Assembly (NCBI GenBank): GCA_964016885.1
Contig: OZ024744.1
Location: 116,126,001-116,190,000 of the forward strand
Length of the DNA stretch: 64,000 bases
Direction of reading: 5' to 3'
DNA from: Eledone cirrhosa
Lineage: Eukaryota
Within the stretch, counting starts at the first letter, position 1; the number at the start of each line of letters is the position of its first letter. Shown one piece after another: positions 1-64,000 of this stretch. The notes below the pieces were generated by a model. The model was not told where the DNA came from. It ran no database searches and saw only the letters and a list, made by a program, of their open reading frames with translations. A program made the position numbers and the translations under genes.

Positions 1-3000
1 CTCCCTATATATACAATGTCTCTCATATCTTGTCTCTCTCTCTATATATATATAATGTCTCTCATATCTTGTCTCTCTCTCTATATATATATAATGTCTC
101 TCATATCTGGTCTCTCTCTCTATATATATAATGTCTCTCATATCTTATCTCTCTCTCTATATATATATAAAGTCTCTCATATCTTGTCTCTCTCTCTATA
201 TATAATGTCTCTCATATCTTGTCTCTCTCTCTATATATATATAATGTCTCTCATATCTTGTCTCTCTCTCTATATATATAATGTCTCTCATATCTTGTCT
301 CTCTCTATATATATATAATGTCTCTCATATCTTGTCTCTCTCTATATATATAATGTCTCTCATATCTTGTCTCTCTCTCTATATATATATAATATCTCTC
401 ATATCTCGTCTCTCTCTCTCTCTATATATATAATGTCTCTCATATCTTGTCTCTCTCTCTCTCTATATATATAATGTCTCTCATAGCCTGTCTCTCTCTC
501 TCTCTATATATAATGTCTCTCATATCTTGTCTCTCTCTCTATATATATAATGTCTCTCATAACTTGTCTCTCTGTCTCTCTCTATATATAATGTCTCTCA
601 TAACTTGTCTCTCTCCTTATATATATAATGTCTCTCATATCTTGTCTCTCTCTCTATATATATAATGTCTCTCATATCTTGTCTCTCTCTCTCTATATAT
701 AATGTCTATCATATCTTGTCTCTCTCTCTCTATATATATAATGTCCCTCATATCTTGTCTCTCTCTCTATATATATATAATGTCTCTCATATCTTGTCTC
801 TCTCTATATATATAATGTCTCTCATATCTTGTCACTCTCTCTATATATATAATGTCTCTTATATCTTGTCCCTCTCTCTCTATAAATAATGTTTCTCATA
901 TCTTGTCCCTCTCTCTCTATATATATATAATGTCTCTCATATCTTGTCTCTCTCTCTATATATATAATGTCTCTCATATCTTGTCTCTCTCTCTCTATAT
1001 ATATATAATGTCTCTCATATCTTGTCTTTCTCTCTATATATATAATGTCTCTCATATCTTATCTCTCTCTCTCTCTATATATAAAATGCCTCTCATATCT
1101 TGTCTCTCTCTCTCTCTCTATATATATATATAATGTCTCTCATATCTTGTCTCTCTCTCTATATATATAATGTCTCTCATATCTTATCTCTCTCTCTATA
1201 TATATATATAATGTCTCTCATATCTTGTCTCTGTCTCTCTATATATATATAATGTCTCTCATATCTTGTCTCTCTCTCTCTCTATATATATGTAATGTCT
1301 CTCGTATCTTGTCTCTCTCTCTATATATATAATCTCTATCATATCTTGTCTCTCTCTCTCTCTATATATAATGTCTCTCATAGCTTGTCTCTCTCCCTCT
1401 CTCTCTATATAATGTCTCTCATATCTTGTCTCTCTCTCTATATATATATAATGTCTCTCATATCTTGTCTCTCTCTCACTATATATATAATGTCTCTCAT
1501 ATCTTATCTCTCTCTCTATATATATAATGTCTCTCATATCTTGTCTCTCTCTCTCTATATATATATAATGTCTCTCATATCTTGTCTCTCTCTCTATATG
1601 TATATAATGTCTCTCATATCTTGTCCCTCTCTCTCTATATATATAATGTCTCTCATAGCTTGTCTCTCTCCCTCTCTCTCTATATAATGTCTCTCATATC
1701 TTGTCTCTCTCTCTATATATATATATTCTCTCATATCTTGTCTCTCTCTCTATATATATAATGTCTCTCATATCTTGTCTCTCTCTCTATATACCTATAA
1801 TGTCTCTCATATCTTGTCTCTCTCTCTATATATATAATGTCTCTCATATCTTGTCTCTCTCTCTCTCTATATATATATAATGTCTCTCATATCTTGTCTC
1901 TCTCTCTCTATATATATAATGTCTCTCATATCTTGTCCCTCTCTCTCTATAAATAATGTTTCTCATATCTTGTCCCTCTCTCTCTCTATATATATAATGT
2001 CTCTCATATCTTGTCTCTCTCTCTATATATATAATGTCTCTCATATCTTGTCTCTCTCTCTATATATATATATAATGTCTCTCATATCTTGTCTTTCTCT
2101 CTATATATATAATGTCTCTCATATCTTATCTCTCTCTCTATATATATATAAAATGCCTCTCATATCTTGTCTCTCTCTCTCTATATATATATATATATAA
2201 TGTCTCTCATATCTTGTCTCTCTGTCTATATATATAATGTCTCTCATATCTTGTCTCTCTCTCTCTATATATATATAATGTCTCTCATATCTTGTCTCTC
2301 TCTCTATATATACAATGTCTCTCATATCTTGTCTCTCTCTCTATATATATATAATGTCTCTCATATCTTGTCTCTCTCTATATATAATGTCTCTCATATC
2401 TTGTCGCTCACTCTCTATATATATAATGTCTCTCATATCTTGTCTCTCTCTATATATATATAATGTCTCTCATATCTTGTCTCTCTCTCTATATATATAT
2501 AATGTCTCTCATATCTTGTCTCTCTCTATATATATATAATGTCTCTCATATCTTGTCACTCTCTCTTTATATATATAATGTCTCTCATATCTTGTCTCTC
2601 TCTCTCTATATATATATAATGTCTCTCATATCTTGTCTCTCTCTCTATATATACAATGTCTCTCATATCTTGTCTCTCTCTCTATATATATATAATGTCT
2701 CTCATATCTTGTCTCTCTCTCTATATATATATAATGTCTCTCATATCTGGTCTCTCTCTCTATATATATAATGTCTCTCATATCTTATCTCTCTCTCTAT
2801 ATATATATAAAGTCTCTCATATCTTGTTTCTCTCTCTATATATAATGTCTCTCATATCTTGTCTCTCTCTCTCTCTATATATATATAATGTCTCTCATAT
2901 CTTGTCTCTCTCTCTATATATATAATGTCTCTCATATCTTGTCTCTCTCTATATATATATAATGTCTCTCATATCTTGTCTCTCTCTATATATATAATGT

Positions 3001-6000
3001 CTCTCATATCTTGTCTCTCTCTCTATATATATAATGTCTCTCATATCTTGTCTCTCTCTATATATATAATGTCTCTCATATCTTGTCTCTCTCTCTATAT
3101 ATATAATGTCTCTCATATCTTGTCTCTCTCTCTATATACATATAATGTCTCTCATATCTTGTCTCTCTCTCTATATATATAATGTCTCTCATATCTTGTC
3201 TCTCTCTCTCTCTATATATATATAATGTCTCTCATATCTTGTCTCTCTCTCTCTATATATATAATGTCTCTCATATCTTGTCCCTCTCTCTCTATAAATA
3301 ATGTTTCTCATATCTTGTCTCTCTCTCTCTATATATATAATGTCTCTCATAGCTTGTCTCTCTCCCTCTCTCTCTATATAATGTCTCTCATATCTTGTCT
3401 CTCTCTCTCTCTATATATATAATGTCTCTCATATCTTGTCTCTCTCTCTATATATATAATGTCTCTCATATCTTGTCTCTCTCTCTCTATATATATATAT
3501 AATGTCTCTCATATCTTGTCTCTCTCTCTCTATATATATAATGTCTCTCATATCTTGTCCCTCTCTCTCTATAAATAATGTTTCTCATATCTTGTCCCTC
3601 TCTCTCTATATATATATAATGTCTCTCATATCTTGTCTCTCTCTCTATATATATAATGTCTCTCATATCTTGTCTCTCTCTCTATATATATATATAATGT
3701 CTCTCATATCTTGTCTTTCTCTCTATATATATATAATGTCTCTCATATCTTATCTCTCTCTCTCTATATATATAAAATGCCTCTCATATCTTGTCTCTCT
3801 CTCTCTCTATATATATATATATAATGTCTCTCATATCTTGTCTCTCTCACTATATATATAATGTCTCTCATATCTTATCTCTCTCTATATATATATATAT
3901 AATGTCTCTCATATCTTGTCTCTGTCTCTCTATATATATATAATGTCTCTCATATCTTGTCTCTCTCTCTCTCTATATATATGTAATGTCTCTCGTATCT
4001 TGTCTCTCTCTCTCTATATATATAATGTCTCTCATATCTTGTCTCTCTCTCTATATGTATATAATGTCTCTCATATCTTGTCTCTCTCTCTCTATATATA
4101 TAATGTCTCTCATATCTTGTCTCTCTCTCTATATATATATAATGTCTCTCATATCTTGTCTCTCTCTCTCTCTCTCTATATATATAATGTCTCTCATATC
4201 TTATCTCTCTCTCTATATATATAATGTCTCTCATATCTTGTCTCTCTCTCTATATGTATATAATGTCTCTCATATCTTGTCCCTCTCTCTCTATATATAT
4301 AATGTCTCTCATAGCTTGTCTCTCTCCTCTCTCTCTATATAATGTCTCTCATATCTTGTCTCTCTCTCTATATATATATATAATGTCTCTCATATCTTGT
4401 CTCTCTCTCTATATATATAATGTCTCTCATATCTTGTCTGTCTCTCTATATACATATAATGTCTCTCATATCTTGTCTCTCTCTCTATATATATAATGTC
4501 TCTCATATCTTGTCTCTCTCTCTCTATATATATATATAATGTCTCTCATATCTTGTCTCTCTCTCTCTATATATATAATGTCTCTCATATCTTGTCCCTC
4601 TCTCTCTATAAATAATGTTTCTCATATCTTGTCCCTCTCTCTATATATATATATAATGTCTCTCATATCTTGTCTCTCTCTCTATATATATAATGTCTCT
4701 CATATCTTGTCTCTCTCTCTATATATATATATAATGTCTCTCATATCTTGTCTTTCTCTCTATATATATAATGTCTCTCATATCTTATCTCTCTCTCTCT
4801 ATATATATAAAATGCCTCTCATATCTTGTCTCTCTCTCTCTATATATATATATATATAATGTCTCTCATATCTTGTCTCTCTCTCTCTATATATAATGTC
4901 TCTCATATCTTATCTCTCTCTCTATATATATATATAATGTCTCTCATATCTTGTCTCTGTCTCTCTATATATATATAATGTCTCTCATATCTTGTCTCTC
5001 TCTCTCTATATATATGTAATGTCTCTCGTATCTTGTCTCTCTCTCTATATATATAATGTCTCTCATATCTTGTCTCTCTCTCTATATGTATATAATGTCT
5101 CTCATATCTTGTCTCTCTCTCTCTATATATATAATGTCTCTCATATCTTGTCTCTCTCTCTATATATATATAATGTCTCTCATATCTTGTCTCTCTCTCT
5201 ATATATATATAATGTCTCTCATATCTTATCTCTCTCTCTCTATATATAATGTCTCTCATATCTTGTCTCTCTCTCTCTATATATATATAATGTCTCTCAT
5301 ATCTTGTCTCTCTCTCTATATGTATATAATGTCTCTCATATCTTGTCCCTCTCTCTCTATATATATAATGTCTCTCATAGCTTGTCTCTCTCCCTCTCTC
5401 TCTATATAATGTCTCTCATATCTTGTCTCTCTCTCTATATATATATATAATGTCTCTCATATCTTGTCTCTCTCTCTATATATATAATGTCTCTCATATC
5501 TTGTCTCTCTCTCTATATACATATAATGTCTCTCATATCTTGTCTCTCTCTCTATATATATAATGTCTCTCATATCTTGTCTCTCTCTCTCTCTATATAT
5601 ATATAATGTCTCTCATATCTTGTCTCTCTCTCTCTATATATATAATGTCTCTCATATCTTGTCCCTCTCTCTCTATAAATAATGTTTCTCATATCTTGTC
5701 CCTCTCTCTCTATATATATATAATGTCTCTCATATCTTGTCTCTCTCTCTATATATATAATGTCTCTCATATCTTGTCTCTCTCTCTATATATATATATA
5801 ATGTCTCTCATATCTTGTCTCTCTCTCTATATATATATAATGTCTCTCATATCTTGTCTCTCTCTATATATATAATGTCTCTCATATCTTGTCTCTCTCT
5901 CTATATATATAATGTCTCTTATATCTTGTCCCTCTCTCTCTATAAATAATGTTTCTCATATCTTGTCCCTCTCTCTCTCTATATATATAATGTCTCTCAT

Positions 6001-7663
6001 ATCTTGTCTCTCTCTCTATATATATAATGTCTCTCATATCTTGTCTCTCTCTCTATATATATATATAATGTCTCTCATATCTTGTCTTTCTCTCTATATA
6101 TATAATGTCTCTCATATCTTATCTCTCTCTCTCTATATATATAAAATGCCTCTCATATCTTGTCTCTCTCTCTCTCTATATATATATATATAATGTCTCT
6201 CATATCTTGTCTCTCTCTATATATATATAATGTCTCTCATATCTTGTCTCTCTCTCTATATATATATAATGTCTCTCATATCTTGTCTCTCTCTATATAT
6301 ATATAATGTGTCTCATATCTTGTCACTCTCTCTATATATATATATAATGTCTCTCATATCTTGTCTCTCTCTCTCTATATATATATAATGTCTCTCATAT
6401 CTTGTCTCTCTCTCTATATATACAATGTCTCTCATATCTTGTCTCTCTCTCTATATATATATAATGTCTCTCATATCTTGTCTCTCTCTCTATATATATA
6501 TAATGTCTCTCATATCTGGTCTCTCTCTCTATATATATAATGTCTCTCATATCTTATCTCTCTCTCTCTATATATATAAAGTCTCTCATATCTTGTCTCT
6601 CTCTCTATATATAATGTCTCTCATATCTTGTCTCTCTCTCTATATATATATAATGTCTCTCATATCTTGTCTCTCTCTCTCTATATATAATGTCTCTCAT
6701 ATCTTGTCTCTCTCTATATATATATAATGTCTCTCATATCTTGTCTCTCTCTATATATATAATGTCTCTCATATCTTGTCTCTCTCTCTATATATATATA
6801 ATATCTCTCATATCTCGTCTCTCTCTCTCTATATATATATAATGTCTCTCATATCTTGTCTCTCTCTCTCTATATATATGTAATGTCTCTCATAGCCTGT
6901 CTCTCTCTCTCTATATATATAATGTCTCTCATATCTTGTCTCTCTCTCTATATATATAATGTCTCTCATAACTTGTCTCTCTGTCTCTCTCTATATATAA
7001 TGTCTCTCATAACTTGTCTCTCTCCTTATATATATAATGTCTCTCATATCTTGTCTCTCTCTCTATATATATAATGTCTCTCATATCTTGTCTCTCTCTC
7101 TCTATATATAATGTCTATCATATCTTGTCTCTCTCTCTCTATATATATAATGTCCCTCATATCTTGTCTCTCTCTCTCTATATATATAATGTCTCTCATA
7201 TCTTGTCTCTCTCTATATATATATAATGTCTCTCATATCTTGTCTCTCTCTCTATATATATAATGTCTATCATATCTTGTCTCTCTCTCTCTATATATAT
7301 AATGTCCCTCATATCTTGTCTCTCTCTCTCTATATATATAATGTCTCTCATATCTTGTCTCTCTCTATATATATAATGTCTCTCATATCTTGTCACTCTC
7401 TCTATATATATAATGTCTCTTATATCTTGTCCCTCTCTCTCTATAAATAATGTTTCTCATATCTTGTCCCTCTCTCTCTATATATATATAATGTCTCTCA
7501 TATCTTGTCTCTCTCTCTATATATATAATGTCTCTCATATCTTGTCTCTCTCTCTATATATATATATAATGTCTCTCATATCTTGTCTTTCTCTCTATAT
7601 ATATAATGTCTCTCATATCTTATCTCTCTCTCTATATATATATAAAATGCCTCTCATATCTTG

Positions 7664-7697
<34 letters not shown>

Positions 7698-10600
7698 ATG
7701 TCTCTCATATCTTGTCTCTCTCTCTATATATATAATGTCTCTCATATCTTATCTCTCTCTCTATATATATATATAATGTCTCTCATATCTTGTCTCTGTC
7801 TCTCTATATATATATAATGTCTCTCATATCTTGTCTCTCTCTCTCTATATATATATGTAATGTCTCTCGTATCTTGTCTCTCTCTCTATATATATAATGT
7901 CTCTCATATCTTGTCTCTCTCTCTATATGTATATAATGTCTCTCATATCTTGTCTCTCTCTCTATATATATATAATGTCTCTCATATCTTGTCTCTCTCT
8001 CTATATATATATAATGTCTCTCATATCTTGTCTCTCTCTCTCTATATATATAATGTCTCTCATATCTTATCTCTCTCTCTATATATATAATGTCTCTCAT
8101 ATCTTGTCTCTCTCTCTCTATATATATATAATGTCTCTCATATCTTGTCTCTCTCTCTATATGTATATAATGTCTCTCATATCTTGTCCCTCTCTCTCTA
8201 TATATATAATGTCTCTCATAGCTTGTCTCTCTCCCTCTCTCTCTATATAATGTCTCTCATATCTTGTCTCTCTCTCTCTATATATATATAATGTCTCTCA
8301 TATCTTGTCTCTCTCTCTCTATATATAATGTCTCTCATATCTTGTCTCTCTCTCTATATACATATAATGTCTCTCATATCTTGTCTCTCTCTCTATATAT
8401 ATAATGTCTCTCATATCTTGTCTCTCTCTCTCTCTATATATATATAATGTCTCTCATATCTTGTCTCTCTCTCTCTCTCTATATATATAATGTCTCTCAT
8501 ATCTTGTCCCTCTCTCTCTATAAATAATGTTTCTCATATCTTGTCCCTCTCTCTCTCTATATATATAATGTCTCTCATATCTTGTCTCTCTCTCTCTATA
8601 TATATAATGTCTCTCATATCTTGTCCCTCTCTCTCTATAAATAATGTTTCTCATATCTTGTCCCTCTCTCTCTATATATATATAATGTCTCTCATATCTT
8701 GTCTCTCTCTCTATATATATAATGTCTCTCATATCTTGTCTCTCTCTCTCTATATATATATAATGTCTCTCATATCTTGTCTCTCTCTCTATATATATAA
8801 TGTCTCTCATATCTTGTCTCTCTCTCTATATATATATATAATGTCTCTCATATCTTGTCTTTCTCTCTATATATATAATGTCTCTCATATCTTATCTCTC
8901 TCTCTATATATATATAAAATGCCTCTCATATCTTGTCTCTCTCTCTCTATATATATATATATATAATGTCTCTCATATCTTGTCTCTCTGTCTATATATA
9001 TAATGTCTCTCATATCTTGTCTCTCTCTCTCTATATATATATAATGTCTCTCATATCTTGTCTCTCTCTCTATATATACAATGTCTCTCATATCTTGTCT
9101 CTCTCTCTATATATATATAATGCCTCTCATATCTTGTCTCTCTCTATATATAATGTCTCTCATATCTTGTCGCTCTCTCTCTATATATATAATGTCTCTC
9201 ATATCTTGTCTCTCTCTCTATATATATAATGTCTCTCATATCTTGTCTCTCTCTCTATATATATATAATGTCTCTCATATCTTGCCTCTCTCTATATATA
9301 TATAATGTCTCTCATATCTTGTCACTCTCTCTTTATATATATAATGTCTCTCATATCTTGTCTCTCTCTCTCTATATATATATAATGTCTCTCATATCTT
9401 GTCTCTCTCTCTATATATACAATGTCTCTCATATCTTGTCTCTCTCTCTATATATATATAATGTCTCTCATATCTTGTCTCTCTCTCTATATATATATAA
9501 TGTCTCTCATATCTGGTCTCTCTCTCTATATATATAATGTCTCTCATATCTTATCTCTCTCTCTATATATATATAAAGTCTCTCATATCTTGTTTCTCTC
9601 TCTATATATAATGTCTCTCATATCTTGTCTCTCTCTCTCTATATATATATATAATGTCTCTCATATCTTGTCTCTCTCTCTATATATATAATGTCTCTCA
9701 TATCTTGTCTCTCTCTATATATATATAATGTCTCTCATATCTTGTCTCTCTCTATATATATAATGTCTCTCATATCTTGTCTCTCTCTCTATATATATAA
9801 TGTCTCTCATATCTTGTCTCTCTCTATATATATAATGTCTCTCATATCTTGTCTCTCTCTCTATATATATAATGTCTCTCATATCTTGTCTCTCTCTCTA
9901 TATACATATAATGTCTCTCATATCTTGTCTCTCTCTCTATATATATAATGTCTCTCATATCTTGTCTCTCTCTCTCTCTATATATATATAATGTCTCTCA
10001 TATCTTGTCTCTCTCTCTCTCTATATATAATGTCTCTCATATCTTGTCCCTCTCTCTCTATAAATAATGTTTCTCATATCTTGTCCCTCTCTCTCTATAT
10101 ATATATAATGTCTCTCATATCTTGTCTCTCTCTCTATATATATAATGTCTCTCATATCTTGTCTCTCTCTCTCTCTATATATATATATAATGTCTCTCAT
10201 ATCTTGTCTTTCTCTCTATATATATAATGTCTCTCATATCTTATCTCTCTCTCTCTATATATATAAAATGCCTCTCATATCTTGTCTCTCTCTCTCTATA
10301 TATATATATAATGTCTCTCATATCTTGTCTCTCTCTCTATATATATAATGTCTCTCATATCTTATCTCTCTCTCTCTATATATATATATATATAATGTCT
10401 CTCATATCTTGTCTCTGTCTCTCTATATATATATAATGTCTCTCATATCTTGTCTCTCTCTCTCTCTATATATATGTAATGTCTCTCGTATCTTGTCTCT
10501 CTCTCTATATATATAATGTCTCTCATATCTTGTCTCTCTCTCTATATGTATATAATGTCTCTCATATCTTGTCTCTCTCTCTCTATATATATAATGTCTC

Positions 10601-13000
10601 TCATATCTTGTCTCTCTCTCTATATATATATAATGTCTCTCATATCTTGTCTCTCTCTCTCTATATATATAATGTCTCTCATATCTTATCTCTCTCTCTA
10701 TATATATAATGTCTCTCATATCTTGTCTCTCTCTCCCTATATATATATAATGTCTCTCATATCTTGTCTCTCTCTCTATATGTATATAATGTCTCTCATA
10801 TCTTGTCCCTCTCTCTCTATATATATAATGTCTCTCATATCTTGTCTCTCTCTCTCTATAAATAATGTTTCTCATATCTTGTCCCTCTCTCTCTATATAT
10901 ATATAATGTCTCTCATATCTTGTCTCTCTCTCTATATATATAATGTCTCTCATATCTTGTCTCTCTCTCTATATATATATATAATGTCTCTCATATCTTG
11001 TCCCTCTCTCTCTATAAATAATGTTTCTCATATCTTGTCCCTCTCTCTCTATATATATATAATGTCTCTCATATCTTGTCTCTCTCTCTATATATATAAT
11101 GTCTCTCATATCTTGTCTCTCTCTCTATATATATATATAATGTCTCTCATATCTTGTCTTTCTCTCTATATATATAATGTCTCTCATATCTTATCTCTCT
11201 CTCTCTATATATATAAAATGCCTCTCATATCTTGTCCCTCTCTCTCTATAAATAATGTTTCTCATATCTTGTCCCTCTCTCTCTCTATATATATAATGTC
11301 TCTCATATCTTGTCTCTCTCTCTATATATATAATGTCTCTCATATCTTATCTCTCTCTCTATATATATATATAATGTCTCTTATATCTTGTTTCTGTCTC
11401 TCTATATATATATAATGTCTCTCATATCTTGTCTCTCTCTCTCTCTATATATATGTAATGTCTCTCGTATCTTGTCTCTCTCTCTATATATATAATGTCT
11501 CTCATATCTTGTCTCCCTCTCTATATGTATATAATGTCTCTCATATCTTGTCTCTCTCTCTCTATATATATAATGTCTCTCGTATCTTGTCTCTCTCTCT
11601 ATATATATATAATGTCTCTCATATCTTGTCTCTCTCTCTCTCTATATATAATGTCTCTCATATCTTATCTCTCTCTCTATATATATAATGTCTCTCATAT
11701 CTTGTCTCTCTCTCTCTCTATATATATAATGTCTCTCATATCTTGTCTCTCTCTCTATATGTATATAATGTCTCTCATATCTTGTCCCTCTCTCTCTATA
11801 TATATAATGTCTCTCATAGCTTGTCTCTCTCCCTCTCTCTCTATATAATGTCTCTCATATCTTGTCTCTCTCTCTATATATATATATAATGTCTCTCATA
11901 TCTTGTCTCTCTCTCTATATATATAATGTCTCTCATATCTTGTCTCTCTCTCTATATACATATAATGTCTCTCATATCTTGTCTCTCTCTCTATATATAT
12001 AATGTCTCTCATATCTTGTCTCTCTCTCTCTATATATATATATAATGTCTCTCATATCTTGTCTCTCTCTCTCTATATATATAATGTCTCTCATATCTTG
12101 TCCCTCTCTCTCTATAAATAATGTTTCTCATATCTTGTCCCTCTCTCTCTATATATATATAATGTCTCTCATATCTTGTCTCTCTCTCTATATATATAAT
12201 GTCTCTCATATCTTGTCTCTCTCTATATATATATATATAATGTCTCTCATATCTTGTCTTTCTCTCTATATATATAATGTCTCTCATATCTTATCTCTCT
12301 CTCTATATATATATAAAATGCCTCTCATATCTTGTCTCTCTCTCTCTATATATATATATATAATGTCTCTCATATCTTGTCTCTCTGTCTATATATATAA
12401 TGTCTCTCATATCTTGTCTCTCTCTCTCTATATATATATAATGTCTCTCATATCTTGTCTCTCTCTCTATATATACAATGTCTCTCATATCTTGTCTCTC
12501 TCTTTATATATTTTATAATGTCTCTCATATCTTGTCTCTCTCTATATATAATGTCTCTCATATCTTGTCGCTCTCTCTCTATATATATAATGTCTCTCAT
12601 ATCTTGTCTCTCTCTATATATATATAATGTCTCTCATATCTTGTCTCGCTCTCTCTATATATATATAATGTCTCTCATATCTTGTCTCTCTCTCTATATA
12701 TACAATGTCTCTCATATCTTGTCTCTCTCTCTATATATATATAATGTCTCTCATATCTTGTCTCTCTCTCTCTATATATATAATGTCTCTCATATCTGGT
12801 CTCTCTCTCTATATATATAATGTCTCTCATATCTTATCTCTCTCTCTATATATATATAAAGTCTCTCATATCTTGTCTCTCTCTCTATATATAATGTCTC
12901 TCATATCTTGTCTCTCTCTCTCTATATATAAAATGTCTCTCATATCTTGTCTCTCTCTCTATATATATAATGTCTCTCATATCTTGTCTCTCTCTATATA
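1..13000 (+). repeat. Imperfect higher-order repeat, period ~6.3-6.8 kb (boundaries approximate)
   Basis: Near-identical spurious ORFs recur at 16/6425/12705 and at 2119/8885, 2463/9229, 2656/9422, 2925/9691 (offset 6766). The ATCTGG variant occurs near 107, 2747, 6516, 9513 and 12795. Confidence 0.75.
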
Positions 13001-16000
13001 TATATAATGTCTCTCATATCTTGTCTCTCTCTATATATATAATGTCTCTCATATCTTGTCTCTCTCTCTATATATATATAATATCTCTCATATCTCGTCT
13101 CTCTCTCTCTATATATATATAATGTCTCTCATATCTTGTCTCTCTCTCTATATATATATATAATGTCTCTCATAGCCTGTCTCTCTCTCTATATATATAT
13201 AATGTCTCTCATATCTTGTCTCTCTCTCTATATATATAATGTCTCTCATAACTTGTCTCTCTGTCTCTCTCTATATATAATGTCTCTCATAACTTGTCTC
13301 TCTCCTTATATATATAATGTCTCTCATATCTTGTCTCTCTCTCTATATATATAATGTCTCTCATATCTTGTCTCTCTCTCTCTCTATATAATGTCTATCA
13401 TATCTTGTCTCTCTCTCTATATATATAATGTCTCTCATATCTTGTCTCTCTCTCTCTATATATAATGTCTATCATATCTTGTCTCTCTCTCTCTATATAT
13501 ATAATGTCCCTCATATCTTGTCTCTCTCTCTCTATATATATATAATGTCTCTCATATCTTGTCTCTCTCTATATATATAATGTCTCTCATATCTTGTCAC
13601 TCTCTCTATATATATAATGTCTCTTATATCTTGTCCCTCTCTCTCTATAAATAATGTTTCTCATATCTTGTCCCTCTCTCTCTATATATATATAATGTCT
13701 CTCATATCTTGTCTCTCTCTCTATATATATAATGTCTCTCATATCTTGTCTCTCTCTCTCTATATATATATAATGTCTCTCATATCTTGTCTTTCTCTCT
13801 ATATATATAATGTCTCTCATATCTTATCTCTCTCTCTATATATATATAAAATGCCTCTCATATCTTGTCTCTCTCTCTCTCTCTCTATATATATATAATG
13901 TCTCTCATATCTTGTCTCTCTCTCTATATATATAATGTCTCTCATATCTTATCTCTCTCTCTCTATATATATATAATGTCTCTCATATCTTGTCTCTGTC
14001 TCTCTATATATATATAATGTCTCTCATATCTTGTCTCTCTCTCTCTCTATATATATGTAATGTCTCTCGTATCTTGTCTCTCTCTCTATATATATAATGT
14101 CTCTCATATCTTGTCTCTCTCTCTATATGTATATAATGTCTCTCATATCTTGTCTCTCTCTCTATATATAATGTCTCTCATATCTTGTCTCTCTCTCTCT
14201 ATATATATAATGTCTCTCATATCTTGTCTCTCTCTCTCTATATATATAATGTCTCTCATATCTTATCTCTCTCTCTATATATATAATGTCTCTCATATCT
14301 TGTCTCTCTCTCTCTCTATATATATAATGTCTCTCATATCTTGTCTCTCTCTCTATATGTATATAATGTCTCTCATATCTTGTCCCTCTCTCTCTATATA
14401 TATAATGTCTCTCATAGCTTGTCTCTCTCCCTCTCTCTCTATATAATGTCTCTCATATCTTGTCTCTCTCTCTCTATATATATATAATGTCTCTCATATC
14501 TTGTCTCTCTCTCTCTATATATAATGTCTCTCATATCTTGTCTCTCTCTCTATATACATATAATGTCTCTCATATCTTGTCTCTCTCTATATATATATAA
14601 TGTCTCTCATATCTTGTCTCTCTCTCTCTCTATATATATATAATGTCTCTCATATCTTGTCTCTCTCACTCTATATATATAATGTCTCTCATATCTTGTC
14701 CCTCTCTCTCTATAAATAATGTTTCTCATATCTTGTCCCTCTCTCTCTATATATATATAATGTCTCTCATATCTTGTCTCTCTCTCTCTATATATATAAT
14801 GTCTCTCATATCTTGTCTCTCTCTCTATATATATATATAATGTCTCTCATATCTTGTCTTTCTCTCTATATATATAATGTCTCTCATATCTTATCTCTCT
14901 CTCTATATATATATAAAATGCCTCTCATATCTTGTCTCTCTCTCTCTCTATATATATATATATAATGTCTCTCATATCTTGTCTCTCTGTCTATATATAT
15001 AATGTCTCTCATATCTTGTCTCTCTCTCTCTCTATTATATATAATGTCTCTCATATCTTGTCTCTCTCTCTATATATACAATGTCTCTCATATCTTGTCT
15101 CTCTCTCTCTATATATATAATGTCTCTCATATCTTGTCTCTCTCTATATATAATGTCTCTCATATCTTATCTCTCTCTCTCTATATATATAAAATGCCTC
15201 TCATATCTTGTCCCTCTCTCTCTATAAATAATGTTTCTCATATCTTGTCCCTCTCTCTCTCTATATATATAATGTCTCTCATATCTTGTCTCTCTCTCTA
15301 TATATATAATGTCTCTCATATCTTATCTCTCTCTCTATATATATATATAATGTCTCTTATATCTTGTTTCTGTCTCTCTATATATATATAATGTCTCTCA
15401 TATCTTGTCTCTCTCTCTCTCTATATATATGTAATGTCTCTCGTATCTTGTCTCTCTCTCTATATATATAATGTCTCTCATATCTTGTCTCCCTCTCTAT
15501 ATGTATATAATGTCTCTCATATCTTGTCTCTCTCTCTCTATATATATAATGTCTCTCGTATCTTGTCTCTCTCTCTATATATATATAATGTCTCTCATAT
15601 CTTGTCTCTCTCTCTCTCTATATATAATGTCTCTCATATCTTATCTCTCTCTCTATATATATAATGTCTCTCATATCTTGTCTCTCTCTCTCTCTATATA
15701 TATAATGTCTCTCATATCTTGTCTCTCTCTCTATATGTATATAATGTCTCTCATATCTTGTCCCTCTCTCTCTATATATATAATGTCTCTCATAGCTTGT
15801 CTCTCTCCCTCTCTCTCTATATAATGTCTCTCATATCTTGTCTCTCTCTCTATATATATATATAATGTCTCTCATATCTTGTCTCTCTCTCTATATATAT
15901 AATGTCTCTCATATCTTGTCTCTCTCTCTATATACATATAATGTCTCTCATATCTTGTCTCTCTCTCTATATATATAATGTCTCTCATATCTTGTCTCTC

Positions 16001-19000
16001 TCTCTCTATATATATATATAATGTCTCTCATATCTTGTCTCTCTCTCTCTATATATATAATGTCTCTCATATCTTGTCCCTCTCTCTCTATAAATAATGT
16101 TTCTCATATCTTGTCCCTCTCTCTCTATATATATATAATGTCTCTCATATCTTGTCTCTCTCTCTATATATATAATGTCTCTCATATCTTGTCTCTCTCT
16201 ATATATATATATATAATGTCTCTCATATCTTGTCTTTCTCTCTATATATATAATGTCTCTCATATCTTATCTCTCTCTCTATATATATATAAAATGCCTC
16301 TCATATCTTGTCTCTCTCTCTCTATATATATATATATAATGTCTCTCATATCTTGTCTCTCTGTCTATATATATAATGTCTCTCATATCTTGTCTCTCTC
16401 TCTCTATATATATATAATGTCTCTCATATCTTGTCTCTCTCTCTATATATACAATGTCTCTCATATCTTGTCTCTCTCTTTATATATTTTATAATGTCTC
16501 TCATATCTTGTCTCTCTCTATATATAATGTCTCTCATATCTTGTCGCTCTCTCTCTATATATATAATGTCTCTCATATCTTGTCTCTCTCTATATATATA
16601 TAATGTCTCTCATATCTTGTCTCGCTCTCTCTATATATATATAATGTCTCTCATATCTTGTCTCTCTCTCTATATATACAATGTCTCTCATATCTTGTCT
16701 CTCTCTCTCTATATATATAATGTCTCTCATATCTTGTCTCTCTCTCTCTATATATATAATGTCTCTCATATCTGGTCTCTCTCTCTATATATATAATGTC
16801 TCTCATATCTTATCTCTCTCTCTATATATATATAAAGTCTCTCATATCTTGTCTCTCTCTCTATATATAATGTCTCTCATATCTTGTCTCTCTCTCTCTA
16901 TATATAAAATGTCTCTCATATCTTGTCTCTCTCTCTATATATATAATGTCTCTCATATCTTGTCTCTCTCTATATATATATAATGTCTCTCATATCTTGT
17001 CTCTCTCTATATATATAATGTCTCTCATATCTTGTCTCTCTCTCTATATATATATAATATCTCTCATATCTCGTCTCTCTCTCTCTATATATATATAATG
17101 TCTCTCATATCTTGTCTCTCTCTCTATATATATATATAATGTCTCTCATAGCCTGTCTCTCTCTCTCTATATATATAATGTCTCTCATATCTTGTCTCTC
17201 TCTCTATATATATAATGTCTCTCATAACTTGTCTCTCTGTCTCTCTCTATATATAATGTCTCTCATAACTTGTCTCTCTCCTTATATATATAATGTCTCT
17301 CATATCTTGTCTCTCTCTCTATATATATAATGTCTCTCATATCTTGTCTCTCTCTCTCTATATATAATGTCTATCATATCTTGTCTCTCTCTCTCTATAT
17401 ATATAATGTCCCTCATATCTTGTCTCTCTCTCTCTATATATATATAATGTCTCTCATATCTTGTCTCTCTCTATATATATAATGTCTCTCATATCTTGTC
17501 ACTCTCTCTATATATATAATGTCTCTTATATCTTGTCCCTCTCTCTCTATAAATAATGTTTCTCATATCTTGTCCCTCTCTCTCTATATATATATAATGT
17601 CTCTCATATCTTGTCTCTCTCTCTATATATATAATGTCTCTCATATCTTGTCTCTCTCTCTCTATATATATATAATGTCTCTCATATCTTGTCTTTCTCT
17701 CTATATATATAATGTCTCTCATATCTTATCTCTCTCTCTCTATATATATAAAATGCCTCTCATATCTTGTCTCTCTCTCTCTCTCTCTATATATATATAA
17801 TGTCTCTCATATCTTGTCTCTCTCTCTATATATATAATGTCTCTCATATCTTATCTCTCTCTCTCTATATATATATAATGTCTCTCATATCTTGTCTCTG
17901 TCTCTCTATATATATATAATGTCTCTCATATCTTGTCTCTCTCTCTCTCTATATATATGTAATGTCTCTCGTATCTTGTCTCTCTCTCTATATATATAAT
18001 GTCTCTCATATCTTGTCTCTCTCTCTATATGTATATAATGTCTCTCATATCTTGTCTCTCTCTCTATATATAATGTCTCTCATATCTTGTCTCTCTCTCT
18101 CTATATATATAATGTCTCTCATATCTTGTCTCTCTCTCTCTATATATATAATGTCTCTCATATCTTATCTCTCTCTCTATATATATAATGTCTCTCATAT
18201 CTTGTCTCTCTCTCTCTCTATATATATAATGTCTCTCATATCTTGTCTCTCTCTCTATATGTATATAATGTCTCTCATATCTTGTCCCTCTCTCTCTATA
18301 TATATAATGTCTCTCATAGCTTGTCTCTCTCCCTCTCTCTCTATATAATGTCTCTCATATCTTGTCTCTCTCTCTATATACATATAATGTCTCTCATATC
18401 TTGTCTCTCTCTATATATATATAATGTCTCTCATATCTTGTCTCTCTCTCTCTCTATATATATATAATGTCTCTCATATCTTGTCTCTCTCTCTCTATAT
18501 ATAATGTCTCTCATATCTTGTCTCTCTCTCTATATACATATAATGTCTCTCATATCTTGTCTCTCTCTATATATATATAATGTCTCTCATATCTTGTCTC
18601 TCTCTCTCTCTATATATATATAATGTCTCTCATATCTTGTCTCTCTCACTCTATATATATAATGTCTCTCATATCTTGTCCCTCTCTCTCTATAAATAAT
18701 GTTTCTCATATCTTGTCCCTCTCTCTCTATATATATATAATGTCTCTCATATCTTGTCTCTCTCTCTCTATATATATAATGTCTCTCATATCTTGTCTCT
18801 CTCTCTATATATATATATAATGTCTCTCATATCTTGTCTTTCTCTCTATATATATAATGTCTCTCATATCTTATCTCTCTCTCTATATATATATAAAATG
18901 CCTCTCATATCTTGTCTCTCTCTCTCTCTCTATATATATATATAATGTCTCTCATATCTTGTCTCTCTGTCTATATATATAATGTCTCTCATATCTTGTC

Positions 19001-19130
19001 TCTCTCTCTCTCTATTATATATAATGTCTCTCATATCTTGTCTCTCTCTCTATATATACAATGTCTCTCATATCTTGTCTCTCTCTCTCTATATATATAA
19101 TGTCTCTCATATCTTGTCTCTCTCTATATA
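11200..19130 (+). repeat. Tandem higher-order duplication, period ~3,976 bp (2 copies)
   Basis: Rare variants recur at offset 3976-3980: AAAATGCC..GTCCC 11215/15191, TTTATATATTTTATAA ~12503/16479, GTCTCGCTC ~12644/16620, TATTATAT 15033/19013. Confidence 0.88.
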
Positions 19131-22100
19131 TAATGTCTCTCATATCTTGTCACTCTCTCTCTATATATATAATGTCTCTCATATCTTGTCTCTCTCTATA
19201 TATATATAATGTCTCTCATATCTTGTCTCTCTCTCTATATATATATAATGTCTCTCATATCTTGTCTCTCTCTATATATATATAATGTCTCTCATATCTT
19301 GTCACTCTCTCTCTTTATATATAATGTCTCTCATATCTTGTCTCTCTCTCTATATATATATATAATGTCTCTCATATCTTGTCTCTCTCTCTATATATAC
19401 AATGTCTCTCATATCTTGTCTCTCTCTCTATATATATATAATGTCTCTCATATCTTGTCTCTCTCTCTATATATATATAATGTCTCTCATATCTGGTCTC
19501 TCTCTCTATATATATAATGTCTCTCATATCTTATCTCTCTCTCTATATATATATAAAGTCTCTCATATCTTGTCTCTCTCTCTATATATAATGTCTCTCA
19601 TATCTTGTCTCTCTCTCTCTATATATATATATAATGTCTCTCATATCTTGTCTCTCTCTCTATATATATAATGTCTCTCATATCTTGTCTCTCTCTATAT
19701 ATATATAATATCTCTCATATCTTGTCTCTCTCTATATATATAATGTCTCTCATATCTTGTCTCTCTCTCTATATATATATAATGTCTCTCATATCTCGTC
19801 TCTCTCTCTCTCTCTATATATAATGTCTCTCATATCTTGTCTCTCTCTCTATATATATAATGTCTCTCATATCTTATCTCTCTCTCTCTATATATATAAA
19901 ATGCCTCTCATATCTTGTCTCTCTCTCTCTCTCTATATATATATATAATGTCTCTCATATCTTGTCTCTCTCTCTATATATATAATGTCTCTCATATCTT
20001 ATCTCTCTCTCTCTATATATATATAATGTCTCTCATATCTTGTCTCTGTCTCTCTATATATATATAATGTCTCTCATATCTTGTCTCTCTCTCTCTATAT
20101 ATATATGTAATGTCTCTCGTATCTTGTCTCTCTCTCTATATATATAATGTCTCTCATATCTTGTCTCTCTCTCTATATGTATATAATGTCTCTCATATCT
20201 TGTCTCTCTCTCTATATATATATATAATGTCTTTCATATCTTGTCTCTCTCTCTCTCTATATATAATGTCTCTCATATCTTGTCTCTCTCTCTCTATATA
20301 TATAATGTCTCTCATATCTTATCTCTCTCTCTCTATATATAATGTCTCTCATATCTTGTCTCTCTCTCTCTATATATATATAATGTCTCTCATATCTTGT
20401 CTCTCTCTCTATATGTATATAATGTCTCTCATATCTTGTCCCTCTCTCTCTATATATATAATGTCTCTCATAGCTTGTCTCTCTCCCTCTCTCTCTATAT
20501 AATGTCTCTCATATCTTGTCTCTCTCTCTCTATATATATATAATGTCTCTCATATCTTGTCTCTCTCTCTATATATATAATGTCTCTCATATCTTGTCTC
20601 TCTCTCTATATACATATAATGTCTCTCATATCTTGTCTCTCTCTCTATATATATAATGTCTCTCATATCTTGTCTCTCTCTCTCTCTCTATATATATAAT
20701 GTCTCTCATATCTTGTCTCTCTCACTCTATATATATAATGTCTCTCATATCTTGTCCCTCTCTCTCTATAAATAATGTTTCTCATATCTTGTCCCTCTCT
20801 CTCTCTATATATATAATGTCTCTCATATCTTGTCTCTCTCTCTATATATATAATGTCTCTCATATCTTGTCTCTCTCTCTATATATATATAAAGTCTCTC
20901 ATATCTTGTCTCTCTCTCTATATATAATGTCTCTCATATCTTGTCTCTCTCTCTCTATATATATATATAATGTCTCTCATATCTTGTCTCTCTCTATATA
21001 TATATAATGTCTCTCATATCTTGTCTCTCTCTCTATATACATATAATGTCTCTCATATCTTGTCTCTCTCTCTATATATATAATGTCTCTCATATCTTGT
21101 CTCTCTCTCTCTCTATATATATATAATGTCTCTCATATCTTGTCTCTCTCACTCTATATATATAATGTCTCTCATATCTTGTCCCTCTCTCTCTATAAAT
21201 AATGTTTCTCATATCTTGTCCCTCTCTCTCTATATATATATAATGTCTCTCATATCTTATCTCTCTCTCTATATATATATAAAATGCCTCTCATATCTTG
21301 TCTCTCTCTCTCTCTATATATATATATATAATGTCTCTCATATCTTGTCTCTCTGTCTATATATATAATGTCTCTCATATCTTGTCTCTCTCTCTCTCTA
21401 TTATATATAATGTCTCTCATATCTTGTCTCTCTCTCTATATATACAATGTCTCTCATATCTTGTCTCTCTCTCTCTATATATATAATGTCTCTCATATCT
21501 TGTCTCTCTCTATATATAATGTCTCTCATATCTTGTCACTCTCTCTCTATATATATAATGTCTCTCATATCTTGTCTCTCTCTATATATATATAATGTCT
21601 CTCATATCTTGTCTCTCTCTCTATATATATATAATGTCTCTCATATCTTGTCTCTCTCTATATATATATAATGTCTCTCATATCTTGTCACTCTCTCTCT
21701 TTATATATAATGTCTCTCATATCTTGTCTCTCTCTCTATATATATATATAATGTCTCTCATATCTTGTCTCTCTCTCTATATATACAATGTCTCTCATAT
21801 CTTGTCTCTCTCTCTATATATATATAATGTCTCTCATATCTTGTCTCTCTCTCTATATATATATAATGTCTCTCATATCTGGTCTCTCTCTCTATATATA
21901 TAATGTCTCTCATATCTTATCTCTCTCTCTATATATATATAAAGTCTCTCATATCTTGTCTCTCTCTCTATATATAATGTCTCTCATATCTTGTCTCTCT
22001 CTCTCTATATATATATATAATGTCTCTCATATCTTGTCTCTCTCTCTATATATATAATGTCTCTCATATCTTGTCTCTCTCTATATATATATAATATCTC

Positions 22101-24050
22101 TCATATCTTGTCTCTCTCTATATATATAATGTCTCTCATATCTTGTCTCTCTCTCTATATATATATAATGTCTCTCATATCTCGTCTCTCTCTCTCTCTC
22201 TATATATAATGTCTCTCATATCTTGTCTCTCTCTCTATATATATAATGTCTCTCATATCTTATCTCTCTCTCTCTATATATATAAAATGCCTCTCATATC
22301 TTGTCTCTCTCTCTCTCTCTATATATATATATAATGTCTCTCATATCTTGTCTCTCTCTCTATATATATAATGTCTCTCATATCTTATCTCTCTCTCTCT
22401 ATATATATATAATGTCTCTCATATCTTGTCTCTGTCTCTCTATATATATATAATGTCTCTCATATCTTGTCTCTCTCTCTCTATATATATATGTAATGTC
22501 TCTCGTATCTTGTCTCTCTCTCTATATATATAATGTCTCTCATATCTTGTCTCTCTCTCTATATGTATATAATGTCTCTCATATCTTGTCTCTCTCTCTA
22601 TATATATATATAATGTCTTTCATATCTTGTCTCTCTCTCTCTCTATATATAATGTCTCTCATATCTTGTCTCTCTCTCTCTATATATATAATGTCTCTCA
22701 TATCTTATCTCTCTCTCTATATATATAATGTCTCTCATATCTTGTCTCTCTCTCTCTATATATATATAATGTCTCTCATATCTTGTCTCTCTCTCTATAT
22801 GTATATAATGTCTCTCATATCTTGTCCCTCTCTCTCTATATATATAATGTCTCTCATAGCTTGTCTCTCTCCCTCTCTCTCTATATAATGTCTCTCATAT
22901 CTTGTCTCTCTCTCTCTCTATATATATAATGTCTCTCATATCTTGTCTCTCTCTCTATATATATAATGTCTCTCATATCTTGTCTCTCTCTCTATATACA
23001 TATAATGTCTCTCATATCTTGTCTCTCTCTCTATATATATAATGTCTCTCATATCTTGTCTCTCTCTCTCTCTCTATATATATAATGTCTCTCATATCTT
23101 GTCTCTCTCACTCTATATATATAATGTCTCTCATATCTTGTCCCTCTCTCTCTATAAATAATGTTTCTCATATCTTGTCCCTCTCTCTCTCTATATATAT
23201 AATGTCTCTCATATCTTGTCTCTCTCTCTATATATATAATGTCTCTCATATCTTGTCTCTCTCTCTATATATATATAAAGTCTCTCATATCTTGTCTCTC
23301 TCTCTATATATAATGTCTCTCATATCTTGTCTCTCTCTCTCTATATATATATATAATGTCTCTCATATCTTGTCTCTCTCTATATATATATAATGTCTCT
23401 CATATCTTGTCTCTCTCTCTATATACATATAATGTCTCTCATATCTTGTCTCTCTCTCTATATATATAATGTCTCTCATATCTTGTCTCTCTCTCTCTCT
23501 ATATATATATAATGTCTCTCATATCTTGTCTCTCTCACTCTATATATATAATGTCTCTCATATCTTGTCCCTCTCTCTCTATAAATAATGTTTCTCATAT
23601 CTTGTCCCTCTCTCTCTATATATATATAATGTCTCTCATATCTTATCTCTCTCTCTATATATATATAAAATGCCTCTCATATCTTGTCTCTCTCTCTCTC
23701 TCTATATATATATATAATGTCTCTCATATCTTGTCTCTCTGTCTATATATATAATGTCTCTCATATCTTGTCTCTCTCTCTCTCTCTATTATATATAATG
23801 TCTCTCATATCTTGTCTCTCTCTCTATATATACAATGTCTCTCATATCTTGTCTCTCTCTCTATATATATATAATGTCTCTCATATCTTGTCTCTCTCTA
23901 TATATAATGTCTCTCATATCTTGTCGCTCTCTCTCTATATATATAATGTCTCTCATATCTTGTCTCTCTCTATATATATATAACGTCTCTCATATCTTGT
24001 CTCTCTCTCTATATATATATAATGTCTCTCATATCTTGTCTCTCTCTATA
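18880..24050 (+). repeat. Tandem higher-order duplication, period ~2,386 bp (~2 copies)
   Basis: TATTATAT at 19013/21399/23787; GTCTTTCAT at 20229/22615; ORF pairs 19061/21447, 20110/22496, 21126/23512. Confidence 0.88.
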
Positions 24051-26199
24051 TATATATAATGTCTCTCATATCTTGTCACTCTCTCTCTATATATATAATG
24101 TCTCTCATATCTTGTCTCTCTCTCTATATATATATAAAGTCTCTCATATCTTGTCTCTCTCTCTATATATAATGTCTCTCATATCTTGTCTCTCTCTCTC
24201 TATATATATATATAATGTCTCTCATATCTTGTCTCTCTCTCTATATATATAATGTCTCTCATATCTTGTCTCTCTCTATATATATATAATGTCTCTCATA
24301 TCTTGTCTCTCTCTATATATATAATGTCTCTCATATCTTGTCTCTCTCTCTATATATATATAATGTCTCTCATATCTCGTCTCTCTCTCTCTATATATAT
24401 ATAATGTCTCTCATATCTTGTCTCTCTCTCTATATATATATATAATGTCTCTCATAGCCTGTCTCTCTCTCTCTCTATATATAATGTCTCTCATATCTTG
24501 TCTCTCTCTCTATATATATAATGTCTCTCATAACTTGTCTCTCTCTCTCTCTCTATATATAATGTCCCTCATATCTTGTCTCTCTCTCTATATATATATA
24601 ATGTCTCTCATATCTTGTCTCTCTCTATATATATAATGTCTCTCATATCTTGTCACTCTCTCTATATATATAATGTCTCTTATATCTTGTCCCTCTCTCT
24701 CTATAAATAATGTTTCTCATATCTTGTCCCTCTCTCTATATATATATATAATGTCTCTCATATCTTGTCTCTCTCTCTATATATATAATGTCTCTCATAT
24801 CTTGTCTCTCTCTCTATATATATATATAATGTCTCTCATATCTTATCTCTCTCTCTCTATATATATAAAATGCCTCTCATATCTTGTCTCTCTCTCTCTC
24901 TCTATATATATATAATGTCTCTCATATCTTGTCTCTCTCTCTATATATATAATGTCTCTCATATCTTATCTCTCTCTCTATATATATATATAATGTCTCT
25001 CATATCTTGTCTCTGTCTCTCTATATATATATAATGTCTCTCATATCTTGTCTCTCACTCTCTCTATATATATGTAATGTCTCTCGTATCTTGTCTCTCT
25101 CTCTATATATATAATGTCTCTCATATCTTGTCTCTCTCTCTATATGTATATAATGTCTCTCATATCTTGTCTCTCTCTCTCTATATATATAATGTCTCTC
25201 ATATCTTGTCTCTCTCTCTATATATATATAATGTCTCTCATATCTTGTCTCTCTCTCTCTATATATATAATGTCTCTCATATCTTATCTCTCTCTCTATA
25301 TATATAATGTCTCTCATATCTTGTCTCTCTCTCTCTCTATATATATAATGTCTCTCATATCTTGTCTCTCTCTCTATATGTATATAATGTCTCTCATATC
25401 TTGTCCCTCTCTCCCTATATATATAATGTCTCTCATAGCTTGTCTCTCTCCCTCTCTCTATATATAATGTCTCTCATATCTTGTCTCTCTCTCTCTATAT
25501 ATATATATAATGTCTCTCATATCTTGTCTCTCTCTCTATATATATAATGTCTCTCATATCTTGTCTCTCTCTCTATATACATATAATGTCTCTCATATCT
25601 TGTCTCACTCTCTATATACATAATGTCTCTCATATCTTGTCTCTCTCTCTCTATATATATATATAATGTCTCTCATATCTTGTCTCTCTCTCTCTATATA
25701 TATATAATGTCTCTCATATCTTGTCCCTCTCTCTCTATAAATAATGTTTCTCATATCTTGTCCCTCTCTCTATATATATATATAATGTCTCTCATATCTT
25801 GTCTCTCTCTCTATATATATAATGTCTCTCATATCTTGTCTCTCTCTCTCTATATATATATAATGTCTCTCATATCTTGTCTTTCTCTCTATATATATAA
25901 TGTCTCTCATATCTTATCTCTCTCTCTATATATATATAAAATGCCTCTCATATCTTGTCTCTCTCTCTCTATATATATATATATATAATGTCTCTCATAT
26001 CTTGTCTCTCTGTCTATATATATAATGTCTCTCATATCTTGTCTCTCTCTCTCTATATATATATAATGTCTCTCATATCTTGTCTCTCTCTCTATATATT
26101 CAATGTCTCTCATATCTTGTCTCTCTCTCTATATATATATAATGTCTCTCATATCTTGTCTCTCTCTATATATAATGTCTCTCATAACTTGTCTCTCTC

Positions 26200-29100
26200 T
26201 CTCTATTTATATATAATGTCTCTCATATCTTGTCTCTCTCTCTATATATATAATGTCTCTCATATCTTGTCTCTCTCTCTATATATAATGTCTCTCATAT
26301 CTTGTCACTCTCTCTCTATTTATATAATGTCTCTCATATCTTGTCTCTCTCTCTATATATATAATGTCTCTCATATCTTGTCTCTCTCTCTATATATATA
26401 TAATGTCTCTCATATCTTGTCTCTCTCTCTATATATACAATGTCTCTCATATCTTGTCACTCTCTCTCTATATATATAATGTCTCTCATATCTTGTCTCT
26501 CTCTCTATATATATATAATGTCTCTAATAACTTGTCTCTCTCTCTATATATATAATGTCTCTCATATCTTGTCTCTCTCTCTCTATATATATATAATGTC
26601 TCTCATATCTTGTCTCTCTCTCCCGCTATATATGTAATGTCTCTCATATCTTGTCTCTCTCTCTCTCTATAATAATGTCTCTCATATCTTGTCCCTCTCT
26701 CTCTATATATAATGTCTCTCATATCTTGTCTCTCTCTCTATATATATAATGTCTCTCATATCTTGTCTCTCTCTCTCTATATATATATAATGTCTCTCAT
26801 ATCTTGTCCCTCTCTCTCTATAAATAATGTCTCTCATATCTTGTCCCTCTCTCTCTATATATATAATGTCTCGCATATCTTGTCTCTCTCCCTCTATATA
26901 TAATGTCTCTCATATCTTGTCTCTCTCTCTCTATATATAATGTCTCTCATATCTTGTCCCTCTCTCTCTATATATAATGTCTCTCTCTCTATATATATAA
27001 TGTCTCTCATATCTTGTCTCTCTCTCTATATATATATAATGTCTCTCATATCTTGTCACTCTCTCTCTATTTATATAATGTCTCTCATATCTTGTCTCTC
27101 TCTCTCTATATATAATGTCTCTCATATCTTGTCTCTCTCTCTATATATATATAATGTCTCTCATATCTTGTCTCTCTCTCTATATATACAATGTCTCTCA
27201 TATCTTGTCACTCTCTCTCTATATATATAATGTCTCTCATATCTTGTCTCTCTCTCTATATATATATAATGTTTCTCATATCTTGTCTCTCTCTCTATAT
27301 ATATAATGTCTCTCATATCTTGTCTCTCTCTCTCTCTCTATATATAATGTCTCTCATATCTTGTCTCTCTCTCTCTCGCTATATATGTAATGTCTCTCAT
27401 ATCTTGTCTCTCTCTCTCTCTATAATAATGTCTCTCATATCTTGTCCCTCTCTCTCTATATATAATGTCTCTCATATCTTGTCTCTCTCTCTATATATAT
27501 AATGTCTCTCATATCTTGTCTCTCTCTCTATATATATACATAATGTCTCTCATATCTTGTCCCTCTCTCTCTATAAATAATGTCTCTCATATCTTGTCCC
27601 TCTCTCTCTATATATATAATGTCTCTCATATCTTGTCTCTCTCCCTCTATATATAATGTCTCTCATATCTTGTCTCTCTCTCTCTATATATAATGTCTCT
27701 CATATCTTGTCCCTCTCTCTCTATATATAATGTCTCTCATATCTTGTCTCTCTCTCTATATATATAATGTCTCTCATATCTTGTCTCTCTCTCTCTATAT
27801 ATATAATGTCTCTCATATCTTGTCCGTCTCTCTCTATAAATAATGTCTCTCATATCTTGCCTCTCTCTCTATATATATACAATGTCTCTCATATCTTGTC
27901 TCTCTCTCTCTCTATATATATAATGTCTCTCATATCTTGTCTCTCTCTCTATATATATATATAATGTCTCTCATAGCCTGTCTCTCTCTCTCTATATATA
28001 TAATGTCTCTCATATCTTGTCTCACTCTCTATATATAAATAATGTCTCTCATATCTTGTCTCTCTCTCTCTACATATATAATGTCTCTCATATTTTGTCG
28101 CTCTGTCTCTCTATATATATAATGTCTCTCATATTTTGTCGCTCTCTCTCTATATATATAATGTCACTCATATCTTGTCGCTCACTCTCTCTATATATAA
28201 TGTCTCTCATATCTTGTCTCTCTCTCTCTATTTATATATAATGTCTCTCATATCTTGTCTCTCTCTCTATACATATAATGTCTCTCATATCTTGTCTCTC
28301 TCTCTATATATAATGTCTCTCATATCTTGTCACTCTCTCTCTATTTATATAATGTCTCTCATATCTTGTCTCTCTCTCTCTATATATAATGTCTCTCATA
28401 TCTTGTCTCTCTCTCTATATATATATAATGTCTCTCATATCTTGTCTCTCTCTATATATATACAATGTCTCTCATATCTTGTCACTCTCTCTCTATATAT
28501 ATAATGTCTCTCATATCTTGTCTCTCTCTCTATATATATATAATGTCTCTAATATCTTGTCTCTCTCTCTATATATATAACGTCTCTCATATCTTGTCTC
28601 TCTCTCTCTATATATATATAATGTCTCTCATATCTTGTCTCTCTCTCCCGCTATATATGTAATGTCTCTCATATCTTGTCTCTCTCTCTCTCTATAATAA
28701 TGTCTCTCATATCTTGTCCCTCTCTCTCTATATATAATGTCTCTCATATCTTGTCTCTCTCTCTATATATATAATGTCTCTCATATCTTGTCTCTCTCTC
28801 TCTATATATATATAATGTCTCTCATATCTTGTCCCTCTCTCTCTATAAATAATGTCTCTCATATCTTGTCCCTCTCTCTCTATATATATAATGTCTCTCA
28901 TATCTTGTCTCTCTCCCTCTATATATAATGTCTCTCATATCTTGTCTCTCTCTATATATAATGTCTCTCATATCTTGTCCCTCTCTCTCTATATATAATG
29001 TCTCTCATATCTTGTCTCTCTCTCTATATATATAATGTCTCTCATATCTTGTCTCTCTCTCTCTATATATATAATGTCTCTCATATCTTGTCACTCTCTC

Positions 29101-29650
29101 TCTATTTATATAATGTCTCTCATATCTTGTCTCTCTCTCTCTATATATAATGTCTCTCATATCTTGTCTCTCTCTCTATATATATATAATGTCTCTCATA
29201 TCTTGTCTCTCTCTCTATATATACAATGTCTCTCATATCTTGTCACTCTCTCTGTATATATATAATGTCTCTCATATCTTGTCTCTCTCTCTATATATAT
29301 ATAATGTCTCTCATATCTTGTCCCTCTCTCTCTATAAATAATGTCTCTCATATCTTGTCCCTCTCTCTCTATATATATAATGTCTCTCATATCTTGTCTC
29401 TCTCCCTCTATATATAATGTCTCTCATATCTTGTCTCTCTCTCTATATATATAATGTCTCTCATATCTTGTCCCTCTCTCTCTATATATAATGTCTCTCA
29501 TATCTTGTCTCTCTCTCTATATATATAATGTCTCTCATATCTTGTCTCTCTCTCTCTATATATATAATGTCTCTCATATCTTGTCCGTCTCTCTCTATAA
29601 ATAATGTCTCTCATATCTTGCCTCTCTCTCTCTCTATATATACAATGTCT
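26200..29650 (+). repeat. Distinct sub-domain with ~750-bp and ~2,025-bp periodicities
   Basis: Private variants CGCTATATATGT followed by TATAATAATG near 26624, 27377 and 28649. ORF pairs 26364/27115/28389 and 26712/27465/28737. Confidence 0.75.
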
Positions 29651-29799
29651 CTCATATCTTGTCTCTCTCTCTCTATATATATATAATGTCTCTCGTATCT
29701 TGTCTCTCTCTCTATATATATATATAATGTCTCTCATAGCCTGTCTCTCTCTCTCTATATATATAATGTATCTCATATCTTGTCTCTCTCTCTATATAT

Positions 29800-32700
29800 A
29801 TAATGTCTCTCATAACTTGTCTCTCTGTCTCTCTCTATATATAATGTCTCTCATATCTTGTCTCTCTCTCTCTATATATATAATGTCTCTCATATCTTGT
29901 ATCTCTCTCTCTCTATATATATATATAATGTCTCTCATATCTTGTCTCTCTCTCTCTATATATATATAATGTCTCTCATATCTTGTCTCTCTCTCTATAT
30001 ATACAATGTCTCTCATATCTTGTCTCTCTCTCTATATATATATAATGTCTCTCATATCTTGTCTCTCTCTATATATAATGTCTCTCATATCTTGTCGCTC
30101 TCTCTCTATATATATAATGTCTCTCATATCTTGTCTCTCTCTATATATATATAATGTCTCTCATATCTTGTCTCTCTCTCTCTATATATATAATGTCTCT
30201 CATATCTTGTCTCTCTATATATATATAATGTCTCTCATATATTGTCACTCTCTCTCTATATATATAATGTCTCTCATATCTTGTCTCTCTCTCTATATAT
30301 ATATATAATGTCTCTCATATCTTGTCTCTCTCTCTATATATACAATGTCTCTCATATCTTGTCTCTCTCACTATATATATATAATGTCTCTCATATCTTG
30401 TCTCTCTCTCTATATATATATAATGTCTCTCATATCTTGTCTCTCTCTCTATATATATAATCTCTCTCATATCTTATCTCTCTCTCTCTATATATATATA
30501 AAGTGTCTCATATCTTGTCTCTCTCTATATATATAATGTCTCTCATATCTTGTCTCTCTCTCTCTATATATATATATAATGTCTCTCATATCTTGTCTCT
30601 CTCTCTATATATATAACGTCTCTCATATCTTGTCTCTCTCTATATATATATAATGTCTCTCATATCTTGTCTCTCTCTATATATATAATGTCTCTCATAT
30701 CTTGTCTCTCTCTCTATATATATATAATGTCTCTCATATCTCGTCTCTCTCTCTCTCTATATATATAATGTCTCTCATATCTTGTCTCTCTGTCTCTCTC
30801 TATATATAATGTCTCTCATAACTTGTCTCTCTCCGTATATATATAATGTCTCTCATATCTTGTCTCTCTCTCTATATATATAATGTCTCTCATATATTGT
30901 CTCTCTCTCTCTATATATAATGTCTATCATATCTTGTCTCTCTCTCTCTATATATATAATGTCCCTCATATCTTGTCTCTCTCTCTCTATATATATAATG
31001 TCTCTCATATCTTGTCTCTCTCTCTATATATATAATGTCTCTCATATCTTGGCTCTCTCTATATATATATAATGTCTCTCATATCTTGTCTCTCTCTATA
31101 TATATAATGTCTCTCATATCTTGTCCCTCTCTCTATATATATAATGTCTCTCATATCTTGTCTCTCTCTCTCTATATATATAATGTCTCTCATATCTTGT
31201 CTCTCTGTCTCTCTCTATATATAATGTCTCTCATATCTTGTGTCTCTCTCTATATATATATATAAAGTCTCTCATATCTTGTCTCTCTCTCTATATATAT
31301 ATATAATGTCTCTCATATCTTGTCCCTCTCTCTCTATAAATAATGTTTCTCATATCTTGTCCCTCTCTCTCTATATATATATAATGTCTCTCATATCATG
31401 TCTCTCTCTATATATATATAATGTCTCTCATATCTTGTCTCTCTCTCTATATATATATATAATGTCTCTCATATCTTGTCTCTCTCTCTATATATATAAT
31501 GTCTCTCATATCTTATCTCTCTCTCTATATATATAAAATGCCTCTCATATCTTGTCTCTCTCTCTCTATATATATATAATGTCTCTCATATCTTGTCTCT
31601 CTGTCTATATATATAATGTCTCTCATATCTTGTCTCTCTCTCTATATATATATATATAATGTCTCTCATATCTTGTCGCTCTCTCTCTATATATATAATG
31701 TCTCTCATATCTAGTCTCTCTCTATATATATAATGTCTCTCATATCTTGTCACTCTCTCTCTATATATATAATGTCTCTCATATCTTGTCTCTCTCTCTC
31801 TCTATATATATAATGTCTCTCATATCTTGTCTCTCTCTCTATATATACAATGTCTCTCATATCTTGTCTCTTTCTCTATATATATATAATGTCTCTCATA
31901 TCTTGTCTCTCTCTCTATATATATATAATGTCTCTCATATCTTGTCTCTCTCTCTATATATATAATGTCTCTCATATCTTGTCTCTTTCTCTATATATAT
32001 ATAATGTCTCTCATATCTTGTCTCTCTCTCTCTATATATATAATGTCTCTCATAGCCTGTCTCTCTCTCTCTATATATATAATGTCTCTCATATCTTGTC
32101 TCTCTCTCTATATATATAATGTCTCTCATAACTTGTCTCTCTGTCTCTCTCTATATATAATGTCTCTCATAACTTGTCTTTCTCCTTATATATATAATGT
32201 CTCTCATATCTTGTCTCTCTCTCTATATATATAATGTCTCTCATATCTTGTCTCTCTCTCTCTATATATAATGTCTATCATATCTTGTCTCTCTCTCTCT
32301 ATATATATAATGTCCCTCATATCTTGTCTATCTCTCTCTATATATATATATAAAGTCTCTCATATCTTGTCTCTCTCTCTCTATATATATATAATGTCTC
32401 TCATATCTTGTCTCTCTCTCTCTATATATATAATGTCTCTCATAGCCTGTCTCTCTCTCTCTCTATATATAATGTCTCTCATATCTTGTCTCTCTCTCTA
32501 TATATATAAGGTCTCTCATATCTTGGCTCTCTCTATATATATATAATGTCTCTCATATCTTGTCTCTCTCTATATATATAATGTCTCTCATATCTTGTCT
32601 CTCTCTCTATATATATAATGTCTCTCATATCTTGTCTCTCTCTCTCTATATATATAATGTCTCTCATATCTTGTCTCTCTGTCTCTCTCTATATATAATG

Positions 32701-35700
32701 TCTCTCATATCTTGTCTCTCTCTCTATATATATATATAAAGTCTCTCATATCTTGTCTCTCTCTCTCTATATATATATAATGTCTCTCATATCTTGTCCC
32801 TCTCTCTCTATAAATAATGTTTCTCATATCTTGTCCCTCTCTCTCTCTATATATATAATGTCTCTCATATCTTGTCTCTCTCTCTATATATATAATGTCT
32901 CTCATAACTTGTCTCTCTGTCTCTCTCTATATATAATGTCTCTCATATCTTGTCTCTCTCTCTATATATATATAATGTCTCTCATATCTTGTATCTCTCT
33001 CTCTCTATATATATATATAATGTCTCTCATATCTTGTCTCTCTCTCTCTCTATATATATAATGTCTCTCATATCTTGTCTCTCTCTCTATATATACAATG
33101 TCTCTCATATCTTGTCTCTCTCTCTATATATATATAATGTCTCTCATATCTTGTCTCTCTCTATATATAATGTCTCTCATATCTTGTCGCTCTCTCTCTA
33201 TATATATAATGTCTCTCATATCTTGTCTCTCTCTATATATATATAATGTCTCTCATATCTTGTCTCTCTCTCTCTATATATATAATGTCTCTCATATCTT
33301 GTCTCTCTATATATATATAATATCTCTCATATATTGTCACTCTCTCTCTATATATATAATGTCTCTCATATCTTGTCTCTCTCTCTATATATATATATAA
33401 TGTCTCTCATATCTTGTCTCTCTCTCTATATATACAATGTCTCTCATATCTTGTCTCTCTCACTATATATATATAATGTCTCTCATATCTTGTCTCTCTC
33501 TCTATATATATATAATGTCTCTCATATCTTGTCTCTCTCTCTATATATATAATCTCTCTCATATCTTATCTCTCTCTCTCTATATATATATAAAGTCTCT
33601 CATATCTTGTCTCTCTCTATATATATAATGTCTCTCATATCTTGTCTCTCTCTCTCTATATATATATATAATGTCTCTCATATCTTGTCTCTCTCTCTAT
33701 ATATATAACGTCTCTCATATCTTGTCTCTCTCTATATATATATAATGTCTCTCATATCTTGTCTCTCTCTATATATATAATGTCTCTCATAACTTGTCTC
33801 TCTCCTTATATATATAATGTCTCTCATATCTTGTCTCTCTCTCTCTATATATAATGTCTATCATATCTTGTCTCTCTCTCTCTATATATATAATGTCCCT
33901 CATATCTTGTCTCTCTCTCTCTATATATATAATGTCTCTCATATCTTGTCTCTCTCTCTATATATATAATGTCTCTCATATCTTGGCTCTCTCTATATAT
34001 ATATAATGTCTCTCATATCTTGTCTCTCTCTATATATATAATGTCTCTCATATCTTGTCCCTCTCTCTATATATATAATGTCTCTCATATCTTGTCTCTC
34101 TCTCTCTATATATATAATGTCTCTCATATCTTGTCTCTCTGTCTCTCTCTATATATAATGTCTCTCATATCTTGTCTCTCTCTCTATATATATATATAAT
34201 GTCTCTCATATCTTGTCTCTCTCTCTATATATATATAATGTCTCTCATATCTTGTCTCTCTCTCTCTATATATATAAAGTCTCTCATATCTTGTCCCTCT
34301 CTCTCTATATATATATAATGTCTCTCATATCTTGTCTCTCTCTCTATATATATATATAATGTCTCTCATATCTTGTCGCTCTCTCTCTATATATATAATG
34401 TCTCTCATATCTTGTCTCTCTCTATATATATAATGTCTCTCATATCTTGTCACTCTCTCTCTATATATATAATGTCTCTCATATCTTGTCTCTCTCTTTC
34501 TCTATATATATAATGTCTCTCATATCTTGTCTCTCTCTCTATATATACAATGTCTCTCATATCTTGTCTCTTTCTCTATATATATATAATGTCTCTCATA
34601 TCTTGTCTCTCTCTCTATATATATATAATGTCTCTCATATCTTGTCTCTCTCTCTATATATATAATGTCTCTCATATCTTGTCTCTTTCTCTATATATAT
34701 ATAATGTCTCTCATATCTTGTCTCTCTCTCTCTATATATATAATGTCTCTCATAGCCTGTCTCTCTCTCTCTCTATATATAATGTCTCTCATATCTTGTC
34801 TCTCTCTCTATATATATAATGTCTCTCATAACTTGTCTCTCTGTCTCTCTCTATATATAATGTCTCTCATAACTTGTCTCTCTCCTTATATATATAATGT
34901 CTCTCATATCTTGTCTCTCTCTCTATATATATAATGTCTCTCATATCTTGTCTCTCTCTCTCTATATATAATGTCTATCATATCTTGTCTCTCTCTCTCT
35001 CTATATATAATGTCCCTCATATCTTGTCTCTCTCTCTCTATATATATAATGTCTCTCATATCTTGTCTCTCTCTCTCTATATATAAGGTCTCTCATATCT
35101 TGGCTCTCTCTATATATATATAATGTCTCTCATATCTTGTCTCTCTCTATATATATAATGTCTCTCATATCTTGTCTCTCTCTCTATATATATAATGTCT
35201 CTCATATCTTGTCTCTCTCTCTCTATATATATAATGTCTCTCATATCTTGTCTCTCTGTCTCTCTCTATATATAATGTCTCTCATATCTTGTCTCTCTCT
35301 CTATATATATATATAAAGTCTCTCATATCTTGTCTCTCTCTCTATATATATATATAATGTCTCTCATATCTTGTCCCTCTCTCTCTATAAATAATGTTTC
35401 TCATATCTTGTCCCTCTCTCTCTATATATATATAATGTCTCTCATATCATGTCTCTCTCTATATATATATAATGTCTCTCATATCTTGTCTCTCTATCTA
35501 TATATATATATAATGTCTCTCATATCTTGTCTCTCTCTCTATATATATAATGTCTCTCATATCTTATCTCTCTCTCTCTATATATATAAAATGCCTCTCA
35601 TATCTTGTCTCTCTCTCTATATATATATATAATGTCTCTCATATCTTGTCTCTCTGTCTATATATATAATGTCTCTCATATCTTGTCTCTCTCTCTCTAT

Positions 35701-37750
35701 ATATATATAATGTCTCTCATATCTTGTCTTTCTCTCTCTATATATATAATGTCTCTCATATCTTGTCTCACTCTCTATATATATATAATGTCTCTCATAT
35801 CTTGTCTCTCTCTCTATATATATATATAATGTCTCTCATATCTTGTCTCTCTGTATATATATATATATAATGTCTCTCATATCTTGTCTCTCTCTCTATA
35901 TATATATTATGTCTCTCATATCTTGTCTCTCTCTATATATATAATGTCTCTCATATCTTGTCTCTCTCTCTATATATACAATGTCTCTCATATCTTGTCT
36001 CTCTCTCTATATATATATAATGTCTCTCATATCTTGTCTCTCTCTATATATATAATGTCTCTCATATCTTGTCGCTCTCTCTCTATATATATAATGTCTC
36101 TCATATCTTGTCTCTCTCTATATATATAATGTCTCTCATATCTTGTCACTCTCTCTCTATATATATATAATGTCTCTCATATCTTGTCTCTCTCTCTATA
36201 TATATATATAATGTCTCTCATATCTTGTCTCTCTCTCTATATATACAATGTCTCTCATATCTTGTCTCTTTCTCTATATATATATAATGTCTCTCATATC
36301 TTGTCTCTCTCTCTATATATATATAATGTCTCTCATATCTTGTCTCTATCTCTATATATATAATGTCTCTCATATCTTGTCTCTTTCTCTATATATATAT
36401 AATGTCTCTCATATCTTGTCTCTCTCTCTATATATATATAATGTCTCTCATAGCCTGTCTCTCTCTCTCTATATATATAATGTCTCTCATATCTTGTCTC
36501 TCTCTCTATATATATATAATGTCTCTCATAACTTGTCTCTCTGTCTCTCTCTATATATAATGTCTCTCATAACTTGTCTCTCTCCTTATATATATAATGT
36601 CTCTCATATCTTGTCTCTCTCTATATATATATAATGTCTCTCATATCTTGTCTCTCTCTCTCTATATATAATGTCTATCATATCTTGTCTCTCTCTCTCT
36701 ATATATATAATGTCCCTCATATCTTGTCTCTCTCTCTCTATATATATAATGTCTCTCATATCTTGTCTCTCTCTCTATATATATAATGTCTCTCATATCT
36801 TGGCTCTCTCTATATATATATAATGTCTCTCATATCTTGTCTCTCTCTATATATATAATGTCTCTCATATCTTGTCTCTCTCTCTATATATATAATGTCT
36901 CTCATATCTTGTCTCTCTCTCTATATATATATAATGTCTCTCATATCTTGTCTCTCTGTCTCTCTCTATATATAATGTCTCTCATATCTTGTCTCTCTCT
37001 CTATATATATATATAAAGTCTCTCATATCTTGTCTCTCTCTCTCTATATATATATAATGTCTCTCATATCTTGTCCCTCTCTCTCTATAAATAATGTTTC
37101 TCATATCTTGTCCCTCTCTCTCTATATATATATAATGTCTCTCATATCATGTCTCTCTCTATATATATATAATGTCTCTCATATCTTGTCTCTCTCTCTA
37201 TATATATATATAATGTCTCTCATATCTTGTCTCTCTCTCTATATATATAATGTCTCTCATATCTTATCTCTCTCTCTCTCTATATATAAAATGCCTCTCA
37301 TATCTTGTCTCTCTCTATATATATATATAATGTCTCTCATATCTTGTCTCTCTGTCTATATATATAATGTCTCTCATATCTTGTCTCTCTCTCTCTATAT
37401 ATATATAATGTCTCTCATATCTTGTCTCTCTCTCTCTATATATATAATGTCTCTCATATCTTGTCTCACTCTCTATATATATATAATGTCTCTCATATCT
37501 TGTCTCTCTCTCTCTATATATATATAATGTCTCTCATATCTTGTCTCTCTCTCTATATATATATATAATGTCTCTCATATCTTGTCTCTCTCTCTATATA
37601 TATTATGTCTCTCATATCTTGTCTCTCTCTATATATATAATGTCTCTCATATCTTGTCTCTCTCTCTATATATACAATGTCTCTCATATCTTGTCTCTCT
37701 CTATATATATATATAATGTCTCTCATATCTTGTCTCTCTCTATATATAAT
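29800..37750 (+). repeat. Sub-domain with ~2.7-3.1 kb and ~1.7 kb duplications
   Basis: ORF pairs 29858/32950 and 30242/33334 (3092), 31747/34447 (2700), 34550/36248 and 35330/37030 (~1700). The TCTTGGCTC variant appears restricted to this block. Confidence 0.75.
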
Positions 37751-38749
37751 GTCTCTCATATCTTGTCTCTCTCTCTATATATATATAATGTCTTTCATAT
37801 CTTGTCTCTCTCTCTATATATATAATGTCTCTCATATCTTATCTCTCTCTCTATATATATATAAAGTCTCTCATATCTTGTCTCTCTCTCTATATATAAT
37901 GTCTCTCATATCTTGTGTCTCTCTCTCTCTATATATTTAATGTCTCTCATATATTGTCTCTCTCTCTATATATATAATGTCTCTCAAATCTTGTCTCTCT
38001 CTCTCTCTATATATAATGTCTCTCATGTCTTGTCTCTCTCTCTATATATATATAATGTCTCTCATATTTTGTCTCTCTCTCTATATATATAATGTCTCTC
38101 ATATCTTGTCTCTCTCTCTATATATATAATGTCTCTCATATCTTGTCTCTCTCTATATATATAATGTCTCTCATATCTTGTCTCTCTCTCTATATATATA
38201 ATGTCTCTCATATCTTGTCTCTCTCTCTCTATATATATAATGTCTCTCATATCTTGTCTCTCTGTCTCTCTCTATATATAATGTCTCTCATATCTTGTCT
38301 CTCTCTCTCTATATATATATAAAGTCTCTCATATCTTGTCTCTCTCTCTATATACAATGTCTCTCATATCTTGTCTCTCTCTCTCTCTATATATATATAA
38401 TGTCTCTCATATCTTGTCTCTCTCTCTATATATATATAATGTCTCTCATATCTTGTCCCTCTCTCTCTATAAATAATGTTTCTCATATCTTGTCCCTCTC
38501 TCTCTATATATATATAATGTCTCTCATATCTTGTCTCTCTCTCTCTATATATATAATGTCTCTCATATCTTGTCTCTCTCTCTATATATATACAATGTCT
38601 CTCATATCTTGTCTCTTTCTCTATATATATATAATGTCTCTCATATCTTGTCTCTCTCTCTATATATATATAATGTCTCTCATATCTTGTCTCTCTCTCT
38701 ATATATATAATGTCTCTCATATCTTATCTCTCTCTCTATATATATATAA

Positions 38750-41700
38750 AGTCTCTCATATCGTGTCTCTCTCTCTATATATAATGTCTGTCTCTCATAT
38801 CTTGTGTCTCTCTCTTTCTATATATATATAATGTCTCTCATATCTTGTCTCTCTCTCTATATATATAATGTCTCTCATATCTTGTCTCTCTCTCTCTATA
38901 TATATAATGTCTCTCATATCTTGTCTCTCTCTCTATATATATAATGTCTCTCATATCTTGTATCTCTCTCTATATATATAATGTCTCACATATCTTGTCT
39001 CTCTCTATATATATATAATGTCTCTCATATCTTGTCTCTCTCTATATATATAATGTCTCTCATATCTTGTCTCTCTCTCTATATATATAATGTCTCTCAT
39101 ATCTTGTCTCTCTCTCTCTATATATATAATGTCTCTCATATCTTGTCTCTCTGTCTCTCTCTATATATAATGTCTCTCATATCTTGTCTCTCTCTCTATA
39201 TATATATAAAGTCTCTCATATCTTGTCTCTCTCTATATATACAATGTCTCTCATATCTTGTCTCTCTCTCTCTATATATATATAATGTCTCTCATATCTT
39301 GTCTCTCTCTCTATATATATATAATGTCTCTCATATCTTGTCTCTCTCTCTATATATATAATGTCTCTCATATCTTATCTCTCTCTCTCTATATATAATG
39401 TCTCTCATATCTTGTCTCTCTCTCTCTATATATATATAATGTCTCTCATATCTTGTCTCTCTCTCTATATGTATATAATGTCTCTCATATCTTGTCCCTC
39501 TCTCTCTCTCTATATATAATGTCTCTCATATCTTATCTCTCTCTCTCTATATATATAATGTCTCTCATATCTTGTCTCTGTCTCTCTCTATATATATAAT
39601 GTCTCTCATATCTTGTCTCTCTCTCTATATATATAATGTCTCTCATATCTTGTCTCTCTCTCTATATGTATATAATGAGAACTCATATCTTGTCTCTCTC
39701 TCTCTATATATATAATGTCTCTCATATCTTGTCTCTCTCTCTATATATATATAATGTCTCTCATATCTTGTCTCTCTCTCTCTATATATATAATGTCTCT
39801 CATATCTTATCTCTCTCTCTATATATATAATGTCTCTCATATCTTGTCTCTCTCTCTCTATATATATATAATGTCTCTCATATCTTGTCTCTCTCTCTAT
39901 ATGTATATAATGTCTCTCATATCTTGTCCCTCTCTCTCTGTATATAATGTCTCTCATATCTTGTCTCTCTCTCTATATATATAATGTCTCTCATGTATTG
40001 TCTCTCTCTCTCTATATATATAATGTCTCTCATATCTTGTCTCTCTCTCTATATATATATATAATGTCACTCATATCTTGTCTCTCTCTCTATATATGTA
40101 ATGTGTCTCATGACTTGTCTCTCTCTCTATATATATAATGTCTCTCATATCTTGTCTCTCTCTCTATATATATATAATGTCTCTCATATCTTGTCTCTCT
40201 CTCTCTATATATATAATGTCTCTCAAATCTTGTCCCTCTCTCTCTATATATATAATGTCTCTCATATATTGTCTCTCTCTCTCTATATATAATGTCTTTC
40301 ATATCTTGTCTCTCTCTCTATATATATATAATGTCACTCATATCTTGTCTCTCTCTCTATATATATATAATGTCTCTCATATCTTGTCTCTCTCTCTCTA
40401 TATATATAATGTCTCTCATATCTTGTCTCTCTCTCTATATATATAATGTCTCTCATATCTTGTCTCTCTCTCTCTATATATAATGTCTCTCATATCTTGT
40501 CTCTCTCTCTATTTATATAATGTCTCTCATATCTTGTCTCTCTCTCTCTCTATATATATATATAATGTCTCTCATATCTTGTCTCTCTCTCTATATATAT
40601 AATGTCTCTCATATCATGTCTCTCTCTCTATATATATAATGTCTCTCATATCTTGTCTCTCTCTTTATATATATAATGTCTCTCATATCTTGTCTCTCTC
40701 TCTCTATATATATATATAATGTCTCTCATATCTTGTCTCTCTCTCTATATATATAATGTCTCTCATATCTTGTCTCCATCTCTATATATATATATAATCT
40801 CTCTCATATCTTGTCTCTCTCTCTATATATATAATGTCTCTCATATCATGTCTCTCTCTCTATATATATAATGTCTCTCATATCTTGTCTCTCTCTTTAT
40901 ATATATAATGTCTCTCATATCTTGTCTCTCTCTCTATATATATATATAATGTCTCTCATATCTTGTCTCTCTCACTATATATATAATGTCTCTCATATCT
41001 TGTCTCTCTCTCTATACATATATATAATGTCTCTCATATCTTGTCTCTCTCTCTATATATATAATGTCTCTCATATCTTGTCTCTCTCTCTCTCTATATA
41101 TAATGTCACTCATATCTTGTCTCTCTCTCTATATATATAATGTCTCTCATATCTTGTTTCTCTCTCTATATATATATAATGTCTCTCATATCTTGTCTCT
41201 CTCTCTATATATATAATGTCTCTCATATCTTGTCTCTCTCTCTCTATATATATATATAATGTCTCTCATATCTTGTCTCTCTCTCTATATATATATATAA
41301 TGTCTCTCATATCTTGTCTCTCTCTCTATTTATATAATGTCTCTCATATCTTGTCTCTCTCTCTATATATATAATGTCTCTCATATCTTGTCTCTGTCTC
41401 TCTATATATATAATGTCTCTCATATCTTGTCTCTCTCTATATATATAATGTCTCTCATATCTTGTCCTCTCTCTCTATATATATAATGTCTCTCATATCT
41501 TGTCTCTCTCTCTCTATATATAATGTCTCTCATATCTTGTCTCTCTCTCTATATATATATAATGTCTCTCATATCTTGTCTCTCTCTCTCTATATATATA
41601 ATGTCTCTCATATCTTGTCTCTCTCTCTATATATATATAATGTCTCTCATATCTTGTCTCTCTCTCTATATATATATAATGTCTCTCATATCTTGTCTCT

Positions 41701-44700
41701 CTCTATATATATATAATGTCTCTCATATCTTGTCTCTCTCTCTCTATATATAATGTCTCTCATATCTTGTCTCTCTCTCTATATATATAATGTCTCTCAT
41801 ATCTTGTCTCTCTCTCTATATATATATATATATGTCTCTCATATCTTGTCTCTCTCTCTATATATATAATGTCTCTCATATCTTGTCTCTCTCTCTATAT
41901 ATAATGTCTCTCATATCTTGTCTCTCTCTCTATATATATAATGTCTCTCATATCTTGTCTCTCTCTCTCTATATATATATAATGTCTCTCATATCTTGTC
42001 TCTCTCTCTATATATAATGTCTATAATATCTTGTCTCTCTCTCTATATATATAATGTCTCTCATATCTTGTCTCTCTCTCTCTATATATATAATGTCACT
42101 CATATCTTGTCTCTCTCTCTATATATATAATGTCTCTCATATCTTGTTCTCTCTCTCTCTATATATATATATATGTCTCTCATATCTTGTCTCTCTCTCT
42201 CTATATATAATGTCTCTCATATCTTGTCTCTCTCTCTATATATATATATATAATGTCTCTCATATCTTGTCTCTCTCTCTCTCTATATATATAATGTCTC
42301 TCATATCTTGTCTCTCTCTCTATTTATATAATGTCTCTCATATCTTGTCTCTCTCTCTATATATATATAATGTCTCTCATATCTTGTCTCTCTCTCTCTA
42401 TATATATAATGTCTCTCATATCTTGTCTCTCTCTCTCTATATATATAATGTCTCTCATATCTTGTCTCTCTCTCTATATATATATAATGTCTCTCATATC
42501 TTGTCTCTCTCTCTATATATATAATGTCTCTCATATCTTGTCTCTCTCTCTCTATATATATAATGTCTCTCATATCTTGTCTCTCTCTCTCTCTATATAT
42601 AAATGTCTCTCATATCTTGTCTCTCTCTCTATATATATATAATGTCTCTCATATCTTGTCTCTCTCTCTATATATATAATGTCTCTCATATCTTATCTCT
42701 CTCTCTATATATATAATGTCTCTCATATCTTGTCTCTCTCTCTCTATATATATATAATGTCTCTCATATCTTGTCTCTCTCTCTTTATATATATAATGTC
42801 TCTCATATCTTGTCTCTCTCTCTATATATATATATAATGTCTCTCATATCTTGTCTCTCTCTCTATATATATAATGTCTCTCATATCTTGTCTCTCTCTC
42901 TCTATATATATATAATGTCTCTCATATCTTGTCTCTCTCTCTATATATATAATGTCTCTCATATCTTGTCTCTCTCTCTCTCTATATATAATGTCACTCA
43001 TATCTTGTCTCTCTCTCTATATATATAATGTCTCTCATATCTTGTTTCTCTCTCTATATATATATAATGTCTCTCATATCTTGTCTCTCTCTATATATAT
43101 AATGTCTCTCATATCTTGTCTCTCTCTCTCTATATATATATATAATGTCTCTCATGTCTTGTCTCTCTCTCTATATATATATATAATGTCTCTCATATCT
43201 TGTCTCTCTCTCTATTTATATAATGTCTCACATATCTTGTCTCTCTCTCTATATATATAATGTCTCTCATATCTTGTCTCTGTCTCTCTATATATATAAT
43301 GTCTCTCATATCTTGTCTCTCTCTATATATATAATGTCTCTCATATCTTGTCCTTCTCTCTCTATATATATAATGTCTCTCATATCTTGTCTCTCTCTCT
43401 CTATATATAATGTCTCTCATATCTTGTCTCTCTCTCTCTATATATATAATGTCTCTCATATCTTGTCTCTCTCTCTATATATATATAATGTCACTCATAT
43501 CTTGTCTCTCTCTCTATATATATATAATGTCTCTCATATCTTGTCTCTCTCTCTATATATATATAATGTCTCTCATATCTTGTCTCTCTCTATATATATA
43601 TAATGTCTCTCATATCTTGTCTCTCTCTCTCTATATATAATGTCTCTCATATCTTGTCTCTCTCTCTATTTATATAATGTCTCTCATATCTTGTCTCTCT
43701 CTCTATATATATATATATAATGTCTCTCATATCTTGTCTCTCTCTCTATATATATAATGTCTCTCATATCATGTCTCTCTCTCTATATATAATGTCTCTC
43801 ATATCTTGTCTCTCTCTCTATATATATAATGTCTCTCATATCTTGTCTCTCTCTCTATATATATATATAATGTCTCTCATATCTTGTCTCTCTCTCTATA
43901 TATAATGTCTATAATATCTTGTCTCTCTCTCTATATATATAATGTCTCTCATATCTTGTCTCTCTCTCTCTATATATATAATGTCACTCATATCTTGTCT
44001 CTCTCTCTATATATATAATATCTCTCATATCTTGTTTCTCTCTCTCTCTATATATATATATAATGTCTCTCATATCTTGTCTCTCTCTCTCTATATATAA
44101 TGTCTCTCATATCTTGTCTCTCTCTCTCTATATATATATATAATGTCTCTCATATCTTGTCTCTCTCTCTCTCTATATATATAATGTCTCTCATATCTTG
44201 TCTCTCTCTCTATTTATATAATGTCTCTCATATCTTGTCTCTCTCTCTCTATATATATAATGTCTCTCATATCTTGTCTCTCTCTCTCTCTATATATAAT
44301 GTCTCTCATATCTTGTCTCTCTCTCTATATATATATAATGTCTCTCATATCTTGTCTCTCTCTCTATATATATAATGTCTCTCATATCTTGTCTCTCTCT
44401 CTCTATATATATAATGTCTCTCATATCTTGTCTCTCTCTCTCTCTATATATATAATGTCTCTCATATCTTGTCTCTCTCTCTATATATATATAATGTCTC
44501 TCATATCTTGTCTCTCTCTCTATATATATAATGTCTCTCATATCTTATCTCTCTCTCTATATATATAATGTCTCTCATATCTTGTCTCTCTCTCTCTATA
44601 TATATATAATGTCTCTCATATCTTGTCTCTCTCTCTATATGTATATAATGTCTCTCATGTCTTGTCCCTCTCTCTCTCTATATATATAATGTCTCTCATA

Positions 44701-47700
44701 TCTTATCTCTCTCTCTCTATATATATATAATGTCTCTCATATCTTGTCTCTGTCTCTCTCTATATATATAATGTCTCTCATATCTTGTCTCTCTCTCTAT
44801 ATGTATATAATGAGAACTCATATCTTGTCTCTCTCTCTCTCTATATATAATGTCTCTCATATCTTGTCTCTCTCTCTATATATATATAATGTCTCTCATA
44901 TCTTGTCTCTCTCTCTCTATATATATAATGTCTCTCATATCTTATCTCTCTCTCTATATATATATAATGTCTCTCATATCTTGTCTCTCTCTCTCTCTCT
45001 ATATATAATGTCTCTCATATCTTGTCTCTCTCTCTATATGTATATAATGTCTCTCATATCTTGTCCCTCTCTCTCTGTATATAATGTCTCTCATATCTTG
45101 TCTCTCTCTCTCTATATATATATAATGTCACTCATATCTTGTCTCTCTCTCTATATATGTAATGTGTCTCATGACTTGTCTCTCTCTCTATATATATAAT
45201 GTCTCTCATATCTTGTCTCTCTCTCTATATATATATAATGTCTCTCATATCTTGTCTCTCTCTCTCTATATATATAATGTCTCTCATATCTTGTCCCTCT
45301 CTCTCTATATATATAATGTCTCTCATATCTTGTCTCTCTCTCTATATATATAATGTCTTTCATATCTTGTCTCTCTCTCTCTATATATATAATGTCACTC
45401 ATATCTTGTCTCTCTCTCTATATATATATAATGTCTCTCATATCTTGTCTCTCTCTCTCTCTATATATATAATGTCTCTCATATCTTGTCTCTCTCTCTA
45501 TATATATAATGTCTCTCATATCTTGTCTCTCTCTCTCTATATATAATGTCTCTCATATCTTGTCTCTCTCTCTATTTATATAATGTCTCTCATATCTTGT
45601 CTCTCTCTCTCTCTATATATATATATAATGTCTCTCATATCTTGTCTCTCTCTCTATATATATAATGTCTCTCATATCATGTCTCTCTCTCTATATATAT
45701 AATGTCTCTCATATCTTGTCTCTCTCTCTTATATATATAATGTCTCTCATATCTTGTCTCTCTCTCTATATATATATATAATGTCTCTCATATCTTGTCT
45801 CTCTCTCTATATATATAATGTCTCTCATATCTTGTCTCTCTCTCTATATATATAATGTCTCTCATATCTTGTCTCTCTCTCTATATATATATATAATGTC
45901 TCTCATATCTTGTCTCTCTCTCTATATATATAATGTCTCTCATATCTTGTCTCTCTCTCTCTATATATATATAATGACACTCATATCTTGTCTCTCTCTC
46001 TATATATATAATGTCTCTCATATCTTGTTTCTCTCTCTCTATATATATAATGTCTCTCATATCTTGTCTCTCTCTCTCTATATATAATGTCTCTCATATC
46101 TTGTCTCTCTCTCTCTATATATATATAATGTCTCTCATGTCTTGTCTCTCTCTCTATATATATATATAATGTCTCTCATATCTTGTCTCTCTCTCTATTT
46201 ATATAATGTCTCTCATATCTTGTCTCTCTCTCTATATATATAATGTCTCTCATATCTTGTCTCTCTCTCTCTCTATATATAATGTCTCTCATATCTTGTC
46301 TCTCTCTATATATATAATGTCTCTCATATCTTGTCCTTCTCTCTCTATATATATAATGTCTCTCATATCTTGTCTCTCTCTCTCTATATATAATGTCTCT
46401 CATATGTTGTCTCTCTCTCTATATATATATAATGTCTCTCATATCTTGTCTCTCTCTCTCTATATATATAATGTCACTCATATCTTGTCTCTCTCTATAT
46501 ATATATATAATGTCTCTCATATCTTGTCTCTCTCTCTATATATATATAATGTCTCTCATATCTTGTCTCTCTCTATATATATATAATGTCTCTCATATCT
46601 TGTCTCTCTCTCTCTATATATAATGTCTCTCATATCTTGTCTCTCTCTCTATATATATATAATGTCTCTCATATCTTGTCTCTCTCTATATATATATAAT
46701 GTCTCTCATATCTTGTCTCTCTCTCTCTATATATAATGTCTCTCATATCTTGTCTCTCTCTCTATTTATATAATGTCTCTCATATCTTGTCTCTCTCTCT
46801 ATATATATATATATAATGTCTCTCATATCTTGTCTCTCTCTCTATATATATAATGTCTCTCATATCATGTCTCTCTCTCTATATATAATGTCTCTCATAT
46901 CTTGTGTCTCTCTCTATATATATAATATCTCTCATATCTTGTCTCTCTCTCTCTATATATATATAATGTCTCTCATATCTTGTCTCTCTCTCTATATATA
47001 ATGTCTATAATATCTTGTCTCTCTCTCTATATATATAATGTCTCTCATATCTTGTCTCTCTCTCTATATATATATAATGTCACTCATATCTTGTCTCTCT
47101 CTCTATATATATAATGTCTCTCATATCTTGTTTCTCTCTCTCTCTATATATATATATAATGTCTCTCATATCTTGTCTCTCTCTCTATATATATAATGTC
47201 TCTCATATCTTGTCTCTCTCTATATATATATATATATAATGTCTCTCATATCTTGTCTCTCTCTCTCTCTCTATATATAATGTCTCTCATATCTTGTCTC
47301 TCTCTCTATTTATATAATGTCTCTCATATCTTGTCTCTCTCTCTCTATATATATAATGTCTCTCATATCTTGTCTCTCTCTCTATATATATATAATGTCT
47401 CTCATATCTTGTCTCTCTCTCTATATATATATAATGTCTCTCATATCTTGTCTCTCTCTCTATATATATATAATGTCTCTCATATCTTGTCTCTCTCTCT
47501 ATATATATAATGTCTCTCATATCTTGTCTCTCTCTCTCTATTTATATAATGTCTCTCATATCTTGTCTCTCTCTATATATATAATGTCTCTCATATCTTG
47601 TCCTTCTCTCTCTCTATATATAATGTCTCTCATATCTTGTCTCTCTCTCTCTATATATAATGTCTCTCATATCTTGTCTCTCTCTCTCTATATATATAAT

Positions 47701-50700
47701 GTCTCTCATATCTTGTCTCTCTCTCTCTATATATATAATGTCACTCATATCTTGTCTCTCTCTATATATATATATAATGTCTCTCATATCTTGTCTCTCT
47801 CTCTATATACATATAATGTCTCTCATATCTTGTCTCTCTCTATATATATATAATGTCTCTCATATCTTGTCTCTCTCTCTCTATATATAATGTCTCTCAT
47901 ATCTTGTCTCTCTCTCTATTTATATAATGTCTCTCATATCGTGTCTCTCTCTCTATATATAATGTCTGTCTCTCATATCTTGTGTCTCTCTCTCTCTATA
48001 TATATATAATGTCTCTCATATCTTGTCTCTCTCTCTATATATATAATGTCTCTCATATCTTGTCTCTCTCTCTCTATATATATAATGTCTCTCATATCTT
48101 GTCTCTCTCTCTATATATATAATGTCTCTCATATCTTGTATCTCTCTCTATATATATAATGTCTCACATATCTTGTCTCTCTCTATATATATATAATGTC
48201 TCTCATATCTTGTCTCTCTCTATATATATAATGTCTCTCATATCTTGTCTCTCTCTCTATATATATAATGTCTCTCATATCTTGTCTCTCTCTCTCTATA
48301 TATATAATGTCTCTCATATCTTGTCTCTCTGTCTCTCTCTATATATAATGTCTCTCATATCTTGTCTCTCTCTCTATATATATATAAAGTCTCTCATATC
48401 TTGTCTCTCTCTATATATACAATGTCTCTCATATCTTGTCTCTCTCTCTATATATATATATAATGTCTCTCATATCTTGTCTCTCTCTCTATATATATAT
48501 AATGTCTCTCATATCTTGTCTCTCTCTCTATATATATAATGTCTCTCATATCTTATCTCTCTCTCTCTCTATATATAATGTCTCTCATATCTTGTCTCTC
48601 TCTCTATATATATATATAATGTCTCTCATATCTTGTCTCTCTCTCTATATGTATATAATGTCTCTCATATCTTGTCCCTCTCTCTCTCTCTATATATAAT
48701 GTCTCTCATATCTTATCTCTCTCTCTCTCTATATATATAATGTCTCTCATATCTTGTCTCTGTCTCTCTCTATATATATAATGTCTCTCATATCTTGTCT
48801 CTCTCTCTATATATATAATGTCTCTCATATCTTGTCTCTCTCTCTATATGTATATAATGAGAACTCATATCTTGTCTCTCTCTCTCTATATATATAATGT
48901 CTCTCATATCTTGTCTCTCTCTCTATATATATATAATGTCTCTCATATCTTGTCTCTCTCTCTATATATATATAATGTCTCTCATATCTTATCTCTCTCT
49001 CTATATATATAATGTCTCTCATATCTTGTCTCTCTCTCTCTATATATATATAATGTCTCTCATATCTTGTCTCTCTCTCTATATGTATATAATGTCTCTC
49101 ATATCTTGTCCCTCTCTCTCTGTATATAATGTCTCTCATATCTTGTCTCTCTCTCTATATATATAATGTCTCTCATGTATTGTCTCTCTCTCTCTATATA
49201 TATAATGTCTCTCATATCTTGTCTCTCTCTCTATATATATATATAATGTCACTCATATCTTGTCTCTCTCTCTATATATGTAATGTGTCTCATGACTTGT
49301 CTCTCTCTCTATATATATAATGTCTCTCATATCTTGTCTCTCTCTCTATATATATATAATGTCTCTCATATCTTGTCTCTCTCTCTCTATATATATAATG
49401 TCTCTCAAATCTTGTCCCTCTCTCTCTATATATATAATGTCTCTCATATATTGTCTCTCTCTCTCTATATATAATGTCTTTCATATCTTGTCTCTCTCTC
49501 TATATATATATAATGTCACTCATATCTTGTCTCTCTCTCTATATATATATAATGTCTCTCATATCTTGTCTCTCTCTCTCTATATATATAATGTCTCTCA
49601 TATCTTGTCTCTCTCTCTATATATATAATGTCTCTCATATCTTGTCTCTCTCTCTCTATATATAATGTCTCTCATATCTTGTCTCTCTCTCTATTTATAT
49701 AATGTCTCTCATATCTTGTCTCTCTCTCTCTATATATATATATAATGTCTCTCATATCTTGTCTCTCTCTCTATATATATAATGTCTCTCATATCATGTC
49801 TCTCTCTCTATATATATAATGTCTCTCATATCTTGTCTCTCTCTTTATATATATAATGTCTCTCATATCTTGTCTCTCTCTCTCTATATATATATATAAT
49901 GTCTCTCATATCTTGTCTCTCTCTCTATATATATAATGTCTCTCATATCTTGTCTCCATCTCTATATATATATATAATCTCTCTCATATCTTGTCTCTCT
50001 CTCTATATATATAATGTCTCTCATATCATGTCTCTCTCTCTATATATATAATGTCTCTCATATCTTGTCTCTCTCTTTATATATATAATGTCTCTCATAT
50101 CTTGTCTCTCTCTCTATATATATATATAATGTCTCTCATATCTTGTCTCTCTCTCTATATATATAATGTCTCTCATATCTTGTCTCTCTCTCTATATATA
50201 TATATAATGTCTCTCATATCTTGTCTCTCTCTCTATATATATAATGCCTCTCATATCTTGTCTCTCTCTCTCTCTATATATAATGTCACTCATATCTTGT
50301 CTCTCTCTCTATATATATAATGTCTCTCATATCTTGTTTCTCTCTCTATATATATATAATGTCTCTCATATCTTGTCTCTCTCTCTATATATATAATGTC
50401 TCTCATATCTTGTCTCTCTCTCTCTATATATATATATAATGTCTCTCATGTCTTGTCTCTCTCTCTATATATATATATAATGTCTCTCATATCTTGTCTC
50501 TCTCTCTATTTATATAATGTCTCTCATATCTTGTCTCTCTCTCTATATATATAATGTCTCTCATATCTTGTCTCTGTCTCTCTATATATATAATGTCTCT
50601 CATATCTTGTCTCTCTCTATATATATAATGTCTCTCATATCTTGTCCTTCTCTCTCTATATATATAATGTCTCTCATATCTTGTCTCTCTCTCTCTATAT

Positions 50701-53700
50701 ATAATGTCTCTCATATCTTGTCTCTCTCTCTATATATATATAATGTCTCTCATATCTTGTCTCTCTCTCTATATATATATAATGTCTCTCATATCTTGTC
50801 TCTCTCTCTATATATATATAATGTCTCTCATATCTTGTCTCTCTCTATATATATATAATGTCTCTCATATCTTGTCTCTCTCTCTCTATATATAATGTCT
50901 CTCATATCTTGTCTCTCTCTCTATTTATATAATGTCTCTCATATCTTGTCTCTCTCTCTCTATATATATATATAATGTCTCTCATATCTTGTCTCTCTCT
51001 CTATATATATAATGTCTCTCATATCATGTCTCTCTCTCTATATATAATGTCTCTCATATCTTGTCTCTCTCTCTATATATATAATGTCTCTCATATCTTG
51101 TCTCTCTCTCTCTATATATATATAATGTCTCTCATATCTTGTCTCTCTCTCTATATATAATGTCTATAATATCTTGTCTCTCTCTCTATATATATAATGT
51201 CTCTCATATCTTGTCTCTCTCTCTCTATATATATAATGTCACTCATATCTTGTCTCTCTCTCTATATATATAATGTCTCTCATATCTTGTTTCTCTCTCT
51301 CTCTCTATATATATATAATGTCTCTCATATCTTGTCTCTCTCTCTCTATATATAATGTCTCTCATATCTTGTCTCTCTCTCTATATATATATATATAATG
51401 TCTCTCATATCTTGTCTCTCTCTCTCTCTATATATATAATGTCTCTCATATCTTGTCTCTCTCTCTATTTATATAATGTCTCTCATATCTTGTCTCTCTC
51501 TCTATATATATATAATGTCTCTCATATCTTGTCTCTCTCTCTCTATATATATAATGTCTCTCATATCTTGTCTCTCTCTCTCTCTATATATAATGTCTCT
51601 CATATCTTGTCTCTCTCTCTATATATATATAATGTCTCTCATATCTTGTCTCTCTCTCTATATATATAATGTCTCTCATATCTTGTCTCTCTCTCTCTAT
51701 ATATATAATGTCTCTCATATCTTGTCTCTCTCTCTCTCTATATATAAAATGTCTCTCATATCTTGTCTCTCTCTCTATATATATATAATGTCTCTCATAT
51801 CTTGTCTCTCTCTCTATATATATAATGTCTCTCATATCTTATCTCTCTCTCTATATATATAATGTCTCTCATATCTTGTCTCTCTCTCTCTATATATATA
51901 TAATGTCTCTCATATCTTGTCTCTCTCTCTTTATATATATAATGTCTCTCATATCTTGTCTCTCTCTCTATATATATATATAATGTCTCTCATATCTTGT
52001 CTCTCTCTCTATATATATAATGTCTCTCATATCTTGTCTCTCTCTCTATATATATATATAATGTCTCTCATATCTTGTCTCTCTCTCTATATATATAATG
52101 TCTCTCATATCTTGTCTCTCTCTCTCTATATATAATGTCACTCATATCTTGTCTCTCTCTCTATATATATAATGTCTCTCATATCTTGTTCTCTCTCTCT
52201 ATATATATAATGTCTCTCATATCTTGTCTCTCTCTATATATAATGTCTCTCATATCTTGTCTCTCTCTCTCTATATATATATAAATGTCTCTCATGTCTT
52301 GTCTCTCTCTCTATATATATATATAATGTCTCTCATATCTTGTCTCTCTCTCTATTTATATAATGTCTCTCATATCTTGTCTCTCTCTCTATATATATAA
52401 TGTCTCTCATATCTTGTCTCTGTCTCTCTATATATATAATGTCTCTCATATCTTGTCTCTCTCTATATATATAATGTCTCTCATATCTTGTCCTTCTCTC
52501 TCTATATATATAATGTCTCTCATATCTTGTCTCTCTCTCTCTATATATAATGTCTCTCATATCTTGTCTCTCTCTCTATATATATATAATGTCTCTCATA
52601 TCTTGTCTCTCTCTCTCTATATATATAATGTCACTCATATCTTGTCTCTCTCTCTATATATATATAATGTCTCTCATATCTTGTCTCTCTCTCTATATAT
52701 ATATAATGTCTCTCATATCTTGTCTCTCTCTATATATATATAATGTCTCTCATATCTTGTCTCTCTCTCTCTATATATAATGTCTCTCATATCTTGTCTC
52801 TCTCTCTATTTATATAATGTCTCTCATATCTTGTCTCTCTCTCTATATATATATATAATGTCTCTCATATCTTGTCTCTCTCTCTATATATATAATGTCT
52901 CTCATATCATGTCTCTCTCTCTATATATAATGTCTCTCATATCTTGTCTCTCTCTCTATATATATAATGTCTCTCATATCTTGTCTCTCTCTCTATATAT
53001 ATATATAATGTCTCTCATATCTTGTCTCTCTCTCTATATATAATGTCTATAATATCTTGTCTCTCTCTCTATATATATAATGTCTCTCATATCTTGTCTC
53101 TCTCTCTCTATATATATAATGTCACTCATATCTTGTCTCTCTCTCTATATATATAATATCTCTCATATCTTGTTTCTCTCTCTCTCTATATATATATATA
53201 ATGTCTCTCATATCTTGTCTCTCTCTCTCTATATATAATGTCTCTCATATCTTGTCTCTCTCTCTATATATATATATATAATGTCTCTCATATCTTGTCT
53301 CTCTCTCTCTCTATATATATAATGTCTCTCATATCTTGTCTCTCTCTCTATTTATATAATGTCTCTCATATCTTGTCTCTCTCTCTATATATATATAATG
53401 TCTCTCATATCTTGTCTCTCTCTCTCTATATATATAATGTCTCTCATATCTTGTCTCTCTCTCTCTCTATATATAATGTCTCTCATATCTTGTCTCTCTC
53501 TCTATATATATATAATGTCTCTCATATCTTGTCTCTCTCTCTATATATATAATGTCTCTCATATCTTGTCTCTCTCTCTCTATATATATAATGTCTCTCA
53601 TATCTTGTCTCTCTCTCTCTATATATATATAATGTCTCTCATATCTTGTCTCTCTCTCTATATATATATAATGTCTCTCATATCTTGTCTCTCTCTCTAT

Positions 53701-56700
53701 ATATATAATGTGTCTCATATCTTATCTCTCTCTCTATATATATAATGTCTCTCATATCTTGTCTCTCTCTCTCTATATATATATAATGTCTCTCATAACT
53801 TGTCTCTCTCTCTATATGTATATAATGTCTCTCATATCTTGTCCCTCTCTCTCTCTATATATATAATGTCTCTCATATCTTATCTCTCTCTCTCTATATA
53901 TATATAATGTCTCTCATATCTTGTCTCTGTCTCTCTCTATATATATAATGTCTCTCATATCTTGTCTCTCTCTCTATATGTATATAATGAGAACTCATAT
54001 CTTGTCTCTCTCTCTCTATATATATAATGTCTCTCATATCTTGTCTCTCTCTCTATATATATATAATGTCTCTCATATCTTGTCTCTCTCTCTCTATATA
54101 TATAATGTCTCTCATATCTTATCTCTCTCTCTATATATATAATGTCTCTCATATCTTGTCTCTCTCTCTCTCTATATATATAATGTCTCTCATATCTTGT
54201 CTCTCTCTCTATATGTATATAATGTCTCTCATATCTTGTCCCTCTCTCTCTGTATATAATGTCTCTCATATCTTGTCTCTCTCTCTCTATATATATATAA
54301 TGTCACTCATATCTTGTCTCTCTCTCTATATATGTAATGTGTCTCATGACTTGTCTCTCTCTCTATATATATAATGTCTCTCATATCTTGTCTCTCTCTC
54401 TATATATATATAATGTCTCTCATATCTTGTCTCTCTCTCTCTATATATATAATGTCTCTCATATCTTGTCCCTCTCTCTCTATATATATAATGTCTCTCA
54501 TATCTTGTCTCTCTCTCTATATATATAATGTCTTTCATATCTTGTCTCTCTCTCTCTATATATATAATGTCACTCATATCTTGTCTCTCTCTCTATATAT
54601 ATATAATGTCTCTCATATCTTGTCTCTCTCTCTCTATATATATATAATGTCTCTCATATCTTGTCTCTCTCTCTATATATATAATGTCTCTCATATCTTG
54701 TCTCTCTCTCTCTATATATAATGTCTCTCATATCTTGTCTCTCTCTCTATTTATATAATGTCTCTCATATCTTGTCTCTCTCTCTCTCTATATATATATA
54801 TAATGTCTCTCATATCTTGTCTCTCTCTCTATATATATAATGTCTCTCATATCATGTCTCTCTCTCTATATATATAATGTCTCTCATATCTTGTCTCTCT
54901 CTTTATATATATAATGTCTCTCATATCTTGTCTCTCTCTCTATATATATATATAATGTCTCTCATATCTTGTCTCTCTCTCTATATATATAATGTCTCTC
55001 ATATCTTGTCTCTCTCTCTATATATATAATGTCTCTCATATCTTGTCTCTCTCTCTATATATATATATAATGTCTCTCATATCTTGTCTCTCTCTCTATA
55101 TATATAATGTCTCTCATATCTTGTCTCTCTCTCTATATATATATAATGACACTCATATCTTGTCTCTCTCTCTATATATATAATGTCTCTCATATCTTGT
55201 TTCTCTCTCTCTATATATATAATGTCTCTCATATCTTGTCTCTCTCTCTCTATATATAATGTCTCTCATATCTTGTCTCTCTCTCTCTATATATATATAA
55301 TGTCTCTCATGTCTTGTCTCTCTCTCTATATATATATATAATGTCTCTCATATCTTGTCTCTCTCTCTATTTATATAATGTCTCTCATATCTTGTCTCTC
55401 TCTCTATATATATAATGTCTCTCATATCTTGTCTCTCTCTCTCTCTATATATAATGTCTCTCATATCTTGTCTCTCTCTATATATATAATGTCTCTCATA
55501 TCTTGTCCTTCTCTCTCTATATATATAATGTCTCTCATATCTTGTCTCTCTCTCTCTATATATAATGTCTCTCATATGTTGTCTCTCTCTCTCTATATAT
55601 ATAATGTCTCTCATATCTTGTCTCTCTCTCTCTATATATATAATGTCACTCATATCTTGTCTCTCTCTATATATATATATAATGTCTCTCATATCTTGTC
55701 TCTCTCTCTATATATATATAATGTCTCTCATATCTTGTCTCTCTCTATATATATATAATGTCTCTCATATCTTGTCTCTCTCTCTCTATATATAATGTCT
55801 CTCATATCTTGTCTCTCTCTCTATTTATATAATGTCTCTCATATCTTGTCTCTCTCTCTATATATATATATATAATGTCTCTCATATCTTGTCTCTCTCT
55901 CTATATATATAATGTCTCTCATATCATGTCTCTCTCTCTATATATAATGTCTCTCATATCTTGTCTCTCTCTCTATATATATAATGTCTCTCATATCTTG
56001 TCTCTCTCTCTCTATATATATATAATGTCTCTCATATCTTGTCTCTCTCTATATATATAATGTCTATAATATCTTGTCTCTCTCTCTATATATATAATGT
56101 CTCTCATATCTTGTCTCTCTCTCTCTATATATATAATGTCACTCATATCTTGTCTCTCTCTCTATATATATAATGTCTCTCATATCTTGTTTCTCTCTCT
56201 CTCTCTCTATATATATAATGTCTCTCATATCTTGTCTCTCTCTCTCTATATATAATGTCTCTCATATCTTGTCTCTCTCTCTATATATATATATATAATG
56301 TCTCTCATATCTTGTCTCTCTCTCTCTCTATATATATAATGTCTCTCATATCTTGTCTCTCTCTCTATTTATATAATGTCTCTCATATCTTGTCTCTCTC
56401 TCTCTATATATATAATGTCTCTCATATCTTGTCTCTCTCTCTATATATATATAATGTCTCTCATATCTTGTCTCTCTCTCTATATATATATAATGTCTCT
56501 CATATCTTGTCTCTCTCTCTATATATATATAATGTCTCTCATATCTTGTCTCTCTCTCTATATATATAATGTCTCTCATATCTTGTCTCTCTCTCTCTAT
56601 ATATATAATGTCTCTCATATCTTGTCTCTCTCTATATATATAATGTCTCTCATATCTTGTCCTTCTCTCTCTATATATATAATGTCTCTCATATCTTGTC

Positions 56701-57000
56701 TCTCTCTCTCTATATATAATGTCTCTCATATCTTGTCTCTCTCTCTATATATATATAATGTCTCTCATATCTTGTCTCTCTCTCTCTATATATATAATGT
56801 CACTCATATCTTGTCTCTCTCTATATATATATATAATGTCTCTCATATCTTGTCTCTCTCTCTCTATATATATATAATGTCTCTCATATCTTGTCTCTCT
56901 CTATATATATATAATGTCTCTCATATCTTGTCTCTCTCTCTCTATATATAATGTCTCTCATATCTTGTCTCTCTCTCTATTTATATAATGTCTCTCATAT
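38750..57000 (+). repeat. Tandem higher-order duplication, period ~9.18 kb (2 copies), with internal sub-repeats
   Basis: ATCGTG..AATGTCTGTCTC ~38760/47938; TGAGAACTC 39676/48858 and 44811/53988; GTCTCCATC ~40772/49952. Confidence 0.88.
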
Positions 57001-59358
57001 CTTGTCTCTCTCTCTCTCTATATATATATAATGTCTCTCATATCTTGTCTCTCTCTCTCTATATATATAATGTCTCTCATATCATGTCTCTCTCTCTATA
57101 TATAATGTCTCTCATATCTTGTCTCTCTCTCTATATATATAATGTCTCTCATATCTTGTCTCTCTCTCTCTATATATATATAATGTCTCTCATATCTTGT
57201 CTCTCTCTCTATATATAATGTCTATAATATCTTGTCTCTCTCTCTATATATATAATGTCTCTCATATCTTGTCTCTCTCTCTCTATATATATAATGTCAC
57301 TCATATCTTGTCTCTCTCTCTATATATATAATGTCTCTCATATCTTGTTTCTCTCTCTCTCTCTATATATATATAATGTCTCTCATATCTTGTCTCTCTC
57401 TCTATATATATAATGTCTCTCATATCTTGTCTCTCTCTCTATATATATATATATAATGTCTCTCATATCTTGTCTCTCTCTCTCTCTATATATATAATGT
57501 CTCTCATATCTTGTCTCTCTCTCTATTTATATAATGTCTCTCATATCTTGTCTCTCTCTCTATATATATATAATGTCTCTCATATCTTGTCTCTCTCTCT
57601 ATATATATATAATGTCTCTCATATCTTGTCTCTCTCTCTATATATATATAATGTCTCTCATATCTTGTCTCTCTCTCTATATATATATAATGTCTCTCAT
57701 ATCTTGTCTCTCTCTCTATATATATAATGTCTCTCATATCTTGTCTCTCTCTCTATATATATATAATGTCTCTCATATCTTGTCTCTCTCTCTCTCTATA
57801 TATAATGTCTCTCATATCTTGTTTCTCTCTCTCTATATATATATATAATGTCTCTCATATCTTGTCTCTCTCTCTATATATATAATGTCTCTCATATCTT
57901 GTCTCTCTCTATATATATATATAATGTCTCTCATATCTTGTCTCTCTCTCTATATATATATAATGTCTCTCATATCTTGTCTCTCTCTCTCTATATATAT
58001 ATAATGTCTCTCATATCTTGTATCTCTCTCTCTATATATATATAATGTCTCTCATGTCTTGTCTCTCTCTCTATATATATATAATGTCTCCCATATCTTG
58101 TCTCTCTCTCTATATATATATAATGTCTCTCATATCTTGTCTCTCTCTCTCTATATATAATGTCTCTCATATCTTGTCTCTCGCTCTATATATATAATGT
58201 CTCTCATATCTTGTCTCTCTCTCTATATATATAATGTCTCTCATTTCTTGTCTCTCTCTCTCTATATATATAATGTCTCTCATATCTTGTCTCTCTCTCT
58301 CTCTATATATATATATATAATGTCTCTCATATCTTGTCTCTCTCTCTCTATATATATATAATGTCTCTCATATCTTATCTCTCTCTCTATATATATAATG
58401 TCTCTCATATCTTGTCTCTCTCTCTATATATATATATAATGTCTCTCATATCTTGTCTCTCTCTCTATATGTATATAATGTCTCTCATATCTTGTCCCTC
58501 TCTCTCTGTATATAATGTCTCTCATATCTTGTCTCTCTCTCTATATATATAATGTCTCTCATGTCTTGTCTCTCTCTCTATATATATATAACGTCTCTCA
58601 TATCTTGTCTCTCTCTCTCTATATATATATAATGTCACTCATATCTTGTCTCTCTCTCTATATATGTAATGTCTCTCATGACTTGTCTCTCTCTCTATAT
58701 ATATAATGTCTCTCATATCTTGTCTCTCTCTCTCTATATATATAATGTCTCTCATATCTTGTCTCTCTCTCTCTATATATATAATGTCTCTCATATCTTG
58801 TCTCTCTCTCTCTATATATAATGTCTTTCATATCTTGTCTCTCTCTCTATATATATATAATGTCACTCATATCTTGTCTCTCTCTATATATATATATAAT
58901 GTCTCTCATATCTTGTCTCTCTCTCTATATATATATAATGTCTCTCATATCTTGTCTCTCTCTCTATATATATAATGTCTCTCATATCTTGTCTCTCTCT
59001 CTATATATATAATGTCTCTCATATCTTGTCTCTCTCTCTATTTATATAATGTCTCTCATATCTTGTCTCTCTCTCTCTCTATATATATATATAATGTCTC
59101 TCATATCTTGTCTCTCTCTATATATATATAATGTCTCTCATATCATGTCTCTCTCTCTATATATATATAATGTCTCTCATATCTTGTCTCTCTCTTTATA
59201 TATATAATGTCTCTCATATCTTGTCTCACTCTCTATATATATATATAATGTCTCTCATATCTTGTCTCTCTCTCTATATATATAATGTCTCTCATATCTT
59301 GTCTCTCTCTCTCTATATATATATAATGTCTCTCATATCTTGTCTCTCTCTCTATATC

Positions 59359-59413
59359 TGTTAGAACACGAAAAGTGTGAAACAACAGAATGTTCACTTT
59401 TCGTGTTCTAACA
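59359..59413. repeat. 5'-terminal hairpin: 19-bp perfect inverted repeat with 17-nt loop
   Basis: TGTTAGAACACGAAAAGTG (59359-59377) is the exact reverse complement of CACTTTTCGTGTTCTAACA (59395-59413). Confidence 0.95.
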
Positions 59414-59769
59414 TATATGCCTAGCTTCTTTAAAAATTTTTCGGGGATAGCCGTGGTGGTGGTGATCGTATGTCATTGGCTAATTTTCAACCAATCAGAG
59501 TACCTCTCTCTATATCTCTTCCACTGTTACTTACGCCTGTTTCTCTCTATCTGTTCCGTCTCTATATATATCTCTTACTCTTTCGCTTTGCACTCCTCCC
59601 CTTCAATACCATCTCTCCCCCTCTCTATATATTTGTTACTCTATTGCTGCACGCTCCTCTCCTTCAATATATCAATTACACACGCTTTACACTCCTTTAT
59701 CCCCAGCGCCCCTATATATACACCCCCACCTCTCCCGCATCTATATTTTAATGTACCGTTGCACCGTGA

Positions 59770-59870
59770 ATATATGTGTCTATATATATATACATATATA
59801 TTGTATATACACATTCATGTATGTGTATACACACTCATGTATGTATATACACTGGTTTTATGTGTGTATT
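59770..59870. repeat. Degenerate (TA)/(TG)/(CA) microsatellite tract
   Basis: Alternating purine-pyrimidine low-complexity sequence (TATATGTGTCTATATATATATACATATATA...GTATGTATACAC). Confidence 0.7.
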
Positions 59871-60245
59871 GTAAATTTGTACTGTTAAAACACGAAACTA
59901 ACATTCGATCGACACTTTGATTACCTGTACAGGCAATAGTTATTAGAATGCTGTTGAAGTGTGTATATATTTTTGGGGGACATCCTGTATATACACACAT
60001 TATATATAATACAATAAACAGATAAATACACACATATATATATGAGCTTATTTAATTATAAATATTGTGAATTTTTAACTCAGTTCAATTATATATATAA
60101 ATGGTTTCTACAGGACTAGAACTGTTTCATTCGAAAGAAATCATCATAATATTGAGAGGGGGGACTAGATAAAATATTTCAAATCAAATGTGTATAAGTT
60201 ATAAGTTAAAATGTATAAATAGAGACGATAGTGGAGGTATATCTG

Positions 60246-60322
60246 TTTAGTGGAACAGTAGACGATAGAATTAAATACAGACGATAATCTCCCTTTAATG
60301 AAACAGCAGACGATAGAATTAA
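60246..60322 (+). repeat. Short direct repeat, 2 x 29 bp, period 48
   Basis: TTTAGTGGAACAGTAGACGATAGAATTAA (60246-60274) vs TTTAATGAAACAGCAGACGATAGAATTAA (60294-60322), 26/29 identical. Confidence 0.85.
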
Positions 60323-60350
60323 GGCAATTTAAATTTTAAGCATTTGCATT

Positions 60351-60403
60351 TTTGCCTTTCATCGTTACGGGGTCGATAAAATAAAGTACCAGTAATACAC
60401 TGT
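60351..60403 (+). mobile_element. SINE central-domain fragment
   Basis: TTTGCCTTTCATCGTTACGGGGTCGATAAAATAAAGTACCAGT resembles, from recall, the conserved core of abundant octopus tRNA-derived SINEs. 24 bp are identical to 61306-61329. Confidence 0.65.
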
Positions 60404-60762
60404 CACTAGACGACTTTCAAATTGAATTGTTGGTTCCATTTCTTTAGTATTTTCAATTGTAGTTATCTACTTAAAAAGCGTTACACGGTTAGAGACATAA
60501 TTCGTAAGTTATATCTTCCCTATTAAACCATTGCATTATTTCGCCTACAATAGAACAAAAATGAAATGTTCTTTAAAGAAACAGGAATATAACTTTATAA
60601 AAAAAAAAGTTGCATCCGCTTCTTTTATCATTGATAATTTTTTCGTTTTAATATTAATTGTTTTTTGTAGTTGTTTATATTAAAAATCTTACTGTAATAT
60701 TTACTTAAACGAAGGCAAACATCTAAACTTATAGATTAATCTTGAGCGAAGGACTAGATAAA

Positions 60763-60771
60763 TCTCTCTCC

Positions 60772-60806
<35 letters not shown>
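60763..60806 (+). repeat. Compound (TC)~12(TA)10 microsatellite inside the insert
   Basis: TCTCTCTCCCTCTCTCTCTCTCTC followed by (TA)10. Confidence 0.92.
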
Positions 60807-61184
60807 AACGAAGAATGATAAAATTTCAAGCAAAGAGTTTAATTAGGTATATTTTGTAATATTATTAACTAATTATTATAATTAACGCGCATATTTTGCT
60901 ATCCTCAAACACGTTTACACATGGCATGAAATATAACTAATCCGAGATGGCTAGGTTTCATCTTCTAACTGGATATACGAAATCCATTATGTCTTGACAA
61001 CAACATGAGGTAACATTATGTTATTCACAGACACACTTTGTACACTGTTCCATATCAGAATGTATTTCCTTCGTCACATTCACAAACAGTATTGAAAATA
61101 TGTTCTTCGGCAAATAAAAATGTTTTGTTCATAATATTTCAACTAGCGATTGCTCTACTCCACGCACGACCACCATAAATTAAT

Positions 61185-61375
61185 GACCAGCTCAACACAA
61201 GTATTGGTAGAGCGTCAGACACCATGCTTTGCAGTATTGTTATGGTCCTTTGCATTCTAAGTTCAAATCCTGCCGAGGTTAACTTCGACTTTCATACTTA
61301 CTAATTCGATAAAATAAAGTACCAGTAATGGACTGCCGTAATGGATTTGTGCCGAAAAATAGAAACACTATTAAT
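61185..61375 (+). mobile_element. Degenerate tRNA-derived SINE (ends approximate)
   Basis: tRNA-like head (AGCTCA...TTGGTAGAGCGTCAGAC), Pol III B-box GTTCAAATCC at 61261-61270, then core CTTTCAT..TCGATAAAATAAAGTACCAGT and a TTGTGCC..AGAAAC tail. Confidence 0.68.
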
Positions 61376-61923
61376 GTGCAATAAGAGCAAAATATAACGA
61401 CATTGCTCAATTATTTTATCTAATGTTGTAATAACACAAGGAAATGTTGTTTGTGTATTTTTTTTTATATTTGCTCATAGGCTTTTACAATTTCGCTCAG
61501 CCAACAACTATTAAAAAGTGAGTTGCTTAAGATAACAATTTAATCACAAATTGTTGCTATCTTTTAATACACTCCAACAAGTCATCAAATTATGTACAAT
61601 AAAAACAAATCTTATTAATTTGCTCAGGGAATATAAAGAAAATGTATATACACTGATAATTGCAATTGTATGTAAATATTTTGTTTTTGTATTGTATATT
61701 TTATGTTTTCTATTATGTATAATATATTGATTTAATATTGATTGTTTTTTGTAGTTGTTTATATTAAAAGTCTGAAAATATTTTTATACATCTTACACTA
61801 ATATTTATAAGATAATTTATAATAACAATTACATAATCTAATTACATTACAACGATAATTTATTATTAATATATATCCTGTTTAACTAGAGTTATTACAA
61901 GCGTTGCCTTAAAAAAATATTAA

Positions 61924-62880
61924 ACTAGACATGAAAAATGCGCAAGCTCAAAAGTGCCACAGAATGTTATAATAAACCTTCAAAAGTGTGAGACTAGAGT
62001 TGTTGCTAAAAAATATTGTAATCATTATATATCGTACATTCTGTGGCATCCTTTATAAAAATAGCTTAAACCAACGAAGCCTTTATTTTTACGCTATTTC
62101 ACTTAGTTAATTCTTAGAGTGTAACATATAAAAATAAATACATCTATGTTTAATGTAATAACAGCTATAAATAATTACGTAATATTATTATCATATACTC
62201 ATAGTAACAAAATAATTGTGTTGAAACTTAATATGATGCTTATATGAACGATCAAATCTATAATGATAATTTCTTAAATATACTAATAGTAAAATAATTT
62301 AGTTATCTATTGTTACATTTTCATAGAACTATAATATTAACAATCGTATTGCATTATCAAATTTTTATCACTACAAACTTTCATATTGGAATTACCTTAA
62401 GCCACTTATTATTACTTCGCTTTCGTACTTTTACAGCTGTAGATATTGCGCTGTATCTTATATCTAATATCAATATCTCGTGGTAATTTGCATGAAGTGT
62501 AAAATAGGTTTATTAATAACTTTAATATGAAATGTATTATACAGGGCTGCGGAGTCGGCCAAAAATTGACTGGCTCCAACTCAGGATCCGATACTCCATT
62601 ATTTCCTAAATTTCAGCTCCGCAGCTCTGTTATTATATTAATTAATTTATTTTATAGTTGTAAATGATATTTTTATATGTTACACTCTAAGAATTAACTA
62701 AGTGAAATAGCGTAAAAATAAAGGCTTCGTTGGTTTAAGCTATTTTTATAAAGGATGCCACAGAATGTACGATATATAATGATTACAATATTTTTTAGCA
62801 ACAACTCTAGTCCCACACTTTTGAAGGTTTATTATAACATTCTGTGGCACTTTTGAGCTTGCGCATTTTTCATGTCTAGT
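61924..62880. repeat. Long inverted repeat (foldback): 213-bp arms 61924-62136 and 62668-62880, 531-bp spacer
   Basis: Manual reverse-complement comparison gives 212/213 identity, with a single mismatch at 61991 (GTGTGAGAC vs GTGTGGGAC). Confidence 0.96.
62542..62629. mobile_element. 88-bp hAT-like MITE
   Basis: TIRs CAGGGCTGCGGAG / CTCCGCAGCTCTG (12/13 complementary), flanked by 8-bp near-duplications GTATTATA (62534-62541) and TTATTATA (62630-62637). CAG ends with an 8-bp TSD are typical of hAT elements. Confidence 0.75.
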
Positions 62881-64000
62881 ATATAATGTCTCTCATATCT
62901 TGTCTCTCTCTCTATATATATATAATGTCACTCATATCTTGTCTCTCTCTCTATATATATAATGTCTCTCATATCTTGTTTCTCTCTCTATATATATATA
63001 ATGTCTCTCATATCTTGTCTCTCTCTCTATATATATAATGTCTCTCATATCTTGTCTCTCTCTCTCTATATATATATATAATGTCTCTCATGTCTTGTCT
63101 CTCTCTCTCTATATATATATAATGTCTCTCATATCTTGTCTCTCTCTCTATTTATATAATGTCTCTCATATCTTGTCTCTCTCTCTATATATATAATGTC
63201 TCTCATATCTTGTCTCTCTCTCTCTATATATATAATGTCTCTCATATCTTGTCTCTCTCTCTATATATAATGTCTCTCATATCTTGTCCCTCTCTCTCTA
63301 TATATATAATGTCTCTCATATCTTGTCTCTCTCTCTCTATATATAATGTCTCTCATATCTTGTCTCTCTCTCTATATATATATAATGTCTCTCATATCTT
63401 GTCTCTCTCTCTCTATATATATAATGTCACTCATATCTTGTCTCTCTCTATATATATATATAATGTCTCTCATATCTTGTCTCTCTCTCTATATATATAT
63501 AATGTCTCTCATATCTTGTCTCTCTCTCTATATATATAATGTCTCTCATATCTTGTCTCTCTCTCTATTTATATAATGTCTCTCATATCTTGTCTCTCTC
63601 TCTATATATATATATATAATGTCTCTCATATCTTGTCTCTCTCTCTATATATATAATGTCTCTCATATCATGTCTCTCTCTCTATATATAATGACTCTCA
63701 TATCTTGTCTCTCTCTCTATATATATAATGTCTCTCATATCTTGTCTCTCTCTCTCTATATATATAATGTCTCTCATATCTTGTCTCTCTCTCTATATAT
63801 AATGTCTATAATATCTTGTCTCTCTCTCTATATATATAATGTCTCTCATATCTTGTCTCTCTCTCTATATATATATAATGTCACTCATATCTTGTCTCTC
63901 TCTCTATATATATAATGTCTCTCATATCTTGTTTCTCTCTCTCTATATATATATATATAATGTCTCTCATATCTTGTCTCTCTCTCTCTATATATAATGT
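62880..64000 (+). repeat. Continuation of the same satellite array after the insertion, open at the right edge
   Basis: Same monomer, orientation and right-domain variants (AATGTCACTC, TATTTATAT, ATATCATG, TGTCTATAAT). Confidence 0.99.

Follow-up and report, generated by a model that had tools for sequence, protein, structure and literature searches.

The window, by which we mean the whole stretch of 64,000 nucleotides that was analysed, consists of a satellite array that is interrupted once by an insert of different sequence. The features recognised in it are as follows.

1..59356, plus strand: satellite array with a monomer of 33–47 nt, made up of an 18-nt head and (TC)n(TA)n, in loose higher-order blocks
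59357..62879, plus strand: whole insert, 29% G+C, with 5'-TC and CTAG-3' ends, inserted at an A|T step of a (TA)5 tract
59359..59413, plus strand: 5' hairpin with a perfect 19-bp stem and a 17-nt loop, beginning 2 nt inside the end
59383..59394, plus strand: left half of what may be a short, asymmetric inverted pair (weak; 11/12 with 62836–62847)
59504..59870, plus strand: degenerate repeats of ~60 nt and a (TA)/(TG)-rich microsatellite, from repeat analysis
59882..59897, plus strand: further occurrence of the 5' terminal motif, in direct orientation (15/16), from sequence comparison
60351..60402, plus strand: fragment of a host repeat, presumably SINE-like (repeat family D5; depth 3e5–7e6 in three runs)
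61200..61342, plus strand: older and longer copy of the same repeat, from repeat analysis and run contigs
61806..61923, minus strand: tail that joins the left arm without a break in diverged, older relatives, from run contigs
61924..62136, minus strand: left (internal) arm of a 213-nt inverted repeat, holding a 13-bp inverted pair (61955–61967/62036–62048)
62137..62667, no strand: spacer of 531 nt separating the arms; a small inverted-repeat element of ~80 nt lies near 62545–62625
62668..62880, plus strand: right arm, comprising the terminal CTAG and the target T, with 1 mismatch to the left arm
62880..64000, plus strand: satellite resuming in register, from TRF and monomer parsing

Parsing of the satellite yielded 1,555 monomers, all of which were 33–79 nt long save the one bearing the insert, and the array spans found by TRF were 1–59357 and 62880–64000; both results confirm the initial annotation in regarding the insert as the sole break in the satellite. 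Its coordinates (59357–62879), its length of 3,523 nt and its A|TC...CTAG|T junctions, which in wider context read TA|TCTG...CTAG|TA, were also reproduced exactly. The best equivalents of the monomer at the site, located at 50206, 41026 and 42914, have 9, 8 and 7 of 24 neighbours identical, respectively, against a background of 1.0 ± 1.0. As had been claimed for monomers at about 50206, 41026 and 42915, all three are (TC)5(TA)5, the same as the joined flank, and this is in any case the most frequent monomer count in the array (277/1,555). Although the three equivalents bear out the reported match between higher-order blocks, the match is imperfect in monomer counts and variants: the first monomer to the right of the site is (TC)5(TA)6, compared with (TC)7(TA)4 in the 41026 and 42914 copies, and the CATGTC and CATG variants are missing from the 41026 and 42914 copies, respectively.

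The insertion point is an A|T step, and the empty monomers have the joined length in 3/3 cases, all of which concern one site inside (TA)n. Since both flanks of the insert read TA/TATA, a duplication of TA, TAT or TATA upon a shorter (TA)n tract would be compatible with their sequence taken by itself. The argument that nothing was duplicated comes from length: at the 14 positions (of 20 examined) for which the three empty copies give one and the same length, the copy with the insert matches it every time. Length differs in 11/78 pairwise comparisons of the core block and in 13/44 comparisons of a wider ±12 window. A target duplication, that of TA included, is therefore unlikely at this site; the earlier statement that nothing was duplicated or lost agrees with the lengths of the three empty monomers but is stronger than the flank sequence allows. 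Likewise, the insert is absent from the three paralogous blocks, as expected if it post-dates homogenisation of the array, but the order of the two events is not settled by age, because the blocks differ by 0.3–0.6% in their monomer heads and the element by 0.2–0.35% from its own family.

No remnant of a coding sequence was detected in the insert. At the curated cut-off, Pfam gave no match in the 17 frames scanned of the 32 that are at least 40 aa long; below the cut-off, 5 matches fell in 3 of the frames (again with 17/32 scanned). The 11 Rfam matches at E<=1 were all to microRNA models and far under the gathering score, and ARAGORN gave no match. The very abundant host repeat at 60351..60402 and 61200..61342 is one that we take to be SINE-like, and no published confirmation of it was found in a literature search.

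The two ends of the insert are of very different character. At the 5' end, a Helitron-type TC (59357–59358) is followed by the hairpin at 59359..59413, whose fold (z -8.6) was reached by 0/200 shuffles. At the 3' end of the window copy, a CTRR-type terminus is present in the form of CTAG (62876–62879), and the chance of finding both TC and CTRR, allowing for two placements and two orientations, is ~0.002. In the 50 nt that precede CTAG in the window copy, no Watson–Crick stem of at least 4 bp was found; the fold z of this end is +0.46, and the majority allele of older relatives has just a 4-bp stem, 17 nt upstream of CTAG. Instead of a short hairpin, the element closes with 213 nt that repeat 61924–62136 in inverted orientation, so that the terminal CTAG mirrors an internal CTAG of the left arm. 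The older relatives read straight through the internal CTAG to 61806, and for them it is no end; within this tail, at 61886–61910, lies a degenerate minus-strand end of hairpin-plus-CTAG type (the hairpin was read by eye). The initial annotation mentioned neither the 5' hairpin nor the terminal inverted repeat of 213 nt, and the literature search, which covered titles and the beginnings of abstracts of freely accessible papers, found no Helitron with a long terminal fold-back. The 11/12 inverted pair would connect the 5' hairpin with a position lying 32 nt short of the 3' end; its score was matched in 4.8% of the 562 control windows and in 4% of 2,000 shuffles, or by 16/3,000 shuffles when the motif was fixed beforehand from the arm's own repeat, which amounts to weak support. 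Read on the minus strand, the ends would be CTAG...CAGA, and these match no Helitron rule. Readings of the ends as Academ-, Ginger- or Kolobok-like were set aside upon inspection for want of a fitting target duplication.

Contigs from 4 of 15 listed sequencing runs, bearing four organism labels, were compared with the insert, and most of the 3.5-kb unit was found in all four. In three of the runs (X1, X3 and X4) the main contigs are 99.6–99.8% identical to the window copy (5/2,880, 4/1,409 and 4/1,139 letters differing, respectively), with depth level along the unit. The listed main pieces have depths of 12–28 in X1, 593–1,166 in X3 and 4,221–4,875 in X4, and diverged single pieces have depths of 13–15 in X3 and 25–31 in X4. 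Read depth, which is a rough proxy and not a copy number, suggests roughly 40–80 and 150–175 copies of the unit in two runs. The depth of the satellite flank is 108,646 in X4 and 35–84 in X3, which indicates that most X3 copies lie outside satellite of the window type and that the unit moves without it. One X3 contig (depth 812) ends 73 letters to the left of 59428, i.e. at 59355 by arithmetic on the contig table; this is two letters from the proposed TC, which would place the 5' boundary of the family within 2 nt of it, and in those copies TC is preceded by TA. Contigs of the arm have about twice the depth of the unit (41.4 vs. 20.4 in X1, where the contig starts exactly at 62668, and 108 vs. 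46 in X8), hence the family as such possesses the inverted repeat. Far more copies share the 3' ~100 nt than the 5' end, the summed depth in X4 being ~143,000 at 61955 and 62849 together vs. 3,262 at 59428. In X8 there was no cover at the 5' end and in 3/30 bins; the word fractions of the unit in X8 (0.25) and X9 (0.20) are not to be read as absence. Neither satellite junction is crossed by any of the listed contigs, none of them covers the unit from end to end, and no second flank was seen. When collections of metagenome, virus and prokaryote sequences were searched for exact matches to the end motifs, nothing was found except one chance match of 24 nt in a G+C-rich contig (L001), where the similarity ends with the motif.

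With canonical Helitrons (HLE1/Helitron1; Helibat/Helraiser derivatives), for which TC...CTRR ends and an A|T site are the rule (PMC11417382, PMC4778049), the insert shares the 5'-TC, CTAG-3', the A|T site and probably the lack of a duplication. It also resembles their non-autonomous forms in having no coding capacity, captured host pieces and a more widely shared right end, the last being a tendency reported for Helitrons (PMC11417382). However, this copy lacks a short hairpin 10–12 nt before CTAG, its CTAG lies within 213 nt that repeat an internal segment in inverted orientation, and its strong hairpin is the 5' one; for these reasons, classification as a canonical Helitron is not supported. 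What is supported, of the Helitron-type reading that had been put forward, is a mobile unit that is recent, non-coding and present in many copies, with TC/CTAG ends at A|T and probably no duplication.

The ends partly resemble those of the proto-Helentron or "HLE2-reverse" type, the set of a 5' stem-loop, no 3' hairpin and CTAG at A|T being present. The proto-Helentron of Phytophthora infestans (PMC4067079; PMC11417382) likewise has a 3' CTAG, an A|T site without duplication and a 5' stem-loop, and its short inverted pair of ~12 nt with one mismatch resembles the possible pair of the insert. It differs in beginning with TT rather than TC, in lacking the long 3' fold-back and in the left pair member, which lies 3.6 kb downstream rather than inside the 5' hairpin; the insert, moreover, has no transposase by which to place it. 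The survey did not find the proto-Helentron in its other 404 genomes (PMC11417382). The HLE2-reverse elements FoHeli3-5 of Fusarium oxysporum (PMC5148889) also have a 5' hairpin and no 3' hairpin, and the right member of their short asymmetric inverted pair lies 20–40 nt from the end (32 nt for the possible pair of the insert), whereas their ends are TGCCT...CTCCTGT and their pair is 13–16 bp, compared with an 11/12 pair weakly above chance here. Of the HLE2 group (Helitron2/Helentron/DINE-1) in general, the 5' hairpin or subterminal repeat with a nearby inverted partner is present at 59359–59413, and the weakly supported 11/12 pair may represent the short asymmetric inverted pair whose right member lies 20–60 nt from the 3' end, but in the window copy the 3' stem-loop after the right repeat is absent, as are T-run termini and a T|T or T-rich site. 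In the non-autonomous Helentrons DINE-1/HINE the inverted repeat begins 2–4 nt in from the 5' terminus and has its partner 3–22 nt away (17 in the insert), and a microsatellite and degenerate central repeats come next, as they do here; in contrast to them, the insert has neither a 3' copy of the 5' repeat 38–60 nt from the end nor a 3' stem-loop, and its site is A|T instead of T|T. The model of nested Helitrons in opposite orientation (PMC5148889, Fig. 8) would likewise leave an internal inverted Helitron end, although no 5' end of an inner copy was found in the insert and the identity stops after 213 nt.

Other explanations have to be weighed against these likenesses. The TA/TATA on both flanks could be the duplication made by a TA-targeting cut-and-paste element (Tc1/mariner, Mutator or similar) that entered a shorter (TA)n tract and whose terminal repeats have decayed. 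Such an element would also give the TA before TC that is common to X3 copies, the 5' end is loosely similar to the reverse complement of the 3' end, and Mutator-like elements targeting TA microsatellites are reported to exist (PMC4486113). This explanation is nevertheless unlikely, since it requires that the monomer before insertion was 2–4 nt shorter than all three paralogs, which was seen at 0/14 informative positions, and since, in spite of the great youth of the family, TCTG and CTAG at the outermost positions do not complement each other; complementary termini of the kind that define TIR transposons are absent. We consider it equally improbable that the insert is a composite in which the 957 nt at 61924–62880 are a separate long-inverted-repeat transposon of foldback or MITE type, ending another insert and bringing its own CTAG. 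The 213-nt arms with 1 mismatch, and the abundance of older relatives of arm, tail and spacer joined in the same order, are what this would predict; yet the arms have no flanking target duplication (contexts TTAA and ATAT), the spacer in X4 has the same depth (4,465) as the remainder of the unit, so that the module does not move alone there, and the older relatives run 118 nt past the left arm, which makes the right arm the truncated one.

Two further alternatives are very improbable. One old insertion or segmental copy could have multiplied without transposition, as a passenger of the satellite or in tandem, and the window copy does sit in the array while X4 combines abundant satellite with high unit depth. 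In X3, however, the unit has a depth of 600–1,170 with almost no satellite; the window has one copy per 1,555 monomers, compared with ~1/25 if all X4 copies were in the array (a ratio using a lower-bound satellite depth); and a head-to-tail joint was not found among the 15 best-supported joints (there are 361 further joints). A misassembly joining a real repeat to the satellite would agree with the lack of a contig across either junction among those listed, but beyond the insert the array continues exactly in phase with the higher-order block, the interruption coincides precisely with TC and CTAG, and the inner order of the unit is matched by contigs of other runs.

The reading that we favour, with a probability of about 0.7, is that the insert is a young, non-autonomous, composite Helitron-like element mobilised in trans. 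By this we infer that a partner transposase, a RepHel encoded elsewhere, would nick at the 5' TC and copy the element as single-stranded DNA into the A|T step of the (TA)5 tract. Read-through or nested insertion may have enlarged the element, and this would account both for the SINE fragments that it has captured and for the CTAG|T sites on the minus strand of its interior. The arms may have been copied from one another recently, because both carry the same minority alleles against the older relatives, and copying would stop at the CTAG with which the 213-bp fold-back ends; this fold-back may replace the missing hairpin as a pause for the helicase. In the Helraiser experiments, the 3' hairpin is the terminator and its loss lowers efficiency about tenfold, transposition proceeding at 8.8% of wild type with new ends taken (PMC4778049). 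Despite this role, a hairpin-less family here apparently stands at tens to >100 near-identical copies.

A non-autonomous Helitron within a satellite is ordinary, and the distinction of this one is the structure of its ends. If the fold-back does terminate transposition, it shows how Helitrons gain new ends and why finders based on end motifs miss such families. A more far-reaching proposal, which we regard as speculative, is that of an animal rolling-circle family with proto-Helentron-like ends and the 213-bp fold-back as terminator, amplifying in several related species and possibly passed between them; passage is suggested by the 99.6–99.8% likeness in runs whose satellite content differs several-hundred-fold. 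If the partner transposase belongs to the HLE2 clade, for whose RepHel DUF6570 is a marker, ends of proto-Helentron type would extend from an oomycete to animals. So young a family suggests that these genomes harbour an active RepHel, and it could serve as a dated marker for expansion of the satellite. The stretch 59542–59571 of the insert resembles a satellite monomer (2/300 shuffles), the match being mostly (TC)n(TA)n; derivation of the satellite from the element was set aside on account of this composition, and it remains a lead.

The whole window consists of a single satellite array of 1,555 monomers, each comprised of an 18-nt head followed by (TC)n(TA)n, and in all but one of these the monomer length is 33–79 nt. 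The exception contains a 3,523-nt insert with the junctions TA/TCTG...CTAG/TA, for which there is only one alternative duplication-free placement, offset by 1 base. The main parts of the insert are as follows (forward-strand coordinates).

59357–62879, the insert
61924–62136, left arm
62668–62880, right arm, in inverted orientation
61924–62880, 957-nt module (both arms and the spacer)

When the flanks of the insert are joined, they give a (TC)5(TA)5 monomer. The best three equivalents of this monomer, at 50206, 41026, and 42914, share 9, 8, and 7 of 24 neighbours with it, respectively (background 1.0 ± 1.0), and all three are empty (TC)5(TA)5 monomers. These are the sites that the initial annotation had put forward as matching empty monomers, and this claim is confirmed. 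It had also claimed that nothing was duplicated upon insertion. As both flanks are TA-rich, a duplication of TA, TAT, or TATA is also compatible with the letters. However, the insert-bearing copy has the length of the empty copies at all 14 positions (of 20) where the three empty copies agree, pairwise length differences among copies being 11/78 in the core and 13/44 in a wider window, and this agreement favours the absence of a target duplication, on the evidence of one site. A rare monomer variant recurring at 39635, 44770, 48817, and 53947 (spacings of 5,135, 4,047, and 5,130 nt) marks a higher-order repeat about 9.2 kb in length. Within the insert, 59542–59571 resembles a satellite monomer, a likeness matched by 2 of 300 dinucleotide shuffles, and the satellite and the repeats of the element could share an origin.

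The last 213 nt of the insert, with the target T included, are an inverted copy of the left arm with a single mismatch and 531 nt between the two, so that the CTAG at the terminus has a mirror counterpart inside the element. The hairpin at the 5′ end, beginning 2 nt inside, has a loop of 17 nt and a stem of 19 bp free of mismatches (z = −8.6; 0 of 200 shuffles), whereas no Watson–Crick stem of at least 4 bp was found in the 50 nt preceding the CTAG (fold z = +0.46). All three of these characteristics had been overlooked in the initial annotation. Within the 5′ hairpin, 12 nt pair in inverted orientation (11/12) with a stretch lying 32 nt from the 3′ end; among 562 control windows 4.8% score at least as high, and among 2,000 shuffles 4%. 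When the arm's own internal repeat of 13 bp was set in advance as the motif, 16 of 3,000 shuffles and 0 of 43 other windows gave a match of 9 letters. At most, these results suggest a short inverted pair linking the two ends. The 5′ terminal motif recurs as a direct copy 525 nt inside the element (59882–59897; 15/16), where it may mark an older left end. The insert yielded no tRNA, and neither Rfam families nor Pfam domains were detected in it at cut-off (17 of 32 frames in the Pfam scan).

The insert is wholly or partly present in 9 of the 15 sequencing runs listed, and seven of them (four organism labels, three studies) contain 60–86% of its words; the best-holding run may be the source sample, and in that case is not independent. 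Contigs from four runs (X1, X3, X4, and X8) were compared in detail. The main pieces listed differ from the window copy at 5/2,880 (X1), 4/1,409 (X3), and 4/1,139 (X4) letters, and their depth is level (12–28, 593–1,166, and 4,221–4,875, respectively); cover in X8 is patchy. Diverged single pieces have depths of 13–15 (n = 3, X3) and 25–31 (n = 2, X4). If these are single-copy, there would be roughly 40–80 copies of the unit in X3 and 150–175 in X4, depth not being the same as copy number. An X3 contig of depth 812, in which 73 letters remain to the end from both 59428 and 59430, spans by arithmetic 59355–59503, its right end being consistent with the 30-letter overlap of the following contig. 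As it begins at 59355, the family starts at most 2 letters from the TC and has the preceding TA in common. Arm contigs have about twice the unit depth (41.4 versus 20.4 in X1, where the contig starts at 62668, and 108 versus 46 in X8), which indicates that the inverted repeat belongs to the family. Depth of the satellite flank is 108,646 in X4, 35–84 in X3, 11 in X1, and 0 in X8; thus, the unit is abundant in X3 without this satellite. Relative to the element, satellite depth is about 24× in X4 and 0.04–0.09× in X3, the element being 99.6–99.7% alike in both, and this contrast reflects either very rapid satellite turnover or recent sharing of the element.

We consider it probable (about 0.72) that the insert is a non-autonomous, Helitron-like element of recent age, present in multiple copies, atypical in its ends, and mobilized by the rolling-circle transposase RepHel acting in trans. 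In the scheme adopted from PMC4778049, RepHel would nick at the 5′ TC, one strand would be displaced with copying ending at the CTAG, and insertion would follow at A/T without duplication. In a computed fold, the last 957 nt of the displaced strand can form a stem closing exactly at the CTAG, and this stem could stand in for the short hairpin as a pause signal. An end lacking the hairpin is possible, since the experimentally studied Helraiser minus its hairpin kept 8.8% activity and took new ends (PMC4778049). One arm would have originated from the other, and read-through or nesting would account for the captured pieces. A TA-targeting cut-and-paste element, with which the TA-rich flanks are compatible and the equal monomer lengths less so, is an unlikely explanation. 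Equally improbable is a separate foldback element located at the insert's end: the arms form such a structure, but spacer depth in X4 (4,465) is the same as that of the unit, and hence the module is not moving alone there. Passive amplification of the unit and misassembly are both very improbable. Among the pieces listed from the four runs, none bridges a satellite junction, spans the whole unit, or has a second flank.

The Helitron-type reading of the initial annotation therefore stands in part, although the 3′ hairpin of canonical Helitrons (HLE1) is absent: the insert is probably Helitron-like in its working but differs from HLE1 in this regard, and it differs from HLE2 (Helitron2/Helentron/DINE-1) in both the T/T site and the 3′ stem-loop, as these groups are defined in PMC11417382, PMC5148889, PMC4067079, and PMC13085455. 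It has a 5′ stem-loop, a CTAG end at A/T, and a weak candidate for a short inverted pair, and it lacks a 3′ hairpin; by this combination, with membership depending upon the transposase, it is nearest to proto-Helentron and FoHeli3–5, described from an oomycete (PMC4067079) and a fungus (PMC5148889), respectively. Our literature searches found no paper on a Helitron ending in a long fold-back, and as Repbase, Dfam, and subscription papers lay outside them, the family may already be catalogued.

The interior of the insert contains host repeats and other features.

60351–60402 and 61200–61342, fragments of a host repeat with depth up to 7 million in the runs
61235 and 61238, alleles within this repeat whose depth differs strongly between X3 and X4
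59915–60156, pieces of a high-copy host repeat (depth up to 6e5), one presumably ending in a Tc1/mariner-like terminal motif
60623–60703 and 61708–61807, an internal direct duplication, 85–95% alike
62214–62480, a diverged spacer family abundant in X3 and absent among the X4 matches listed
62545–62625, a small inverted-repeat element in the spacer (9-bp stem, about 80 nt, preceded by TA)

We take the first of these repeats to resemble an octopus tRNA-derived SINE, an identity that would imply an octopus host; published confirmation of it was not found in literature searches. If so, the published context is in keeping: the HELIANO supplement gives 55,718 HLE1 versus 5 HLE2 insertions for Octopus sinensis, and PMC13282606 gives 8 Helitron families with 178 recently active insertions for O. 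vulgaris.

Older relatives of the arm region in X3 cover 61806–62035 (26–33 differences), crossing the internal CTAG, and 62475–62722 (26 differences), crossing the spacer–arm junction. Over the two mirrored sites 61955 and 62849, depth adds up to about 143,000 in X4 and 37,000 in X3, and at 61878 it is 54,000 and 8,000. At 61955/62849, the majority of older copies carry the other allele, with which a stem of 4 bp forms 17 nt upstream of the CTAG. As the minority allele is present in both arms of the window element, one of them probably derives from the other. Lastly, 7 of the 10 CTAGs outside the right arm lie in an ACTAGA context, which is CTAG/T on the minus strand (60116–61997; post hoc), and these may represent stacked old Helitron ends.

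Follow-up and report, generated by a model that had tools for sequence, protein, structure and literature searches.

A long inverted copy of its own 3' end within a gene-less Helitron-like element of Eledone cirrhosa

The window, the whole 64,000-nt stretch of DNA analysed here, is almost all 37-39-bp satellite, broken by a single 3,523-bp insert, and the last 955 bp of this insert form a foldback in which the 3' end of the insert is present twice, in opposite orientations, around a spacer (Table 1). On present evidence the foldback is real, multi-copy and old, and it does not represent a new class of element. Our favoured reading, held with modest confidence, is that the inverted repeat is a fixed part of a gene-less, 3.5-kb Helitron-like element moving by rolling-circle copying, that its inner arm is the 3' end of a sister element inserted backwards, and that the two arms were later made identical. 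The case shows that a rolling-circle-type element can retain, in several species, a long and homogenised inverted repeat of its 3' end, as a persistent form of an intermediate that is treated as transient in the literature examined.

Table 1. Features of the window; positions are counted from its first letter, and A/T denotes insertion between A and T.
Feature	Positions	Strand	Basis or remark
Satellite array, left	1..59356	+	37-39-bp monomer, ~1,530 copies; final base is the A of the A/T insertion site
5'-terminal hairpin, strong: 24-nt arms, 17-nt loop	59354..59418	+	-22.2 kcal/mol, z -8.4, 0/200 shuffles
Helitron-like element, 3,523 bp, non-coding, multi-copy, TC...CTAG	59357..62879	+	Boundaries, open frames, run content
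Direct second copy of 5'-terminal motif, 15/16 nt	59882..59897	+	Sequence comparison
Fragment of very high-copy, presumably SINE-like host repeat	60351..60402	+	Depth peak, loose ends, direct repeat with 61284-61335
Internal direct repeat, copy 1 (85% to copy 2)	60623..60689	+	p=0.0005
Longer fragment of the same presumed SINE-like repeat	61200..61342	+	Bins 61125-61362; loose ends at 61200 and 61342
Internal direct repeat, copy 2	61708..61773	+	p=0.0005
Left flank	61806..61923	.	Joined to left arm in young and old copies; extra minus-strand CTAG at 61886
Left arm: last 212 nt of the element plus T, as an internal inverted copy	61924..62136	-	blastn; joints bridged by contigs
Spacer, 531 nt	62137..62667	.	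Between arms
Miniature TIR element nested in spacer, 88 bp	62542..62629	.	13-nt TIRs, 1 mismatch; flanks 7/8 nt alike; z -3.5
Right arm: last 212 nt, with CTAG at 62876-62879, plus target T	62668..62880	+	blastn; contig ends
Subterminal stretch	62837..62858	+	13-nt inverted repeat with 62756-62768; weak 4-bp hairpin site
Satellite array, right: resumes	62880..64000	+	Repeat composition

The arms are reverse complements over 213 nt with one mismatch (61991/62813; blastn E 1.5e-108) and lie 531 bp apart, exactly as a preliminary description of this DNA had placed them, and of the 39 inverted-repeat pairs in the window no other is both long and near-perfect. As RNA, the unit has a predicted folding energy of -449 kcal/mol, against -169 +/- 6 for 20 shuffles (z -45). 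The same description was right that the setting is the 3' end of a Helitron-like insert and that the unit lacks a target-site duplication (TSD): none of 2-12 nt surrounds it at three boundary choices, an absence that is uninformative if the unit was captured. The two halves of the spacer have no significant inverted similarity to each other (p=0.71), and their inner 100 nt give p=0.03 as one of 14 post hoc tests, a value on which no weight is placed. An Rfam search returned 11 matches, every one to a microRNA model and well short of the gathering score; no match lies in the arms or spacer. At 61880-61925 (in the flank) and 61988-62030 (in the arm), two minus-strand motifs that resemble each other end in CTAG (p=0.018, post hoc); they are possibly successive 3' ends produced by read-through.

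The foldback was followed in the contigs of four of the 24 listed sequencing runs (X1, X5, X8 and X9), which carry four organism labels and come from four studies; one of them could be the source of the window, but not all. The counts below rest on the rows listed in each table (40 of 137 variant rows, 15 of 261 joints, 24 of 1,029 loose ends and 32 of 76,723 pieces), and a joint was counted as bridged only with 31 letters on each side. Under this rule the joint between flank and left arm is bridged by X1 record 6 (61206-62007, one difference) and by the diverged X5 records 14 and 15, the joint between left arm and spacer by X9 record 32 (depth 5), and the joint between spacer and right arm by the diverged X5 record 16. 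X1 record 7 and X8 record 21, the latter touching the junction of left flank and left arm, have only 30 letters at their joints and were excluded.

The preliminary description had asked for raw reads to exclude an artefact, and the contigs of other public runs speak for a real foldback, since they bridge both ends of the left arm and the joint between spacer and right arm. A fold-back read chimera or an assembly artefact would be in keeping with the fact that no contig among the pieces listed spans the whole unit or this copy's satellite joint; against it, contigs from runs with other organism labels and from other studies bridge three internal joints, some of them in diverged copies, and a chimera would not give the same joints in unrelated runs. 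The arm contigs, moreover, are found at double depth and break exactly at the arm boundaries, X1 record 8 beginning at 62668 and X8 record 24 stopping at 62880. Exact breaks of this type are how repeats behave in an assembly graph. An artefact is thus extremely improbable. Pattern scans for further copies gave one match in metagenome contigs and three in viral contigs, all only to an 18-20-nt pattern and attributable to chance, and none in the other scans.

The insert begins with TC (T59357-C59358), preceded by A, and ends with a CTAG of the CTRR type at 62876-62879, followed by T. When its flanks are joined without it, they restore an intact satellite 40-mer that is found 202 times in the window, which indicates A/T insertion without a TSD, with TA flanks on both sides at this locus. 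Since the TA runs of the satellite vary from 3 to 9 units, a TA duplication is compatible with this locus taken alone; it is disfavoured overall because the common 5' piece in X5 (depth 812) begins at A59356, one base before TC ('from_end' calibrated on three rows), and not at TA. In X1 a contig runs unbroken from the outer arm into the left flank, and of the 2,300 depth-units of the last bin just ~150 lack an explanation, so that most right ends in this run would lack the present satellite flank. Taken together, these contig ends, the 5' start in X5 and the right ends in X1, point to dispersed A/T insertions. None of the 22 stop-to-stop frames of at least 45 aa in the insert looks coding by eye. 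Seven of the 24 listed runs, under four organism labels and from three studies, contain 60-86% of the insert's sampled words; seven others with small shares were left aside. None of the runs listed is an RNA run, which says nothing about expression.

The features that define canonical Helitrons were taken from PMC11417382 and PMC4588551, as far as the available passages of these papers describe them. Non-autonomous HLE1 elements, in the parts of PMC4778049 and PMC11417382 that deal with the derivatives of Helibat and Helraiser, share with the insert the 5' TC, the 3' CTAG and the A/T site, as well as a non-coding body, captured host scraps and many dispersed copies. In contrast to HLE1 as these excerpts portray it, the present copy has no significant 16-20-nt hairpin 10-15 nt before CTAG (z +0.46 and +0.3 to +1.2), and it carries both a strong 5' hairpin, which is not an HLE1 feature, and, directly at its terminus, the 3' end repeated in inverted orientation over 213 nt. 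A weak 4-bp hairpin forms only with the older majority letter at 62849 and is itself non-significant (z -0.9 to -1.6, p 0.08-0.18). Judged from its letters, the element would work like an HLE1 Helitron (TC, CTAG, A/T); because the 3' hairpin is not found, it is described as Helitron-like and not placed as a member.

A 5' stem-loop (here 59354-59418, z -8.4) is shared with HLE2, the group of Helitron2, Helentron/HINE/DINE-1, proto-Helentron and HLE2-reverse, according to passages of PMC4067079, PMC5148889 and PMC11417382, and proto-Helentrons have a 3' CTAG and an A/T site, as here. Unlike the HLE2 elements of these passages, the insert sits in A/T and not in T/T, it has a faint inverted likeness of 10-16 nt between its ends in place of a clear 12-16-nt asymmetric TIR pair, and its arms are ~15 times longer than HLE2 inverted repeats. 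Among 14 post hoc tests, those of the likeness between the 5' and 3' ends gave p=0.002 and p=0.036, and 1.4% of 6,850 internal 25-mers score equally. The motif of the 5' hairpin arm faintly resembles the reverse complement of the 3' end (13/16 nt), and a separate, perfect 10-nt match joins 59385-59394 and 62836-62845.

Whether the 955-bp unit moves by itself can be read from depth; depths here are summed contig depths, not copy numbers, and ratios between near-identical pieces within one run are informative. In X1 the arm has a depth of 41.4, the spacer 20.4, and the flank plus upstream 25.3. X8 gives 108 for the arm, 46 for the flank, 44 and 71 for the spacer and 44 upstream, with 6-15 for pieces further 5'. 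Copies with the window's letters in X5 reach 1,077 in the flank (four rows), 1,217 in the spacer (eight of ten listed rows, 62480 and 62666 being dropped as sites where the window letter is absent or private) and 593-1,166 in the upstream contigs, and both arms together reach 2,219 at the cleanest site and 5,440 and 8,730 at two others, where the window letter is carried by some older copies too. The young class therefore has flank, spacer, upstream region and arm at ~1:1:1:2, and by these short-read contigs free units make up at most ~15% of it.

The unit does have the terminal inverted repeats of a TIR element or MITE (213 nt, one mismatch), and its symmetric ends, the X5 spacer at ~13% above the flank and the one X8 spacer contig at 71 against a flank of 46 could be taken as signs that it is an independently mobile CTAG...CTAG foldback made from two Helitron 3' ends, as the preliminary description had offered for an option. 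Copies of the spacer at independent sites with different flanks are not indicated, spacer depth being close to left-flank depth in X1, X5 and X8, and there is no spacer excess in X1 or in the old class. All three pieces bridging the left CTAG, among those listed, retain the same flank. The 955-bp unit also lacks a 5' LTS, which Helraiser needs according to the relevant passage of PMC4778049. Independent mobility is therefore very unlikely, and that option is not supported, spacer depth not being clearly above left-flank depth in young or old copies. With the arms at roughly double the depth of spacer, left flank and upstream region in three runs, the unit is, on present evidence, fixed cargo. 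As for the minus-strand CTAG followed by T at 61925/61924, which the same description took for an end of its own, the letters are there, and the unchanged flank of the bridging pieces speaks against a terminus in use.

In addition to the young copies, X5 contains older ones that form a class 85-95% alike across ~61,720-62,880. Records 14 and 15, with 33 and 26 differences in ~230 nt, both run through the left CTAG and record 16 through the inner right joint, and the spacer is tiled by pieces of this class. The foldback layout thus appears old, its contiguity in these copies being pieced together from overlaps. The miniature TIR element in the spacer, which we take to be hAT-like, is old as well, since a diverged X5 piece spans it. 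In the old class the spacer has a depth of ~5,000, the flank ~7,700 and the arms ~35,000, an excess from which it follows that most old arm-like copies would belong to the ends of other elements. Depth in this class falls from ~40,000 at 62160 to ~9,000 at 62227, and the inner continuations of the arms in X5 are unequal (40,400 at 62160 against 17,920 at 62666; 31 contigs). Opposite-strand joints in X5, from 62126-62133 to 62743, become intelligible when placed on a single arm: some of the older copies would have 65-72 nt of the inner arm duplicated in tandem. A second subfamily in X1 (depth 18.4) has the arm in common from ~62750.

The near-identity of the young arms is more recent than this layout. 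Young copies differ from the old majority at 12 listed positions in 649 nt of flank plus spacer, a rate at which ~7.9 differences between the arms would be expected, and one is observed (Poisson P 0.003, a rough value from the rows listed). Both young arms carry the same new letters, which are absent from most old arms. At 61955/62849 the window letter occurs only in the young class, and an old piece that bridges the left joint appears, from its end distance, to carry the other letter. Since the young arms share letters that old arms lack and differ far less than expected, one arm was most likely copied onto the other after the foldback arose.

These observations fit an origin by self-insertion in opposite orientation, a fourth route that is absent from the options of the preliminary description. 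Such self-insertion of Helitrons has already been proposed (PMC5148889, in the part available). A RepHel transposase from an autonomous partner would nick the element at the 5' TC, displace the plus strand and stop at the outer CTAG. A sister element inserted backwards near the terminus would have supplied the inner arm as its own 3' end, and this inner end, lying on the opposite strand, would be read through and carried as cargo, because only the plus strand is transposed in Helitrons, as stated in a passage of PMC6431247. The arm excess among old-letter copies is what would be expected of an arm that forms the end of an abundant parent family. The identity of the arms would come from conversion between close inverted copies, in the chromosome or in the displaced single strand, where they would zip into a 213-bp panhandle with CTAG at its base; a single conversion event in the founder of the young subfamily would suffice. 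The right end is cleaved in vitro on both strands, and the 3' end of Helitrons is dispensable and readily, often replaced (both from the accessible text of PMC4778049); by analogy, cleavage on both strands could lead to truncation at the inner CTAG.

Several points stand against self-insertion: the 5' end of the sister element was not located in the spacer, old-class depth drops between 62160 and 62227, the 3' hairpin of the window copy is non-significant as described above, the strong 5' hairpin is foreign to HLE1, an autonomous partner was not seen, and in X5 the spacer excess over the flank and the two arm sites that exceed ~2,200 deviate from a strict 1:2 pattern. The composite Helitrons formed by opposite self-insertion in PMC5148889 (Fig. 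8 legend) resemble the present element in having an internal reversed terminus within a larger unit that moves with its outer ends. Their inner termini are proposed in that legend to decay or be deleted, whereas the inner 3' end here persists across species and is identical to the outer one.

The third option of the preliminary description, a TIR element that supplied the 3' end, can be spelled out as follows: the arms would be the 213-bp TIRs of a cut-and-paste foldback or MITE (MULE- or FB-like) captured long ago, whose CTAG was adopted as the 3' end; the right TSD would have been left behind and arm identity kept later by conversion, as in Galileo. This route would explain why the symmetry ends exactly at the element end, why there is no convincing terminator hairpin and why no TSD is seen, and it is in line with the ~5-30-fold rise of old-class depth in X5 over roughly 61,720-62,880. 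The old spacer, at ~5,000 against 7,700, is not above the left flank, so the unit did not spread alone, and the inner continuations at 62160 and 62666 are unequal where TIR elements should give one each. No DDE superfamily is known to us to have CTAG as terminal signature, which also counts against capture. Long-TIR elements do swap sequence between arms, as passages of PMC4168063 on Galileo report for its TIRs, and Galileo-type foldback transposons (PMC4168063; PMC3573991) resemble the unit in their long near-identical arms, non-coding interior and arm-to-arm sequence transfer; the passages of PMC3573991 at hand contain no statement on arm conversion. In Galileo-type elements, to judge from these excerpts, the arms form both ends of the element itself, with a TSD around them, whereas here both arms lie at one end of a larger element, with no TSD. 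A captured TIR element is consequently a possible but rather unlikely source of the arms.

Another route would be the birth of a 3' end de novo, in which an ancestor without terminator copied a resident left arm up to its CTAG by a template switch, during rolling-circle copying or break repair, and so gained the right arm, with a similar later switch refreshing it. A switch of this kind accounts for a repeat whose limit is exactly CTAG, of the two inner continuations the left type is the more abundant, and new Helitron 3' ends arise often (PMC4778049, in the sections available). It is nevertheless unlikely: diverged copies already contain the joint between spacer and right arm (X5 record 16), at a depth of 17,920 that exceeds the old spacer's, so that it cannot stem from a recent single event, and none of the three routes to new 3' ends in those sections of PMC4778049 is an inverted switch. 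The version in the preliminary description, if taken as a recent one-off duplication by template switching, is contradicted, as copies with a divergence of 11-14% already have the outer-left and inner-right joints; the identity of the arms nevertheless requires that one was copied from the other. Captured-TIR and template-switch origins both also require this later arm copying.

A further, decidedly doubtful proposal concerns function: the 213-bp panhandle may have replaced the small terminator hairpin, with the arms zipping up while the helicase displaces the plus strand, the stem closing exactly as the terminal CTAG arrives and one arm being repaired from the other in each round. Structure-templated repair of one arm from the other is familiar from viral terminal repeats. 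The proposal agrees with the fact that both arms of the subfamily that then spread have lost the weak hairpin. If it is true, a giant foldback would both define and maintain the end of this Helitron-type family; if the panhandle is a mere passenger fixed by one conversion event, the matter is of importance for repeat curation only. Structure-based annotators would likely label the 955-bp unit a MITE and split the element. The element further provides a natural system in which to ask what defines a Helitron 3' end and whether conversion between inverted repeats is driven by single-stranded intermediates.

The foldback had also been put forward as an undescribed architecture, a claim that stands in part: in the open-access literature, judged mostly from listings, no described family carries its own Helitron 3' end a second time as a long, homogenised inverted repeat, but the model of self-insertion is already present in the accessible part of PMC5148889, the only such precedent found there. 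A curated annotation for octopus comprises 84 Helitron families, as given in the excerpt of PMC13282606, and this family may be among them.

Upstream of the foldback, the insert is a mosaic of host-repeat scraps. Mosaics of this kind are typical of Helitron capture. The bin 60292-60410 has a summed depth of 3e5 in X1 and 7e6 in X5, with many loose ends at 60350-60402, and the high-copy fragments 60351-60402 and 61200-61342 resemble octopus SINEs, so that we presume them to be SINE-like. Their motifs had no match in the papers searched or in the searched supplements of PMC9115989 (files 5-8 apart) or PMC13282606. Further high-copy scraps lie at ~59850-60050 and 60106-60146. The idea that the insert is a chain of homologous 3' modules was rejected, save for the pair at 60623 and 61708, because the other homology tests were non-significant: left flank against arm gave p=0.68, 61700-61890 and 60600-60760 against spacer end plus arm gave p=0.47 and p=0.06, and narrower retests gave p=0.16 and 0.065. 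Pyrimidine-rich stretches at 59500-59670 and 60761-60806 are loosely like the satellite monomer and of low complexity. The satellite itself contains higher-order duplications (11169-21315, 38817-46420 and 51306-51737), with exact 400-mers recurring at offsets of 2,386, ~3,900-3,980, ~9,140-9,180 and 1,883 nt.
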